This document shows positions 1-64,000 of a DNA stretch of 64,000 nt, one piece after another. Under the pieces are notes generated by a model. That model saw nothing but the letters and a program-made list of their open reading frames with translations. It ran no database searches and was not told where the DNA came from. Positions within the stretch are counted from its first letter, which is position 1. Every line of letters starts with the position of its first letter. The translations under genes and the position numbers were made by a program. The stretch lies in assembly GCA_963741445.1 (NCBI GenBank), contig CAVUIE010000006.1, positions 15,926 through 79,925 of the forward strand, read 5' to 3'. This stretch comes from an uncultured Chloroflexia bacterium (GTDB lineage: Bacteria > Chloroflexota > Limnocylindria > Limnocylindrales > CSP1-4).

Positions 1-1300
1 GAGGTAGTGCTGGCCGGGCTCGTTGGTGCGGATCGCGTCGATCGCCTGGCCGTTCTCGGACAGGTCGACGCCCTTGACGAAGACCGCGGCCATCCCGCAC
101 TGGTCGGCGTCGAGGATGAACTTCTCGTAGCCGACGGTGAGCCCGCCCTCGAGCCAGCCGGCCGCGTGGAGGACGAAGTTGACGCCGCCGAGGATCGTGG
201 CGTTGAAGGTGGCCGCCGACTCGTAGGCGGCCTGCGCGTCGGCGATCTTCGAGGCGCACAGGTTGCCGCCGGAGCGGAACGGGACGCCGAGCCGGCGCGC
301 GAGCGAGGCCATCACGTAGAGCACGCAGCGACGGCTCCGGCGTGCCGAACGTCGGCGCGCCCGGACTGCATCGAGATCGAGCGAGGCGAAGGAGCCGAGC
401 ACGACCGGCGCGCCCGGCCGGACCAGCTGCACGAACGCCATCCCGCCGAGCGCCTCGGCGAGCGTCTGGGTCGCGGCGCCGGCGACGGTCACCGGCGACA
501 TCGCGCCGGCCAGGATGAACGGCGTCAGGAGCGTCGCCTGGTTGGCCTCGGCGTAGGCCTGCGCCGCGCCGAGCATCACGCCGTCCCAGACCAGCGGCGA
601 GTTGGCGTTGATCAGGCTCAGGACGACGGGATGGTCCTCGAGGTACGGCGCGCCGAACAGGATCCGCGCCATCTCGACGGTGTCGCGGGCGCGCTCCGGG
701 GCCGTCACCGAGCCCATGAACGGCTTGTCGCTGTAGCGCATGTGGGCGTAGACCATGTCGAGGTGCCGCTTGTTGACGGGCACGTCGACCGGCTCGCAGA
801 CCGTCCCGCCCGAGTGGTGGAGGTGCGGGCTCATGTAGGTCAGCTTCACGAGGTTGCGGAAGTCCTCGATGGTGCCGTAGCGCCGGCCGCGGTCGAGGTC
901 GCGCACGAACGGCGAGCCGTAGTTCGGGCGCGAGGACCGTGTGCATGCCGCCGATCTCGACGTTCCGCTCCGGGTTGCGCGCGTACTGCGTGAACTGGCG
1001 CGGCGCGGTCGCCTGGACGATCGAGCGCGCGAGCCCGCGCGGGAAGCGGACGCGCTCGCCGGTCACGTCGGCGCCGGCCTCGCGGAAGAGCCGCAGGGCG
1101 TCGTCGTTGCCGCGGAACTCGAGGCCGACCTCCTGGAGGACCGTGTCCGCGTTGTACTCGATGAGCGACAGGCCCTCCTCGTCGAGGACCTCGAACGGGG
1201 TCAGCGTCCGGGTCAGGAACGGCACGTGCTCGGCGTGCGCGAGGAGTCGGGCGGCCTGCCGGGCGGCTCGACCGCCGCTGCGCCGTCGCGGTTCGTCCAT
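1..1300 (-). CDS. mttB: Trimethylamine/quaternary-amine:corrinoid methyltransferase (MttB superfamily, non-pyrrolysine); 3' end runs off the window; frameshifted
   Basis: Manual minus-strand translation from ATG at 1300: MDEPRRRSGGRAAR...GGTVCEPVDVPVNKRHLD...SDKPFMGS...INANSPL...TPFILAGAMSPVT...GVPFRSGGNLCASKIADAQAAYES...LHAAGWLEGGL. Confidence 0.9.
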   Translation of the reverse strand, partial: MDEPRRRSGGRAARQAARLLAHAEHVPFLTRTLTPFEVLDEEGLSLIEYNADTVLQEVGLEFRGNDDALRLFREAGADVTGERVRFPRGLARSIVQATAPRQFTQYARNPERNVEIGGMHTVLAPELRLAVRARPRPRPALRHHRGLPQPREADLHEPAPPPLGRDGLRAGRRARQQAAPRHGLRPHALQRQAVHGLGDGPGARPRHRRDGADPVRRAVPRGPSRRPEPDQRQLAAGLGRRDARRGAGLRRGQPGDAPDAVHPGRRDVAGDRRRRRDPDARRGARRDGVRAAGPAGRAGRARLLRLARSRCSPGAPTFGTPEPSLRALRDGLARAPARRPVPLRRQPVRLEDRRRAGRLRVGGHLQRHDPRRRQLRPPRGRLARGRAHRRLREVHPRRRPVRDGRGLRQGRRPVRERPGDRRDPHQRARPALP

Positions 1301-3351
1301 CTAGTCGCCCTCCGGGGTTCCGACCGCGACCGCGCGGCGCCGACGTCGTTCCGGGCGGCCGTCCGCGCCGGTGGCCCGCTCGGCCCTGGGTGGCAGCGTC
1401 ACGACCGCACCGAGGTGCGGGAACGCCGCCGTCTTGTGGGGGAAGGCCATCGCCTCCACGAAGTGCTCCTGGAACCGCGGCTCGACCGCGGTCTCGATCT
1501 TCTCGACGCGCCGGACGACGCCCTCGATCTCGCGCCGCGCGGCGCCGCGACAGCAGCGCGATGAGCGCCCCGGTCCCGGCGGCGTTGCCGGCCGACTTCA
1601 CGTTCGCGAGGTCGCAGTCGGGGACGAGCCCCAGGATCATCGCGTGGATCGGGTCGATCTGGCTGCCGAACGCGCCGGCGAGGCGGATCTCGTCCACCGC
1701 GTCGATCTCGAGCTGGTCCATCAGCAGCCGGACGCCGGCGTAGAGCGCGGCCTTGGCGAGCTGGATGGCGCGGACGTCGTTCTGGGTGATGACGATGCGC
1801 GGGCCGCCGGCGACGCCCTCGTGGAGGACGTACCCGGAGGTCCGGCCGTCCGCGACGATGCGCGGCGAGCGCGCGGCGAGCGTCCCGTCGACCACGCCGT
1901 CCTCGGTGATGACGCCGGCGAGGAACAGCTCGGCGACGACCTCGATGATCCCCGAGCCGCAGATGCCGGTGATCCCGGTCTCGGCGACGCCGGCCTCGAA
2001 CGCCGGCTCGTCGGACCAGGCGTCCACGCCGATGACCCGGATCCGCGGCTCGAGCGTCTCGCGGTCGATGCGGACGCGCTCGATGGCGCCGGGCGCGGCG
2101 CGCTGCCCGCCGGAGATCTGGGCGCCCTCGAAGGCAGGGCCGGTCGGGCTCGATGCCGCGAGGAGCCGGTGCTTGTCGCCGAGGACGATCTCGGCGTTCG
2201 TGCCCACGTCGACGACCAGCGTCATCCGCTCGGCCTGGTGCGGCTGCTCGGCGAGGATCACCCCGGCGGTGTCCGCCCCGACGTGGCCGGCGATGCACGG
2301 CAGCAGGTACACGCGGGCGCCCGGGTGGGCGCGCAGGCCGAGCTCCGCGGTCGTGGTCTTGACGGCACGGTCCGTGGCGAGCGCGAACGGCGCGCCGCCC
2401 AGCGGCGTCGGGTCGATGCCGAGGACCAGGTGGTGCATGATCGGGTTGCCGACGATCGCGAGCTCGAGGATCTCCGCCCGCTTGATCCCCGCCCGCATCG
2501 CGAGCGTGGCGATCAGCCCGTCGAGCGCCTTGCGCACGGCCGCGGTCATCTCGCCGGCGCCCTCGGGATGCATCATCGCGTACGAGACGCGGCTCATCAG
2601 GTCCTCGCCGAAGCGGATCTGCGGGTTCATCACGCCGTTGCTCGCGAGGACCGAGCCGTCGGCGAGGTCGGCGAGGTGGCCGGCGATGGTGGTGGAGCCC
2701 GACGTCGATCGCGACGCCGTACGCCTTGTCGTGGAGGCCCGGCCAGACGCCGATGACCTGGCGCCCCTCGTGGACCGCGACGGTGACCCGGTACTTCCCG
2801 GCCTCCAGCGCGGGCTGGAGCGCGCGGACGACCTCGAGGTCCGCCTCGAGGTCGGTCAGCTGCCACTCGCGCTCGAGCGCCTCGAACAGGCGCGCGAGGT
2901 CGCCGGTCGGCGAGGCCAGCTCGGGCGGCACGACCTCGACGTAGTGGAGCCGGACGACCGGGTCGACCGTGAAGGTGCGGACGTCGAGGCCCTTGCGGAC
3001 CACCTGGCGGTGGACCTGGCTCTCGGGCGGGACGTCGACGAGGACGTCGCCGCAGACCGTGGCCGTGCAGGACAGCCGCCGGTCGGCGGCGAGGCCCTTC
3101 TCCTCGCGGTACGCCGTCTCGAGCTCGGCGAACGGCGAGAGGTTGCCGGGCGAGGACGTGATCCCGTGCTTGGGGAACTCGCCGAGGCCCTGGGTCACCT
3201 GGCAGCGGCCGCAGATGCCGCGGCCGCCGCAGACCGAGTCGATGTCGACGCCGAGCGAGCGCGCCGCGTCGAGGACGGTGGTGCCGGTCGGGAAGTGCCC
3301 GCGGCGGCCCGACGGCGTGAAGATGACGAGCGGCTCGGCCTCGGCCGTCAC
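1301..3351 (-). CDS. ASKHA-domain ATP-dependent corrinoid reductive activator (RACE/DUF4445 type) with N-terminal 2Fe-2S ferredoxin; frameshifted
   Basis: CGGRGICGRC ferredoxin motif, RLSC, NPQIRFGEDLMSRV, VGAD, DVGTNAE, GPAFEG, GICGSG, LAGAFG; the TAG abuts the mttB ATG. Confidence 0.88.
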
Positions 3352-3364
3352 GGTGGTCGGTGCC

Positions 3365-4267
3365 TCAGCCCGCCGCGACCGCGCGCCGGTTGACGCGTCG
3401 GCGGCTGACCTCGCCCTCGGGCACGGCCGGGCGATGGGCGAGGATCCAGCGGCCGCAGTCGGGGTCGTGGCCCATCAGCACGTCCGCGGCCATCACCGAG
3501 GCCTTGACCTCGGGCATCAGCGGGTTGGTGATCGCCGAGGTCATGCCGCTCGCGATCGCCATCGGCAGGAAGGCGGCGTTGATGCCCTCGCGCTGCGGGA
3601 GGCCGAAGCTGACGTTCGACGCGCCACAGGTCGTGTTGACGCCGAGCTCCTCGCGCAGTCGCCGAACGAGCGTGAAGACCTGGCGGCCGGCCTCGGCGAG
3701 CGCGCCGATGGGCATGACCAGCGGGTCCACGACGATGTCCGAGGCGGGGATGCCGTGGTCCGCGGCGCGCTCCACGATCCGCTTCGCGACCGCGAACCGG
3801 ACGTCCGGGTCCATGCTGATCCCGGTGTCGTCGTTGCTGATCGCGACGACCGCCGCGCCGTACCTGCGGACGAGCGGCAGGACGCGCTCGAGGCGCTCCT
3901 CCTCGCCGGTGACCGAGTTCACCAGCGGCTTGCCCTGGTAGACCGAGAGCCCGGCCTCGAGCGCCTCGACGATCGAGGAATCGATCGAGAGCGGCAGGTC
4001 GGTCAGCGACTGGACGAGCTGGATGGTCTTCGCGAGGATCGCCGGCTCGTCGGCGAGCGGGATCCCGGCGTTGACGTCGAGCATGTGGGCGCCGGCCTCG
4101 ACCTGGGCCAGGACGTCGCGCTCGACGCGGCTGAAGTCGCCGGCCTTCATCTCCTCGGCCAGGAGCTTGCGGCCGGTCGGGTTGATGCGCTCGCCGATGA
4201 TCACGAACGGCCGCTCGAAGCCGATCACGACCTCGCGGGTCGCGGAGGAGAGGACGGTGTCGGTCAC
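3365..4267 (-). CDS. Methylcorrinoid:tetrahydrofolate methyltransferase (pterin-binding, MetH/AcsE-like domain)
   Basis: IIGERINPTGRK, LDVNAG, SIDSS, LVNSV, VDPLV, GASNVSFGLP; GGAG upstream of a GTG at 4267. Confidence 0.88.
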   Translation of the reverse strand: MTDTVLSSATREVVIGFERPFVIIGERINPTGRKLLAEEMKAGDFSRVERDVLAQVEAGAHMLDVNAGIPLADEPAILAKTIQLVQSLTDLPLSIDSSIVEALEAGLSVYQGKPLVNSVTGEEERLERVLPLVRRYGAAVVAISNDDTGISMDPDVRFAVAKRIVERAADHGIPASDIVVDPLVMPIGALAEAGRQVFTLVRRLREELGVNTTCGASNVSFGLPQREGINAAFLPMAIASGMTSAITNPLMPEVKASVMAADVLMGHDPDCGRWILAHRPAVPEGEVSRRRVNRRAVAAG

Positions 4268-4621
4268 TGGGCCATCTCCGACTTGCGCGGGATCGGCGTC
4301 TCGTGGGCGGGCGGCGAGGGCCGGGCCGCCGGAGACGCCGCCGCTCTGGATCAGCTCGGCGAGCCGGTGCTTGTCGAAGGCGGCCTCGAGGCGCTCAGCC
4401 TCGGCGGTCACCTCGGTCTCGATGTCGTCGCCGCAGCGGCGCTGCTCGCGGCGCCATTCCTCGATGTAGTCGTTGTAGGCGCTCTTGCCGGCGCGCGCGG
4501 CCGCCTTGTCGATGGCGACCTGGAAGCGCGGATGGAGGACCTGCTTGCTCTGGCGACGGCCCTCGCGGGCGAGCACCTGCGCGGGGATGTCGCGCCACCA
4601 GATCACGGTCATCATGCCCAT
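4264..4621 (-). CDS. 'Virulence factor' domain (PF13769-like) protein; in frame with the downstream methyltransferase as sequenced
   Basis: VIWWRDIPAQV...LHPRFQVAIDKAA...YIEEWRR matches this family as I recall it. Confidence 0.7.
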
Positions 4622-4630
4622 CTCGGCCCC

Positions 4631-5240
4631 TCAGGCGACAGCGCTACGGATGGTCGGGGTCAGCTCGCCGTAGCCCGTCGAGCGGCGCTCGAAGGCGAGC
4701 CCGAGGCGTGCCGCGGCGGCCTCCGCCTTCGCGGTCAGCTCGGGGTCGTCGGTCTGCGCGAGGTAGACCAGCCGACGATAGCTCCCGAAGTAGTCGGGGA
4801 GCAGCTCGGGATGCCGGTCGAGCCCGAGGCCGGCCATCACGATCGTGTCGAACTGGCGGGCGAGGAAGTCGGTCAGGTAGAAGGTGCCGAGCTCCTCTTC
4901 CTGCATCGCGGCGAAGGCCGCCGAGCCGGCGTAGAACTCGTAGCAGTGCGCGCCCGGCGATCCGCTCCACGCCTTCGCGCTCGATGACCGCGTCGAGCGC
5001 GCCGCCCGTACCGCAGTCCGCGTAGGCGACGAAGAGGCGGATGTCCGGGCCGTAGGTCGCGCGGGTCTCGGCGATGCGGGCCGCGACCGCGTCGGCGATG
5101 AGCGCCGGGCGCATGTGCAGCCGGGCGTCGATGCAGACGACCTTGACCCCGGGCAGGTCGCTGGTCAGCGCGAGGAGCTCGCGCGCGAGCGCGCCACAGC
5201 CGATGACGACGACGCGCGGCGCCTCGGTGAGACAGTCGGA
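4631..5240 (-). CDS. DUF1638 domain protein; frameshifted, start unresolved
   Basis: [10 protein letters not shown]...ARLHMRP...[11 protein letters not shown]...HCYEF...[14 protein letters not shown]...[10 protein letters not shown]...[10 protein letters not shown]. Confidence 0.8.
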
Positions 5241-5318
5241 CTGCTAGCGGGCCTGCTATGAGTCGCGTCACTCACCGAGGTCCGAGGCGGAGCTCCGCGA
5301 CGCCATCGGCCCGAGGTT

Positions 5319-6020
5319 TCAGGCGACGCGGGCACGGCGTTCGTCGATCAGGCGCCGGGCCGTCTCGGCGGCCACGCCGGCATCGCGGCAGTAGGCGTCC
5401 GCGCCGACCGCCATCCCGAACTCCTCGTTGAGCGGGGCGCCGCCGACCAGCACGATGTAGTCCTCGCGCCAGCCACGGTCCTTGAGCGTCTGGATGACGA
5501 CCTTCATGTACGGCATCGTGGTCGTCAGGAGCGCCGACATCCCGAGGATGTCCGGGTGGTGCTCCTCGAGCGCGGCCATGAACTTGTCGGCGTCGGTGTT
5601 GATGCCGAGGTCGAAGACCTCGAAGCCGGCACCCTCGAGCATCATCCCGACCAGGTTCTTGCCGATGTCGTGGATGTCACCCTTGACCGTGCCGATCACG
5701 ACCTTGCCGACCGGCTCGGCGCCGGTCTCGGCGAGGAGCGGGCGCAGGATCGCCATGCCGGCCTTCATCGCGTTGGCGGCGAGCAGGACCTCCGGCACGA
5801 ACAGGATGCCGTCGCGGAAGTCGATGCCGACGATCTTCATGCCCGCGACGAGCGCGTCGTCGAGGACCTTCGTGGCGGAGAAGCCGCGCCCGAGCAGGAT
5901 GTTCGTCCCCTCGACGATCTCGTCCTTCATCCCGTCGTACAGGTCGTTGTGCATCTGCTCGACGAGCTCGTCGTCGGACAACGCCGCGAGGTCGATCTCC
6001 GCGTACTCGTCCTGGGTCAT
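5319..6020 (-). CDS. Corrinoid (B12-binding) methyltransferase cognate protein
   Basis: Intact ORF; cap domain FVPEVLLAA, then GDIHDIGKNLV (DxHxxG), SALLTTT, GGAP. Confidence 0.95.
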   Translation of the reverse strand: MTQDEYAEIDLAALSDDELVEQMHNDLYDGMKDEIVEGTNILLGRGFSATKVLDDALVAGMKIVGIDFRDGILFVPEVLLAANAMKAGMAILRPLLAETGAEPVGKVVIGTVKGDIHDIGKNLVGMMLEGAGFEVFDLGINTDADKFMAALEEHHPDILGMSALLTTTMPYMKVVIQTLKDRGWREDYIVLVGGAPLNEEFGMAVGADAYCRDAGVAAETARRLIDERRARVA

Positions 6021-6074
6021 CGGTGTCGCTCCGTCGCGTGTCGTGCCGGATCGTGGTCTGGTCTGAGGGTTGGG

Positions 6075-6111
6075 GGTTCCACGATGTGGAACCGTACCGT
6101 ATGATGGAACC
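6075..6111. promoter_or_regulatory. Tandem palindromic operator, probably for the adjacent IclR regulator
   Basis: Perfect GGTTCCAC-GAT-GTGGAACC (6075-6093) followed by a degenerate copy GTACCGTATGATGGAAC (6094-6110), between divergent genes. Confidence 0.65.
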
Positions 6112-6142
6112 GCGACCCGGAATTTAGCCGACAGGGAGGTCC

Positions 6143-6893
6143 ATGTCCAGCGTCCAGGCCATCAGGCGGGCATTCGACGTGCTGGGCGCGCTCGCGGCCG
6201 GTCCGCTCGGCGTGACCGAGGTCGCGGATCGCTCCGGGCTACCCAAGTCCACCGCGGCCCGGATGCTGGCGACGCTGGTCCACGAGGGCGCCGTCGAGCA
6301 GGTGCCGGGCGACTCGCGCTACCGGCTGGGACCGCGGATGGCGACCCTTGCCGCGGGGCTCACGCCGGCCCGGTCGCTGGCGGCCGTGGCCCATGCCACC
6401 CTCGCGGCGCTCGCGGCGTCGGCGGGCGAGGCGGCCGGCCTGTCCGTCCCGGACGGCGACCTCGTCCACTACATCGACCAGGTCGACACCCCCAATCCCG
6501 TCTCGGTCCGCGACTGGACCGGGAGCCGGGTGCCGCTCCACGCCGTCTCGTCCGGCCAGGTGCTGCTGGCGTTCCGGCCACCGGCCGCGGTCGAGCGGTA
6601 TCTCGAGCGACCGCTCGAGCGGTTCACGCCGCGGACCGTCGTGGACCCGGAGGCGCTGCGCGAGCGACTGCGTGAGATCCGCCGCGATGGGTACGCCTGG
6701 GTCCTCGAGGAGTTCGACGAGGGGATCGCGTCCGTGGCGGCGCCGATCGCCGACGGGTCCGGCGAGGTCATCGCCGCGGTCCATCTCCACGGGCCGTCGT
6801 ACCGCTTCCCGTCGGACGGCACCGCGGAGGCCGTCGCAGAGAGCCGTGGTCGGCAGCGCGGCCCGGATCGCCAGGAGCCTGCGCCGGACGTAG
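6143..6893 (+). CDS. IclR family transcriptional regulator; frameshift near the 3' end
   Basis: SVQAIRRAFDVL, GLPKSTAARML HTH, PLHAVSSGQVLLA, GYAWVLEE...GIASVAAPI; GGAGG RBS. Confidence 0.93.
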
Positions 6894-7322
6894 TCCTGTC
6901 GCGCCGGTGCGTGGCGCCGGCCTGTGGCGCCTGGCGACCCGGCACAACTGTCACCCACAGAACGCTTTGGCCGATACCGCGCCGATCCCCCGGCGTTGGA
7001 GCCGGTCCGGGTGGACGGTGAGGGCCGCACAAGCACGAACGCGCGCCACTGCCGGTTCGGATGGAGGCCCCGAAGCCCCGGGATCGGCCATAGCGGTCCA
7101 GGGGCGGGAATTGGGCCAGGTTGTGTCAGACGCCGCACGTTGTCGCGGGTGTCGGGCCCCGAGGACCCGCCCGGACAGGCGGACCGCGCCGCGCAACCCG
7201 AGACATCGCCTTCATCCGCTCTTCACGGCGCCGACGGCATCCTGTGGCCACGCCGCGAACCCACGCGGTCCAGCATTCCGTCCCCGCGCTCACCGCGGGG
7301 TTCTGGCAGGAAGGAGTTCGTC

Positions 7323-7868
7323 TTGGCGAACCACCGACGCCGCTCACTCGCCGCCAGTCTGCTCGTCTTGAGCGGACTGACCGCCGCCCTCGTCGGGCCG
7401 GCGGCCACCTTCGCCGCCTCGCCCGACGCGACGACCGCGACGACGGCCTGCAGCGAGACCCATTGGCCGGTCTCCGTGCAGGGGAAGCCCTTGACCCTCA
7501 AGACGGGCGCCAGGGCCGGCGACTACCTCTGGCACGACTCCACCGGGTGGCACCTGCGCGTGACGCACCCCGGGTCGGCCAAGGTCACCTTCACCGGGCG
7601 CATCGTCTCGAGCGCGCCGATGACCTTCAAGCCGGCGCGACTCGAGAAGGGCGACACGATCACCCTGAGCGCCGACAAGAAGACGCTGACCTACAAGTTC
7701 TACAACTACGGCAAGATCGACGGTGTCGACTTCAAGACCGCCTGCGCGCAGCGCCTGTCGATCGCCGCTGCGATCAACGGCCACAAGCTCGCGCCGAGCC
7801 GGATCTGGCTCGGCCGGCACGGGCGGCATCCGCTCGAGAACCGGTTCGTGGTCGTCAAGATCGCGTGA
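7323..7868 (+). CDS. Hypothetical secreted protein
   Basis: AAGGAG RBS, TTG start, signal peptide ending ATFA, Lys-rich beta-like body (GDYLWHDSTGWHLRV). Confidence 0.7.
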   Translation: MANHRRRSLAASLLVLSGLTAALVGPAATFAASPDATTATTACSETHWPVSVQGKPLTLKTGARAGDYLWHDSTGWHLRVTHPGSAKVTFTGRIVSSAPMTFKPARLEKGDTITLSADKKTLTYKFYNYGKIDGVDFKTACAQRLSIAAAINGHKLAPSRIWLGRHGRHPLENRFVVVKIA

Positions 7869-7891
7869 TCCAGACCTGACCCGGGGACATC

Positions 7892-7921
7892 ACGGCGGCG
7901 GTCGGCGACGACCGCCGCCGT
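7892..7921. terminator. GC-rich hairpin between convergent genes
   Basis: ACGGCGGCGGTCG-GCGA-CGACCGCCGCCGT, 13-bp stem with GNRA loop. Confidence 0.6.
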
Positions 7922-7988
7922 CGCATGTCTGCGAGGTCCGGGGTCGTGAGCCCAGCCGGACCGGGCTCGGCCAGCGCGATCACGAACC

Positions 7989-8695
7989 TCAGCCGGAGCG
8001 GGCGACGGCCTCCACCGGCTGCATGCGATGCTCGGCGATGAGCGTCTGGGCGTCGAACTGTCCGCGCCCCAGCACGAACCAGATCGCGGTGACCGGCACC
8101 TCGCCGATGTTCGCGAGGCGATGCGGGATCGTCGAGTTGATCGAGATCGCGTCACCCGGCCCCAGGACGAACTCCTCGAACCCGATCCGCACCTGGAGCG
8201 TGCCGGTCAGCACGTAGCCCCATTCGTGCCCGGCATGGCGTTGGAAGGCATCCTCCGGGCTCGATGCCCCGCCGACCTCGTAGGTCACGTGCAGGAACTC
8301 GATCCCCGGCTCGGACATCGTGGTCAGGCGCTCCCAGAGCACGCCGGACGCGAGGCGGATCGGTGCCGGTCGTCCGCGCGCTGCAGCGGCGCCCCGGTCG
8401 CCATCGTGCCGACGGCCCCGGCCTGGGTCGGCGGCGGGACGGTCTCGGCCGGCCGGCGCTCGTTGAAGAGCAGCTCGTCGAGCGAGACGTCCAGCTCGCC
8501 GGCGATCGCGTACAGCGTGCTGACCGACGGGTTCGCCCGCCCCGTCTCGATCTGCGAGATCAGGCTCGGGGAGACGCCCAGCCGGTCGGCCAGCTCGCGC
8601 AGGCTGAGCCCGCGGCCGCGGCGCGCCTCGCGCAGCGCGTCGCCCATCTCGGGGTGGTCCAGCTTGCCGTTGCGGGGAGTTCGAACCGTGGTCAA
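7989..8695 (-). CDS. XRE-family HTH regulator with C-terminal cupin domain; frameshifted
   Basis: LREARRGRGLSLRELADRLGVSPSLISQIETGRANPSV; RHAGHEWGYVLTG...GDAISINSTIPHRLAN. Confidence 0.9.
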
Positions 8696-8780
8696 ACGCC
8701 TGCGTCCTTCGATCCTGGTCTGCGCCCGTTGTGCCAGATTATCCGCGTCGGCCGGGCCTGCCGCCGATCCGGTCGCCGGC

Positions 8781-9488
8781 CTACCGGCAGTGCCACCCGC
8801 CGTCGACGATGAGGTCGACGCCGTTGACGCCGGTGTTCTCCAGCAGGAACACGGTGGCATCGACGATCTCGGCCATCGTCGCGAGGCGGGCGATGGGGGT
8901 CTCCGAGGTGTACTTGGCGATGGCGGCCGGCTTCTCGGACCAGTACGGGCTGTCGCCGACGACGCCCGGATGGATCGAGTTGACGCGGTGCGGCCTGAGC
9001 TCCTCGACCAGCGTCCTGGTCAGGCCGACGACCCCGCCGTTGACGGTCGTGACCGTGGTCGAGCCCGGATACGGGCGCTCCTTGGCCATCCCGCCGAAGA
9101 GCACCAGCGAGGCGTCGTCGGTCAACCGGTCGCGGAGCGTGTGGACGACCTCCGTGTAGCCGACGAGCTTGAGCGTGACCAGGCGGATCGCCCGGACGAG
9201 GTCGTAGTCGGCGACGGTGTTCTGGTCGCGGTCGATGGCCGCCAGGACGAGGCGGCGGACCGGCCCGACATCGGCGAGCGCGGCCGCGATCGAGGTCGGC
9301 TCCGCGAGATCGAAGGTGCGCCCCGTCGTCGAACCGCCGACCTCGGCGACCGCGCTCGCCACGTTCGCGGGGTCTCGCCCAGTGAGGACGACCGTGTCGC
9401 CCTGCGACGCGTAGTGCCGGACGATCTCCTGGCCGATCGCCCTGGTGCCGCCGACGACGACCACCGCTCCCTGGGATGCCTGGCTCAC
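8781..9488 (-). CDS. SDR family oxidoreductase (atypical active site)
   Basis: VVGGTRAIG Rossmann motif, RVNSIHPG, NGVDLIVDGG; no clear YxxxK. Confidence 0.85.
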   Translation of the reverse strand: MSQASQGAVVVVGGTRAIGQEIVRHYASQGDTVVLTGRDPANVASAVAEVGGSTTGRTFDLAEPTSIAAALADVGPVRRLVLAAIDRDQNTVADYDLVRAIRLVTLKLVGYTEVVHTLRDRLTDDASLVLFGGMAKERPYPGSTTVTTVNGGVVGLTRTLVEELRPHRVNSIHPGVVGDSPYWSEKPAAIAKYTSETPIARLATMAEIVDATVFLLENTGVNGVDLIVDGGWHCR

Positions 9489-10408
9489 GATCGCTCCTCC
9501 GTTCTGCTGGTCTCGTAGCGCTCCCAGTCGCGGACCCAGCGATAGGAGTGGCGCGCCGGCGGTTGCGGGGCCTGGGTCTCGATCCAGCGGACCCGCTCGT
9601 CGCCGGTGTTGTAGAAGCCGTGGACCGAGCCGGTGGGGGCGAACGCGAAATCACCGGGTCGGAAGGTGTAGTGCTGGCCGTCGAACTCGCCCTCGACCTC
9701 GCCGGCGAGGAAGACGTACGCCTCCTCGAACGGGTGGTCGTGCGCCTGGGCGGCGCCGCCCAGCTCGTAGTCGACGGTGAACATCGTCACGTGGTCGGCG
9801 CCGAACTGGTGGTCGACCAGCATCTTCACGGAGATGCCGCTGTAGACGACCAGCGCGGTGTCGCGGCCGGCGGAGGCGCGGCCACGCGCCATCGTCCTTG
9901 ATGCGCAGCGTCTCCAGCTGCGGGCCGGTGCCGTCGTAGTGGCCGACCAGGCGGAGCGTCGGGTCGCCGAACGGCGGACGGATCGCGACCGCGTCCATCG
10001 CGGCGAGGTCCTGCGCCGGCTCGAAGAACGTGTCCTTGCGACCGGCGTCGGGGCCGAGTCGCATCGGCGATGAGAGCGACAGCATCCGGATCGGGCGCCG
10101 GCTGCTGTTGCCCGAGCGCGTGGCGGTAGCCGGTCGGCATCAGCGAGTAGTCGCCCGCGGTGAGGCGATGCACCGTCCCGGCGAGCTCGAGCAGCAGCTC
10201 GCCCTCGAGGATGTAGAGCGATTCCTCGAAGCTGTGGACGTGCGGTGCGAGCCAGCCGCCCGGCTGGATCACCGCGACCGCGAGGTCCGTGTGGACCGCG
10301 CCCTGCTCGGGACCGACGATGCGAACGCGCGCCACCCCGGACGAGATGGCGCTGTCAGGCGCCGGGTGATCGGCGAACGACCAGTCGATGTGGCCGACGT
10401 GAGTGCAT
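9485..10408 (-). CDS. Bicupin protein; frameshifted
   Basis: Two cupin metal motifs: PHVHSFEESLYILEG...RHA and AHDHPFEEAYVFLAG...VHGF. Confidence 0.85.
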
Positions 10409-10424
10409 GCCGCGCTGACTCCCG

Positions 10425-11411
10425 CTACTCGAACCGTCGCGACCAGGCGTCGACGCCGACGGCCAGCAGCAGGATGACACCGAGCGTGACCTGCTGGTAG
10501 AACGGGTCGAAGCCCGAGCAGGTTGAACCCGTTGCGCGATGAGGGCGACGAACAGGCAGCCGAGCACCGTCCGGCCGATGGTCCCCTCGCCGCCGAGGAT
10601 GCTGGTGCCGCCGACGATGATGCCGGTCAGCACGGTGAACGTCAGGAACTGGCCGCTGCTCGCCTGGGCGCTCAGGACCCGCGACGCGTCGAGGACCCCG
10701 GCCATCGCCGCGGCCGTGCCGCTCAGCGCGAAGGTCGCGACCCGGATGGCGTTGACCCGGACGCCGCCGAGCCGCGCGGCCTGCGTGTTGCCGCCGGTCG
10801 CGTAGACGTAGCGCCCGAACGTCGTCCGGCTCAGCAGGATCATCGCGAGGATCGCGATGGCGATCATCATCCAGGCGCCGCTCGTGATGCCCAGGATCTT
10901 GGTGGCCGCGAACGCCTGGAAGTCGGCCTGGTCGAGGGCGACGACGAGGTTGCCCTTCGTCACGATCGCGGCGATCCCGCTGACGACGAACGTCATCGCC
11001 AGCGTGCCGATGAGCGGGTTGATCCGGAACCGGGTGACGATGATCCCGTTCGCGATCCCGACGGCGAGCCCGACCGCGAGACCGGCCAGGATCCCCGACC
11101 GGCGCGGACACCGCGGTCGCGATCTGGAGCGACGACGGCGGCCGCCAGCCCGTAGATGGCCCCGATCGACAGGTCGATCCCGCCGGCGATCAGGACGAAG
11201 GTCCCGGCGCAGGCGACGATGATGATCCCGGCCTGCTGGTCGAGGATGTTCGTCAGGTTGGCGATCTTGAGGAACGGCGGCGCGATGATCGCGAGGACCG
11301 ACGAACGCGATCAGGAACGGGATCAGGATCCCGGCCCGGCTCGACGATCCGGCCGAGACGCTGCGACAACGGGACGGCCGGCTGGCCGGTCTCGACCGCC
11401 TCCTGCGTCAT
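10425..11411 (-). CDS. Sugar-type (CUT2, RbsC-like) ABC transporter permease; frameshifted
   Basis: [30 protein letters not shown]...[20 protein letters not shown]. Confidence 0.9.
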
Positions 11412-12926
11412 GCCGCGCTCGACGTGGTCGTGCCGAACGCTGCGCCCACGATCGCCTCCTCCGTCATGTCCGGACCCGACAGCTCTGCGACGAGGCGCCC
11501 GGACGCGCATGACGAGCACCCGGTGCGCCAGGCCGAGGATCTCCTCGACCTCGTTGGAGATCAGCAGGATCGCCAGCCCGCTCGCGGCGAGCTTGACCAG
11601 GACCTCGTAGATGTCCCGCTTGGCCCCGACGTCGATGCCGCGGGTCGGCTCGTCGGCGAGCAGCACGCCCGGGCCGATCAGGAGCGACCGGGCGAACAGG
11701 AGCTTCTGCTGGTTGCCGCCCGACAGCGACCCGGCCAGGCGCATCGACGAGGTCGGTGCCGTCCACCTTGTCCAGCGCCGCCCGGACCTCCGTCCGCTCG
11801 GCCCCGCGCCGGACGAAGCCGAGCCGCTGGAACCGGCCGAGGCTGGTCAGGCTGACGTTCTCGCGGATCGACCGGCGGAGGATCAGGCCGTCGTCCTTGC
11901 GCGACTCGGGGATCATCGCGACGCCGGCCTTGATCGACGACGCCGGCTGCCCGCCGACGGGCGCGCCGCGCACGAGGACCTGCGCCGGCCTGAGCGGGCT
12001 CGCCCCGTAGATCGCCCGCGCGAGCTCGGACCGCCCCGCCCCGACCAGCCCGGCCAGGCCGACGATCTCGCCCGCCCGGAGGGTCGAGGGACACGTCGGT
12101 CACGCCCGGAGCCGACAGGCCCTCGATCGCGATGGCGACCGGGGCGTCGGCGCGACGGCGGCTGCTTCGGTGGATAGGCACGACCGACCGGCCGGCCGAG
12201 CATCCCGGTGACCAGGCTCGCCTCGGTCTCGTCGGCGATCGGTCCGGTCCGCACGACGCGCCCGTCGCGCAGGACGGTGACGACGTCGGACAGGTCGAGC
12301 ACCTCGCCGAGGAAGTGCGAGACGAGGATCACCGTGTGGCCCCGCGCGCGCAGACCGCGCACGACCTCGTGCAGCCGCTCGATCTCCTTCGCCGACAGGC
12401 TGGCGGACGGCTCGTCGAGGACGATGAGGTCGGCGTCCCGCGCCAGCGCGCGGAGGATCTCGACCTGCTGCTGCTGGGCGAGCGGCAGTCGACCGACGAT
12501 CGATCCCGCCTTGATGTCGAAGCCGGCGTCGGCGACGAGCCGGTCGAACCGGTCGCGGAGCGTCCCGCGCTCGATGAACCCGGCGCGCCTGGGCTCGGCC
12601 CCGAGGAAGACGTTCTCGGCGGCGGTCAGCCTGGGGACCAGGGCGACCTCCTGGGCGACGAGGGCGATCCCCTGCGTCAGGGCCTCGCGCGGGGAGCGGA
12701 ACGAGACGGTCGTCCCGCGCAGGACCAGGTCGCCCTGGTCCTGCGGGAAGACCCCCGCGATGATCTTGCCGAGCGTGGACTTGCCGGCACCGTTCTCGCC
12801 GACGAAGGCGTGGACGGTGCCGGCGCGGACCGCCACCGAGACCTCGTCGAGGGCCCGGGTCGCCCCGAAGGACTTGCCGAGCCCGCGAACTTCGAGGCGG
12901 GCGGCGTCGCTGGCCTCGGTGGCCAT
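11408..12926 (-). CDS. Sugar-type ABC transporter ATP-binding protein (RbsA-like, two NBDs); frameshifted
   Basis: [43 protein letters not shown]. Confidence 0.92.
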
Positions 12927-12951
12927 CGCGTCAGCCGACGGGATCGGCCCG

Positions 12952-14046
12952 TCAGCCCGGCCACTCCGCGAGCGGCAGGAAGTGGTCGACGTTCGCCTTG
13001 GTGACGACGCCGCCGTCCTGGAGCGTTGCGAGCGGATCCACGCCCGGGGCCGGGGTCCCGGTCCGGATGGCCTGGATGAGCTGCGTCGTGCCCTGGCCGC
13101 CCTCGGTGGCCGGCATCTGCATGACGGTCCCGAAGCGCTCGCCGGAGGCGATGCCCTGGAGGGCGATCGTGCCGCCGCCGTAGCCGACGAGGCGGACCTT
13201 GTCCTTGATGTCCTTGACCGCGGCGACCGCGCCCGTGATGGCCTGGTCGGCGCTGACGATGACCGAGACGTCCGGGTGGGCCGCGACGATGTCCTGCGAC
13301 GCCTTCAGGCCGAGGGCCGTGGTGTAGAAGGACTCGCCGGTGTCGGACACGACCTTGATCTCGGGATGGCTGGCGATCGCGGTGTCGAACGCCTGCTTGA
13401 GGGCCTGGTCGAGGGCCGCGGCCTTGACCGACCAGATGTAGCCGACGTTGCAGGGGTTGGCCTTGAGGTCGGCACAGGCGGCGACCACGAGCTCGCCGAT
13501 CTTGCGGCCGAGCTCGCTCGGGACGAACGCGACGTTCGCGCTCAGGCCCGGGACCTGCGAGTCGGGGGTCGTCATGTCCGACCCGAGCACCTGGTCGATG
13601 TTGCCGACGGCGATGCCGGCGGCGATCGCCTTCTTGACGTCCTCGACCAGCCCGGCGCCGTAGAGCGGCTGGGTGATGATCGCGTCGTACTTGCCGGACG
13701 CGGTCGCGTCCTGGAGCTGCTTCGTCTGGGCGGCCGGGTCGAGGTTCGCGTCGAACACGGTCAGCTTGGCGTTGCCGGCGGCCGCGGCGGCCTGCGCGGC
13801 CGCGAGCATCGGGGCGTCATAGCTGTTCGCCACCGCGAACGAGAGATAGGCGATCTCGAGGGTCTTCGCCGGCGCCGATGCCGACGGGGCGGCGGCGCTG
13901 GGGGCCGCGGCGCTCGCCGCGGTCGTCGGCGCGGCGGCACTGGGGGCCGTCGTGGCCGCCGGGCTGCTACAGGCTGCGAGGATGAGGCTGACTCCGATCA
14001 AGCCCAGCAGGCGTTCCCGCCTGGGCCGGCCGTTTCGTGCGCGCAT
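12952..14046 (-). CDS. Sugar-type ABC transporter substrate-binding lipoprotein
   Basis: Lipobox LAAC, Ala/Pro/Ser linker, periplasmic-binding-protein type I features (VFDANLDPAAQ, LVGYGG); GGAGGA RBS. Confidence 0.88.
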   Translation of the reverse strand: MRARNGRPRRERLLGLIGVSLILAACSSPAATTAPSAAAPTTAASAAAPSAAAPSASAPAKTLEIAYLSFAVANSYDAPMLAAAQAAAAAGNAKLTVFDANLDPAAQTKQLQDATASGKYDAIITQPLYGAGLVEDVKKAIAAGIAVGNIDQVLGSDMTTPDSQVPGLSANVAFVPSELGRKIGELVVAACADLKANPCNVGYIWSVKAAALDQALKQAFDTAIASHPEIKVVSDTGESFYTTALGLKASQDIVAAHPDVSVIVSADQAITGAVAAVKDIKDKVRLVGYGGGTIALQGIASGERFGTVMQMPATEGGQGTTQLIQAIRTGTPAPGVDPLATLQDGGVVTKANVDHFLPLAEWPG

Positions 14047-14087
14047 GTGTCCTCCTCCACCGATCAAGCGCCTCGGCGCTGCGGCGG

Positions 14088-14116
14088 AGTGTGCAGAGCC
14101 GGTAAACAGGTGTCAA
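14088..14116 (-). promoter_or_regulatory. Sigma70-type promoter of the ABC operon with an overlapping operator
   Basis: TTGACA-17 nt-CACACT on the minus strand; TGTGCA-N7-TAAACA box at 14090-14108. Confidence 0.6.
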
Positions 14117-14239
14117 GCCACATTGCAAGATTGTGGAGCGGTGTCGATCATCCGTTCGCTCCCACTGTCCACGGCGACCGCGCGATCGCGCCGTCACCGG
14201 AACGGCACCGGGACCGCGACCGTCCCGTTCCGTCCGGAC

Positions 14240-14276
14240 TTGCGCGGCCGGACCGGCTGTGTAGCATGGATGAACA
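14240..14276 (+). promoter_or_regulatory. Sigma70-type promoter of the enzyme operon with an overlapping operator
   Basis: TTGCGC-16 nt-TAGCAT; TGTGTA-N7-TGAACA box at 14258-14276. Confidence 0.55.
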
Positions 14277-14334
14277 CTTCGGCCCTCCTGCGCGGATCCG
14301 CCGATCCGCCGATCGACCGCACTGGGGTACTGCG

Positions 14335-15576
14335 ATGACCCGATCCTTCGCTTCGCCGGGCTCGATGAACGTCGACTGGGAGGAGCGCTGGAACGTCGAC
14401 CGACTGCGCACCTACCGGCTGGGACGCGCCCGTGCGGCGCTCGCGGCCTCGGAGGTCGGCGCGGTCCTGCTGTTCGACTTCAACAACATCCGCTACGTCA
14501 CCAGCACCCACATCGGCGAGTGGGCGCGCGACAAGATGACGCGCTACGCGCTGCTGACCCGCGGCGGCGATCCCCACGTCTGGGACTTCGGCTCGGCGGC
14601 CAAGCACCATCGGCTCAACTGTCCGTGGATGCGGCCCGAGAACATCCACGCCGGCATGGTCGGGCTGCGCGGCGCCGTGGCCGCGGACGCCGGCCTGTTC
14701 CGGTCGGCCGCGAAGGAGATCGCCCGGATCCTCAAGGACGAGGGCGTCGCGGACATGCCGATCGGCATCGACCTCGCCGAGCCGCCGATGCTGGCGGCCC
14801 TCGCCGACGAGGGCGTCACGGTGCTGGACGCGCCAGCAGGTGATGCTCGACGCCCGCGAGGTCAAGTCGATCGACGAGATCATCCTGCTCAACACCGCGT
14901 GCGCGATGGTCGACGGCGCCTACCAGATGCTGGCCGAGCAGCTGAAGCCCGGGGTCCGCGAGAGCGAGCTGGTGGCCAACGTGACGAAGGCGCTCTTCGA
15001 CATGGGCTCCGAGCACGTCGACAACATCAACGCCGTCTCGGGCGAGCGCTGCAGCCCGCATCCCCACGTCTTCAGCGACCGGCTGATCCGCCCCGGCGAC
15101 CAGGCCTTCTTCGACATCATCCACACGTTCGTCGGCTACAAGACCTGCTACTACCGGACGTTCGTGGTCGGCAAGGCGCACCGACCCGCAGCGCGACGCC
15201 TACAAGCGCGCCCGGGAGTGGATCGACGCCTCGATCGAGCTCATGCGTCCCGGGCGTGACCACCGACCAGGTCGCCAAGGTCTGGCCGAAGGCCCAGGAG
15301 TTCGGCTTCGACAACGAGATGGAGTGCTTCGGGCTCCAGTTCGGCCACAGCGTCGGCCTGTTCCTCCACGAGCGCCCGATCATCAGCCGGCTCAACTCGA
15401 TCGACCACCCGGTCGAGCTCAAGGAGGGGATGGTCATCGCGCTCGAGACCTACTGCCCGGCCAAGGACGGCGTCTCCGCCGCGCGGATCGAGGAGGAGGT
15501 CGTGGTCACGGCCGACGGCCCGGTGGTCATCACGAAGTTCCCGTCGGACGAGCTGTTCGTCGCCAACGCGTACTAG
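14335..15576 (+). CDS. M24B (Xaa-Pro peptidase/creatinase/DddP-like) family enzyme; frameshifted
   Basis: LFDFNNIRY, DAREVKSIDEI, FFD...GYKTCYYRT, GHSVG, ALETY, RIEEEVVV. Confidence 0.88.
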   Translation: MTRSFASPGSMNVDWEERWNVDRLRTYRLGRARAALAASEVGAVLLFDFNNIRYVTSTHIGEWARDKMTRYALLTRGGDPHVWDFGSAAKHHRLNCPWMRPENIHAGMVGLRGAVAADAGLFRSAAKEIARILKDEGVADMPIGIDLAEPPMLAALADEGVTVLDAPAGDARRPRGQVDRRDHPAQHRVRDGRRRLPDAGRAAEARGPRERAGGQRDEGALRHGLRARRQHQRRLGRALQPASPRLQRPADPPRRPGLLRHHPHVRRLQDLLLPDVRGRQGAPTRSATPTSAPGSGSTPRSSSCVPGVTTDQVAKVWPKAQEFGFDNEMECFGLQFGHSVGLFLHERPIISRLNSIDHPVELKEGMVIALETYCPAKDGVSAARIEEEVVVTADGPVVITKFPSDELFVANAY

Positions 15577-15589
15577 GAGACACGAGCCG

Positions 15590-16589
15590 ATGGCGACCAC
15601 CGCGCCCGACATCGAGCGGGCCACCCAGCTGCGGATGTACCGGACGATGCAGGAGTGCCGCCTGTTCGAGGTCCGCGCCCAGGAGCTGTTCTTCGAGGGC
15701 CTCGTGCGCGGCACGACCCACCTCGGCGTCGGGCAGGAGGCCGTGGCGGCCGGGGTCGCGGCCGCGATGCGCGACGACGACTACACGTTCTGCACGTACC
15801 GCGGCCACAACCACACGCTCGCCCGGGGCGTGCCGATGGCGCCGATCTTCGCCGAGCTGTTCGGGCGCGGGACGGGCCTCCTCGGCGGCAAGGGCGGGTC
15901 GATGCACCTGACCAGCGTCGAGCACCACGCGATGGGCTCGTACGCGATCGTCGGCGCGCACCTGCCGATCGCGCTCGGCGCCGCGTGGTCCGCGCAGTAC
16001 CGCAAGTCCGGCCAGGTGGCGGTCTGCTTCTTCGGCGACGGCACCACCAACATCGGCGTCGTTCCACGAGGCGCTCAACATGGCCGCGGTCTGGAAGGCG
16101 CCGGTGGTGTTCGTCTGCGAGAACAACCAGTACATGGAGTACACGGCGATCGGCGACGTGACCGCCGTCCCGCGACCCGCCGCGGACCGGGCGAGCGCCT
16201 ACGGCCTCGAGGCGATCGTCGTCGACGGCAACGACGTCGAGGCGGTCCACCGGGTCGCGCGGACCGCGGTCGACCGGGCGCGCGCCGGCGACGGCCCGTC
16301 GCTCATCGAGGCCATCACCTACCGCCACGGCGGCCACTCGCGGGCCGATCCCGGCAAGTACCGGCCCGACGACGAGGTGGCCGCCTGGAAGGCGCGCGAT
16401 CCCATCCCGGCCTACCGCGCCCAGCTGCTCGCGGACGGCGCCGACGAGGCGGGCCTCGACGCGATCGACGAGGCGGCCCGCGATGCCGTGGCCGCCGCCG
16501 AGGCGATCGCGCGGGAAGCACCGGAGCCCAGCCCGGACGTGCTGGAGACCCAGGTCTGGGCGGACGGAGGCTCGGCGTGGCGGAACTGA
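15590..16589 (+). CDS. ThDP-dependent 2-oxoacid/acetoin dehydrogenase E1 alpha subunit; frameshifted
   Basis: HLGVGQEA, TYRGH, GKGGSMH, FFGDG...ENNQY, TYRHGGHSRAD. Confidence 0.92.
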
Positions 16590-17564
16590 CGTACCGCGCG
16601 GCCTTCGCCGCGGCGATCGCCCAGGAGATGGAGCGCGACCCGAGCGTCGTGCTCATCGGCGAGGACGTCGGCGCGGCCGGCGGCGTGTTCAAGCTGACCG
16701 AGGGCCTCTACGGCCGGTTCGGCGGCGAGCGCGTCCGCGACACGCCGATCAGCGAGCAGGCGATCGTCGGTGCCGCGATGGGCGCGGCGATGACCGGGCT
16801 GCGGCCGGTCGCCGAGCTGATGTTCAGCGACTTCTTCGCGGTCGCCTGGGACATGGTCGCCAACCAGATCGCCAAGACCCGCTACATGACCGACGGCCAG
16901 GTCTCGCTGCCGCTGGTGCTCCATACCGCGAACGGGGCCGGGCCTCCGCTTCGGCGCGCAGCACAGCCAGAGCGTCGAGAACTGGGCGATGGCCATCCCG
17001 GGGCTCAAGGTCGTCGCGCCGTCGACGCCGGCCGACGTGATGGGCCTGATGGCCGCCTCGATCCGCGACCCCGACCCGGTGGTCTTCTGCGCCTCGAAGG
17101 CGCTGCTCGCGACCAAGGGCGAGGTCCCCGACGGCGAGCACGTCGACACGCTCGGGACCGCCCGCGTCGTCCGCGCCGGGAAGGACGCCACGATCGTCGC
17201 GCTCGCGTCGATGGTGCCGAAGTCCGTCGAGGCGGCGGACCGGCTGGCCGCCGAGCACGGCCTCGACATCGAAGTCATCGACCTGCGCTCGCTCGTCCCG
17301 CTCGACACCGCCACGATCCTCGCCTCGGTCAAGAAGACCAGCCGCGTCTTCACGGTCGAGGAGAACCCGCGGCTGTGCGGCTGGGGCGCGGAGGTCGCCT
17401 CGATCATCGCCGACGACGGCTTCTACAGCCTCGACGCGCCGATCGTCCGGATCACCACGCCGCACATCCCGCTGCCCTCGGCGGCGACCCTCGAGGACCT
17501 CGCGGTGCCGTCGGTCGAGCGGATCGCCGAGACCGTCAAGAGGCGCCTGGATGACGCCGCCTGA
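16577..17564 (+). CDS. ThDP-dependent dehydrogenase E1 beta subunit; frameshifted
   Basis: GEDVG, RVRDTPISEQAIVG, GLRPVAE, AQHSQS, IPGLKVVAPS, EVIDLRSLVPLD. Confidence 0.92.
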
Positions 17565-18470
17565 CGGCCGACCGACCGTCGGGTTGCTGGGCACCGGCCG
17601 GATGGGCTCGGCGATGGCGCGGGCGCTGGCCGCGGCCGGGTTCGAGGTCGTCCTCTGGAACCGGACCCCGGGACCGGCGGCCGAGCTCGCGGCGGCGATC
17701 GACGGACGCGCCGTCGCGACGCCGGCCGACGCGGCCCGCGCGGCCGACGATCTGCGTGACGATGCTGGCCGACGGCGCGGCGGTGGACGCGGTCTACGCC
17801 GGCCCGGACGGGCTGCTCGCCGGGGCGCATCCCGGGAGCGTCTTCGCGGATGCCTCGACGGTGGCGCCGGCCACGCTCCGTGCCCACGCCGCGGCGGCGA
17901 GCGCGGCCGGCGCGGGCCTCCTCGACACCCCGGTCTCGGGCAGCGTCGGGCTCGCCGAGAGCGGGAAGCTGACGATCATGGTCGGCGGGCGCGGCCGCGG
18001 ACCTCGAGCGGGCGCGGCCCGTCCTCGAGGCGCTGGCGGCGACCGTCTTCCACCTCGGGCCGCTGGGCACCGGCGCGGCGATGAAGCTCGCCGTCAACAC
18101 CGCTGATCTTCGGGCTCAACCAGGCCGTCGCCGAGGGGCTCAGCCTCGCCGAGGCGGCCGGCATCGACGGCCCGCCGCCTACGACGTCCTGACCGCGAGC
18201 GCCGCCGGCGCGCCGCTCGTCGGCTACAAGCGGGCCGCGTTCCTCGAGCCGGAGACGACCCCGGTCGCGTTCTCGCTCGACCTCGCGGCCAAGGACCTGC
18301 GGCTCATCGCGGCGCTCGCCGAGGCCGTCGGCGTGGACATGCCGCAGGCCGCACGAACCTCGCACGCGATCGAGTCGGCCGCCGCGTAGGGCGGCGGCGA
18401 CCGCGACTTCTCCGCCGTCGCGAGCGCCACGCGGACCACCGCCGTCGGAAGCAGAGGAGGACCGGGCTGA
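17551..18470 (+). CDS. NAD(P)-dependent beta-hydroxyacid dehydrogenase (3-hydroxyisobutyrate dehydrogenase family); frameshifts and an in-frame TAG at 18387
   Basis: GLLGTGRMG, WNRT, DTPVSGS, MKLAVN, KDLRL, GDRDFSAV. Confidence 0.85.
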
Positions 18471-18546
18471 CCGACCACATGGCAGGGGCCGGCCGGCCCG
18501 TCGAGCGAGCACACGCGATCGTCGAAGCAGCACAGAGGAGGCCGCA

Positions 18547-19943
18547 ATGAGCGAACGAACGCTGATCAAGGATGCCATCGTCCTCTCGATCGACCCCGAC
18601 ATCGGGGAGTTGCCGCGCGCGAGCATCCTGATCGAGGACGGCAAGATCGCGGCCGTCGGGCCGAACGTGACGGCCGACGGCGCGAAGGTCATCGACGCGA
18701 CCGGCGACATCGTCATCCCGGGCTTCATCGACACCCACCGCCACACCTGGGAGACGTCGATCCGGACCAGCGCGCCGGACTTCGCGCTGATCACCTACTT
18801 CGGGTCGCATCCTCGACAAGTTCGCCCCGCACTACCGCCCGGACGACGTGCTCGCCGCGAACCGCTGGGGCGCGCTCGAGTCGATCAACGCCGGGATCAC
18901 GACGCTGGTCGACTGGTCGCACATCATGAACACGCCGGACCACGCGGACGCGGCGATCCACGGCCTCCAGGACACGGGCATCCGGTCGGTCTTCGCCTAC
19001 GGGTTCGGGAACACGTCGCTCGTCGACTGGTGGTTCGGGCCGGACTACACGGGCAGCGTCCTGACCTCCGACGGCGCCGAGGCCCGCCGCCTGCGCAAGC
19101 AGTACTTCAGCTCCGACGACCAGCTCGTCACGATGGGCGCTGGCCACGCGCGGCACCGGGTTCTGCAAGCCCGACGTGGTCCGCCACGACTGGGAGCTCG
19201 CCAAGGAGCTCGACCTCAACATCACCGTCCACGTCGCGATGGACCGGTTCGGCTACACGAAGCTCCAGGTCCTCGCGCTGCGCGACATGGACCTGCTCTA
19301 CCCGAACACGACCTACGTCCACGCCTCGCACTTCACCGACGAGGAGTGGGCGCTCGTCCGCGACTCGGGCGGGAACGTGTCGTTCGCCCCGCAGATCGAG
19401 GTCCAGATGGGCCACGGCTGGGCGCCCGCGGTGACCGCGCTCAAGTACGACGTGCCGATCGGCCTGTCGTCCGACGTCGCCACGACCGCCCCGTCCGACC
19501 AGTTCACCCAGATGCGCTCGATCCTCGGCTCGGAGCGCGGTCGCAAGCACCAGGAGGCGTGGGACGCGAACCTCGACGGGCTCGAGGCGTCGCCCGGGCT
19601 CATCACCTCGCGGCAGGTCCTCGAGTGGGCGACGCTCGGCGGCGCGAAGGTCGCCGGCATCGACGACCGGACCGGATCGATCACGCCCGGCAAGCAGGCC
19701 GACCTCGTGATCATCGACACGTCCGCGGTGAACGTGTCGCCGGTCATCGACCCGGTCGGCGCGGTCGTCTGCGCCGCGGACGTCTCGAACGTCCGGACCG
19801 TCCTGGTCGGGGGCAACGTGGTCAAGGACGACTTCCGGCTGAAGGCCACGCTCGACGCGCCGCGGAAGGACGTCGAGGCCAGCCGCGACTACCTGCTCGG
19901 GAAGTTCGGCGATCCCGAGCCGGGCTGGATCATGCCCGCCTGA
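18547..19943 (+). CDS. Amidohydrolase (deaminase/chlorohydrolase-like) family protein; frameshifted
   Basis: PGFIDTHRH, AGITT, VHVA, VHASH, GLSSD, GSITPGKQADL. Confidence 0.9.
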
Positions 19944-19962
19944 CCCTCGCCCCCAGCGTCGA

Positions 19963-19988
19963 GAGAGCCCGGCTTCGGCCGGGCTCTC
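19963..19988. terminator. Hairpin between convergent genes
   Basis: GAGAGCCCGGC-TTCG-GCCGGGCTCTC, 11-bp stem with UUCG loop. Confidence 0.75.
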
Positions 19989-19992
19989 GGCG

Positions 19993-20846
19993 TTACGGGG
20001 CCGGCACGCTCCAGTCGATCCGCATCGACGCCCGGAGGACGCCGCCCGGCTCGAGGATCGCGAGACCGGTCCGGGCCGCCTCGGCCTCGCCGCCGGCGAG
20101 CGCGTTCGGCCAGGCGGTCTGCGGCTCGACGCAGAAGGCATGGGGCGGCGTGTAGACGACGACCGAGTTCACCGGCGCGTCCCAGGAGATCCGCAGCTCG
20201 AGGTCGGGGAACGTCGCGACCGCCGGCGAGCGCGGGTCGACGTAGGCGTGGTCGACGTGCCGGCCGGCGATGGGGTTGCCGGGTCGCAGGTCGGTCATGC
20301 CGCGGACCGGGATGCGCCGCCCGGTCGGGATCATGTCCCGCGTCTGGAGGACCTCGTCGGCGTCCACGCGCAGCCGCGGCCCCGGCGCCTCGCGGCGGAA
20401 CCACGGGTGCCAGCCGAGGGCCGCCGGCATCCGCCGCTCGGCCTCGACCTCGGCCTCGATCTGGACGCCGGTCGGCTCGATCGTGAACCGCTGCCGGGCG
20501 ACGCCGCCGAACGGCCAGCCCGCCGGCCCGAGGTCGCAGGCGAGCTCCGCGACGGCGCCGATCCACCCGGGTCGTCGTCCACGGCACGGTCGAACACCAC
20601 GCCGTGGATCGCGTGCCGGCCCAGCGTCGCGGGCATGACGTAGCGGCGCCCGTCGAAGTCGAAGATGCCGCCGTCGAGGCGGCCGACCCACGGCGCCATG
20701 AGGAAGCTGCCCCATTCGATGGAGCGGTCCGTGGCATCCGGCGGGCCGAGCAGGACCTCGCGGTCGCCGAGGCAGAGCGACGACAGCCGGCCGCCGCGCT
20801 CGAGGTCGATGCCGAGCCGCGCGCGCCCCGCGACGAGCTCGATCAC
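19993..20846 (-). CDS. Aldose 1-epimerase family protein; frameshifted
   Basis: RGGRLSSL, MAPWVGRL, HAIHG, GWHPWF, CVEPQT. Confidence 0.85.
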
Positions 20847-22301
20847 GACCCGTGCGCCGGGGCGGCGGCCGCGAGCTCGATCGCGCCCCGGAACGCGGCG
20901 ATGCGATCGAGCCGCTCGTCGTCGCGCGGCAGCGGATCCAGCAGGCGGCCGGCGCTGGTCCCCCAGCGGCGCGCGATCACGGCCGGGTCCTCGTCGCGCC
21001 ACGCCGCGGTCGCCTGGACCGCGGCACCGATCGCCACGAGCTCGTCGGCGTCGGGGATGAGCACCGGTCGCCCGGAGAGGCGGCGGACGACGTCGACCCA
21101 GGTCCGCCCGCGCGACCCGCCGCCGACCAGCATGAGCGGGGCGTCGTCGTCGAGCCCGCCGACCGCGGTGCCGATGGCGTCGAGCGCCTCGAGCAGCGCC
21201 GCGGCGGCGCCCTCGTAGGTCGCCATGAGGATCTGCTGCGAGCGTGGAGGTGTGGCGGAGGCCGAGGATCGTGCCGGCGGCGCCGGGCAGGTCGGGCGTG
21301 CGCTCGCCGTCGAGGTAGGGGTAGACGACGACCGAGCCGGCCGGCGCGACGTCGTCGCGGTCCAGGCCCAGCCACGCCGCGGTGCGGTCGACCGCGAGCG
21401 TGCAGTTGAGCGTGCAGGCGAGCGGCAGGAAGCGGCCCGACGGCGTCGGCGAAGCCCGCGACGACCCCGGTCGGGTCGGCCGTGGGCCGCTCGGAGACCG
21501 CGAAGATCGTGCCCGAGGTCCCGAGGCTCATCGCCGTCTGGCCGACGCCCAGCCCGAGGCCGAGCGCCGCGCCCATGTTGTCGCCGGTGCCCGGCCCGAC
21601 GACGGTCCCGGGGGCGAGGCCGAGCTCGTCGGCGACGGCGGACGTCACCTCGCCCGCCAGCTCGCGCGGGCCGAGGAGTCGCGGCAGGAGGTCGGCGTCG
21701 CAGCGCGACCGACGGGTGGTCGAGGATGGCCGGCTCGTAGGCGCCGGTCGTGGGCGACCACCAGCCCGTCCCCGACGCGTCGCCCCGGTCCGTGGCGGCC
21801 GCGCCGGTCAGCCGGCCGGTGACGTAGTCGTGCGGCAGCTGGACGGCCCGGCGCCGCGGCCGCGACCGCCGGCTCGGTGCGACGGAGCCAGGCCCACTTC
21901 GAGACCGTGAACGAGGCGTTCGGGCGGAGCCCGGTGAGCCTCGCCCAGCGCTCCGCGCCGAGCTCCTCGGTCAGGCGCTCGGCATCGGCCGCGGCTCGGG
22001 TGTCGTTCCAGAGCGAGGCGTCGCGCAGCGGCTCGCCGGCCGCGTCGAGGACGACCAGGCCGTGCTGCTGGCCGGCGACGGAGATCGCGCCGACATCGCC
22101 GGCGCGACCGGTCTCCGCCAGCGCGTCGCGGACCGCGGACCACCAGCCGCGCGGGTCGGACTCGCGGGCGCCGTCCGTGCCGGTGACCACGTGGGCGGCC
22201 TGGCCGCGCGCGACGACCTCGCCCGTGTCGGGGTCCACCAGCAGGATCTTGGTCGACTGGGTCGAGCAATCGACCCCGGCGACGAGCCGTCCACCCGTCA
22301 C
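20843..22301 (-). CDS. xylB: Xylulokinase (FGGY carbohydrate kinase); frameshifted
   Basis: AGVDCSTQSTK, VAGQQHG, LWNDTR, GTGDNMGAALG, SLGTSG, GERTP, VGGG. Confidence 0.85.
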
Positions 22302-22317
22302 GTGCGTCCCTTCCGCG

Positions 22318-22863
22318 TCACGCCTCGAGCGCGTCCCGAAGCCAGGCCACAAGGTAGCGCACGAACGAGGGGCGGACGAGCACGCGGTACACCGGCTCCG
22401 GGTCGTCGGCGACGTGCCACAGGACGACGTTGGCGCGCGCGAGCAGGGTCTGCGCGCAGCCGCCGACCGGCAGCCCTCGCTCGAGGTCGAGTGCGCAGCC
22501 GGAGGCGAGCAGGTCCGCGGCGCCCGGGACCGGCGATCTCGATGCCGACCCGGTTCGCGGAGACGTCGACGGACGTGAGGAACGCGTCGCCGGCGGCGGC
22601 GCGGACGGCGGCTTCGATGGCGGCGGCGACCTCCGCCGGTGCGCCCTCCTGCGCGACGACCAGCCACTCGTCCGGACCGAGCCACAGGACGTGGCCCTCG
22701 CCGTCGGTCGCGGCGGCGACGGTGTTCGGGACCGTCGGCGGCACGGCGGCCAGGGCGTCGCCGATCCGTGCGAGCAGCGCGGCATCGACCGGGTCCGCAC
22801 GCAGCGACACCTGTGGCAGCGGCCCCAGCTCGCGGATCGCTCACGTCGGTCCGTCGTGGTCAT
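22318..22863 (-). CDS. soxG: Sarcosine oxidase subunit gamma; frameshifted
   Basis: [31 protein letters not shown]; follows soxA. Confidence 0.88.
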
Positions 22864-25494
22864 GCGGCCGGCTCCCCGTCGCGGCGCCGGTTCTCCGGGT
22901 CGAACAGCACGGACTCGGCGATCGTCGCCTCGACGACGCGGTCGCCCAGCGGCGCGAGCACCCGCTCGCCGATCCGGTCGCGACCGCCCTTGACCAGCGC
23001 GAGCGCGAAGGTCCGGCCCGAGCGCGGCGCTGCGATAGGACGAGGTCACGTGCCCGAGCATCGGGACCGGGACGCTCGCGAGGTCGGCGTCGAGCGCGAC
23101 CAGCTGGGCGCCCTCGGGGAGCAGCGTCGTCGGGGTCGACCGGCAGCAGCCCGACGAGCTGCTTGCGGTCCGGCCGCAGGCTGTCGGGCCGTCGCTGCGA
23201 GCGCCGGCCGATGAAGTCCTTCTTCGTCGAGACCAGCGCGCCGAGGCCGAGGTCCTGCGGGGTCACGGTCCCGTCGGTCTCCTGGCCGATGATCGGGTAG
23301 CCCTTCTCGGCGCGCAGGACGTGCATCGCCTCGGTGCCGTACGGCGTGATCCCGAGCGGCGCGCCGGCGGCCATCACGGCCTCCCAGAGCGCGCGGCCGT
23401 CGGTCCGTCGGCACGTTCAGCTCGTAGGCCAGCTCCCCGGAGAACGAGATCCGGAAGACGCGCCCGGCGATCCCCGCGATGATCGCGTCGCGCCAGGTCA
23501 TGAACGGGAAGGCCTCGATGGCGACGTCGAGCCCGGGCGCCAGCGCCGCGACCACGTCGCGCGACCGCGGCCCGACGACGGCGACGGTCGCCCACTGCTC
23601 GGTGACGCTGGTCGCGCGGACCCGCAGCTCCGGCCACTCGGTCTGGAGCCACTCCTCGAGGTGGTCGAGGACCGGGGCGGCGTTGCCGGTCGTCGTCGTC
23701 ATGTGGAACCGGTCGTCGGCCAGCCGCGACGTCACGCCGTCGTCGAAGACCATCCCGTCGAGCCGGCACATCACGCCGTACCGGCACGCCCCGACCTTGA
23801 GCGTCGAGAACGTGTTCGTGTAGACGCGGTCGAGGAAGACGCCCGCGTCCGGCCCCTGGAGGTCGATCTTGCCGAGGGTCGTGGCGTCCATCACCGCGAC
23901 CCCGGTCCGCGCGGCCGCGCACTCGCGCAGGACGGCCGCCTCCATCGATTCGCCGTCGCGCGGGAAGTAGCGCGGGCCGCTTCCACTGGCCGACGTCCTC
24001 GAAGACCGCGCCGTGCGCGACGTGCCAGTCGTGGATCGGCGTGACCCGGATCGGGTCGAGCAGGTCGCCGCGGTCGCGGCCGGCGAGCTGGGCGAAGCTG
24101 ACGGGCACGACCGGCGGCCGGTACGTCGGCACCCCGACCGCGCCGACCTCCTGGCCGAGGATCGCCGCCGCGATCGCCGACGCGACGACGCCCGAGGTCT
24201 TGCCCTGGTCGGCGGCCGTGCCGATCGTCGTGTAGCGCTTGACGTGCTCGATCGAGGTGAGGCCGGCGCCGAGCGCGCGGCGCAGGTCGCGCGCGGTCGA
24301 GTCGCGCTGGAGGTCGACGTAGTGGGTCGCCCAGGCGTCCTCACCGGGTCGTCGCCGGGCGGCGGGACGATCCAGCGCCGGCTCGATCCTCCCGAGGTCC
24401 GCGATGTCGCCGGCGGCGGCGCCGACCGCCTCCATGCGGCCGTGCGGCCCGGGCCGATCCGGGACGAACGCCGCGATCCGCTCGTCGAAGCGGAGGGTGC
24501 CGCGGGCCTGGCTCCACAGCGCGACGTTCGGGTTCCAGCCGCCGGACACGAGCAGCAGGTCCGCCTCGACGGTCTCGTCGCGGCCATCGGACCGGGCGAT
24601 CGCCACGGTCACGCCAGGCAGCCCGCTTCGTCGCCGCCGGTGCCCGACCACCCGCTCGCCCCGCCGGACGTCGACCTCGGCGACGATCTCGGTGCCGGCC
24701 GCGCGCAGCGCGTCGATCACCGCGTCCGTGGTGTCGTTGTTCGTGAAGACGACGGCCCTGGCGCCGGGCCGGACGCCGTACCGCTCGACGTAGAGCGCGG
24801 CCGCGCTCGCCAGCATGATCCCCGGCCGGTCGTCGTCGGCGAAGACGATGGGCCGCTCCGTGGCGCCCGGTCGCGACCACGATGCGGCCGGCACGGATGT
24901 GCCACAGCCGGCCCTCGGTCCGCGGCGTCGGGCGGCGCTGGACCGCGGTCACGTACCCGTGGTCGTAGATCCCGAGCGCGGTCGTGTCGCGCGAGGACGC
25001 CGTCGCCCGACGGCTGTCGGGTCGGCATCGAGCACCAGCACCCGGGCGTCCGGCTCCGCGACGCGCGCCGCGGCCGCGGCCGCCATCAGCCCGACGGCCC
25101 CCGCCCCGATCACCAGCACCTCGACGTGGGCGTACCGCTTGTCGAAGCGCGGCATCGTCCCGCTGGTCGACCAGCCGGCCCTTCCCCGCCAGCGGCCAGG
25201 CGCGCAGTCCCTCCTCGAGCGGCAGCGTGGTCGCGCGCACCATCGGCTCGGACACGCCGTCGGCGCGCTCGACCTGGACGAGCGCGTTCGGCTCCTCGGG
25301 GCCGGCGGTCATCACGCCGCGCGGCCGGTCGTCGTAGATGCTCCGCGCGACGACGTCGACGCCGTTCGCCAGCAGCGCGGAGGCGAGCGTGTCGCCGGCG
25401 AACCCGGTCAGCGGCGCGCCCGTCGAACTCGAAGGCGATCGGCCGCGACCGGTCGATCCGGTCGCCGCCCGACCGGCAGCCGCAGCCCGCTCAC
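22860..25494 (-). CDS. soxA: Sarcosine oxidase subunit alpha; frameshifted
   Basis: [33 protein letters not shown]...DQGKT, TLGKID, DDG, ISFSGE, LRAEKG. Confidence 0.92.
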
Positions 25495-25734
25495 CCGAGG
25501 ACCTCGTTGGTCAGCGTGTCGCGGGTGAGGTCGAACCAGCGCCGGCAGCCCGGCGGTGTGGACCCAGCGCTCGCGCCAGGCGCCCTTGGGGTTGTCGCGC
25601 ATGAACAGGTAGTCGGCCCACTCGGCGTCGGTCAGCGCGTCCGGGTCGGCCGGGTAGGCGATGCCCGCCTGGCCGCCGTAGCGGAACTCGGTCTCGTCGC
25701 GCGGCCCGCACCACGGGCAGGGGATCGACAGCAT
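25491..25734 (-). CDS. soxD: Sarcosine oxidase subunit delta; frameshifted
   Basis: [14 protein letters not shown]...[10 protein letters not shown]...ERWVH...CRRWF...RDT (Zn site). Confidence 0.92.
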
Positions 25735-26980
25735 CAGTGGGCGACCGCCGCGGCGCCGTGCTCGTCGATGAGCGCGCCCGGTCGTGAACCGGTCGAGCGC
25801 GAACGGCCGGTTGAGCTCGTGCGGCTCGTCGTGCGCGACCGTGTGCGCGAGCACCCAGCCGGACGCCGGCGTGGCCTTGAACCCGCCGGTCCCCCAGCCG
25901 CAGTCGAGGTACAGCCCGCCGACCGGCGTCAGCCCGATGATCGGCGAGGCGTCCGGCGACACGTCGACGATCCCGCCCCACGTCCGCAGCACGTGCGCGC
26001 GCGCGAAGATCGGGAAGAGCTCGAGGGCGGCCGCCATCTGGTGCTCGATGATGTGGAACGCGCCGCGCTGCCCGTAGCCGTTGTAGCCGTCGATGCCGGC
26101 GCCGAGCACGAGCTCGCCCTTGTGCGCCTGGCTGACGTAGACGTGGACCGCGTTCGACATGACGACGACCGGATGGACCGGCTCGAGCAGCTCCGAGACC
26201 AGCGCCTGGAGCGGGTGGCTCTGGAGCGGCAGCCGGATCCCGGCCATCGCCGCGACGATCGAGGCGTGGCCCGGCCGCGACGATCGCGACCTTGCCGGCG
26301 GCGATCCGGCCGCGCGAGGTCTGGACGCCGGTGACCCGGCCGCCCTCGATGTCGATCGCGGTCACCTCGGCGCCCTCGATGAGGTCGACGCCGAGCGCGT
26401 CGGCGGCCCGCGCGTAGCCCCACGCGACGTGGTCGTGCTTGGCGATCCCGCCGCGCGGCTGCCACGTCGCCCCGAGGACCGGGTAGCGGACGTCGTCCGC
26501 GACGTTGACGATCGGGCAGAGGCGCTTGACGTCGTCGGGCGTCAGCCATTCGGCGTCGACGCCGTTGAGCCGGTTCGCGTGGACCCGCCGCTGGCCCTCG
26601 CGCACGTCGCCCAGGTTGTGGGCGAGGTTCATCACGCCGCGCTGGCTGAAGAGGAGGTCGTAGTCGAGCTCCTCGGGGAGCGTCTCCCAGAGCTTGAGCG
26701 CGTGCTCGTAGATGGCCGCGCTCTCGTCCCACAGGTAGTTGCTGCGGATGATCGCCGTGTTGCGGGCGATGTTCCCGCCGGCCAGCCAGCCGCGCTCCAC
26801 GACGGCCACGTTCGTGATGCCGTGGCTCTTCGCGAGGTAGTACGCGGCCGCCAGCCCGTGCCCGCCGCCGCCGATGATCACGACGTCGTAGGCGGGCTTC
26901 GGATCGGGGTGCCGCCACAGCCGGTCGGGGTGCGGCGACGGGTGACGGTCGGCGCCGTCCGGGCGGGTCGGGTCCACCAT
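25734..26980 (-). CDS. soxB: Sarcosine oxidase subunit beta; frameshifted
   Basis: [50 protein letters not shown]-terminus. Confidence 0.95.
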
Positions 26981-27096
26981 CGAAGGGTAGCGCGGCGGTC
27001 GGGCCGGATGGACCCGGCCCGGCCTGACAGGCGGTCCGCCGCCTTGACGACGGCCGCGGCGCGGCCGACCCTAGCGCCCCAGTCAGCGACGATCGA

Positions 27097-28585
27097 GTGA
27101 GGGACCCGTTGCCGGACCTGTACATCGACGGTGCGTGGGTCGCCTCGGGCGACCGCACGTGCAGCCCCGTGATCAACCCGTCGGACGGCTCGGTCGTGAC
27201 CGAGGTCGACGTCGCGACCGACGACCAGGTCCAGGCCGCCATCGCGGCCGCGCGCCGCGCCTTCGACATCGGCGACTGGCCGCGCACCACGGCCGCCGAC
27301 CGCGCCGCGCGTCCTGACCCGCGTCGCCGAGCTGATCGACCGCGACCTCGAGGCGATGGCCCGCGAGGAGACGCTCCAGACCGGCAAGGCCATGCGCGAG
27401 AGCCGCTGGGACATCGCCGACGTCGCCCGCGTGCTTCCGCTACTACGCCGGCCTCGCGACCGACGACGACGACTCGCATCGTCGACCAGGACAACCCCGC
27501 CGTCCGCTCGCGGATCGTCCACGAGCCGGTCGGCGTCTGCGCGCTGATCGCCCCGTGGAACTACCCGCTGCTCCAGCTGTCGTGGAAGATCGCGCCGGCC
27601 CTCGCGGCGGGCAACACCGCGGTCATGAAGCCCGCGTCGGTCACGCCGCTGACCGCCGTCCACCTGACCCGGCTGCTCGAGGAGGCCGGCGTCCCGGCCG
27701 GCGTCGTCAACCTCGTCCTGGGGCCGGGCGGCCGCGTCGGGCCAGGCGCTCGCGGACAGCCCCGACGTCGACCTCATCTCGCTGACCGGCGGCATCGAGG
27801 CCGGGCCGGGCGCTGATGCGCGGCGCGGCCGGCAACATGAAGAAGGTCGCCCTGGAGCTCGGCGGCAAGAGCCCGAACATCGTCTTCGCCGACGCCGACT
27901 TCGACACGGCGGTGGACAACGCCCTGACCGCCGCGTTCACCCACTCCGGACAGGTCTGCTCGGCCGGCTGCCGGGCGATCGTCCAGGACGAGATCTACGA
28001 CCGGTTCGTGGCCGAGGTCGGCCGCCGCGCGGACCTGATCCGCCTCGGCGTCGGGCCTCGACGACGCGACCGAGGCCGGCGCGCTGATCACCGCCGAGCA
28101 CCGCGCCAAGGTGGAGGGCTACGTCGCGTCCGCGCTCGAGGAGGGCGCCCGGCTCGTGGCCGGTGGCCGGCGGCCGTCCGAGCCGGAGCTGCAGGCCGGC
28201 TTCTTCTACCGACCGACGGTCTTCGCCGACGTGGACCGCGGCATGCGGATCATCCGCGAGGAGGTCTTCGGGCCGGTCCTGACCATCGAGCGGTTCACCA
28301 CCGAGGACGAGGCCGTCGAGCTCGGCAACGACACGACCTACGGCCTCGCCGGCGCGGTCTGGACCGCCGATCCCGAGCGGGCGCAGCGTGTCGCGTCGCG
28401 GCTCCGCCACGGCACGGTCTGGATCAACGACTACAACACGTACCTGCCCGAGGCCGAGTGGGGCGGCTTCAAGCAGTCGGGCATCGGGCGGGAACTTGGC
28501 CCCGAGCGGTCTGGACGAGTACCGTGAGGCCAAGCACATCTGGCAGAACACGGCACCCGGTCCCACAGGCTGGTTCGGCGGCTGA
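27097..28585 (+). CDS. Aldehyde dehydrogenase, probably betaine aldehyde dehydrogenase; frameshifted
   Basis: [42 protein letters not shown]; specificity inferred from context. Confidence 0.85.
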
Positions 28586-28628
28586 CGCTCGGGCGGCCAC
28601 CGCGTTCGAACGGAGGGTCAGCGCGACG

Positions 28629-29691
28629 ATGACGGAGCCGACGCCAGAGGGGGCAGCCGGCGGGCTGACCGTCCGCGACCTGTGGAAGGTCTTCGGCCCG
28701 GCCGAGGCGAAGATCGCGAAGGCGGCACGGCTCGCCGCCGGACGCCGACGCCATCGAGGCTGCCGTCGCCGCCCAGGGCGGGACGGTCGCCGTCCGCGAC
28801 GTCTCGTTCGACGTCAAGCCCGGCGAGGTCTTCGTCGTGATGGGCCTGTCGGGGAGCGGCAAGTCCACGCTCGTGCGCTGCCTGACCCGCCTGATCGAGC
28901 CGACGCTCGGCAAGGTGGACCTCGACGGCGAGGACATCCTCGCGGCCAGCCCGGCCCGCCTGCGCGAGCTGCGCCGGAAGAAGTTCTCGATGGTCTTCCA
29001 GCACTTCGGGCTGCTCCCCCACCGGCCGGTCCTCGACAACATCGCCTTCGGGCTGGAGCTCCGCGGCGAGTCCGAAGGCGGCCCGCCAGGAGCGCGCCCG
29101 CGCGATGCTCGGCCTGGTCGGCCTCGACGGCATGGCCGACCGCTACCCGGAGGAGCTGTCGGGCGGCCAGCAGCAGCGGGTCGGCCTGGCCCGCGCGCTC
29201 GCGGGCGACCCGGAGGTGATGCTCCTCGACGAGCCGTTCAGCGCCCTCGACCCGCTGATCCGCCGGGACATGCAGAGCGAGATCCTGCGGCTCCACCACG
29301 AGCTGGGCAAGACGATGGTCTTCATCACCCATGACCTCGCCGAGGCGCTCAAGCTGGGCGACCACGTGATGATCATGCGGGCCGGCCAGATCGTGCAGAT
29401 CGGCCGCCCGGAGGAGCTCGTCGCGCGCCCCGCCGACGACTACGTCAAGGACTTCGTCCGGGACATCCCGAAGTCGCACGTCCTGACCCTGCGCTGGGTC
29501 ATGCGCGACGCGACGCCGGACGACGTCCTCGACGGCCCGGTCTTCCCGTCCGACACCGTGATCCGCACGGCGGTCCACGCCGTCGCCGCCAGCGAGCGGC
29601 CGATCCGGGTCGTCGATGACGGCGACAGCTGGTCGGCGTGGTCGACCGCGCCCACGTCCTCGAGGCGATCGCCGGCGGTGACGCCGCGTGA
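28629..29691 (+). CDS. Glycine betaine/proline ABC transporter ATP-binding protein (ProV/OpuAA type); frameshifted
   Basis: [48 protein letters not shown]. Confidence 0.92.
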
Positions 29692-31620
29692 CCGCGATCC
29701 GCTGGGGCGAGACCGACCCTCCCGAACCCGGCGAGCTCGAAGCGCGCGCTGCTGGTCGTCCTCGGCATCGCCGCGGTCGATCGCCTATCTCCTGTTCAAC
29801 GGCCAGTGGACGCTCCCCCACGACGACGACGCGGACATCTTCCGCTCGCTCAACGGCATCAAGGACGCGATCGCGGAGAACCGCAAGATCCTCGACCCGG
29901 TCCGGGTCGGCGTGACCTCGCTCGTCGACCTCTTCGACGAGCTCCTCGCGTCGCTCGGCTGGCCCGGCGTGATCGGCCTCGTCAGCGCCCTCGGCCTGCT
30001 GTTCGGCGGCTGGCGCCTGGCGCTGCTCGCCGGCCTCGGCTTCGCCTCCCTCGGCGTCCTCGGCCTGTGGGACGAGAGCATGGCGACCCTCTCCGTCGTG
30101 CTCGCCGCGGTCCTGATCGCGCTGGCGATCGGCCTGCCGCTCGGGATCGCCGCCGGTCGCAGCAACCGACTCAACGCGCTGCTGTCGCCGATCCTCGACG
30201 TGATGCAGATCATGCCGACGCTCGCGTACCTGACGCCGATGACCCTGCTGTTCCTGATCGGCTCGCCGTCGGCGACCGTCGCGACCCTGATCTACGCGCT
30301 GCCGGCGGCGATCCGGATCACCACGCTCGGGATCCGCGGCGTCCCGCGCGACACGGTCGAGGCGGCCTCGGCGTTCGGGGCGACCGGGATGCAGACGCTG
30401 CGCAAGGTCGAGCTGCCGCTCGCCCGCCGGGCGATCGCGCTCGGGATCAACCAGACCATCATGCTCAGCCTCTCGATGGTGGTCATCGCCGGCCTCATCG
30501 GCGCCCCAGGGCTCGCGCGGAACATCGTGATCGCGCTCTCCAAGGTCGACGTCGGCACCGCCTTCGATGCGGGGCTCGCGATCGTCATCCTGGCGATCGT
30601 CCTCGACCGCCTGACCGACGCCGCCGGTGAATGGCTCTCGCCGCGCGCCCGGATCGCCCGTCGTCGGAGCGGCCGTCCGGGCTGGCAGCGCCTCATCGGG
30701 CCGGGGATCGTGCTCGCCGTCGGGCTCATCGCGCCCGCGCTCGTGGACGCGACGTCGTTCCCCGACACCGTCCAGGTGTCGTTCGCCGATCCCGTCAACG
30801 CCGGGTTGGACTGGTTCACGGGGACCTTCTCGATCGCGACCATCGGACTCCAGAACGTGGTCACCAACGTCGTCCTGAACCCGATCGAGGGCGTGCTCAC
30901 GTCGTCGCCCTGGTGGCTGGTCGTCGCCATCGCGGTGGTCGCGGCCTGGGCGATCTCGGGGAGCCGGGCCGCGCTGATCTCGGCGGTCTGCCTCGGGCTG
31001 ATCGTCCTGCTCGAACCTCTGGAACCACTCGATGGTGACCCTCGCGAACGTGCTGGTCGCGACGGTGCTCACCCTGGTGATCGGGATCGCGCTCGGGATC
31101 ACCACGGCGCGCAACGCCCGCGTGCGGCGCGTCCTGCAACCGTTGCTCGACGCCGCGCAGACGCTGCCCGGCCTTCGTCTACCTGATCCCGGCCCTGGCG
31201 CTCTTCGCGCCGTCCCGGTTCACCGCGATCGTCGCGGCGGTCATCTTCGCCGTGCCGCCGGTGATCCGCCTCGTCGAGGTCGGGATCCTGTCGGTCCCGA
31301 CCGACGCCGTCGAGGCCGCCGCCTCGTCGGGCGCCACCGACCGGCAGCTGCTGTTCAAGGTCCAGCTGCCGATGTCGCGGCAGACCCTGCTGCTCGCGAC
31401 CAACCAGGGCATCGTGATGGTGTTGTCGATGGTGGTCATCGGCGCATTGGTCGGCGCGGGCGCGCTAGGCTACGACGTCATCACGGGCTTCTCCCGTGGC
31501 GAGCAGTTCGGGAAGGGACTCGCGGCGGGCGTCGCGATCGTGCTGCTCGGGATCATGCTCGATCGGATCACCCAGGGAGCCGGCGGCCGACGACGGTCGA
31601 CGGCAGCGAGGGCCGGCTAA
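29688..31620 (+). CDS. Glycine betaine ABC permease with two tandem ProW-like domains; frameshifted
   Basis: Two copies of LDxxQxxP...EAA..G...KVxLP...NQxIxxxLSMVVI. Confidence 0.88.
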
Positions 31621-31647
31621 GCCGGCACAGAGGAGGAGCGAACGGAC

Positions 31648-32702
31648 ATGCGCGAGCACAGGATCGGCCGCTGGCTCAGCGGCATGGCGATCGTCGTGAT
31701 CGTCGTCAGCGGGTGCGCGAAGGGCTCCGGCGACTCGGCGGCGCCCGCGAGCGCGGCTGCTCGCAGTGCGGCGGCCTCGGCCAGCGCCGCGGGCTCCGCC
31801 GCGCCCAGCGCCAGCGCGGCCGTCGCCCCCGCGACCTGCAAGGGCGCCGGCGACAAGGGCACCGTCAAGCTGATGATCAACGAGTGGGTCGGGGCCGAGG
31901 CCAACGTGGCCGTCGCCCAGTGCCTGCTCCAGCAGATGGGCTACACGGTCAAGACCAGCACGCTGGCCGAGGAGATCGCCTGGCAGGGCTTCGACACCGG
32001 CGAGGTCGACGTGATCCTCGAGAACTGGGGCCACCCCGAGCTCGAGAAGCACTACATCACCGACACGAAGCTCGCCACGGACGCCGGCCCGAACGGCGTG
32101 ACCGGGATCATCGGCTGGTACGTGCCCGGGTGGATGGTCGAGAAGTACCCGGACATCACCGACTGGAACAACCTCAACAAGTACGCGGACATGTTCAAGA
32201 CCCCCGAGTCGGGTGGCAAGGGCCAGTTCCTGGGCGCCAACCCGACCTTCGTCCAGTACGACGAGGCGCTGATCGCCAACCTCGGCCTCAACTACAAGGT
32301 CATCTTCTCCGGCAGCGAGGCGGCGACGATCACCGCCTTCCAGGCGGCCGACAAGAACAAGACGCCGCTGCTCGGCTACTTCTACGACCCGCAGTGGCTG
32401 CTGAACGAGATCAAGCTCGTCCAGGTCAAGCTGCCGCCGTACACGGCCGGCTGCGACGCCGACCTCGAAGAAGGTCGCGTGCGACTACCCGCCGTACGTC
32501 CTCAACAAGATCGCCCGCACGGAGTTCCTCGACAAGAACCCTGACAGCGGCGACCTTCATCAAGAACTTCACGTGGACCAACGCCGACCAGAACGAGGTC
32601 GCCGACTCGATCACGAGCAAGAAGATGTCCGACGAGGACGCCGCCAAGGCGTGGATCGACGCCCACCCGACCGTGTGGCAGGCGTGGATGCCCGCCTCCT
32701 AG
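31648..32702 (+). CDS. Glycine betaine ABC substrate-binding lipoprotein; frameshifted
   Basis: Lipobox VSGC, EVDVILENW, GWYVP, YFYDPQW; GAGGAG RBS. Confidence 0.9.
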
Positions 32703-35234
<2,532 letters not shown>

Positions 35235-35238
<4 letters not shown>

Positions 35239-36160
35239 CCGCCACCATCGCTGCCGACCCGCGCACCGCGACGATCCTCGACGCCATCGGCGAGACGCCG
35301 CTGGTCCGCATCGACGACATCTGGGTCAAGCTCGAGTTCCTCAACCCGTCCGGCTCGGTGAAGGCGCGGATCGCCCGCTACATGATCGAGCGCGCCGAGC
35401 GCGAGGGCCGACTCCGGCCCGGCGACACGATCGTCGAGGCGTCGAGCGGGAACACGGGCAACGCGATGAGCATGGTCGCCGCGGTGAAGGGCTACCGGAT
35501 GCTCGTCGTCATGCCCGACGGGATGAGCCCGGAGCGGCTGGCCATCAGCCGGGCCTTCGGCGCGGAGGTCCTGACCCTCGGCGACTTCCACGTGACCCAG
35601 GCGCTCGAGAAGGCGCGCGAGCTCGGGCACCCAGCCCGGCTACTTCAGCCCGCAGCAGTTCGATTCGGAGTGGAACGTCGACGAGAACCGCGAGTGGCTC
35701 GGGCCGGAGCTGCTCCGCCAGCTGCCCGACGGGGTCGTGCCCGGACGCGATCGTCGCCGGGGTGGGCACCGGCGGGACGTTGATCGGGGTCGGGCAGGCG
35801 GTCCGGGCGGTCAACCCGCGCGTCGCCGTCATCGGCGTCGAGCCGAACGAGTCCTGCACGCTGATGTGCGGCGAGGTCGGGAAGCACCTGATCGAGGGCA
35901 TCAGCGACGGGTTCATCCCGGGGATCATCGAGCGCCACCGCGACCTGATCGACGACCTGGTCCCGGTCGACAGCGATGCCTCGATCGCGGAGATGCGCCG
36001 GCTGGCACGGGAGCACGGCCTGTTCGTCGGGCCCAGCTCCGGGGCCAACCTGGTCGCCGCACGGACGTGGCGCGATGCGCATCCCGAGGCGCGCGAGGTC
36101 GTGACGTTCTTCTGCGACGAGGGCGAGAAGTACATCACCGACTACTTCACGCCCGACTGA
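35235..36160 (+). CDS. PLP-dependent cysteine synthase/cystathionine beta-synthase family protein; frameshifted
   Basis: IGETPLV, KLEFLNPSGSVK, EASSGNTG, GTGGT, IEGI, GPSSGAN; ATGA overlap with the upstream gene. Confidence 0.88.
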
Positions 36161-36338
36161 GCGCAACGGGGGTCCCGGCGGCCCGGTCCCGGCACCACGC
36201 CAGGCCGGCCACCCGTCCCTCGCTGGTACGGATGGGCTATCGCCGCAGCCGTCGGCCACCCGTACCTTGACGTGACCGCCGTGCACCCGAGTCCGGCGGT
36301 CATCGGCCATGCCGTCACGCGGAGGAAGCACGACCCGG

Positions 36339-39300
36339 ATGGTCCTCGCTCAGGAGCCGCGCCGCCCACCCGGCTCTCGGGCACGACCCCAGCGTGCGCC
36401 GACCCGCCCGCGACCCCTCGGCGCGGCCGAGGGTGGCCCGGGCGCCGATGAGGCGACCCGTGCCGCCGCCCTGCGCCGCATCGTCGCCGAGGTCAGCGGC
36501 AGCCAGGACCTCGACCGGCTGTTCCAGGAGGTCATCGACGCCTCGTTCGCGCTGTTCGGCGCGGACCGCGCCGGGCTCTGGATCTACGACGATTCGCCGG
36601 CGCCGCTGAACCTCGCCGCGCAGCGCGGCCTGTCGAGCGCGATGCTCGAGCTCATCGCGAGCCTCCCGCGCGACGCCCAGACGGTCGGCATGACCGCGCT
36701 CCGGGAGCGCCACGTCACGATCCTCGCCGGCGATCTCGAGGGGACCGTCCCGCGCCTCCAGCGGATGTACCGCGCGGAAGGCATCCGCTCGATGTGCTTC
36801 GTGCCGATCGTCTTCCGCGACGAGGTGCTCGGCCTCCTCGTCCTCTACCACCGGACCGATTACGAGTGGTCGGACGACGAGACCGACCTGGCGCGCTCGT
36901 TCGGCGACCACATCGCGATCGCGATGCAGAACACGCGCCTCGCCGAGGCCTCCCATGCGCTCGCCGAGCGCCTCGGGCGCGATCTCCGAGCTCGCCGTCC
37001 GGCTCAACCGCATCCACGACATCGACGGCATCGCGGCCTCGATCGTCGGCGAGGCCGGCCGGCTCATCGACCACGACACCATCCGCGTCTACCGCGTCGA
37101 CCACGATGCCGGCGATCTGCGAGCCGATCGCCTTCCAGGGCACGTTCCTCGGCAGCAGCGACCCCGACCCAGAGACGCTCCGGGTCGCCATCGGCGAGGG
37201 CCTCACCGGGTTGGGTCGCCGCGAACAACCAGACGGTCCGTTCGGGCGACGCGGGCGCCGACCCGCGCGGCGTGGTCATGGGCTCCAACGAGGAGCCCGA
37301 ATCGATGCTGATCGTCCCGATGGCCTTCGAGGACGTCGTCCACGGCGTGGTCGTGATCTCCAAGCGCGGTCGCGACCGCTTCGACGCCGACGACGAGACC
37401 ACGTTCGGGATCTTCGCGAGCTATGCCGCGCAGGCGCTGGTCAACGCCTCGAACGTCGGCCGGCTCCAGCTGCAGCAGGCCGAGCTGCACCACCAGCTGG
37501 TCAGCCAGCGGCGGCTGCTCGAGGTCAACGAGCGGCTGCTCTCGACCCTCGAGCCCAACAGCGTCCTCGACCTGATCGCCAATTCGCTCAAGGTCATCGT
37601 CCCGTACGACACGCTGACCATCTACCGCGTGGACCGGGTCGCCGGCGTCCGCCGCGCGGTCATCGCCCGCGACCGATTCGCGGACCTCATCCTCGCCCAC
37701 GAGAGCCCACTCGGCGTCGGGATCAGCGGCTGGGTCGTCGACCACGGCGAGGCGGTCCTGGCCAACGAGGCGCACAACGACCCGCGTTCCGTCCAGGTGC
37801 CCGGGACCCCGTTCGAGCCGGAGTCGATGATCGTGGTCCCGCTGCTCGTCGGCGGCGAGGCCATCGGCACGCTCAACATCGGCCGGATGGGCGAGGCGGA
37901 GGCGTTCTTCAGCGCGAACGAGTTCGACCTGACCAAGCTGTTCGCGGGCCAGGCGTCGATCGCCCTCCAGAACGCCGAGACCCACGGCGAGGTCCGGGTC
38001 CGCGCGGAGCACGACGCGCTCACCGGCATCCGCAACCACGGCGCCTTCCAGGCGGACCTGGGCGAGGCCGTCCGGGCGGGCGGCAGCGGCGGCCCCTTCG
38101 CGGTCCTGATGATGGACCTCGACGCGTTCAAGGCCTTCAACGACACGCGCGGGCACCCGGCCGGCGATGCGCTGCTGACCGGGATCGCACGGGCGATGAG
38201 CGCGGCGGTCCGCGACGGCGACCGCATCTACCGCTACGGCGGCGACGAGTTCGCCGCGATCCTGCCGGGCGCGGACCGGGTCGCCGCCCACGACGTGGCC
38301 GAGCGGCTGCGCCGCACGGTGGCGGAGCTGTCCAGCGGGACGCCGCGGGTCTCGATCAGCGTCGGCGTGTCCTGCTACCCGGACGACGGCCGCTCGAAGG
38401 ACGCCCTCGTGGCCGTCGCCGACCGGGCGATGTACCTCGCCAAGCCGACGGCGCCGGTCGCCGACGGCGCGGCCCTGAGCGACGACCCGTACCTGCGCGC
38501 GCTCGACGAGACGGCCCTGGCCCTGCTCGATCGCCGCGACGGCGCGATGCTGCTCGAGACGATCCTGACCCGCGCCTGCTCGCTGCTGGGCACCCCGCAC
38601 GGCTACATCTTCATCGCCGAGCCGGACGGCCTCGAGCTGGACCTCCGCCACGGCTCCGGGCTCTTCGCCCAGGGCGTCGGCCATCGCCAGCCCGTGGACA
38701 AGGGCATCGGCGGCCAGGTCTTCCTGACGGGCCAGCCCGTCACGGTCGACGACTACGACGCGTGGGCGCGGCGCGCCGGGATCGTGCCCAACGGGATGCT
38801 CAGCGCCGTCGTCGGCGTGCCGCTGTTCTCGGGCGACGAGGTCGTCGGCGTCATCGGCCTGGCGTCGAGCGCGGCCGACCGCACGTTCGGTCAGCGCGAC
38901 GTGGCGGCGCTGACGCGTTTCGCCCAGCTGGCCTCGATCGCCATCGACAACGCGCGCCTCGTCGACGTCGCGAAGCGCGGCGCCCTCTACGACCCCACGA
39001 CCGGCCTGCCGAACCGGGAGCTGCTGACGGACCGCATCGCCCACGCGCTCTCGCGCGTCCGGCCGGACGAGGCGGCCGATCGCGGTGATCATGCTCGACC
39101 TCGACCGCTTCAAGGTCATCAACGAGAGCGTCGGTCACGCCGTCGGCGACCGGATGCTCATCGCGGTCGGACAGCGGCTCGCCGCGAGCCTGCGGCCCGG
39201 CGACACGGTCGCCCGGTTCGGCGGCGACGAGTTCGGGATCATCCTCGACCCCGTCTCCGATGAGGGCGAGGCGCGGCGGATCGCCGAGGCGATCGCGTCC

Positions 39301-40302
39301 GAGCTGCGGGCGCCGTTCTCGCTGAGCGGCCGCGAATGGTTCATCAGCGCCTCGATCGGCATCGCCCTCGGCGAGCCCGGCCGGGTCACGCCGGACGAGC
39401 TGCTGCGCGAGGCCGAGGTCGCGATGGTCCGGGCCAAGGGCGACCCGGCCGGGCGCTTCGCCCTGTTCGACCCGTCGATGAGCGCCCAGACGCTGGAGCG
39501 CCTCGACCTCGAGAGCGACCTCCGACGGGCCCTGGAACGCGACGAGCTGCGCGCCCACTACCAGCCGATCATGGACCTCCGGACCGACCGGATCGTCGGC
39601 TTCGAGGCCCTGGTCCGCTGGCAGCACCCCGAACGCGGGCTGGTCCCGCCGCTGTCGTTCATCGGCCTGGCCGAGGAGACCGGGCTGATCGCGCCGCTCG
39701 GCCGCTGGGTGCTCAAGACCGCCTGCCGGCAGGCGGCATCGTGGCGCGCGCTGGCCCCGGCCGGGGACCCGCTCGTGATGTCGGTCAACCTCTCGGCCCG
39801 CCAGTTCACGCAGCCGGACCTCGTCGACCAGATCGTCGAGATCCTCGCCGAGACCGGCCTCGAGCCGTCATCGCTGGAGCTCGAGATCACCGAGTCGGTC
39901 GTGATGGACCAGTCCGAGACGGGCGTCCGGGCGCTGCGGCGGCTGCGCGAGCTCGGGGTGCGCCTGGTCCTCGACGACTTCGGGACCGGCTACTCGTCGC
40001 TGTCCTATCTGAAGCACCTGCCGCTCGACACGATCAAGATCGACCGCTCGTTCGTCGCCGGACTGGAGGCGACCGCCGACCGCTCGATCGTGGAGGCCGT
40101 CATCGCGCTGGCGCACGGCCTCGGCATCGGGGTCGTCGCGGAGGGCATCGAGACCGACGCGCAGCGGCGCCGGCTCATCGAGCTCGGCTGCGACCTCGGG
40201 CAGGGCTACCTGTTCTCGCGCCCGGTCCCCGCGAAGGACGCCGGGCGGCTGCTCAAGCGGCGGACCCCGATCCGCCCGCGCCGCCGCCAGGGCGACGCCT
40301 GA
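36339..40302 (+). CDS. Multi-GAF diguanylate cyclase/phosphodiesterase (GAF-GAF-GAF-GGDEF-GAF-GGDEF-EAL); frameshifted
   Basis: DALTG...DLDAFK...RYGGDEF; DPTTGLPNR...DLDRFK...RFGGDEF; YQP, EAL, EITE, DDFGTGYSSL, AEGIE, QGY. Confidence 0.9.
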
Positions 40303-40305
40303 TCC

Positions 40306-41055
40306 CTAGTTCCGGCTGCCGGTCAGGCGCAGGAAGAACAGGAACAGGTTGATGAAGTCCAGGTAGAGCTGGAGGGCGCCGATCACTGCTGCCTTCTCCA
40401 TCGACCCGGTCTGCGCGGCGAGTGCGCCCGACTGGATCTTCTGGACGTCGTAGGCGGTCAACGCCGTGAAGATCACGATGCCGACGACCGAGATGATCCA
40501 GTTGAGGCTATCCCAGCCGAGGAAGATGTTCAGGACCGAGGCGACGAGGATGCCGATCAGGCCCATGAACAGGTACCCGCCGAGGCCCGCGAGCGAGCGC
40601 TTGGTGGTGGCGCCGTAGACGGCCGCAGCGCCGAACATGGCCGAGGCGCTCACGAACGCCGTCACGACCGAGGCCTGCGTGTAGGCGAAGACGATCGCGC
40701 CGATCGTGATGCCGAGGGTCGCCGCGTAGACGAAGAACAGGCCCAGGGCAGCCGTCGCGCTGATCCGGCTGATCGCGGCCGAGATCGCCATCACGATCCC
40801 GAGCTGGACGAGGAACAGGATGAAGAAGCTGTCGTAGGCGAACTTCAGGATCGTGGCGTTCGACTGGACGACGTAGGCGACGGCCGCCGTGACCAGCAGG
40901 CCGGCGAACATCCACAGGAAGGCGTGGCTCAGGAACGCGGCCTGCAGCCTGGCATCGGGCTTGACGCCGAGCTGGGCCGGCGATGCGTATGGGGCGTGGG
41001 TCGCCGCCGGGGTCGCTGACGAGTAGGGGGAGTTGGGGTTCGGGTTCTGCGTCAT
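40306..41055 (-). CDS. Bax inhibitor-1/YccA family membrane protein
   Basis: About seven hydrophobic segments, TAYDVQKI, GALQLYLDFINLF. Confidence 0.93.
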   Translation of the reverse strand: MTQNPNPNSPYSSATPAATHAPYASPAQLGVKPDARLQAAFLSHAFLWMFAGLLVTAAVAYVVQSNATILKFAYDSFFILFLVQLGIVMAISAAISRISATAALGLFFVYAATLGITIGAIVFAYTQASVVTAFVSASAMFGAAAVYGATTKRSLAGLGGYLFMGLIGILVASVLNIFLGWDSLNWIISVVGIVIFTALTAYDVQKIQSGALAAQTGSMEKAAVIGALQLYLDFINLFLFFLRLTGSRN

Positions 41056-41144
41056 CGTGCCTTCGGCTCCTTGTCAGTCGTTCGTGCGGCTGATCGAGTC
41101 ATCTCAACGTAGCACGGCGTGTCATGCACGCCGGCGGACCGCCT

Positions 41145-41474
41145 TCACCACATCAGGCCGGCGTCGCGCGGGTCCCAGCGCTCGGCCAGCAGGGTCACCT
41201 TGACGTCGTGCTCGACGACGGTCTCGGTCTGCTCCTTGACCTGCGCGATCATCGAGCCGGCGTAGGGGCAGAACGGGGTCGTCAGGATCATCTTGATCTC
41301 GGTCGAGTCGGGCCCGAGCAGGATCTGCTTGATCAGGGCCAGCTCGACGACGTTCATCCCGATCTCCGGGTCGACGACGCTCCGGAGGGCATCGAGGATG
41401 GCGAGCTCGGTCGCGCGGCGCTCCGGGTCGAAGGCGGCGGCGGCGTCGGTCTGGGTGGTCGTCGTGTCGGTCAT
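41145..41474 (-). CDS. Metal-sulfur cluster assembly factor (DUF59/SufT-like)
   Basis: LRSVVDPEIGMNVVELALI...LTTPFCP. Confidence 0.9.
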   Translation of the reverse strand: MTDTTTTQTDAAAAFDPERRATELAILDALRSVVDPEIGMNVVELALIKQILLGPDSTEIKMILTTPFCPYAGSMIAQVKEQTETVVEHDVKVTLLAERWDPRDAGLMW

Positions 41475-41545
41475 GCGGCGGGTCGTGCTCCGGATGCGGA
41501 GCAAGAGCGTATCACCAGCACGAGAACGAGCCCCTGGGAGGGCGG

Positions 41546-41887
41546 TCAGACGGCAGCGGGCTCGGCGTCGGTCGCGGCCTTGACCACGATGCCCGGGCGC
41601 TGGTACTGCGCCGGCAGGCCGGCCGCCTCGGCCTCGGAGTAGCCGGGTCCGGTGAGCGACCCGTCGGCCTCGAAGAAGTCCGCGTAGCGCTCGCGGTGGT
41701 CCGCGGCGTAGGTGAACGCGGCGGCGACCCCCAGGCGGCGGAGCTCCGGGTGGTCGTTGAGGATGCGGGTCAGGTCGTAGCCGTTGGCGCGCAGCTCGAG
41801 CAGCTGTCGGACGGTCAGCCGCGACCCGTAGCAGAACGGCTCACCGTTGAGCACCAGCGGATCCTGCTGCACCCACTTGACGGTCAT
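41546..41887 (-). CDS. DUF433 domain protein
   Basis: DPLVLNGEPFCYGSRLTV...ILNDHPEL...AAFTYA. Confidence 0.8.
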   Translation of the reverse strand: MTVKWVQQDPLVLNGEPFCYGSRLTVRQLLELRANGYDLTRILNDHPELRRLGVAAAFTYAADHRERYADFFEADGSLTGPGYSEAEAAGLPAQYQRPGIVVKAATDAEPAAV

Positions 41888-41894
41888 CGGTGGG

Positions 41895-42380
41895 TCAGCC
41901 GCCCTTGTAGAGGAACTGGAGAAGGGCGTTCTTCTTGCGCGCATCGCCCGCCAGCCGGCGGTGCCACTTCGTACGCGCGGATCGCCTCGTCCAGGGCGGC
42001 ATCGGCCGCGGGCATCTCGCGCCGGGGCCAGCACGCTCGGGAATGCCGCCCGGAGGCCTTCGCACAGGGCGACGAGGTCGTCCATCGAGACCTTGCGGCG
42101 CCGGTACAGCGCCGACGTGTACTCCCCGTAGACGAACGCCGGCGAGGGGTCGTCGGCGGCGACGCACAGGGCGATGCGCTCGGCGAGGAGCGTCGCGTCG
42201 TGCATGAGCTGGCGGAGGCCGGCCTCGTCGTAGCGCTCGCGCAGGCCGGGCGTCGAGTCGAGCGCGACCTCGAGGGCGCGCGCGCCCGAGGCGGTCCTTG
42301 TTGGCGCGGATCCGCTCGGCTGCGGCCGGGAAGCCGCGGGTGAGGTCGAGGGGCGGGTTGCCGAGGCTGTAGTGGCTCAC
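41895..42380 (-). CDS. Hypothetical protein with a predicted globin/phycobiliprotein-like fold; frameshifted
   Basis: Reconstructed about 160 aa: AAERIRANKDRL...PGLRERYDEAGLRQLMHD...CVAADDPS...LYRRRKVSMDDLV...; fold is my inference. Confidence 0.6.
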   Translation of the reverse strand: MSHYSLGNPPLDLTRGFPAAAERIRANKDRLGRARPRGRARLDARPARALRRGRPPPAHARRDAPRRAHRPVRRRRRPLAGVRLRGVHVGAVPAPQGLDGRPRRPVRRPPGGIPERAGPGARCPRPMPPWTRRSARTKWHRRLAGDARKKNALLQFLYKGG

Positions 42381-42408
42381 GCCCGAAGGATAGCGTGCGG
42401 CGACTACG

Positions 42409-42915
42409 ATGGCGTCGATGGAGGAGCCGCGACCCGAGCCGCCCGCGAGCCCGCCGCCGAGCCCGGCGCCGGGCGAGCGCCGGCTCGCCCACCCGCCTTC
42501 GGACCGCTATCGCACGACCGCACCGGCGGATGCCGACGGGTCGTCCGGGTCCATGGCCCGCGCGGTGGTCTTCGGGGTCCTGACCGGGATCGGCGGCGCC
42601 GCGGCCATCGTCCTGCTCGGCGGCGTCCTCGCCCTGAGCACGTCCCTGGTGGTCCTCGCGCCGTTCCTCGGCTGGACGATCGCGTGGGCGGTCAAGACCG
42701 GGGCGGACGGCACCGTGTCGCGGCCGCGGCTCGCGATGCTGGCGCTGCTCCTCGCCTTCGGCGCGGTGGTGCTCGGTCAGCTCGGCCTGTGGCTCTACGC
42801 GCGGACGGAGGGCGGCGTCCTGCCGTTCACCGACTACCTCGGGGAGGTCTACGGCGTGCTGGTGCCGCTCCAGTTCCTCTTCGCCGTGCCGATCGCCTGG
42901 GCGACGACGAGGTGA
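42409..42915 (+). CDS. Hypothetical membrane protein
   Basis: Intact ORF with four hydrophobic segments; GTGA overlap with the GNAT gene; true start may be ATG 42418. Confidence 0.7.
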   Translation: MASMEEPRPEPPASPPPSPAPGERRLAHPPSDRYRTTAPADADGSSGSMARAVVFGVLTGIGGAAAIVLLGGVLALSTSLVVLAPFLGWTIAWAVKTGADGTVSRPRLAMLALLLAFGAVVLGQLGLWLYARTEGGVLPFTDYLGEVYGVLVPLQFLFAVPIAWATTR

Positions 42916-43425
42916 GCGACGACGTCCGGTTCCGCCGGCCGACCACCGACGACCACCGGGCGATCGTGTCGCTCGTCGACGAGTGGTGGGGCGGGCGGCA
43001 CGTGCACGCGCTGCTGCCGCACCTCTGGTTCGAGCACTTCACGCGGACGTCGTGGATGGCCGAATCGGGCGACGGGCGCCTCGCGGGATTCCTCGTCGGA
43101 TTCATCACGCCGGACGACCCGGAGACCGCGTACATCCACATGGTCGGGACCGACCCCAACCGGCGCCGCGCGCGGGCTCGGCCGACAGCTGTACGAGCGC
43201 TTCTTCGACGACGTGGCGCAGCGCGGTGCCCGGCGCGTCGCCGCCGTGACCTGGCCTGGCAACCGGATCTCGGTGGCGTTCCACACGGCGATGGGCTTCC
43301 GTCCGGACGACGGGCCCGGCACGCAGCGGCTCTACGGGACGCCGGCGTGGCCGGACTTCGACGGCGACGGCGAGGACCGCGTCCGCTTCAGCCGGGAGCT
43401 GGAGCCCCGACCGCCGCAGGCGTGA
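42912..43425 (+). CDS. GNAT family N-acetyltransferase; frameshifted
   Basis: WWGGR, LAGFLVGF, AYIHMVGTDP.R, NRISVAFHTAMGF. Confidence 0.88.
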
Positions 43426-44702
43426 GCTGCTCGCGCAGCAGGCGCCCGAAGCGGGCCGCCCGATCCGCGGGCGGGACCACGTCGACCCAGCGACGAAGCA
43501 GCGCCTCGCCCTCGGCGTAGACGAAGACGTACGTCCGCCACAGCGGGTGCTCGATGAACTCGAGCCGCTTCGCGGCGGTCTCGGCGGACATCCGCCCGAC
43601 GGTCCGAAGGTAGTCGAGGACGTCCTCGTGGCTGCGGCCGTCCGCGTGCCGGAGGATCGCGGCGTTGCCGCGGATCGCCGAGAGAGCGCGCCGAGCCGCC
43701 GCGAGGGCCACGGTCCGCTCGGCGGCCTCGCGGGCGGCGGCCGGATCGGCGGCGATGGGCAGCCCGGCACGCTCGTAGACCTCGACCAGCAGGTCGGCCC
43801 GTTCGTCGTCGGGAGCCGCGAACCCGATCCCGAGGTCGGCCAGCCCTTCGCTGATCAGGCACTCCGGCGTGTTGATCAGCAGGACCGACGCCTCGAGGCG
43901 GCCGAGGCGGTCGACGAGGGTCGCCTCCTTCCAGGCATGTTCGAGGTGATGGCCCGGGTACGTCTCGTGGGCGACCGTGTCGATGAGCGCGGTCGCGCGG
44001 ACGGGGAGGTCGGTGTTGATGTCGACGCGCGAGCGGCGGCCGCCGTCGAACCAGTTGTAGCCCGACCACGGCTGGGCCCGGACGAGCGAGACCCGCAGGT
44101 CCTCGCCGTCGGGCAGCCCGAACGTCGTCGCGGCGCGAGCGCGGAACCGCGCCACGAGCCGATCGAGGACCGGCGGCAGCCGGTCGGTCGCGATCTCGAA
44201 CCGGCGGTCCCACGCCTCGAGCCGGTCGGTCAGCGCCGCGTCCCCGGGGAGCAGCGCGTCGATGGCCGCGGCCGCGTCGTCGAACTCGGCGTCCGGGCGG
44301 CGCGGCGGCCGGTAGGCGAAGCAGCGCGTCGACGTGGTCCAGGTACGGCAGCGGGTCGCCGGCCAGCGCGGCGGCCTGTGTCTCGAGCGCGACGAGCTGC
44401 GCGTCCAGCCAGGCCCGCCGGTCGTCGTCGGCCACCTCGGTCGGCAGGCGGTCGCGCAGGTCCGCGGCGTCCTGGCGCAGCCGGGCCGGCGGACGGCCCT
44501 GCTCCATGTCGACCTGGGCCTTGAGGTCGGCCGGACCGAAGTAGCCGTCGACGAGCCCCGGGATGCGCTGGTCGAGCCGGAGCGCGAGCAGGAGGTAGTC
44601 GCGGGCGACCGCGTCAGGCGCCGGGACGATCCGCGTCCCGCCGACGGCCGGGACGCATGCGGCGTTCGTCCGGCGCCCGTCCTCGCCGGACGCGTCAGGC
44701 AT
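43388..44702 (-). CDS. DUF885-like putative zinc metallopeptidase; frameshifted
   Basis: VDGYFGP, WSGYNWF, AHETYPGHH, ISEGLA, YVFVY. Confidence 0.7.
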
Positions 44703-45042
44703 CGCCCGCGCCCAGGCCACCGGTCTCGCCGGCGAACGGCATGTGCTGGCGCTCGACGGCGTCGAGGCTCATCCGCAGCGCCGCCGTCTTCTGCTCGGCG
44801 ACCTCGCGGACATAGGCGGCCTCCTCGTCGGCGGTCATCGGGCGGCCGCGGACGATGTCCTTCGGCTTGCCGACCATCAGCCACGACAGGTGGTAGCGGT
44901 CCATCGTGCCCCACGCCGTCGAGAGCAGGTCGTCCGAGTGCTGGAGCCAGACCCGCAGCGAGCCCATCGACGGATCGGCGATGAGGCGGTCGCCCTCGTC
45001 GACGAGCTGGCGGGTGCGGCGGATGAGCTCGTCGCGGGTCAT
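44695..45042 (-). CDS. Hypothetical protein
   Basis: MTRDELIRR... start overlapping the upstream stop (ATGA); GC-rich third positions. Confidence 0.7.
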   Translation of the reverse strand: MTRDELIRRTRQLVDEGDRLIADPSMGSLRVWLQHSDDLLSTAWGTMDRYHLSWLMVGKPKDIVRGRPMTADEEAAYVREVAEQKTAALRMSLDAVERQHMPFAGETGGLGAGDA

Positions 45043-45955
45043 CCGGCGTCGATCGCGGCGCCGTGGATGAACGCCTCGCGATCGGCCCGGGCGCGGGCGG
45101 ACCACGGACCGGGCAGCCCGGTCCCGATCGGCGCGCCCGCGAACCGGGTCACCGGCAGGACCCCGGCGACGCTCGACGAGATGAACGCCTCGTCGGCGGC
45201 CGCCAGGTCGGCCGGGGTGAGGCGGCCCTCGTGGACGCGCAGGCCGACGCGGCCGCCCCAGGCGAGCAGCCACGACCGCGTGGTGCCGGGCAGGATCGCG
45301 CAGTCGAGCGACGGCGTCGCGAGCTCCTCGACGCCGTCCGGCGCCGGCGGACCAGGAAGACGTTGGCGGTCGTGGCCTCCGAGAGGTGGCCGTCGATCGT
45401 GAGGAACAGGGCGTCGTCGGCGCCGGCCCGGCGCGCCTCGACCCGCGCGTAGACGTAGTCCGCGCGCGACGTGGTCTTGAGCGCCGCCAGGGGGTTCTCC
45501 GGGTCGCGCCGCACCGCCGAGGCGACGAGGTGCAGGCCTCGCGCCAGGTGGTCCGCGGGCGGCGGGACGACCGGCCAGGCCTGGATCGCGATGGTGGCGT
45601 GCACCGCCTCGTCGGGCGGCAGCAGGCCGCGGGTGCGGACCGGTCCGCGCGACACGGTGATCCGGATCGAGGCGTCGCCGTCCGGGCCGCCCAGGCCCTC
45701 GGCGTCCAGCAGGTCGGCGATCCCGGTGGCGATCAGCGCGTCGAGGTCCGCGGGCAGGGCGATCGCCAGGCCGTCGGCGGAGCGGCGCAGCCGGGCGAGG
45801 TGCTCCGGCAGCTCGGTCGGTCCGGCCGCCGCGGGCGCGGAGCGTCTCGAAGATGCCGTCGCCCAGCTGGAAGCCCCGGTCGAAGACCGAGAGGTGCGCG
45901 CCGTCGGCGGGCAGCAGCCGCCCGTCGACCCAGACGTGCCCGGCGCCTGGGCCAT
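45039..45955 (-). CDS. Aminotransferase class IV (PabC/IlvE-like); frameshifted
   Basis: [52 protein letters not shown]. Confidence 0.88.
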
Positions 45956-45957
45956 GG

Positions 45958-47391
45958 TCAGGCGACCTCGACCCCGCCGATCGCGGACAGCGGGCCGCGC
46001 GCCTTCGCGACGGTCTCGTCCCACTCGGCGCCGGGATCGCTCCGGTAGGTGATCCCGCCGCCGACGTGCAGGGTCAGCTGGCGGCCGTCCGCGACGAGCG
46101 TCCGGATCAGGATGCTGGTCTGCATCGCCCCGTCCGGGCCCGATCCAGCCGAGCGCCCCGGTGTACGGGCCGCGGCGGACCGGCTCGAGCTCCTCGAGGA
46201 TCTCCATCGCCCGGATCTTCGGGGCGCCGGTGATCGACCCGCCCGGGAAGGAGGCGGCCAGCAGGTCGAACGCGTCGCGGCCCGGCGGCGAGCCGGCCGG
46301 TGACCGTCGAGACCAGGTGCTGGACCGCGGCGGTCCGCTCGAGCCGGCACAGCCGTGGGACGCGGACGCTCCCCGGCCGGCAGACCCGCCCGAGGTCGTT
46401 GCGCAGCACGTCGACGATCATCACGTTCTCGGCGCGGTCCTTGCCGCTCGTGAGCAGCTCGCGCGCCAGCGCACGGTCCTCGGCGCGATCGCGACCACGC
46501 GGCCGCGTGCCCTTGATCGGGTCCGTGCTGACCGACCCGTCGGCGTCGACCGACAAGGAACGGCTCCGGCGAGGCCGAGAGCAGCGCCCGCGGCCGGCCG
46601 GACAGCTGGCTCGGGCCGAGGTCGAGATACGCGGAGAAGAGCGACGGGTCGCCGGTCCGCAGCCGTCGGTAGCGGTCCCACGGGTCGGCGTCGAACGGAG
46701 TCGCCAGCCGACGGGTGAGGTTCGCCTGGTAGATGTCGCCGCGGGCGATGTGGTCGCGGACCAGGCTCGACCCGGGCCTCGTACTCGGCGCGCGACAGGC
46801 CCGGACCGGAACTCGAGGGTCGGGGCGTCGCTCGGGCTCGTCGTCGATGGCGGCGCCTGCCCGGATCCCGGGGCTGGTCAGCCGGTCGTGGACGTCGTCG
46901 AGCCGTCGCGACAGCCGGCGGGCATCCCCGTCGATCGCCCGCCCGCCGAGCCAGGCGTACCCCGTGCGGCGGTCCCACGCGACGACCCAGTCGTGCAGCG
47001 CCAGCCGGAGCAGCGGGAGCCCCTGGTCGTCGGCCGCGATCGACGGCAGCCGCTCGAGGGCGTGCCCGAGGTCGTAGCCGAGGAAACCGACCAGGCCGCC
47101 GAGGAATCGCGGGGCGTCGGCCGGGATGACGGCCGTCCGGTCGAGCCGGGCGACGAGCCGTCGCGCGACCGCGAACGGATCCGGCCCGGCGGCCGGGCCC
47201 TCGAGGACGGCGACCGGATCGGCGGTCAGGTAGGTCCAGCGCGCGTTGCGGCCGGGGCGGGCGCTCTCGAGCAGGGCGAGGCCCGGCAGGTCGCGGAACG
47301 CTTCGGCGACGTCGATCGGGCGGGCGGCCGCGAGGCGGTCCGGGAGCCGGCGCAGCCGGAGCGGGGCACTCGGTCGGGGCGTGGGGATCAC
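45958..47391 (-). CDS. pabB: Aminodeoxychorismate synthase component I (chorismate-binding); frameshifted
   Basis: [60 protein letters not shown]. Confidence 0.85.
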
Positions 47392-47440
47392 GGCGCGATG
47401 ATACGGCGCGACCGCCCGCAGCCCGCTAGCATCGCGTCCC

Positions 47441-48616
47441 ATGCGAAGCCGCGACCTCGGGATCGTCATCGGCCGTCGTCGTCCCGGGCCGGGGAACGCC
47501 ATCACGGACGTCGCGGGCGTTCGCGTGGGCCACGCGACGCTCATCTCCGGCGACGGGCCGCTGGTGGTCGGCCGGGGGCCGGTCCGGACGGGCGTCACGG
47601 TCGTGGTCCCGCACGACGGCGACCCCTGGGCGGAGCCGGTCTTCGCCGGGGCGCACCGCCTCAACGGCAACGGCGAGCTCACCGGCCTGGAGTGGATCCG
47701 CGAGGCGGGTCAGCTGGGCGGGATCGTGGGCCTGACGAACACCCACAGCGTCGGCGTCGTCCACGACGCGCTCATCGCGGCGGTGTATCAAGCCGTGCCG
47801 GATGGGGCGCCGTCCTGGTCCCTCCCGGTGGTCGGCGAGACCTGGGACGGCGCGCTCAACGACATCAACGGGTTCCACGTCCGGCCGGAGCACGTCGACG
47901 CGGCGATCGCGGCCGCCGCAGCCGGGCCGGTCGTCGAGGGCGGCGTCGGCGGCGGGACGGGCATGGTCTGCCACGAGTTCAAGGGCGGGATCGGGACGAG
48001 CTCGCGGGTCACCGACGCGGACGAGGGCGGCTGGACGGTCGGCGCGCTCGTCCAGGCGAACTACGGCCAGCGGACCTGGCTGCGCGTCGACGGCGTGCGG
48101 GTCGGCGAGGCGATCCCGACGACCGACCTGCCATCGCCGTACGACCAGGCGGATGCGATCGCCGCGGGGCGGGCGGCGGGCGGCGCGGCCATGCCCCCGC
48201 CCGGATCCGGCTCGATCATCGTCCTGCTCGCCACCGACGCGCCGCTCCTGCCGCACCAGTGCGAGCGCCTGGCCCAGCGGGCCGGGCTGGGACTCGCCCG
48301 GGTCGGCGGGACGGGCGGGAACTACTCGGGCGACCTCTTCCTGGCCTGGGCGACCGGCAATCGTGGGCTGCCCGGGTTCGCGGGCACCGACCGGCGCGAC
48401 ACGGTCGACGTCCGGATGGTCGCCGACCGGGCCATCGACCCGCTGTTCGAGGCCGCCATCGAGGCGACCGAGGAGGCGATCGTCAACGCGCTGGTCGCGG
48501 CGACGACGATGACGGGCCGGGACGGGATCACCGCCCATGCCCTCCCCCACGACCGGCTCGTGGAGGCGATGGCGCGGGCCGGACGACTCCGGCCCGCGAC
48601 CACGGGACGGGGCTAG
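47441..48616 (+). CDS. DmpA/P1 family L-aminopeptidase/D-esterase
   Basis: Intact ORF; NAITDVAGVRVGH, NGNGELTG, PVVGETWDG, KGGIG, GSII autoproteolysis site, SGD. Confidence 0.93.
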   Translation: MRSRDLGIVIGRRRPGPGNAITDVAGVRVGHATLISGDGPLVVGRGPVRTGVTVVVPHDGDPWAEPVFAGAHRLNGNGELTGLEWIREAGQLGGIVGLTNTHSVGVVHDALIAAVYQAVPDGAPSWSLPVVGETWDGALNDINGFHVRPEHVDAAIAAAAAGPVVEGGVGGGTGMVCHEFKGGIGTSSRVTDADEGGWTVGALVQANYGQRTWLRVDGVRVGEAIPTTDLPSPYDQADAIAAGRAAGGAAMPPPGSGSIIVLLATDAPLLPHQCERLAQRAGLGLARVGGTGGNYSGDLFLAWATGNRGLPGFAGTDRRDTVDVRMVADRAIDPLFEAAIEATEEAIVNALVAATTMTGRDGITAHALPHDRLVEAMARAGRLRPATTGRG

Positions 48617-48629
48617 GCGCCCCGCAGGA

Positions 48630-49496
48630 TCAGGCGACCGCGACCGGCGCCGGCTTCTCGATCGGCACGCCGATGAGGCTGCCGTACTCGGTCCAGCTGC
48701 CGTCGTAGTTGCGGACCCGCTTGTAGCCGAGCAGCTCGTGGAGGACGAACCAGCTGTGGCTGGAGCGCTCCCCGATCCGGCAGTAGGCGATGACGTCCTT
48801 GTCGGGGGTGATGCCCTTCGCCTCGTAGAGCGTCGCGAGCTCCTCGGCCGACTTGAAGGTGCCGTCCTCGCGGACGGTCTGCGCCCACGGGATGGACGCC
48901 GCGCCCGGGATGTGGCCGGCCCGCTGGGCGGTCTCGCTCATGCCGGGGGGCGCGATGATCTCGCCGTTGAACTCGGCCGGGCTGCGCACGTCCACGAGCG
49001 CGAGGGTCTCGTCGCCGAGGCGCGGCAGGATGTCGTCGCGGTAGGCGCGCAGGCCGAAGTCCGGCTCCGGCAGGTCGTAGCCGGTGGGCGCGTAGGCCGG
49101 GACGTCGACGTCGAGGGCGAGACCCTGGTCCAGCCAGTACTTGCGCCCGCCGTTGAGGATGCGGACGTCGCGATGGCCGTACAGCTTCAGCTGCCAGTAC
49201 GCCCACGCCGCGAACCAGTTGTTGTTGTCGCCGTAGAGGATGATCGTGGTGTCCGGCCCGATGCCCGACTCGCTCAGGAGCGTGCTGAAGTCCTCGCGCG
49301 ACGCGATGTCGCGGCGGATGCCGTCGGCGAGCTGGCTCGTCCAGTTCCAGCCGACCGCGCCGGGCAGGTGGCTCTGCTCGTAGGCCGTCGTGTCGACGTC
49401 GACCTCGACGAAGCGGACGGACGGGTCCGAGAGGTGGGCCTGGGCCCAGTCGGCGTCGACGAGGACGTCGTCGCTGGCATATCCGGTGTGCGTCAT
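48630..49496 (-). CDS. Sulfurtransferase (two-domain rhodanese, CysA/SseA type)
   Basis: HLPGA, ILNGG, DVRS..EF, GHIPGA, YCRIGERS, YDGSWTEY. Confidence 0.95.
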   Translation of the reverse strand: MTHTGYASDDVLVDADWAQAHLSDPSVRFVEVDVDTTAYEQSHLPGAVGWNWTSQLADGIRRDIASREDFSTLLSESGIGPDTTIILYGDNNNWFAAWAYWQLKLYGHRDVRILNGGRKYWLDQGLALDVDVPAYAPTGYDLPEPDFGLRAYRDDILPRLGDETLALVDVRSPAEFNGEIIAPPGMSETAQRAGHIPGAASIPWAQTVREDGTFKSAEELATLYEAKGITPDKDVIAYCRIGERSSHSWFVLHELLGYKRVRNYDGSWTEYGSLIGVPIEKPAPVAVA

Positions 49497-49576
49497 GGGG
49501 TCATCCCTTTCCTGGATGTGGTGGCGTCGGAAGCGTGACGCCTTCGATCACGGACGTCGGGGTCGCGGCCCCGGGA

Positions 49577-50062
49577 TCAGTCGCCGGACCCGGGTCGGTC
49601 GCGGCGGCTGAACTCGGCAAGCCGCTCGGTACACGCGGCGGCGAGGCGCTGCGCCTGGCGGACGATCCAGGGATCGACCCGCGACGAGTCCTCGATGGTC
49701 ACGGTCGCCCCGCGGGGACCGTCCGCGAGCTCGATCCCGGAGGTGTTGCGATAGTCGGCCATCCAGTTCGCCTGGAGCTGGAGGATGACATCGGCGACGA
49801 CCGGGACCGGGAACAGCCAGTCGAGGTAGGTCGCGTCGAGGCGATCGGCGAGGTCCGCGAGGCGGACCGGCCGGCCGCGCTCCACGCGCGCCAGCAGGTC
49901 GACGACCCGGAGCGCCGTGAACGGATCGCCGGTCTCGCCGACGGTCGGCGGGGTGACCCGGGGATCCGGGAGCCCGGTGGGGGCGTCCCGGAGCGGGCCG
50001 AGGCCGATCGGCGCGGTCGCCGATCCGGTCGGCTGGACATCGCTCACGGGTGCCTCGGTCAC
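49577..50062 (-). CDS. Hypothetical protein
   Basis: GGAG then GTG; FTALRVVDLLAR...LQLQANWMADYR...DPWIVRQ. Confidence 0.65.
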   Translation of the reverse strand: MTEAPVSDVQPTGSATAPIGLGPLRDAPTGLPDPRVTPPTVGETGDPFTALRVVDLLARVERGRPVRLADLADRLDATYLDWLFPVPVVADVILQLQANWMADYRNTSGIELADGPRGATVTIEDSSRVDPWIVRQAQRLAAACTERLAEFSRRDRPGSGD

Positions 50063-50072
50063 GGCGACGGGG

Positions 50073-50097
50073 ATCTCCGACTGGTTCACTAGGGATT
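50073..50097. promoter_or_regulatory. Rrf2 (IscR/CymR-like) operator candidate
   Basis: ATCTCCGACTGGTTCACTAGGGATT matches 18/25 positions of the IscR type-1 consensus as recalled; just downstream of a minus-strand TGnTAGGCT -10. Confidence 0.45.
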
Positions 50098-50279
50098 GGG
50101 TCCGCCAGCCTAGCACGAGGCCCTCGGCGGATGCCAATGGCCGGGCCGCCGGTGGCCGAACCTTTATCGACTCGATACCCCAGTCCAAACGCATCCGCGT
50201 CATGCTGCACCCAGCCGGGAGACGCCCGGATGCCGGGCCGCGCCTGCGGCTCGACCGTCCCGTCGCACACGCGTGAGTC

Positions 50280-51638
50280 ATGTTGCCCCCTCTCGAGCCC
50301 GACCGAACCCCGACCGAACCGACCTACGAACCCGGCCCACCGGCTGCGACCCCGGTCGTGCCCGGTCCCTCCCTGGCGCCGGCGACATCGGCGGACGATC
50401 GTGGGCGTCGTTCGTGGCGCAAGCGGGCGGTCCTCGCGACGGCACTCGTGGCGACGTTCGTCGTCGGGATCGGGGTCGGCACGGCGGGAACGCTCGCCAC
50501 GACCCCGAGTCCCAACGGCTCCGACGACAAGGAGTTCGCGCTCATCCGCGAGGCGTGGGACACGCTCCACAAGGAGTACGTCGCCCGCGCGGAGCTCGAC
50601 GACCAGGCGCTCGCCTGGGGGTCGATCGAGGGGATGACCGAGGCGGTCGGCGACACCGGCCACACCTCGTTCATGACCCCGGCCGAGCGCGCCGCGAACG
50701 CGGCCGGCCTGTCCGGCACGTACGTCGGGATCGGCGTCAAGGTCGACGCCGCCGCGGACGGCCGTCCGCTGATCATCACGGTGTTCAAGGACAGCCCCGC
50801 CGAGAAGGCCGGGCTCAAGGCCGGCGACATCGTCGTGAGCGTCGACGGCAAGGAGACGAGCGGGCACGAGATCGGCGAGGTCATCGGCTGGATCCGCGGC
50901 GAGGCCGGGACCAAGGTCGCCGTCACCGTCCGCAACGGCGTCGACGGCGAGGACCGCGAGTACACCCTCGAGCGCGCCGACGTGCCGGTGCAGTCCGTCT
51001 CCTGGACGATGGTCCCGGGCTCGCGCACCGCGCTGCTGGCCCTCGACTCGTTCTCGAACGGCGCCGCCGACGAGGTCGTCGACGCCCTCAAGGCGATCAA
51101 GGAGGCCGGTGCGGACCGGCTCATCCTCGACCTGCGCGGCAACCCGGGCGGCTACGTCAACGAGGCGGTCGGCGTCGCGAGCCAGTTCCTCACCAAGGGC
51201 GACGTCTACGTCGAGCGCGATGCCGACGGCCACGAGACCCACCACCCGGTCTCCGCCGACGGCGTGGCCACCGACATCCCGCTGGTCGTGCTCGTCGACA
51301 GCGGGACCGCCAGCTCGGCCGAGATCGTCTCGGGCGCGCTGCAGGACGCCAAGCGAGCCGAGGTCATCGGCGTCGCGACCTACGGGACCGGCACGGTCCT
51401 CGGTGAGTTCCCGCTCTCGGACGGGTCGGCGATGCGCATCGGCACGGTCGAGTGGCTCACGCCCGGCGGCCGGCGCATCTGGCACGAGGGCATCGTCCCG
51501 GACGTCGTCGTGGAACGCGCCACGGACGTCGCGGCCGTGAGCCCCGACGAGGTGCGCGGCTTCACGCCGGCCCAGGTGGACGCGATCAAGGACCCGCAGC
51601 TGGCCAAGGCGCTGAGCGTGGTCGCCTCGATCCGCTAG
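50280..51638 (+). CDS. S41 carboxyl-terminal processing protease with PDZ domain
   Basis: Intact ORF; TM anchor, GIGV, SPAEKAGLKAGD, DLRGNPGG, TASSAEI. Confidence 0.93.
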   Translation: MLPPLEPDRTPTEPTYEPGPPAATPVVPGPSLAPATSADDRGRRSWRKRAVLATALVATFVVGIGVGTAGTLATTPSPNGSDDKEFALIREAWDTLHKEYVARAELDDQALAWGSIEGMTEAVGDTGHTSFMTPAERAANAAGLSGTYVGIGVKVDAAADGRPLIITVFKDSPAEKAGLKAGDIVVSVDGKETSGHEIGEVIGWIRGEAGTKVAVTVRNGVDGEDREYTLERADVPVQSVSWTMVPGSRTALLALDSFSNGAADEVVDALKAIKEAGADRLILDLRGNPGGYVNEAVGVASQFLTKGDVYVERDADGHETHHPVSADGVATDIPLVVLVDSGTASSAEIVSGALQDAKRAEVIGVATYGTGTVLGEFPLSDGSAMRIGTVEWLTPGGRRIWHEGIVPDVVVERATDVAAVSPDEVRGFTPAQVDAIKDPQLAKALSVVASIR

Positions 51639-51946
51639 GGCTCGGGGTCGGTCGGCGCCGGCGGGTCGTCCCGCCGCTCGTCCGGCAGCTCGATCGAGAG
51701 GTTGCCGCCGTCGGAGGCGGCGACCGGCGCGATGGGCTTGGCCGATTCGACCAGCTCGGTCGGCGGCTTCGTCGCGCGGAAGACCTGGTAGTCGAACCCG
51801 ACGATCATCCCGCCCATCGTGTCGCCGAGTGACCGGCGCCGACGCTTCCGCGGGCGGCCGGGATCGACGGGTTCGGGACCCCGACCGTCCGGGCCGTCGG
51901 CCCCGGACGGATCGTCCCCGTCGGCGGGGTCGCTAGAGGAGCTCAC
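51635..51946 (-). CDS. Small hypothetical protein
   Basis: GTGA overlap with the upstream ORF; core GGMIVGFDYQVFRATKPP. Confidence 0.55.
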   Translation of the reverse strand: MSSSSDPADGDDPSGADGPDGRGPEPVDPGRPRKRRRRSLGDTMGGMIVGFDYQVFRATKPPTELVESAKPIAPVAASDGGNLSIELPDERRDDPPAPTDPEP

Positions 51947-53506
51947 CGTGGGCCGAGGCCGTCGGCTCGCCCTCGCGCGGTCGCGGCTCCTCGCCGGGGC
52001 CGTAGTCGGCGTCCGGCGTCCGTCGGGACGTCGCCCGACTCGAGCACGCGGAGCGGCGCGCCGGCCGTGCCCTCGATCGCGCCGACGCCGTACGGGACCC
52101 ATTTCGACGGGTCCTGCAGGCGGTGCGCCTCCGTGTTGCCGCGGGTGTGGATCTCGGAGAAGCCCTTGGGCTCGATCCACATCCGCTCGCCCTCGAGCAG
52201 GCCCAGGACGCCCGACTGGCCGGGCTCGGGGCGCTCGTGCTGGCAGTAGGCGCAGCGCGACGAGTCGTGCTTCTGGTAGGTCTCGGGCTCCTCGTAGGTC
52301 GTGATGTAGCCCTCGTAGTTGCGCAGCACCACCTTGTGGTCGCTGTACGAGATCAGGTAGTTGGGCATCACCGGGATCTTGCCGCCGCCGCCCGGCGCGT
52401 CGATGACGTAGGTCGGCACGGCGTAGCCCGAGGTGTGCCCGCGCAGCCCCTCCATGATCTCGAGGCCCTTGCCGACCGGCGTCCGGAAGTGGCCGGACCC
52501 CTCCACCAGGTCGCACTGGTAGAGGTAGTACGGCCGGATGCGGTTGGCGACGAGCTTGTGGACGAGGTTGCGCTGGATGTGGACGCAGTCGTTGACGCCG
52601 GCCAGCAGCACGCTCTGGTTGCCGACCGGGAGGCCCGCCCGGGTCAGCTTGTCGACCGCGCGCGAGACCTCCGGGGTGATCTCGTTGGGGTGGTTGAAGT
52701 GGAGGTTGATCCAGAGCGGGTGGTACTTGGCGAGCATCTCGCACAGCTCGTCGTCGATCCGCTGGGGCAGGAAGACCGGCACGCGGCTCCCGATCCGGAT
52801 GATCTCGATGTGCGGGATCTCGCGCAGGCCGCGCAGGATCTTCTCGAAGAGCTTGGGCGCGAGCGTCAGGCCGTCGCCGCCGGAGATCAGGACGTCGCGG
52901 ACCTGCGGGGTCCGGCGCAGGTACTCCAGCTGCGCCTCGTGGTCGCGGCTGTTGAAGTTCTGGGTGGGGTCGCCCACGATGCGCGACCGCGTGCAGTAGC
53001 GGCAGTACGACGCGCACTGGGTCGTGACCAGCATCAGGACCCGGTCGGGGTAGCGGTGGACGAGACCCGGGACCGGCGAGTGGCGGTCCTCGGCGAGCGA
53101 GTCCTCCATCATCGCGGTGAAGGCCTGGTGCTCCCGCGCGCTCGGGATGACCTGGCGGCGGATCGGGTCGTCCGGGTCCGTTCGGGTCCATCAGGCTGAT
53201 GAAGTACGGCGTGATGTCGACGCGGAACTTCTCGGGCGCGGACAGGCCCTCGCGCTCGTCGTCGGTCAGCTCGAGGACCTGCTCGATCTCCTCGAGGTCG
53301 TTGACCCGGTGGCTCAGCTGCCAGCGCCAGTCGTTCCACTGCTCGTCGGGGATGTCCGCCCACAGCGGGGCGCGGCGGCTGACCGCGGGGCGCCCGTCAG
53401 GCCCGAGGACCTGGGCGGGATCCGCCCGGTTGACGAACGGGACCTCGGCCGCCGCGCGGGCGGCGTCCTGGTGGGCGACGGCGGACTGGATCTCGCGGGC
53501 ATCCAA
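51943..53506 (-). CDS. kamA: Lysine 2,3-aminomutase (KamA family radical SAM/PLP enzyme); frameshifted
   Basis: WNDWRWQL, HRYPDR, CASYCRYCTR, SGGD, RIGSR, HFNHP, NQSVLL, PYYLYQCD, DAPGGGGK, RNYEG. Confidence 0.92.
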
Positions 53507-53539
53507 CGCTGGCTGGCCTCCGACGACGGATCGGGCTTC

Positions 53540-53560
53540 GATGCATAGAAAGTATGCATC
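53540..53560. promoter_or_regulatory. AT-rich palindromic operator upstream of kamA
   Basis: GATGCATA-GAAAG-TATGCATC, perfect 8-bp inverted repeat in GC-rich DNA. Confidence 0.55.
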
Positions 53561-53694
53561 CTGCAAGTCGGCGGATGATAGCGCGATGGTCCCGCCCGGG
53601 TCCAGCGCATGGTCGGTCGCGGGCGTCGGTGCGGATCGAGGGTCGGTCGGTCGCGTGGTCGGTCGGGGCTGCGTCGCGGCGGTCGCCGCGGGCG

Positions 53695-54015
53695 TCAGTC
53701 GCCGATGACCGCCCAGAGGAAGCCCATCATGATGAAGAAGCCGGTGAACAGGGCGATGAGCCCGATCGCGCCGTACGGCGAGCCGGCCCCCTCGTGGGGC
53801 ACGAGCTGCAGGGTGATCCCGAAGAACAGCGCCCACAGGACGAACAGGAACCCGAACAGGTACTTGCCGTTCGGGTTCGTGACCCGGCGCACCCAGCGCG
53901 AGCCGCCCTCGGTGGAGATCGCGGCGCGGAGCATGATCCCGATCATCAGGATGACGACCGCCGCCGAGATCCCGAACGGGATCGGCTCGGTGAAGGGGAC
54001 CAGGAAGAGCTGCAT
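53695..54015 (-). CDS. Hypothetical membrane protein
   Basis: Intact 106-aa ORF with three TM segments; TAGCAT 7 nt upstream of the ATG. Confidence 0.75.
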   Translation of the reverse strand: MQLFLVPFTEPIPFGISAAVVILMIGIMLRAAISTEGGSRWVRRVTNPNGKYLFGFLFVLWALFFGITLQLVPHEGAGSPYGAIGLIALFTGFFIMMGFLWAVIGD

Positions 54016-54079
54016 CGGCGCGATGCTACCAGATGGCCCGTGGGCCCAGAACGGCCCTCGCGACTAGGATGGGAGTCCC

Positions 54080-56357
54080 GTGAGTCCCTTCGATCGCCTT
54101 GGCCGCTTCGTCGCGCGTCGGGCGTGGCTCGTGGTCGGCGCGTGGGCCCTCGTCCTGCTGGCCGCGATCCCGCTCGCGCCGCGTGTCCCGGGCGTCCTGT
54201 CGGCCGGCGGCTTCATCCTCGACGACCTCGAATCGGCCCGGGCCAAGGCCCTCCTCGGGACCGAGCTCGGCCTCCCGCCGTCGGCGCTCGTCATCGTCTT
54301 CAGCAGCCCGACGCTCGAGGCCGGGACGCCCGCCTTCGAAGGCGCCGCGGCGGCGGCCGTCGCCGACATCGCGAGCGCGCCGCATGTCGCCCGCGTGGTG
54401 CCGCACCTCCTGTCCCCGCGGCAGATCTCGGCCGACCGGCACACGGCCTACGACATCGTCTTCCTCGACCTGCCGCCGGACGACTCGCCCGAGGCCCTGC
54501 CGATCCTGCGCGAGCGGCTCCACGAGGCGCCCGGCCTGACCGTCGAGCTGGCCGGCGGCCCGGCGTTCTACGGCGACGTCCAGAGCGTGTCCGAGGCGGA
54601 CCTCCGGCGGAGCGAGGTCATCTCGCTGCCGCTCGCCGCGCTCGCGCTGCTGGTCGTCTTCGGCTCCGCGGTGGCGGCCGGGGTGCCGCTGATCGTCGGC
54701 GGCACGGCCGTCGTGGTCGCGCTCGCGGGCATCTTCCTCGTCGGGTCCGTGATGCCGATGAGCATCTTCGTGCTCAACCTGGCGACGCTGCTCGGCCTCG
54801 GCCTGGGCGTGGACTACTCGCTGCTGCTGACGAGCCGCTTCCGCGAGGAGCTGGCCCGCCGGCCGGCCGGCCCCGAGCGCGTCCCCGACGCCGTGCGGGT
54901 GACGGTCGCCACGGCCGGGCGCGCGGTGTTCTTCAGCGGGCTGACGGTGCTGCTCGGCCTCCTCGGGCTGGTCCTGTTCGAGTTCATGATCCTGCGCTCG
55001 GTCGGGATCGCCGGCGCGATCGTCGTCGGGCTCGCGGTCCTCTCGGCGCTGACGCTGCTGCCGGCGATCCTCGCGATCGTCGGCGAGCGCATCGACCGCT
55101 ATCGGCATCCGGACCGTGCGGCCGGCGGACCGCGTCGACGGCCCGTGGGCGCGCCTCGCCCGGCGGGTCATGCGCCATCCGGTCGCGGTGCTGATCCCGA
55201 CGCTGCTGTTCCTGCTCGTGCTCGGCTCGCCGTTCCTGCACGTCCGGTTCAACGCCCCGGACGCCTCGATCCTGCCCGCGAGCGTCCCGTCGCGCGCCGC
55301 CTTCGACCGCCTCGCCGCCGACTTCGGCGAGGGCGAGTTCGCCCCGATCGTGCTGGCGATCCGGACCACGCGGCGACGCCACCGGCCCCGAGAACCTCGC
55401 GACGCTCTACGACTACTCGAGGCGCCTGGCGGCGGACCCGCGCGATCACGCGCGTCGAGAGCCTCGTGGACGCCGACCCGCGCCTGACCCTCGACCAGTA
55501 CCGGCTCCTCTACGGCGGACCCGAACGGACCGCGCGACCGCTACCTCGCCACGGCCCTCGCGGCGACCACCAAGGCCGACCTGACGGCGTTCACGATCTA
55601 CACGCCGTACGGGCCGAACCGCGACGAGGGCCGCGACCTCGTGGCCGACCTGCGCTCCCCGACCGGGCCGCTGGCCGCCCCGGCCGGCACGACCGTGCTG
55701 GTCGGCGGCGGGGCCGCGGACGTGACCGACGTCGTCGGGCGGGTCGCGGCCGACTTCCCGCGGACCGCGCTGTTCATCATCGTGACCACGTACCTCGTGC
55801 TGTTCGCGCTGCTCCGCTCGGTGGTGCTCCCGGCCAAGGCGCTGGTGATGAACACGCTCTCGATCGTCGCGAGCTTCGGCGCGCTGGTCTGGATCTTCCA
55901 GGACGGGAACCTCTCGTCGATCCTCGGGTTCCAGCCGCTCGGCTTCGTCGAGACGACCCAGCCCGTGATCCTCTTCTGCGTCCTGTTCGGGCTGTCGATG
56001 GACTACGAGGTCTTCCTGCTCTCGCGCATGAAGGAGGTCTGGGACCGGACCGGCGACAACACCGAGGCGGTCGCCCGCGGCCTCGAGCGGAGCGGTCGGA
56101 TCGTGACCTCCGCCGCGCTGATCGTGGTCCTCGTCGCCGGGTCGTTCGCCTTCGCCGACATCGTGCTGATCAAGGCGCTCGGCGTGGGGATGGCCATCGC
56201 GGTGGCTCTCGACGCGACCGTCGTGCGGGCGCTCCTCGTGCCGGCGACGATGCGGCTCCTCGGCAAGTGGAACTGGTGGATGCCGTCCACGCTGGAGCGC
56301 TACGTGGCGAACCGGCTGCCCGCCCCCGAGGCCGACATCGAGGCGGCGCTCCGATGA
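54080..56357 (+). CDS. MMPL family (RND) transporter; frameshifted
   Basis: GLGVDYSLLLTSRFREE, AGRAVFFSG, FGLSMDYEVFLLSR, DATVVRALLVPA. Confidence 0.93.
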
Positions 56358-57568
56358 GCGGACGATCCGCCGGCTCGGCGCCCGGTCGACGCCGGATCGC
56401 TCGTGGCCCTCGCGGTCGTGGCGGCGGTCCTCGCCGGCTGCACGGCCGGCGCCCCGATCCTGGCCAACCCGACCGCGCCGGGACCGGTCGTGCCGTCGCC
56501 CGCGCCGACGCCCGCGGCCGTCGCCGATCCGCTCCCCGTGGTCCTGCCGCGGGACGACGGCCCGCACGACCGCCTGACCGAGTGGTGGTACGACACGGGC
56601 CACCTGCGGACCACCGACGGGCGGCGCTTCGGCTTCGAATACGTGATCTTCCGCGCCGAGCGCGGCGCGTTCCCGACGTCGTGGGCCTCGCACCTGGCGA
56701 TCACCGACGAGACCGGCGACCGCTTCGTCTACGCCCAGCGGCTCGAGGTGGGCCCGTCCGTCGACCGCTCGCCGCGCGGCGCCGACGGCGAGCCGACCGG
56801 CTTCGACCTCTCGCTGACGGGGCTCGACCCATCGAACCCGGCCACGGCCGGTCGCCCGGCCTGGACGATGACCGGCGCGGGCGGCGCGGACCGGCTCGTC
56901 GGCCATGGCGGCTCCCGACGAGGCCGCCGCGGCCGGCTCGCCCGGCGGGTTCGGCCTGGACCTGCTGCTGGCCGCCGCCAAGCCGCCGGCCCTCCACGAC
57001 CACGACGGCTGGATCGACTTCGGCGAGGCCGGCAGCTCGTACTACTACTCGCGGACCGCGATGACCGCCACGGGGAGCCTGACCCTCGACGGCGAGCGCC
57101 TGGCCGTCGAGGGCGAGGCCTGGTTCGACCACCAGTGGGGCGACTTCATCTCGATCGGCGGCGGCGGCTGGGACTGGTTCGCCGTGAACCTCGACGACGG
57201 CACGGACCTGACGCTGTCGCTGGTCCGCGACGCCGACGGCGCGTATCCGCTGGTCTACGGCACGCTCGTCGCCCGCGACGGGACGGCGCGCCACCTCGAC
57301 CGCGACGCGTTCACCGTCGAGGTGACCGGCCGCTGGACCGAGCCCGGCGACCGGCGCGGACTACCCCGCCGGCTGGCGGGTGGCCATCCCCGGCGAGCGG
57401 CTCTCGATCGAGCTGACGCCGACGGTCGCCGACCAGGAGCTCGACACGCGGGCGACGACCGGGGTCATCTACTGGGAGGGCTCGCAGGTCGTGCGGGCGG
57501 AGCGGGACGGCGTGCCGCTCGGCGGCGAGGCGTACGTGGAGCTGACGGGCTACGCAGGACCGCGCTGA
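56354..57568 (+). CDS. AttH/CrtC-like lipocalin-domain lipoprotein; frameshifted
   Basis: Lipobox LAGC, EWWYDTG, SYYYS, AWFDHQWG, GWDWF, DQEL, YWEG, YVELTGY. Confidence 0.85.
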
Positions 57569-58404
57569 GCGCGGATGCAGGACCGCGCTGAGCGCGGCGC
57601 GGTCCACTTCGGGCGCGAGCGCCCCGAGGTCGACCGCCGGCAGCTCCACCTCGGCGACCGCGGCGAGCGTCCGCGACGGCCTCGTCGAGGGCGGGCAGAG
57701 CCCTTCAGGATCTTGAGCATCGCCTTCGCGTTGGCGCGATACGCCTTGGTGTCGGAGATCGAATCGCCCAGGCTCGCGTGCGCCGAGGTCGCGATCGCGG
57801 CGTAGAACGCGGCCCGGTCCCCGGAGAGCGTCTCGCCGCCCGGCCACGCGGCGATGCGCGGGGCGATGTCGGCGCCGATGGCGGCGTCGGCGGAGAGCGA
57901 GCGCAGGACCTTGGCGATGTCGTTGGCGGTGCCGCTGCCGGCGATCCGCGACAGCGCGGTGGCGTCGTCGGCGATGCGGGCATCGAGGATCGCGGTCTGG
58001 CGCAGGGCGGACAGGGCGGCGGGCGGGACCGGGATGGCGGTGGCGACCGGGATCGCGCTCGGGCCGGCGGCCGCGCTCGCGACGGGCTTCGCGACCCCGT
58101 CGGCGGGGTCGAACGCGGTGGTCGCGGTCGGGTCCACGAGGGACTTGATGACGACGGAGGTGACCATGCCGCCGACGAACAGGCCGACGATGGCGCCGAA
58201 GCCGATCAGGGTGACCGCACGTCGGACCGCGACGCCCATGATCAGCCGCGTGCCGCAGCCGGGGCACTTCGGCGTGCCGTCGGTCAACGGTCGCGAGCAC
58301 GTCGGGCAGTTGAAGACGTGCGCATCCGCCTCGCCGATCGCGAGCTTCGGCGGTCCGTCCGGTCGCTGGCCGGACAGCCGGCCACGCAGAAGATTGAAGG
58401 TCAT
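57550..58404 (-). CDS. Hypothetical membrane protein with N-terminal zinc ribbon; 3' end uncertain
   Basis: CPTC...CPGC followed by a TM helix and a helical domain. Confidence 0.6.
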   Translation of the reverse strand: MTFNLLRGRLSGQRPDGPPKLAIGEADAHVFNCPTCSRPLTDGTPKCPGCGTRLIMGVAVRRAVTLIGFGAIVGLFVGGMVTSVVIKSLVDPTATTAFDPADGVAKPVASAAAGPSAIPVATAIPVPPAALSALRQTAILDARIADDATALSRIAGSGTANDIAKVLRSLSADAAIGADIAPRIAAWPGGETLSGDRAAFYAAIATSAHASLGDSISDTKAYRANAKAMLKILKGSARPRRGRRGRSPRSPRWSCRRSTSGRSRPKWTAPRSARSCIRAQRGPA

Positions 58405-58513
58405 CCCGTCGAGTGTGGCCGTCGGACGCGCGGATGCACCCGACCCGATGGTCCCGAGACGCGCCGGGACGTTCGGTCGCCGCCGAGCGCGGCGGACGGC
58501 GCCGCACGCGCCG

Positions 58514-58536
58514 TTGCTGAGACTGAGTATCGACAA
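58514..58536. promoter_or_regulatory. Fur/Zur-family box candidate
   Basis: TTGCTGAGACTGAGTATCGACAA, 23-bp imperfect palindrome (16/23 self-complementary) upstream of the Fur-family gene. Confidence 0.5.
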
Positions 58537-58568
58537 GCCGATGCGTTCCCTGCTAGCGTTCCGCGGGC

Positions 58569-59003
58569 ATGGACGCCGTCGACCCCCTGGCCCTCGCGCT
58601 CCACCGGGCCGGCTACCGCCTGACCGAGCCGCGCGTCGCGGTGACCCGCCTGATCGAGGCCCAGACCGGCCACTTCTCGGCGGCCGACCTCGTCCACGAG
58701 GCCCGCGTCCGCCACCTGGGCATCGGCCGCGCGACGATCTTCCGGACGCTGGACGTCCTGTCCGAGCTCGGCGCGGTCGAGCGGATCGACCTGCCGAGCG
58801 GCGAGCACGCCTACGTGGGCTGTGCCCCGACCCATCACCACCACGTCGTCTGCTCGCGCTGCGGCCGCACGGCCGAGATCGAGGACGCCGGGCTGCGGGC
58901 GGTGGTCCGCGAGGTCACGCGCCGGACCGGGTTCCGCGTCGACGAGCACCGCCTCGAGCTGTTCGGCCTCTGCTCGGCCTGCCAGGCCGCGGCCGCCGGC
59001 TGA
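58569..59003 (+). CDS. Fur family metal-responsive regulator (Zur-like)
   Basis: RLTEPR, HFSA, IGRATIFRTL, HHHHVVCSRC, GLCSAC. Confidence 0.93.
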   Translation: MDAVDPLALALHRAGYRLTEPRVAVTRLIEAQTGHFSAADLVHEARVRHLGIGRATIFRTLDVLSELGAVERIDLPSGEHAYVGCAPTHHHHVVCSRCGRTAEIEDAGLRAVVREVTRRTGFRVDEHRLELFGLCSACQAAAAG

Positions 59004-59762
59004 TGTCGCTCGCGGCCCTCGTCGTCTCGTTCGGCGCCTTCGTCTCGGCCTTCGCCGGCGGCTGGCTGGCCATCCGCGCGGTCCGCTACGTCGGGATCGT
59101 CATCGCGGTCGGCGCCGGGATCCGGATCGGCGCCGCGTTCTTCGACCTGATCCCGGAGGCCATCGCCTACCTCGGCTCGGTCGACGCGGCGATGCTCTGG
59201 ACGGCGATCGGCTTCCTGGCCTTCTACGCCATCGAGAAGCTGACCACGCTCCACGTCGGCCACGAGACGGCCGCCGAGCTCGACCACGACGACGCGATGC
59301 ACACGCACGTCGGCACGGGCCGGCGCCGTCGGGATGGGGATCCACAGCTTCCTCGACGGCGTCGCGCTCGCGGCCGGCCTCGCGGTCGGCGGCGGGACCG
59401 CGATCGTCATCGCGGTCGTCGTCATCGTCCACCGGTTCAGCGACGGGATCGGCGTGGTGAGCTTCCTGCTGGCCAGCCGGATGCCGTCGTCGACGGCCTA
59501 CCGCTGGCTGACGCTCGTCGCGATCGCCCCGGTCGCCGGCGTCCTCGTCGGGGTCGATCGTCAGCATCGAGCAGACGACGCTCGGCGCCGTCCTCGCGTT
59601 CTTCGCCGGCTTCTTCCTCTACGTCGGCGCGGCGGAGCTGCTGCCCGAGGCGCACCGCCGCGACCGGTCGCGCTGGATCGTGCTCGCCACCGATCGGCGG
59701 CGCGGCGGCCATCTACCTGTTCTCGCGTCGCCGTCGGCGCCATCGGGGTCGCCGCTCCCTGA
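59003..59762 (+). CDS. ZIP family divalent metal transporter; frameshifted
   Basis: FFDLIPEA, His-rich loop, IHSFLDG, VHRFSDG, ELLPEAH. Confidence 0.88.
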
Positions 59763-59873
59763 GCGACGAAGGTCCCACCGACCGCGCGTGACCATCGGCC
59801 GGCATCGCCGGACGAAACCTTTGCGGCCGTGCGCTGCCTCGGGTGAGTAGACACCATCCGCCCGGAGCATCCC

Positions 59874-60579
59874 ATGGCCACTGCGACCCCAGCACGGAGC
59901 GGCCCGCCGTTCCGCCTCACCCTCCGCGGGACGGCGATCCTCGTCGGCCTGCTCGGCCTCCTCCTCGTCTACGCGACCGACCAGATCCTGCCCGCCTCGA
60001 CCGATCGGCAGGCCGAGCTGCGGTTCTGGCTCGCGGCGCGGGCGACCGGCATCGTCGCGTTCCTGCTGCTGACCGTGCAGATCGTCCTGGGCCTGGTCCT
60101 CAGCCACCCGACGAACCGCTCCACCTGGAACCTCTCGAAGCGGATCTTCCCGTGGCACGACCACCTCTGGGTCTTCGTGCTCGCGTTCCTCATCGCGCAC
60201 ATCGTCAGCCTCGTCGTGGACCCGAAGGCCGGCGTCAGCCTCGCCGGCGCGTTCGTCCCGGGCCTGTCCGAGTACCGCAGCTCACCCGTGGCCATCGGCA
60301 CGCTCGCGCTGTACGCCTTCCTGGTCACGGCGATCACCGCGCGCTGGACCAAGCTCCTGCCGCGCGGCGTCTGGCTGTCGATCCATCGCCTGGCGCTCGT
60401 GATCTGGGTGATGGCCTGGATGCACGGGGTGCTCGCGGGCACGGACACCGGCGCGCTGGCCGCTCCTGTACGTCGCGGCGGGCCTGCTCGTCGTCGGCGC
60501 GGGGGCCTACCGCTACTGGGCGAGTCGCAAGCAGAAGCCGACGTTCTCGACGTCGCGACAGGAGGTCACACCCGGATGA
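59874..60579 (+). CDS. Ferric reductase-like (MsrQ-type) transmembrane protein; frameshifted
   Basis: WLAARATG, WHDHL, AHIV, WLSIHRL, WMHG (four candidate heme His), GTD. Confidence 0.85.
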
Positions 60580-61046
60580 ACATCACGTCGCTCCGGCTGG
60601 CGGCGCCTGCTCACGACCGTCGGGGTCGTCGCGGCGCTGGTCCTCGGGTTCGGCTCGATCCGGGCCGCGGCCGCCTGGACCGCCGCGTCGGCGCCGATCA
60701 GGCGTCGCGCCCGATCCCGGTCGGCTCGATCCAGGACCGGCTCGACCAGGAGCTGGCCCGCTCGGAGGCGATGCGGGCGCAGCTCGACGTCGCTCGCCGC
60801 GCAGTCCACCGAGATGACGACCGCGCTCGAGGCGGCGCAGGCCCGCATCGCGGCCGACACCGGGCACGCCAAGGCGCTCGCCGACGAGCTCAAGGCCGCG
60901 AAGCAGAAGCTGGCCAAGCCTCGAGGCGTCGATCGCGGCGGCGAAGGCGGCGGCGGCCCGGTCGGCCGCGACGACGAACGCGGCAGCCGCCGCGACCGCC
61001 GACACCGACGCGCCACGGCGACGACGACGGTGAGACCGATGACTGA
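60576..61046 (+). CDS. Hypothetical exported coiled-coil protein; frameshifted
   Basis: GGAGG RBS, ATGA overlap, N-terminal hydrophobic segment, Ala/Gln heptads, acidic end (HGDDDGETDD). Confidence 0.6.
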   Translation: MNITSLRLAAPAHDRRGRRGAGPRVRLDPGRGRLDRRVGADQASRPIPVGSIQDRLDQELARSEAMRAQLDVARRAVHRDDDRARGGAGPHRGRHRARQGARRRAQGREAEAGQASRRRSRRRRRRRPGRPRRRTRQPPRPPTPTRHGDDDGETDD

Positions 61047-61457
61047 CCGTCGACCCGTCCATCTCGCCGTCCTCGTCGGCGCGTCCGCGGGCGCCTACGC
61101 GATCTCGCTGGCCGGCGTCACGGCGCTCCAGTCGGCGACGGACGCCCGTGTGGCGGCCGAGCGCGGGCCGGCCAGCCACGCCGTCGACGTCGTCGCGACC
61201 GGCGCACGACGGCCTGCAGGCCTCGATCGACGGCGCCGCCGGCGCGTTCGCCGTCGCCGCCGATCGGTACGCAGCCATGACCGATCGCCTCGCGGAGATG
61301 GAGGCGTCGCTCGACCACCTCGGGCAACGGGTCGCCAAGGTCACCGGGGCGGCGGGCGCGCTGCCCACGCGGGTCAGCCTGCCGACCGTCCACGCGGGCG
61401 ACACCGCCGGTCACCCGCACGAAGGTCGTCCACGCCACGACGGGAGCCTCCGGCTGA
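61039..61457 (+). CDS. Hypothetical exported protein ending ...VHATTGASG (candidate ApbE flavinylation substrate); frameshifted
   Basis: MTDRRPVHLAVLVGASAGAYAISLAGV anchor; AAG GTC GTC CAC GCC ACG ACG GGA GCC TCC GGC TGA at 61422-61457. Confidence 0.6.
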
Positions 61458-62462
61458 GCGCCGGCCCCGCGTCCGGTCCGCGGTCGGCCGTCATCGAGCG
61501 ACCTGACCGGATCCACCGGTTCGAGGCGAGCGCGATGGCGTCGCCCCTGCGCCTGAGCGTGTGTCGGCGCGGTGACGACGATCGGTCGCGCGAATGGGAG
61601 ATCGACGCCGCCTGGGCCGCGGTCAGGACGGAGTTCGAGACCGCCGAGGCCGAGCTGTCGCGCTTCCGGCCGACGAGCGACCTCACCCGCCTGAACCTCG
61701 CCGCCGGATCTGGGCGGACGCGTCGACGTCCCGCGGCGGCTCGAGCGCGCCCTCGTCGCGGCGGACCGGGCCCATCGCGTCACGGGCGGCCGCTTCGATC
61801 CGCGCGTGCTCCGCGACCTCGATCGCCTCGGCTACGCGGGCGCCCCGATCGGGTCGCGACCGGGCCGCGTCGGACGCGGACCGGGCCGCCGGCACCCGCG
61901 TCGTGGATCGCGCCGGGCGCGGCCGAGTCACGACGTCCTCGCCGATCGACCTCGGCGGGATCGGCAAGGGGCTCACGCTCCGCTGGGCGGCGGCGCTGCC
62001 TCGAACGACGCGGCGTCGCGCGGTACCTGCTGGAGGCCGGCGGCGACCTGGTCGCCCGCGGTCCCGGGCCCGACGGCGACCCGTGGCTCGTCGGGATCGA
62101 GGATCCCGCCGGCGGACCCGACCCGCTGGGCGCGATCGCGGTCGATGCCGGGGCGGTCGCGACGTCGTCGGTCCGGCTCCGGTCGTGGGTCCATGACGGC
62201 CGGACCGTCCACCACCTGCTCGACCCGCGGACCGGCGAACCCGTCGAGTCCGGGCTGCGGGCGGTGACCGTGTCCGGGCCGGACCCGGCCTGGGCCGAGG
62301 TCTGGTCGAAGACGCTGTTCGTCGGCGGCGCGGTCCGCCATCGCGGGCGAGGCCCGGGGACGTGGGCTGGCGGCCTGGTGGGTGACCGACGCGGGGGACC
62401 TGGAGATGACGCCGGCCGCTCGCGCGCGCACGGCGTGGGTCGAGGGCGAGAGCGCGACCTAG
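61454..62462 (+). CDS. apbE: FAD:protein FMN transferase; start unresolved, frameshifted
   Basis: LSRFRPTSDL, GRFDP, DLGGIGKG, AGGDL, VGIEDP, VATS, HHLLDPRTG. Confidence 0.92.
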
Positions 62463-63374
62463 CCCGAGGCGGCGTCCAGCGCGGCGGCGTCCGGCATGCC
62501 CTCGCGGGCGCCCGGCGTGCGCGACGGCCAGGCTGGCGGCGACGACCGCCCGATGCGCCGCGGCGGCCAGGTCCAGCCCGGCGGCGAGGCCGGCGGCCAG
62601 CGCCCCGTTGAGCGTGTCGCCCGCGCCGACGGTGTCGACCGCCTCGACGTGCGGCGCCCGGATGGCCGTCGATCGCCGGCCGCGTGACCAGCAGCGCGCC
62701 GTCCGACCCGAGGCTGACCAGCGCCGCGCGCTTCGCGCCCGTCGGCCCAGGAGCGTCCTTCGCCGCCGCCGCGGGCTTGCCCGGCCCGGCCAGCGTCTCC
62801 AGCTCGCCGCGGTTCGGGGTCAGGATGTCGGCGAGGTCGAGCGTGGGCCGCCCGAGACCGGCGGCCGGCGCCGGGTTCAGGATCGTCGTCGCGCCCGCGA
62901 GTCGGCCGAGGCGCAGCGCCTCGTGCGTCGGCGCCGGTCCGGATCTCGTGTCCGACGAGGACGACATCGTCGCGGTCCGAGCGACAGCCGCTTGAGCGCC
63001 CGGCGCACCTGCGACCGAGTCGAGCGCCGTGTTCGCACCGCCGGCGACGGCGATGCTGTTCTCGCCGTCGCGGTCGACGAGGATCAGCGCGACACCGGTC
63101 GCCTCGTCGAGCGTGACCAGGCCGGCCAGGTCGATGCCCTCGGCCTCCAGCGCCGCGCTCGCGTCCTCGCCGAACGCGTCGCGCCCGACCGCCCCGATGA
63201 ACGAGACGTCCGCGCCCGAGCCGCGCGGCCGCGACCGCCGCGTTGGCGCCCTTGCCGCCGTGGTGCCGCTCGTAGCGGCCGCCGATCGACGGTCTCGCCG
63301 GGGCCCGGCAGCCGTTCGACGGCAACGACCAGGTCGATGTTGACGGACCCGACGACGATGACCCGGCCGGCCAT
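62459..63374 (-). CDS. rbsK: Ribokinase (PfkB family); frameshifted
   Basis: VVGSVNIDL, GGKGANAAVAAARLG, LNPAP, TPNRGE, DTVGAGD. Confidence 0.85.
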
Positions 63375-63381
63375 GACGCGG

Positions 63382-64000
63382 CTACGACCCCGTGATGTAT
63401 TCGCCGCCGTCGACGCCGATGACCTCGCCGTTGATGAAGTCCGTGCCCTCGCCCGAGAGGGCGACGATCGTGTTCGCGACGTCCTGCGGCGTGGTCATCC
63501 GGCCGGTCGGGTTCCGCTTCGTGGCGGCCTCGATGATCATGTCGTGCTCGGGGATCTTCATCAGCGCGGGCGTCATCGTCACCCCGGCCCGGATCGTGTT
63601 GGCGGTGATCCCCGAGTCGAGCCGGGCGAACTCCATCGCCAGCTGGCGGATGTGCGATTCGAGGGCCGCCTTGGCCGACGACACGACGCCGTACGACGGC
63701 ACGACCCGTGTGGAGCCCTCCGAGGTCATCGCGTAGAACTTCGAGCCGCGCTCGAGGAACCCGCCGCGCCACAGGTCCTGCGCCCAGTAGACGAGGCTGT
63801 TGGCCATGACGTCCTGGGTCATCTCCATCTTCTTGCGGTCGACGGCGGCCTTGGGGTCCTCGGTCAGGAACGGGACCAGCGAGCCGAAGGCGAGCGAGTG
63901 CATCACGACGCGCACGTACGGGTGGCGACCCTCCGCGGTCGAGCGGTCGAACCGCTCGCGGAGCGTGGCCAGGGCGGCGGCCCGCTTCTCGTCGTCGGCC
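63382..64000 (-). CDS. Enoyl-ACP reductase-like SDR (FabI/FabL type); 5' end outside the window
   Basis: HSLAFG, TSEGS, YGVVSSAKAALES, NTIRAG, GRMTTPQDVA, VDGG. Confidence 0.85.
   Translation of the reverse strand, partial: ADDEKRAAALATLRERFDRSTAEGRHPYVRVVMHSLAFGSLVPFLTEDPKAAVDRKKMEMTQDVMANSLVYWAQDLWRGGFLERGSKFYAMTSEGSTRVVPSYGVVSSAKAALESHIRQLAMEFARLDSGITANTIRAGVTMTPALMKIPEHDMIIEAATKRNPTGRMTTPQDVANTIVALSGEGTDFINGEVIGVDGGEYITGS

Follow-up and report, generated by a model that had tools for sequence, protein, structure and literature searches.

The window, a stretch of 64,000 nucleotides, holds a cluster whose eleven gene products were identified by Pfam searches of the frame fragments and by tblastn with intact orthologues. 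The minus strand carries, in order, a substrate-binding protein (SBP), a tandem ATPase, a permease, a bicupin, an SDR-like protein and an XRE-cupin regulator, and the plus strand an M24 enzyme, E1 alpha, E1 beta, a beta-hydroxyacid dehydrogenase and an amidohydrolase. Neighboring genes touch or overlap, and the searches recovered the two divergent, tightly packed operons with the order and orientation first described in an earlier note on this DNA. The features are as follows.

7875..7941, no strand assigned: left stem-loop, GC-rich, between convergent genes
7989..8695, minus: XRE-cupin regulator (HTH_3 and Cupin_2); two frames, break near 8360-8363
8781..9488, minus: SDR-like protein, 235 aa; intact
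9485..10410, minus: bicupin with two complete HxH..E..H metal motifs; three frames, start codon ambiguous
10425..11411, minus: ABC permease (BPD_transp_2); three frames, four pieces
11408..12926, minus: tandem ABC ATPase, RbsA/AraG-like, two ABC_tran domains; two frames, three pieces
12952..14046, minus: substrate-binding lipoprotein (Peripla_BP_4), lipobox LILAAC; intact
14236..14275, plus: promoter-like footprint TTGCGC-N16-TGTG-TAGCAT-NNN-TGAAC upstream of the M24 gene
14335..15576, plus: DddP-like M24 enzyme; two frames, three pieces, insertions near 14831, 15177 and 15255
15590..16589, plus: ThDP-dependent E1 alpha; two frames, insertion near 16057
16577..17564, plus: E1 beta; two frames, insertion near 16938
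17551..18389, plus: beta-hydroxyacid dehydrogenase, HIBADH/tartronate-semialdehyde-reductase-like; three frames, C-terminus uncertain
18547..19943, plus: PRK08204-type amidohydrolase; three frames, insertions near 18805 and 19135
19963..19988, no strand assigned: right stem-loop, 11-bp stem and UUCG loop, between convergent genes

Both boundary hairpins, placed at 7892 and 19963 in the earlier note, proved real when folded against shuffled sequences. The left one (RNA fold -74.4 kcal/mol) has a z-score of -4.82 on the plus and -3.59 on the minus strand and was equaled by none of 200 shuffles; the right one has z-scores of -3.43 and -2.01 and was equaled by one of 200. A scan for T-tail terminators gave no terminator-like site at either hairpin; even so, the left one probably serves as a bidirectional terminator.

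The regulator starts at TTG 8695 or ATG 8647, and its intact orthologue in a genome of the same genus (L003:12650-13360, 237 aa) matches HTH_3 at 1.5e-18 and Cupin_2 at 2.4e-17. It resembles the PuuR-type XRE-cupin repressors in having an N-terminal HTH_3 and a C-terminal Cupin_2 domain and, likewise, a gene that is divergent from those it regulates or stands last among them; on the PuuR model, however, it scores 58 bits against a cut-off of 211. The operator motif proposed to be shared across the block was not confirmed: the sole strongly conserved element, the footprint upstream of the M24 gene (its GT[GAT]TAGCA found in 42 of 86 such upstream regions), is present once within the cluster, and the one word common to the M24 leader and the region upstream of the XRE-cupin gene is the candidate 11-mer CCGCCGATCCG.

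Frame breaks in the assembly

The cluster genes had been taken as intact, but comparison by tblastn with intact orthologues finds nine of the eleven split over two to four frames or pieces in this assembly, the SBP and SDR-like genes alone being whole. Relative to L003, the breaks are isolated +1 insertions, and nearly all lesions are of a single base, without in-frame stops or larger damage. Contigs from four soil-metagenome runs, compared at a likeness of at least 90% and thus possibly stemming from relatives and not from this strain, omit one base at 15179, 15248, 16059, 16938, 17750, 18103, 18361, 18808 and 19138/9; at 16059, the omission makes up 250.2 of 337 of the depth in X2, and at every site a minority of the depth is without the deletion. 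These comparisons, with the genome-wide splitting described below, show the breaks to be assembly insertions (sequencing errors).

That the cluster is instead decaying here, with the frameshifts as true mutations and the locus as an array of pseudogenes, we regard as very improbable. Such decay would fit the nine broken genes, the unbroken rpoB of the same genome (an open frame of 1175 aa) and the part of the metagenome depth that retains the base; the intact rpoB also indicates an indel rate that is uneven across the genome. Against decay, the splitting is genome-wide, affecting 11 of 18 orthologue-like genes on six contigs outside the locus and 8 of 10 inside it, and the genome has a completeness score of 55.9% in just 9 contigs. 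The fragments also keep a GC3 of 0.85-0.98 and are mostly 70-94% identical to intact orthologues (the dehydrogenase lower, at 53-60%), the lesions are of the simple kind described, and independent contigs drop the extra base at no fewer than nine sites.

Conservation of the gene set

A core of eight genes recurs, consisting of the XRE-cupin, M24, E1 alpha, E1 beta, PRK08204 amidohydrolase, bicupin, SDR-like and beta-hydroxyacid dehydrogenase genes. Among 72 Limnocylindria-type loci, defined by an M24 identity of at least 75% and with some genes missing due to contig ends, 51 hold all eight; singly, the XRE-cupin and SDR-like genes are found in 63 each, the bicupin in 67, E1 alpha in 69, E1 beta in 67, the dehydrogenase in 66 and the amidohydrolase in 68. 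From 78 matching actinomycete genomes, 20 regions were chosen for long contigs; seven of these hold all eight genes, at 36-70% identity and rearranged to XRE-cupin / M24-E1a-E1b-amidohydrolase-bicupin-SDR-dehydrogenase, and two more hold seven. Conservation across two phyla, Chloroflexota and Actinomycetota, places the set beyond chance. The genes do co-occur elsewhere, in keeping with the self-contained catabolic regulon of the earlier note: inherited together, they form a separate unit that looks catabolic and includes its own regulator.

The importer, on the other hand, is accessory and outside the conserved core. Its lipoprotein SBP, 502-aa tandem ATPase and BPD_transp_2 permease (which shares an ATGA overlap with the ATPase stop) are those of the CUT2 sugar importers RbsABC, AraFGH and XylFGH, and the best solved relative of the SBP is a sugar-binding protein (2ioy, 58 bits). 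Unlike those systems, however, all parts fall under the equivalog cut-offs (AraG 459.7 bits against 689; allose SBP 35 against 335), and the trio is an optional addition, present in 28 of the 72 Limnocylindria-type loci and in one of nine actinomycete regions that hold the block. Out-group loci carry SBP_bac_5 or Peripla_BP_6 systems instead, and five annotated Jiangella-type and related loci have no transporter in the block. In the present lineage, a CUT2 importer has been inserted between the divergent promoters; the orthologues in L003 lie at 9999-10976 (permease, 326 aa) and 8494-9999 (ATPase). As the importer is outside the core, it says little for a sugar-like, nucleoside-like or cyclitol substrate.

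The substrate clue taken from the neighbors fails. The window flanks contain an MttB-type corrinoid methyltransferase system, sarcosine oxidase subunits and a betaine ABC system, from which an N-methylated substrate had been suggested. Among 87 loci, however, the corrinoid block adjoins the cluster in 16-18, all close relatives, the sarcosine-oxidase genes in 2-5 and the betaine binding protein in none, and the annotated actinomycete loci contain no methylated-amine neighbor genes. The association is inherited synteny and not evidence of the substrate.

Enzymes and their characterized relatives

No cluster enzyme reaches the NCBIfam equivalog cut-off of a characterized family and a full-text literature search found no description of the gene set, which bears out the earlier failure to match it to a known pathway. 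No named family scores higher than DddP over the full length of the M24 enzyme (orthologue L003:5874-7106, 411 aa), with query residues 19-406 matching 51-443 of chain 4s01 at 80.8 bits, and the pita-bread domain of M24 matches the Pyrococcus furiosus prolidase 1pv9 at 93.6 bits. Every equivalog cut-off is nevertheless missed (DddP 122 of 600, PepQ 96 of 630, DoeA 65 of 613). Of the five binuclear-metal positions, which we take to be those of prolidase, four are retained (D259, H336, E369, E384); the second, an Asp in prolidase and kept as such in the DddP alignment, is Cys270 in all cluster-linked orthologues. These positions are kept in both phyla together with a clade-specific motif, SGERCxPHPH, which is extra to the M24B group of prolidase PepQ, aminopeptidase P, creatinase and ectoine hydrolase DoeA; moreover, no enzyme of that group has genomic partners like those found here (E1, amidohydrolase, bicupin).

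The amidohydrolase (orthologue L003:1486-2883) scores 521 bits on PRK08204, above its cut-off of 391, and shares superfamily and length with the TRZ/ATZ-guanine-deaminase group (COG0402), its best solved relatives being 3hpa, 4f0r and 4v1x. Its metal ligands (HxH, His, His, Asp) are kept in both phyla and shared with the named members, the AtzA/TrzN, 8-oxoguanine, MTA/SAH and guanine deaminases, but it scores far under all named equivalogs and belongs to the uncharacterized subfamily PRK08204. The deaminases of this group have a Glu within an HxxE motif; here that Glu is missing and the sequence reads HVAMD or HVAMG.

Both metal sites of the bicupin are kept in both phyla, the invariant residues in the orthologue alignment (A3) being H56, H58, E61 and H222, H224, E227, E228, H262. 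The top Foldseek matches of its structure model (pLDDT 90.3) are quercetin 2,3-dioxygenase YxaG, oxalate decarboxylase OxdC and BacB, at E-values of 7e-19 to 2e-15; these share the bicupin fold and a complete His/His/Glu/His set in both barrels, but at just 12-19% identity and a TM of 0.55-0.69 the match does not assign the reaction type. The SDR-like protein (PRK07041, 125 bits, below the cut-off of 257) was rightly called atypical: on inspection, the cofactor motif is kept and the catalytic Tyr and Lys of YxxxK are absent, and it may thus be no enzyme. The dehydrogenase (orthologue L003:2971-3855) has 166 bits on TIGR01505, below its cut-off of 340.75.

E1 alpha and E1 beta have the heterotetramer-type arrangement of PDH, BCKDH and AcoABCL, with E1_dh, Transket_pyr and Transketolase_C domains. 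The nearest solved relative of E1 alpha is human PDH E1 alpha (3exf, 200.9 bits), but the protein falls below the PDH equivalog cut-off (TIGR03182, 342 bits against 393.85); E1 beta is above that of PRK09212 (367 against 321). Unlike in those complexes, no annotated locus has an E2 or E3 gene within the block or next to it. Nonomuraea and two MAGs, one of Actinomycetota and one of Baltobacteraceae, carry the M24-E1a-E1b trio too, adjoining an aldehyde dehydrogenase, Mo-hydroxylase or dehydrogenase and never an E2. An aldehyde-reducing or -oxidizing enzyme following E1 suggests release of the free aldehyde.

Proposed pathway and alternatives

The cluster is common to soil Chloroflexi and actinomycetes and most likely breaks down a small N-containing compound. 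On balance, we favor reading the locus as one copy of a widely conserved, uncharacterized catabolic unit, its substrate most likely being small and N-containing: a heterocycle, a ureide or an amidine/guanidino acid. The earlier argument from two C-N hydrolases, a cupin and a ThDP enzyme to an N-containing substrate is reasonable and still the leading guess; the clue from the sugar-type transporter is weak and that from the neighbors drops out. With each step read from family membership, the XRE-cupin would sense the substrate or an intermediate and de-repress the divergent operons, and the ABC system, where one exists, would import the compound. The amidohydrolase and M24 may each cleave a C-N bond and so open a ring, deaminate the compound or set free urea or an amine, and the bicupin may catalyze a metal-dependent oxidative cleavage, decarboxylation or isomerization. 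E1 alpha/beta without E2 could then decarboxylate a 2-oxo acid or cleave an acyloin to an aldehyde, which the dehydrogenase would reduce to a hydroxy acid; other lineages would oxidize it instead, using an SSADH-like aldehyde dehydrogenase.

More than half of the loci lack a transporter in the block, which leaves room for an endogenous metabolite or for a role in biosynthesis. A non-catabolic block that makes or recycles an endogenous small molecule, such as a salvaged cofactor or metabolite or a small natural product, would agree with the absence of the ABC trio from 44 of 72 loci, with three actinomycete loci that place the block within a few kb of genes for branched-chain amino-acid biosynthesis and next to a PNPOx-like gene, and with the E2-less E1 pairs that natural-product clusters can contain. 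We find this unlikely, however, given the dedicated importer with a lipoprotein SBP here and in the remaining 28 loci, the repressor-type XRE-cupin or LacI regulators, a set dominated by two hydrolases together with a terminal enzyme that reduces or oxidizes an aldehyde, and annotated blocks free of synthetases, ligases, carrier proteins and exporters.

Two further alternatives draw on known routes. A variant of the ureide/glyoxylate route, rather unlikely in our view, would have the amidohydrolase and M24 replace allantoinase and allantoate hydrolase, the bicupin act as ureidoglycine aminohydrolase, E1 alpha/beta use glyoxylate or hydroxypyruvate in a condensation or decarboxylation, and the dehydrogenase, as tartronate semialdehyde reductase, yield glycerate. 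The best NCBIfam model of the dehydrogenase is indeed that reductase (166 bits here, 191 in L085), yet all scores, that of the bicupin (37 bits against 338) included, are far under their cut-offs; the top PDB sequence match of the bicupin is a "glyoxylate-induced protein" (1sq4) and members of the ureidoglycine aminohydrolase family turn up in its fold search (1sef, 1sfn, 1sq4, 4e2q, 1rc6), but both of its metal sites are complete, and quercetinase and oxalate decarboxylase head the fold search. Similarly, two Ldh_2 genes beside the trio in L085 have scores like those of ureidoglycolate dehydrogenase, but they score higher for sulfolactate dehydrogenase. Known glyoxylate carboligase is of a different ThDP family from E1 alpha/beta, and the annotated blocks contain no uricase, allantoinase or urease genes. 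Even less probable is a methylated onium or guanidino substrate (a DMSP-like sulfonium, betaine, creatine or creatinine), with M24 as a DddP-type lyase or creatinase feeding the adjoining sarcosine and betaine genes. The full-length DddP match and the flanking genes, with the recurrent corrinoid block, point that way; the DddP score far below cut-off, the 34 bits to creatinase 7yto and the Cys in place of Asp do not, the flank association is limited to close relatives and absent from distant Chloroflexota and actinomycete loci, and E1, bicupin, amidohydrolase and dehydrogenase would have no role in such routes.

The named Jiangella species are cultured carriers and make the cluster open to experiment. 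The set is not a fixed one: E1 alpha/beta is missing or replaced in some loci, being absent in L045, L057 and L077, and in L081, L082 and L086 a second PRK08204 amidohydrolase stands in its place.

Frame breaks in the window copy

The cluster is a real and conserved, unexplained gene set of catabolic type, built from known enzyme families, and its copy in the window is ridden with errors. As the window has a G+C content of 72%, gene calling was based on third-position GC and homology, not on ORF length, and the Pfam scan covered each stop-to-stop fragment of the coding strands. All the domains that an earlier note had named from the sequence were found, and in the same order: Peripla_BP_4, two ABC_tran, BPD_transp_2, two Cupin_2 in one protein, an SDR and HTH_3 with Cupin_2 on the minus strand; and Peptidase_M24, E1_dh, Transket_pyr with Transketolase_C, NAD_binding_2 with NAD_binding_11, and Amidohydro_1 on the plus strand. 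Most of them are, however, divided among fragments of differing frame. The same 11 genes are intact ORFs at L003, a locus in a genome of the same genus (G008); searched by tblastn with the L003 proteins, the window copies, on contig C6, lie in two to three frames each, the binding protein and the SDR being the sole intact ones.

Alignment of the DNA to L003 resolves the frame breaks in conserved coding sequence into isolated single-base insertions in the window, near positions 10510, 10535, 11132, 11301, 11340, 11503, 11735, 12085 and 12152 in the left operon and 14831, 15177, 15255, 16057, 16938, 18805 and 19135 in the right, together with a single deletion near 8363. This amounts to approximately one frame-breaking insertion per kilobase of the focal region, and in the alignment the break sites do not fall within long homopolymers. 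A GC3-based ORF-length metric did not discriminate between the source genome (G000) and clean loci, and an orthologue frame-split test was therefore used instead. Among 224 proteins of at least 250 aa, taken from 25 loci of relatives, 28 matched a distinct target in the source genome at 60% identity or more, and 19 of these targets were split over more than one frame; the split genes made up 8 of 10 inside the locus and 11 of 18 outside it (contigs C1, C2, C3, C4, C6 and C7). The gene fragments retain a strong codon bias, and their identity to the intact orthologues is mostly 70–94%. Soil-metagenome contigs from four runs, compared at a likeness of at least 90% to the window, omit exactly one base at 15179, 15248, 16059, 16938, 17750, 18103, 18361, 18808 and 19138/9. 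The depth lacking the base at 16059 was 250.2 of 337 in run X2, 253.6 of 289.9 in X3 and 206.7 of 260.8 in X4; at each site a part of the metagenome depth is without the deletion, and the compared contigs may include relatives.

Since the splitting is genome-wide, codon bias and identity have been kept, and the metagenome contigs lack the extra bases, we would say from these comparisons that the assembly, and not a decaying locus, is the source of the frame breaks. Errors are unevenly spread, given that rpoB of the same genome is an unbroken frame of 1175 aa. With frame-breaking insertions this frequent, gene calls and completeness estimates from this 2.9-Mb, nine-contig genome, whose completeness score is only 55.9%, are unreliable.

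Co-inheritance of the eight core genes

Judged by the source names of identical and near-identical proteins and loci, the organism falls within Candidatus Limnocylindrales/Limnocylindria of the Chloroflexota. Scanning one genome per species gave 80 related loci, 72 of which carry the M24 gene at 75% identity or more; in these, partner genes were counted at an identity of at least 50% and within 10 kb.

Partner genes of M24 at the 72 loci; several absences are contig ends that cut the locus.
E1 alpha: 69
E1 beta: 67
Dehydrogenase: 66
Amidohydrolase: 68
Bicupin: 67
SDR: 63
Regulator: 63
Binding protein: 29
ATPase: 29
Permease: 28

All eight non-transport genes were present at 51 loci, the ABC trio at 28 and the complete set of eleven at 25. 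E1 is missing from L045, L057 and L077, and L081, L082 and L086 have a second PRK08204 amidohydrolase in its place. Among eight more distant loci, three hold the trio of M24, E1 alpha and E1 beta, with the following companions.

Companion genes at the three distant trio loci.
Nonomuraea sp.: LacI and AsnC regulators, dehydrogenase, SSADH-like aldehyde dehydrogenase, amidohydrolase-type 'Xaa-Pro dipeptidase', SBP_bac_5
Actinomycetota MAG: Mo-hydroxylase subunit, LacI
Baltobacteraceae MAG: two Ldh_2 genes, flavin monooxygenase, dehydrogenase, Peripla_BP_6 ABC system

The M24 subfamily (E ≤1e-60) was found in 78 of the 401 sampled genomes of the class to which Nonomuraea belongs, or 73 of 396 when five flagged unpublished genomes are left aside. 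Twenty regions were taken from the 78 genomes, selected for long contigs, and seven contain the full block of eight in the order XRE-cupin | M24–E1 alpha–E1 beta–amidohydrolase–bicupin–SDR–dehydrogenase. Their identities to the Limnocylindria proteins are 58–61% for M24, 56–64% for E1 alpha, 64–70% for E1 beta, 54–59% for the amidohydrolase, 39–44% for the bicupin, 57–62% for the SDR, 52–56% for the dehydrogenase and 36–46% for the regulator. Two further regions lack one gene of the eight, and a sugar-type ABC system is present in one of these nine; the rest of the 20 follow a LacI-type variant, which has M24 and another type of dehydrogenase, in some cases together with E1 and an aldehyde dehydrogenase. 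As the same eight genes are co-inherited in two phyla and in rearranged order, they would form one functional unit, this co-inheritance being the main evidence for it. Proteins named from Jiangella are 91–100% identical to the actinomycete-type M24, and those from Phytoactinopolyspora 84–86%; cultured carriers therefore exist, and with the block present in cultured, named Jiangella species its function is directly testable.

Other features were seen at some of the related loci. The PNPOx-family gene adjoins the XRE-cupin gene in three actinomycete copies, where it may add a ninth gene to the block, perhaps for a reductase dependent on flavin or F420.
L125:6631-7185, L127:10247-10801 and L129:10170-10748: PNPOx-family gene of the actinomycete copies
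L082:3395-5905 (-): in a distant Chloroflexota variant, an 837-aa ORF with a tandem ABC ATPase and a BPD_transp_2 permease, an apparent fusion or missed stop; a second permease gene comes after it
L088:3407-5188 (+): close to the copy in Nonomuraea, a defence-type gene whose CATRA-N/CATRA-C protein bears a TIR effector domain

The enzymes and a probable route

The M24 protein has the pita-bread catalytic domain (PF00557, 123 bits against a gathering cut-off of 23), and its nearest structures are the prolidase of P. furiosus (93.6 bits) and DddP (80.8 bits). Read against what we take to be the five ligands of the binuclear centre of M24B prolidases and aminopeptidase P, the alignment to prolidase 1pv9 places D259, H336, E369 and E384 at four of the positions and Cys270 at the fifth. 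DddP (4s01) has an aspartate at the second metal-ligand position ('cvdisrt'), whereas the corresponding stretch here ('c..yyrt') has no acidic residue. The residues at the five metal positions and the motif SGERCxPHPH are identical in all nine cluster-linked orthologues from both phyla; more distant relatives do not have the motif. The best named family is DddP (NCBIfam NF043017), aligned over the full length, but a score of 122 bits against an equivalog cut-off of 600 and the cysteine at the second ligand position speak against a DddP-type DMSP lyase. A prolidase or aminopeptidase P is not supported by the four-of-five ligands and a PepQ score of 96 bits (cut-off 630). Close similarity to creatinase was not found either, 7yto reaching only 34.2 bits and in the catalytic domain alone.

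The E1 pair resembles pyruvate dehydrogenase, with E1_dh at 255 bits in the alpha subunit and Transket_pyr plus Transketolase_C in the beta, the latter scoring 367 bits with PRK09212, above the cut-off of 321. E1 alpha and beta are shared with the 2-oxo acid and acetoin dehydrogenase complexes, but the dedicated, linked E2 and E3 of those systems are absent: neither was found in or beside the block in the window, at L003 or at the related loci L082, L083, L085, L088, L125, L127, L128, L129, L132 and L141. The amidohydrolase belongs to the uncharacterised PRK08204 subfamily (NF006056, 521 bits against a cut-off of 391) and keeps its metal ligands (HxH, His, His and Asp) in all seven aligned sequences. 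The COG0402 deaminases carry an HxxE motif after strand 5; the amidohydrolase lacks this glutamate, the position reading HVAMD, HVAMG or HVGDG, and among the guanine, 8-oxoguanine, MTA/SAH and triazine deaminase models the best named one gave 165 of the 522 bits of its cut-off.

Both barrels of the bicupin have complete, invariant His/His/Glu/His motifs, and its predicted structure is confident (pLDDT 90.3). The fold search returned generic bicupin matches only, namely quercetin 2,3-dioxygenase, oxalate decarboxylase, salicylate dioxygenase and the ureidoglycine aminohydrolase family, all at 12–19% identity. The SDR-like protein (adh_short, 69 bits) has the cofactor motif GGTxGIG, but in the window, L003, L125 and L127, and thus in both phyla, Val and Asn replace the catalytic Tyr and Lys (GSTTVSTVNGG); the motif positions were judged by inspection, with the alignment row of L082 left out. 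It thus lacks the Ser-Tyr-Lys (YxxxK) arrangement of classical SDRs. The dehydrogenase, with both NAD_binding_2 and NAD_binding_11, is a member, as its sequence indicates, of the beta-hydroxyacid dehydrogenase family that includes HIBADH and tartronate semialdehyde reductase, and falls below every equivalog cut-off (TIGR01505, 166 of 340.75 bits; TIGR01692, 153 of 291.6). The importer has the CUT2 architecture of a Peripla_BP_4 binding protein, a tandem two-domain ATPase and a BPD_transp_2 permease, with scores below the ligand-specific equivalog cut-offs.

From the observed genes, their linkage, the conserved active sites and the promoter element we infer a probable sequence of steps. A repressor-type XRE-cupin protein would govern both divergent operons; the two metal hydrolases, M24 and the amidohydrolase, would split C–N bonds, and the bicupin, by means of its metal, would perform an oxidative cleavage, a decarboxylation or an isomerisation. 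The E2-less E1 would free an aldehyde from a 2-oxo acid or acyloin, and the dehydrogenase would reduce it, while in the LacI-type variants the SSADH-like dehydrogenase could oxidise it instead. The substrate class that fits best is a small N-heterocycle, a ureide or an amidine/guanidino acid. A ureide/glyoxylate-like route has some weak support as an alternative reading: the ureidoglycine aminohydrolase family is among the bicupin's structural matches, but that match is generic to bicupins, and the (S)-ureidoglycine aminohydrolase equivalog gives 37 of 338 bits. To our knowledge, the vitamin B6, ectoine, creatinine, pyrimidine, nicotinate, sulfonate and diketopiperazine routes each explain at most two or three of the six enzymes.

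An undescribed pathway, common in soil Chloroflexota and Actinomycetota, for the degradation of a widespread nitrogen-containing metabolite and with M24 and E1 chemistry new for their families is a tentative reading, quite possible if somewhat short of probable. If it is true, the DddP-like M24 enzyme, whose metal site has Cys for Asp and which carries a CxPHPH motif, cleaves a non-peptide C–N (or C–S) bond, and an E2-less E1 alpha/beta acts as a free decarboxylase or acyloin lyase that feeds an aldehyde reductase. Annotation would likely label M24 as DMSP lyase or prolidase, the E1 pair as pyruvate dehydrogenase and the amidohydrolase as chlorohydrolase or deaminase; none of these labels is supported for the cluster proteins. 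In the openly available full-text literature we found no description of the gene set; the relevant passages of PMC13738216 give no residue information, and the protein atlas has only generically named clusters ('putative peptidase', 'cupin domain-containing protein'). Near-identical DNA of the locus occurs in many soil metagenome runs, and the M24 subfamily in about a fifth of the sampled actinomycete genomes; a conserved route of six enzymes to which no substrate can be assigned is for this reason a gap in the genome-based reading of carbon and nitrogen turnover in soil, where the Limnocylindria are abundant and uncultured. This is a common module whose M24 and E1 features are unusual, and it is accessible to experiment.

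Promoter element, boundaries and neighbours

Upstream of M24, at 14236-14275, a footprint stands out in otherwise unconserved intergenic DNA: TTGCGC, approximately 16 nt, TGTG-TAGCAT, three bases and TGAAC. Its core, GT[GAT]TAGCA, is present in 42 of 86 M24 upstream regions (85 loci and the window), and the whole reads as a putative promoter of the sigma-70-like kind, in which an extended -10 is accompanied by a conserved element downstream. The earlier note had also proposed an operator motif shared within the cluster. A search of the window revealed no second copy of the element inside the cluster and, as it occurs there only once, a shared operator could not be confirmed; the sole shared word was an 11-mer of the M24 leader and the region upstream of the regulator gene. 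An inverted TGCTAC, 39–46 nt upstream of the element, was rejected as an operator because 7 of 42 regions are too few. The regulator, with HTH_3 and Cupin_2 domains (PuuR model 58 bits, equivalog cut-off 211), occurs at 63 Limnocylindria-type loci; at 32 of these its gene is the immediate divergent neighbour of M24, and at the others, the window included, it lies at the far end of the left operon.

The two hairpins that the note placed at the boundaries do exist, at 7875-7941 (z -4.82) and 19963-19988 (z -3.43), each between convergent genes and neither with a T-tail. Consensus terminator and promoter scans of the region found no sites, against shuffle means of 0.3 and 2.0, and are uninformative at 72% GC; a general repeat search gave low-identity chance pairs only.

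The flanks match their earlier description, with an MttB-family corrinoid methyltransferase system and an IclR regulator upstream, and an aldose epimerase, an FGGY kinase, sarcosine oxidase subunits, an aldehyde dehydrogenase, a betaine ABC system and a DMG-dehydrogenase-like gene downstream. From these methylated-amine neighbours an N-methylated substrate had been suggested, which the related loci do not bear out: the corrinoid block lies beside the cluster at 16–18 of 87, sarcosine oxidase genes at two to five and a betaine binding protein at none. Since the corrinoid block is kept in close relatives alone and the actinomycete blocks have different neighbours, the association is inherited synteny and not evidence of the substrate; these neighbours, like the transporter, say less about it than had been supposed. 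The epimerase and kinase pair is probably unrelated to the cluster, as it accompanies it at only 3 of the 87 loci.

Window features outside the cluster.
1-7021: MttB-family methyltransferase (451 bits), RACo corrinoid activase, pterin-binding methyltransferase, DUF1638, B12-binding protein and IclR; together, in the genome of a soil member of the Chloroflexota, a complete system for corrinoid-dependent demethylation, whose methyl donor would be a quaternary amine
6924-7868 (+): ORF that matches no Pfam family and whose N-terminus resembles a signal peptide, situated between the IclR gene and the left hairpin; a 75–88% identical match at only 3 of 87 loci
19993-21970 (-): aldose 1-epimerase and FGGY-family sugar kinase, just downstream of the right hairpin
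36276-40299 (+): a pair of large signalling proteins, one with multiple GAF and GGDEF domains, then one with GGDEF and EAL; c-di-GMP turnover

Follow-up and report, generated by a model that had tools for sequence, protein, structure and literature searches.

The window, by which we mean the whole 64,000-nucleotide stretch of DNA that was analysed, contains at 59874-62462 on the forward strand an operon of four translationally coupled genes, g1, g2, g3 and apbE (g4), preceded by genes for a Fur-family regulator and a ZIP-family permease (Table 1). The ATG of g2 shares bases with the TGA stop of g1, the 3' end of g2 and the start of g3 overlap by 8 nt, and the ApbE of the window starts MASPLRL, with GAGG lying 12-9 nt 5' of its ATG. 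Translation, motif conservation and intact orthologues bear out the original prediction of four genes at these positions; all lie on the forward strand.

Table 1. Positions of the operon genes, their upstream neighbours and surplus bases in the window
Feature	Position	Strand	Basis or remark
Fur-family metal regulator, directly upstream	58569..59003	+	Pfam PF01475, E 7.5e-29
ZIP-family metal permease, frame broken by assembly indels	59003..59790	+	two pieces match Pfam PF02535
g1, putative di-haem b-type membrane cytochrome	59874..60579	+	translation; surplus base near 60462
g2, RR-signal coiled-coil protein, predicted partner	60576..61046	+	translation, alignment of 21 orthologues
g2 surplus bases	near 60595, 60702, 60709, 60790, 60916, plus one before 61010	+	short-read contigs and frame
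g3, single-pass helical protein, candidate ApbE substrate	61039..61457	+	surplus bases near 61204, 61392-61394
T-T-G-A-S-G codons	61437..61454	+	Ser codon 61449-61451, proposed FMN acceptor
g3 stop codon TGA	61455-61457	+	sequence
g4, ApbE, FAD:protein FMN transferase	61535..62462	+	Pfam PF02424 on window pieces
g4 surplus bases	near 61716-61718, 62331 and elsewhere	+	short-read contigs

Reading Frames

All four operon genes in the window carry +1 frameshifts, and frame breaks of the same kind occur in genes across the whole window. The ZIP gene is read in two pieces, 59003-59320 and 59334-59759, which match PF02535 with E-values of 1.1e-7 (31.9 bits, below the 35.1-bit cut-off) and 2.7e-11, respectively. 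We aligned on the window contigs of close relatives, assembled from the short reads of four soil metagenome runs: exactly one base is absent from them at each of positions 60462, 60595, 60702, 60709, 60790, and 60916, and they show further one-base gaps at 61204, 61392/61394, 61716/61718, and 62331. These are the sites where translation by eye needed a change of frame. One short-read contig spans 61404-61525, and with it the tail codons of g3, with 2 mismatches and no gap. Because the short-read contigs lack the extra bases, we attribute the frame breaks to assembly errors and place TTGASG and its stop in the coding frame, which settles the concern that correction of the indels might leave the motif in a noncoding one. 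Intact orthologous operons with the same tail are found in many related genomes.

g3 Ends in a Conserved Motif

The g3 protein consists of a membrane helix, a stalk helix of ~75 residues, a disordered tail of ~30 residues and a terminal TTGASG. Its structural model is a single 107-residue helix (residues 2-108, pLDDT >90) followed by the disordered tail, and it has no flavin-binding fold. Four g3 orthologues belong to no Pfam or NCBIfam family, including FMN_bind, NqrB/RnfD, DUF2271, DUF3570, Flavodoxin_4, and FMN_red, and show at E≤1 just weak, sub-cut-off matches of coiled-coil type. Atlas clusters containing g3 are named "hypothetical protein" and belong to Chloroflexota, and a search of 1.84 billion proteins at E≤1e-10 yields 267 representatives of the family. 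The original prediction that no FMN_bind domain is recognizable holds for the operon, where neither this nor any other curated Pfam or NCBIfam family is found above cut-off in g1-g3, but not for the genome, which encodes an FMN_bind protein elsewhere, together with a second ApbE.

Conservation of the terminal TGAS in homologues had been suggested as a check, and it was borne out: TGASG followed by 0-3 residues forms the C terminus in all 40 near homologues (33-99% identity), and [ST]GA[ST] lies within the last 12 residues of 136/184 family proteins. A looser tail pattern, T/S-x-[AG]-S-G, is present in 156/184. The remaining 28 tails fit neither pattern, which counts against flavinylation of the tail; most of them are variants, such as TRASGG, TKASG, TCASGKxCP, TNASGKPC, SGGSA, and TGGSA. 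T136, A138, S139, and G140 never vary in an alignment of 29 sequences, at least 90% of which keep G137, while the ~25 tail columns ahead of the motif are variable. Counted by operon locus, the [ST]GA[ST] core is present in 18/26 and the tail motif deviates in 7/26, the latter again speaking against tail flavinylation. The same motif is rare in the other proteins of the operon (2/19 g1, 2/25 g2, and 1/20 ApbE sequences). Judged from these sequence counts, the terminal motif is far above chance, and the terminal TGAS is the sole conserved ApbE-type motif in the operon.

The canonical Asp of the ApbE motif (D-x-x-[ST]-G-A-[ST]) is replaced in g3 by H, Q, N, S, T, or A, with D in 1/29 sequences. 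Passages of a review (PMC12052999) report that an Asp-to-Ala change in the flavinylation motif had minor effects in one enzyme, that ApbE accepts Ser, less well than Thr, and that a 7-residue motif is enough for ApbE, best at a protein terminus. The lost Asp and the proposed Ser acceptor count against flavinylation of the tail. The distance from a conserved His to a conserved LP in g3 is 100 residues at both the 5th and the 95th percentile, and the median distance from LP to the Ser is 28 (both anchors found in 104/184 sequences). The N-terminal RR is not invariant: of 154 sequences with a recognizable His anchor, 66 have it in its usual place.

A Membrane Cytochrome and a Coiled-Coil Partner

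The g1 proteins are 227-296 residues long, lack an NAD- or FAD-binding domain and have six helices with two His pairs, H100-x13-H114 on helix 3 and H176-x12-H189 on helix 5. These four residues and H83 are invariant in 27 sequences, and in the model (pLDDT 73.9) the His-bearing helices correspond to residues 98-120 and 171-192, among six long helices. The ferric-reductase/MsrQ-like pattern has two His on helix 3 with 13 residues between them and two on helix 5 with 12 between, which the spacing and helix number of the g1 family fit. The description of g1 as a ferric-reductase/MsrQ-like protein with four His thus stands as to its six helices and His pairs, while membership in PF01794 is unclear: this family matches 3/27 g1 members at E≤10 (best 1e-6), against 17/27 for PF01292, prokaryotic cytochrome b561 (best 3.5e-6); PF03188 matches 6/27. 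Close g1 homologues are named YedZ/MsrQ or "predicted ferric reductase" in their source records. A Foldseek search of the g1 model against solved structures gave no match at E≤0.001, and the weak top rows include NOX, STEAP1, and DUOX, with S. pneumoniae NOX 8qta at E = 0.24 and probability 0.90. Alignments with VIA-align, all under the caution line for helical bundles, gave Z = 7.9 for Dcytb 5zlg (rmsd 4.2, 160 residues), 7.6 for cytochrome b561 4o6y (rmsd 4.5, 155 residues), 7.3 for STEAP1 6y9b (rmsd 5.4, 185 residues), and 6.5 for NOX5 5o0t (rmsd 6.4, 172 residues).

The N-terminal segment of the g2 protein is hydrophobic and contains RR. The protein also has an AAA-W site, a long helix of coiled-coil type, a Ser/Thr/Ala linker and a His/Asp/Glu tail of acidic character, which in the window ends in HGDDDGETDD at the stop. 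All 21 aligned orthologues have R8 and W33, at least 90% have R9, and most end in DD. Pfam and NCBIfam, which include Tat-signal models, returned coiled-coil noise only for g2 and no Tat-signal family at E≤1; TatC is encoded in 5/5 genomes tested.

That this second coiled-coil protein could be a partner is supported by a three-chain model, in which the membrane helix of g3 lies on the cytochrome g1 and the g3 stalk is paired with g2 through predicted contacts that are heptad-spaced. Modeling the complex had been suggested as a check, and g1, g2, and g3 docked: g3 as partner scores 0.82 (median of three runs), whereas the highest of 3 controls reaches 0.10. At least 86% of contacts are common to the runs, with partner pLDDT of at least 77. 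The mark for this score is reached by 116/157 solved complexes and 2/215 mismatched pairs, a calibration that is only rough here because the input consisted of three chains with alignments of our own. Both the geometry of the helices and the contacts among g1, g2, and g3 are model predictions. The modeled g3 helix points the same way as helices 1 and 3 of g1 and opposite to helix 2, and together with the Lys/Arg-rich loops of g1, which would lie inside, these directions place the g3 stalk outside. The N terminus of g3 is positively charged (RR, KKK) and the flank past its membrane helix neutral to acidic, so that charge distribution and complex model together predict an N-in/C-out protein with its tail outside the cell.

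The Operon ApbE

The ApbE of an intact orthologous operon (L002) matches PF02424 with E = 4.2e-47 (161 bits, cut-off 25.6), and the window piece 61937-62320 does so with E = 1.1e-28; ApbE chains in the PDB match the operon ApbE with E-values from 7e-19 to 1e-15. The operon ApbEs form a distinct, well-conserved subfamily. The 18 aligned sequences retain the stretches DLGGIGKG and VHHLIDPxTGxP apart from small changes (for example DSGG or HHLVDP), and both stretches align to the PDB enzymes. A further stretch reads AEVW[S/A]K(T) in the operon ApbEs, compared with ADAYATT in the second paralogue and ADGWDT or ADALAT in PDB enzymes; the Asp and Thr of this A-D-x-x-x-T stretch we take to be Mg ligands in ApbE. 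Its replacement by AEVW[S/A]K counts against flavinylation of the tail, and the Glu may still bind metal. The His of H-x-I-D-P-x-T-G-x-P is described as the general base of ApbE in passages of the same review (PMC12052999).

No signal peptide or membrane helix is found in the 18 full-length operon ApbE orthologues aligned. Most begin M-G-S-P-L-R-L right at the domain, the longer N termini contain no hydrophobic stretch, and upstream of the L002 apbE there is no in-frame ATG, GTG, or TTG. An N-terminal lipoprotein or secretion signal is typical of the ApbE family, not universal. A signal-less ApbE set against a g3 tail predicted outside the cell argues against tail flavinylation; cytosolic ApbEs do exist, according to the same source (PMC12052999).

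Conservation and Neighborhood of the Operon

Going by source names, the lineage appears to be class Limnocylindria of Chloroflexota. We examined 27 loci, and the order g1-g2-g3 is kept in all 26 related operon-bearing loci of the class, with apbE directly 3' of g3 in 21 of them. Two of the five loci without apbE end at contig ends, and in the other three (L003, L024, and L030) apbE is absent although downstream DNA is available, a further point against tail flavinylation. The canonical FMN_bind protein of the genome (LLSGATYTS) lies beside the second ApbE at G000:C1:678747-679676, which makes the operon ApbE an extra paralogue. Two other genomes, G019 (82% complete) and G432 (95% complete), encode ApbE and yet no FMN_bind, NqrB/RnfD, DUF2271, or DUF3570 protein above cut-off.

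Genes for Fur and/or ZnuA/ABC-3 lie upstream in 7/13 loci of family f1, and the window, with Fur and ZIP, brings this to 8/14, so that the adjacency to Fur and metal genes on which the original prediction drew recurs beyond this genome. Fur genes lie 5' of the operon in L040, L042, L043, and L051, and in related genomes genes for a ZnuA/ABC-3 transporter occupy the place of ZIP; the type of transporter changes, and the association with metal genes persists. None of the 3 loci of family f3 has metal genes near the operon, and neighbors of ZnuA/Zur type may serve zinc, which is not redox-active; both points count against a role in reductive uptake.

A Candidate Tethered Flavin and Its Alternatives

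We lean, by a little, toward a reading in which the tail Ser of g3 is flavinylated and carries a tethered FMN for reductive metal uptake. The operon would then encode a membrane redox complex of three subunits and a flavin transferase dedicated to it: g1 would hold two b haems between the His pairs of helices 3 and 5, the membrane helix of g3 would pack on g1 helices 1-3, and the g3 stalk would pair with the long helix of g2. The downstream-encoded ApbE would move FMN from FAD to the tail Ser in a phosphoester bond, probably in the cytoplasm and ahead of export of the g2/g3 stalk, since this ApbE has no export signal. Electrons would leave the membrane quinol pool, cross both haems and reach the tethered flavin, and we infer that this swinging arm delivers them to an acceptor beyond the membrane, for which Fe(III) or Mn(III/IV) is most probable. 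The reduced metal, perhaps held by the acidic His/Asp/Glu tail of g2, would be imported by the neighboring Fur-controlled ZIP or ZnuA/ABC-3-type transporter.

A possibility that we advance tentatively, and consider doubtful on balance, is that g3 is a natural "flavin-tag," in which FMN loaded in the cytoplasm onto a flexible tail of ~30 residues becomes a stalk-borne, pocket-less electron shuttle spanning the envelope. The tail would top a length-conserved g2/g3 coiled-coil stalk of ~11 nm rooted on the di-haem cytochrome, and because tail and stalk are similar in length the flavin could swing between the outer haem, at the surface of the membrane, and acceptors up to ~20 nm away. The signal-less ApbE would load FMN in the cytoplasm, and export would follow later, perhaps via the RR signal of g2. 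In that case g3 would represent a seventh class of ApbE substrate, one that needs no domain, and the cell would have a new wiring to insoluble Fe or Mn.

Rather unlikely, in our estimate, is that T-G-A-S-G has another role, as a different modification site, a tag recognized by a protease or partner, or a contact to g1, and that the operon ApbE flavinylates another protein or merely binds or hydrolyses FAD so as to provide the cytochrome complex with noncovalent flavin, leaving g2 and g3 as purely structural stalk subunits. The missing canonical Asp and the many deviating members (TRAS, TKAS, TGGS, TCAS...C) would fit such a role, as would a predicted cytoplasmic ApbE facing a tail predicted outside, the Glu and Lys in the operon ApbE where Asp and Thr are usual, the 3 loci that retain g3 without adjacent apbE, and the presence of a canonical FMN_bind protein in the genome. 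That FMN_bind gene is, however, adjoined by its own ApbE, G019 and G432 carry ApbE without a known substrate family above cut-off, and the conserved motif occurs in no other operon protein. The conserved tail positions (Thr, small, small, Ser) are, moreover, the positions of the ApbE motif, and terminal 7-residue tags are good ApbE substrates as far as the review passages go (PMC12052999).

Quite improbable is a flavinylated g3 whose arm is cytoplasmic, with stalk and tail inside and the FMN feeding the inner haem of g1 in place of the NAD(P)H/FAD domain that many ferric-reductase-type proteins carry as a fusion. The short g1 without such a domain and the ApbE without export signal would agree with it, and cytosolic ApbEs are known (PMC12052999, in part). 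Against this stand the positive N terminus of g3 with its neutral-to-acidic flank, the complex model and Lys/Arg-rich g1 loops that place the stalk outside, and the stalk partner g2, which opens with a signal-like RR, a hydrophobic segment and AAA-W; a pocket-less flavin would, in addition, depend on a cytoplasmic reductase, for which the operon has no gene. A decayed pseudogene cluster, in which the motif would be a chance reading, might be supposed from the frameshifts in every operon gene and from the completeness score of the genome (55.9%), and is for practical purposes refuted by the single base missing from short-read contigs at each shift site, the gap-free tail, the similar breaks window-wide and the intact operons with the same tail in many genomes.

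Relation to Known Systems

NqrC/RnfG subunits (PF04205), which pass on electrons received from a partner in the membrane, are single-pass, N-terminally anchored extracytoplasmic proteins with FMN attached to the final residue of S/T-G-A-T/S. The g3 protein is likewise single-pass and N-terminally anchored, with a candidate FMN site in a terminal motif, but the globular FMN-binding domain that surrounds the site in NqrC/RnfG is lacking, with no such Pfam match at E≤1. In its six helices and four His g1 resembles the ferric-reductase domain of STEAP/NOX and Dcytb/cytochrome b561, with weak fold matches; unlike these it has no cytosolic dehydrogenase domain, and its membership is ambiguous between PF01292 and PF01794.

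For MsrQ-like gene clusters, assimilatory metal (iron) reduction has been proposed from neighboring transporter genes (Meheust et al. 2021, eLife, PMC8238504; this and the following comparisons draw on parts of that paper). Shared with them are a six-helix membrane cytochrome of ferric-reductase type with two haems (predicted for g1), a neighboring apbE, a small extracytoplasmic flavinylated subunit (here a candidate), transporter neighbors, and a proposed role in metal reduction. Those clusters carry an FMN_bind protein, whereas g3 has no flavin-binding fold and bears its motif on a disordered tail; the C-terminal NAD-binding domain frequent among them is absent from g1, which mostly misses PF01794. 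A second coiled-coil subunit and an ApbE without signal peptide also set the present system apart, and it is confined to one class of Chloroflexota, compared with Actinobacteria for the MsrQ-like clusters.

Flavinylation has been shown experimentally, by UV fluorescence that is lost in Ala mutants, for FMN_red proteins whose motif lies in an unstructured extension of the C terminus (sections of Huang et al. 2024, mSystems, PMC11334425). As in g3, the motif is C-terminal and unstructured, the acceptor (proposed in g3) is Ser, and a cognate apbE is near. The tail of FMN_red proteins, from Firmicutes and without a membrane cytochrome partner in the sections cited (PMC11334425), delivers FMN into their own flavodoxin-like pocket, whereas g3 is a long helix alone, so that a pocket for its FMN would have to come from g1 or g2, or be absent. 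A pocket-less flavin would be solvent-exposed, which speaks against the tethered-FMN reading.

In the engineered "flavin-tag" (Tong et al. 2021, as excerpted from the review PMC12052999), a terminal motif of ~7 residues suffices for attachment of FMN. That tag is synthetic, with a leading Asp and Thr as acceptor, while the g3 terminus is natural and reads [H/Q]-A-T-T-G-A-S-G plus 0-3 residues. In the natural ApbE substrates described in parts of two studies (PMC8238504, PMC11334425), the flavin lies in or beside a folded flavin-binding domain: FMN_bind, NqrB/RnfD, DUF2271, DUF3570, Flavodoxin_4, or FMN_red.

If the tethered-FMN reading is true, g3 would add to the ApbE substrates a mere helix anchored in the membrane, whose floppy end bears the acceptor, and nature would already be using the engineers' flavin-tag principle; how a flavin without a pocket is tuned and protected would become a question. 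It would also tie extracytosolic flavin electron transfer to Fur-linked metal uptake and bring such transfer to a soil lineage that is abundant and uncultured (Limnocylindria, Chloroflexota). The published screen, as far as its methods are quoted here, retained clusters only if ApbE, FMN_bind, DUF3570, or DUF2271 bore a signal peptide or a site for lipidation (PMC8238504) and would have missed this operon with its signal-less ApbE; by demanding that ApbE have a signal peptide, or that a known substrate domain be present, published screens leave a blind spot.

A four-gene operon in an unpolished assembly

We find four closely packed genes on the forward strand at 59874-62462 of the window, as the original prediction had described: a membrane b cytochrome (g1), a coiled-coil partner (g2), a helical protein with a tagged tail (g3), and ApbE (g4). 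The G+C content of the window is 73%, and the source assembly (2.9 Mb in 9 contigs) reaches a completeness score of only 55.9%.

Genes of the operon and those directly upstream (window coordinates)
Gene	Coordinates	Strand	Remarks
Fur-family gene	58569-59003	+	directly upstream of the operon, same strand
ZIP permease gene	59003-59790	+	directly upstream of the operon, same strand
g1	59874-60579	+	hydrophobic protein with conserved His
g2	60576-61046	+	ATG overlaps g1 stop; begins MNITSLR..., several frame changes needed onward
g3	61039-61457	+	8-nt overlap with g2 end; starts MTDRRPVHLAVLVG..., ends ...TKVVHATTGASG then TGA; two frame changes
ApbE (g4)	61535-62462	+	starts 78 nt after g3 with MASPLRL...

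Breaks of +1 frame occur throughout the window (1-64000) and in many genes, for example within 54080-57591 and 59003-59790, as expected of an unpolished long-read assembly, and they probably also explain the low completeness score; because the window is riddled with them, gene calls on the source genome need an orthologue-guided reading. The indels were checked by aligning short contigs of four soil-metagenome runs to the window at 90-99% identity, these runs sharing only 0.06-0.20 of sampled words and serving for indel reading alone, not for habitat. No RNA dataset is among those listed as sharing sequence with the stretch. Among the sites listed, exactly one base is absent from the soil contigs at 60462, 60595, 60702, 60709, 60790, 60916, 61204, 61392/61394, 61716/61718, and 62331 (with 12 further), and these one-base gaps coincide with the sites where frame changes are needed to follow the orthologues. 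Since the soil contigs lack one base at each break, the breaks are surplus bases of a noisy assembly. A single soil contig spans 61404-61525, including the tail motif and the stop codon, with two mismatches and zero gaps; taken with the surplus-base reading, TTGASG followed by the stop is therefore the true end of g3, and the motif proposed as a flavinylation site lies in the coding frame. Analyses after the indel check use intact orthologues in place of the window genes.

A conserved terminal motif on a helical stalk

The original prediction saw no recognizable FMN_bind domain in the operon, and g3 indeed belongs to no Pfam or NCBIfam family in our scans, which returned only sub-threshold coiled-coil noise; a search of the ESM Atlas retrieved only unnamed Chloroflexota clusters. 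In the structural model of g3 (35 sequences), residues 2-108 form a single helix with pLDDT above 90, and the tail that follows is disordered (block pLDDT 67, 59, 61, and 42); as modeled, the protein offers no space for a flavin-binding fold. From the conserved His ahead of the membrane helix to the conserved Leu-Pro at the helix end, the 5th and the 95th percentile of the distance are both 100 residues, and the median distance from Leu-Pro to the Ser is 28 residues (both anchors being present in 104 of 184 sequences). From these residue counts we estimate that the stalk measures ~11 nm and that the tail, when fully extended, would have about the same length.

Conservation of the terminal motif in homologues is strong: T-G-A-S-G followed by 0-3 residues closes each of the 40 near homologues (33-99% identical). 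In an alignment of 29 sequences, T136, A138, S139, and G140 never vary and G137 has a conservation of at least 90%, the 25 columns preceding the motif being variable. A g3 profile run against 1.84 billion representative proteins gave 343 matches at E<=0.001, 267 of them at E<=1e-10. Within the last 12 residues, [ST]GA[ST] is found in 136/184 family proteins and a looser pattern in 156/184; the other 28 tails are mostly variants, such as TRASGG, TKASG, TCASGK-x-CP, TNASGKPC, SGGSA, and TGGSA, with about four unrelated or truncated.

In one subgroup the tail sequence is C-T-[TN]-x-S-G-K-[PV]-C(P) (loci L020 and L025; proteins P0059, P0093, P0112, P0140, and P0184). Here the Ser has a Cys on either side, which hints at a terminal disulfide loop or a metal site, instead of or besides flavinylation. 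At locus L031 (852-1905), g3 ends in T-S-A-S-G-K-P and T-G-A-S-G occurs in g2, 13 residues from the g2 end; the motif seems here to have shifted to the partner.

The operon is restricted to one class of the phylum

A 67-residue piece of the window g3 finds matches in 10/41 related genomes, 9/24 in family f1 and 0/16 in the small genomes of family f2. The g3 profile matches 19/401 genomes of the phylum, the convincing matches falling in two families of one class only (f1, 11/23; f3, 4/16); three partial matches outside the class, at E 2e-4 to 8e-4, look like coiled-coil noise. Names of near-identical proteins in the sources point to "Candidatus Limnocylindrales." The order g1-g2-g3 is kept in 26 of the 27 loci examined, locus L010 being dropped as a false match (weak, interrupted by a TAG, and yielding no operon proteins). 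The 26 loci have a strict g3 motif in 18 cases, a variant in 7, and an unreadable tail in 1.

A predicted membrane complex of g1, g2, and g3

The 27 g1 sequences share five invariant histidines (H83, H100, H114, H176, and H189). Six long helices are predicted for g1 (pLDDT 73.9), the third bearing H100 and H114 and the fifth H176 and H189; this is the spacing of ferric-reductase-domain proteins. Scanned singly, members match PF01292 in 17/27 cases (best E 3.5e-6), PF01794 in 3/27 (best 1e-6), and PF03188 in 6/27, and family membership judged from these profiles is ambiguous; close homologues are named YedZ/MsrQ or "predicted ferric reductase" in the sources. Foldseek found no match to the g1 model in the PDB at E<=0.001, its weak top rows being Streptococcus pneumoniae NOX, STEAP1, NOX5, and DUOX1, and a wide VIA-align search gave Dcytb (Z 7.9), cytochrome b561 (Z 7.6), STEAP1 (Z 7.3), and NOX5 (Z 6.5), all with Z under 8 and thus below the caution line. 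These weak fold searches agree in direction with a ferric-reductase/b561 reading of the model. We therefore treat g1 as a ferric-reductase/b561-type di-haem b cytochrome whose membership in PF01794 is not proven. Because g1 carries no NAD- or FAD-binding domain, its donor is presumably a quinol.

R8 and W33 are the same in all 21 g2 orthologues, and R9 in nearly all; the order of elements is RR-x-L-T, a hydrophobic stretch, A-A-A-W, a long helix, a Ser/Thr/Ala-rich linker, and an acidic His-bearing tail. This conserved His/Asp/Glu tail (window 61010-61046; alignment A3; for example HREEHDEDEHEGGGDHDDD), which ends D-D in most orthologues, looks like a putative metal-binding tail. Pfam and NCBIfam scans of g2 returned only sub-threshold coiled-coil noise, and because no Tat-signal family is among their results, a Tat reading of g2 is no more than a lead; all 5 genomes tested for TatC contain it.

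Predicting the three chains of one genome together, each with its alignment, we obtained a median g3 score of 0.82 over three runs, against 0.10 for the best of three controls; the mark for this score is reached by 116/157 solved complexes and 2/215 mismatched pairs, a calibration that holds only roughly here because of our own alignments and the three chains. The runs have at least 86% of contacts in common, with partner pLDDT of at least 77. As modeled, residues 3-34 of g3, which form its membrane helix and contain the invariant Tyr21, lie against helices 1-3 of g1 and run in the same direction as helices 1 and 3. The long helices of g2 and g3 are in contact at heptad spacing to about residue 105, the g3 tail having no placed position. 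The model supports, without demonstrating, binding among g1, g2, and g3, in line with the suggestion that the second coiled-coil protein could be a partner. A nearly invariant His at g3 residue 9, in P-x-H-L at the cytoplasmic start of the membrane helix (alignments A1 and A4), is placed near the g1 stretch P-W-H100, which bears an inner-haem ligand.

A distinct ApbE and its candidate substrate

The operon enzyme is clearly an ApbE, keeping the DLGGIGKG and HHLIDPxTGxP stretches, and in none of the 18 aligned orthologues is there a membrane helix or a signal peptide. At the place where A-D-x-x-x-T stands in other ApbEs, the second copy of the genome among them, the operon enzyme has AEVW[S/A]K, and by sequence the operon-type enzymes are a distinct subfamily. 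In the alignment of L002-L036 they share D-P-A-W-A-E-V-W-S-K-x-L-F-L, as well as A-T-S-S and an insertion before V-H-H-L-I-D-P; the second paralogue and PDB ApbEs have A-D-x-x-x-T and A-T-S-G instead. A longer N-terminus, starting from a conserved "RFEG" before the ATG, was rejected on two grounds: the conservation at the DNA level reflects a Shine-Dalgarno-like GAGG site at the proper distance, and locus L002 has no upstream in-frame start. A fusion of g3 to ApbE by read-through or frameshift was also rejected, the relative frame of the two genes differing between genomes.

The proposal that g3 is the substrate survives all the tests run, and we continue to infer it. In the most likely mechanism, which we hold with moderate confidence, the cognate ApbE would attach FMN to the g3 tail, probably ahead of export, and the tethered flavin would pass electrons from the di-haem cytochrome on to an outside acceptor tied to metal uptake. 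The main rival, which we consider unlikely, gives the tail a different function and ApbE a different target. Bearing on it, ApbE directly follows g3 in 21/26 loci, and of the five loci in which it does not, two lie at contig ends and three (L003, L024, and L030) truly lack it; [ST]GA[ST] is rare in the other operon proteins (g1 2/19, g2 2/25, ApbE 1/20); and two genomes with ApbE, G019 (82% complete) and G432 (95% complete), show no match over cut-off to FMN_bind, NqrB/RnfD, DUF2271, or DUF3570, an absence that is not proof in incomplete genomes.

An arm facing the cytoplasm, a reading that the signal-less ApbE would favor, is less probable still. A second ApbE of 253 residues, likewise without a signal peptide, follows a canonical FMN_bind protein (genome G000:C1:678747-679676, locus L013; L015 725-2067) that has the motif LLSGATYTS, an N-terminal hydrophobic segment, and a long Ser/Thr/Gly-rich linker. 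A signal-less ApbE paired with an exported substrate thus seems the rule in the lineage, and since the second pair shows the same signal mismatch, the mismatch is a lineage trait and no special argument against g3. That the operon is a pseudogene, as its broken frames might suggest, is very improbable beside the surplus-base reading and the intact orthologues. As a separate observation, the operon of G432 (G432:C91:61162-62031) lacks apbE and its g3 tail reads T-G-G-S-A-P-P-P, the sole ApbE of that genome lying on another contig.

Excerpts of the eLife survey (PMC8238504) describe MsrQ-like clusters as apbE with an FMN_bind protein, mostly in Actinobacteria, and suggest iron assimilation; because the pipeline described there discarded clusters in which none of ApbE, FMN_bind, DUF3570, and DUF2271 carried a signal peptide or lipidation site, it would have missed the present operon. 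The substrate contexts in excerpts of an mSystems paper (PMC11334425) are FMN_bind, NqrB/RnfD, DUF2271, Flavodoxin_4, and FMN_red, the last being flavinylated on an unstructured C-terminal extension. Passages of a JBC review (PMC12052999) give the motif as D-x-x-[S/T]-G-A-[S/T], with minor effects of Asp-to-Ala, about half flavinylation with Gly-to-Ala or Ala-to-Val, Thr a better acceptor than Ser, and seven-residue tags best at a terminus, and note the existence of cytosolic ApbEs. In the full-text literature on ApbE and flavinylation searched, including that on Chloroflexota, neither the g3 family nor a tail-only ApbE substrate is described. If confirmed, g3 would represent a new, domain-free class of ApbE substrate within a known kind of system.

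Metal genes near the operon

We made rough gene calls by third-position G+C in 16 larger loci and scanned 122 neighbors against Pfam. The adjacent Fur and ZIP genes noted in the original prediction are both present in the window, and 7/13 f1 loci (L040, L042, L043, L046, L048, L051, and L052) have Fur and/or ZnuA/ABC-3 genes no more than about 4 kb upstream. Fur-ZnuA is on the operon strand in L040, L042, L043, and L051, with an ABC-3 gene next in L040 and L042; in the window, Fur-ZIP stands in place of Fur-ZnuA. Other f1 loci have multicopper oxidase, CopC/CopD, or DsbA-like genes nearby, and methylmalonyl-CoA mutase is found upstream in all three f3 loci, which are free of metal genes. Because related genomes are not independent, the association is only a hint; that the transporter type is swapped and the association kept favors a functional connection. 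The metal handled by ZnuA-type systems may be Zn, Mn, or Fe, of which only Mn and Fe make sense for a reductase.

Farther upstream in the window, an MMPL-family transporter gene (54080-57591) runs into a CrtC/lipocalin-like part, and the same MMPL(-lipocalin) gene is found near the operon in L038, L039, and L049. Divergent from the Fur gene, on the reverse strand at 57550-58536, lies an ORF of 328 residues that combines a C-x2-C...C-x2-C zinc-ribbon with a single membrane helix and a C-terminal part rich in Ala.
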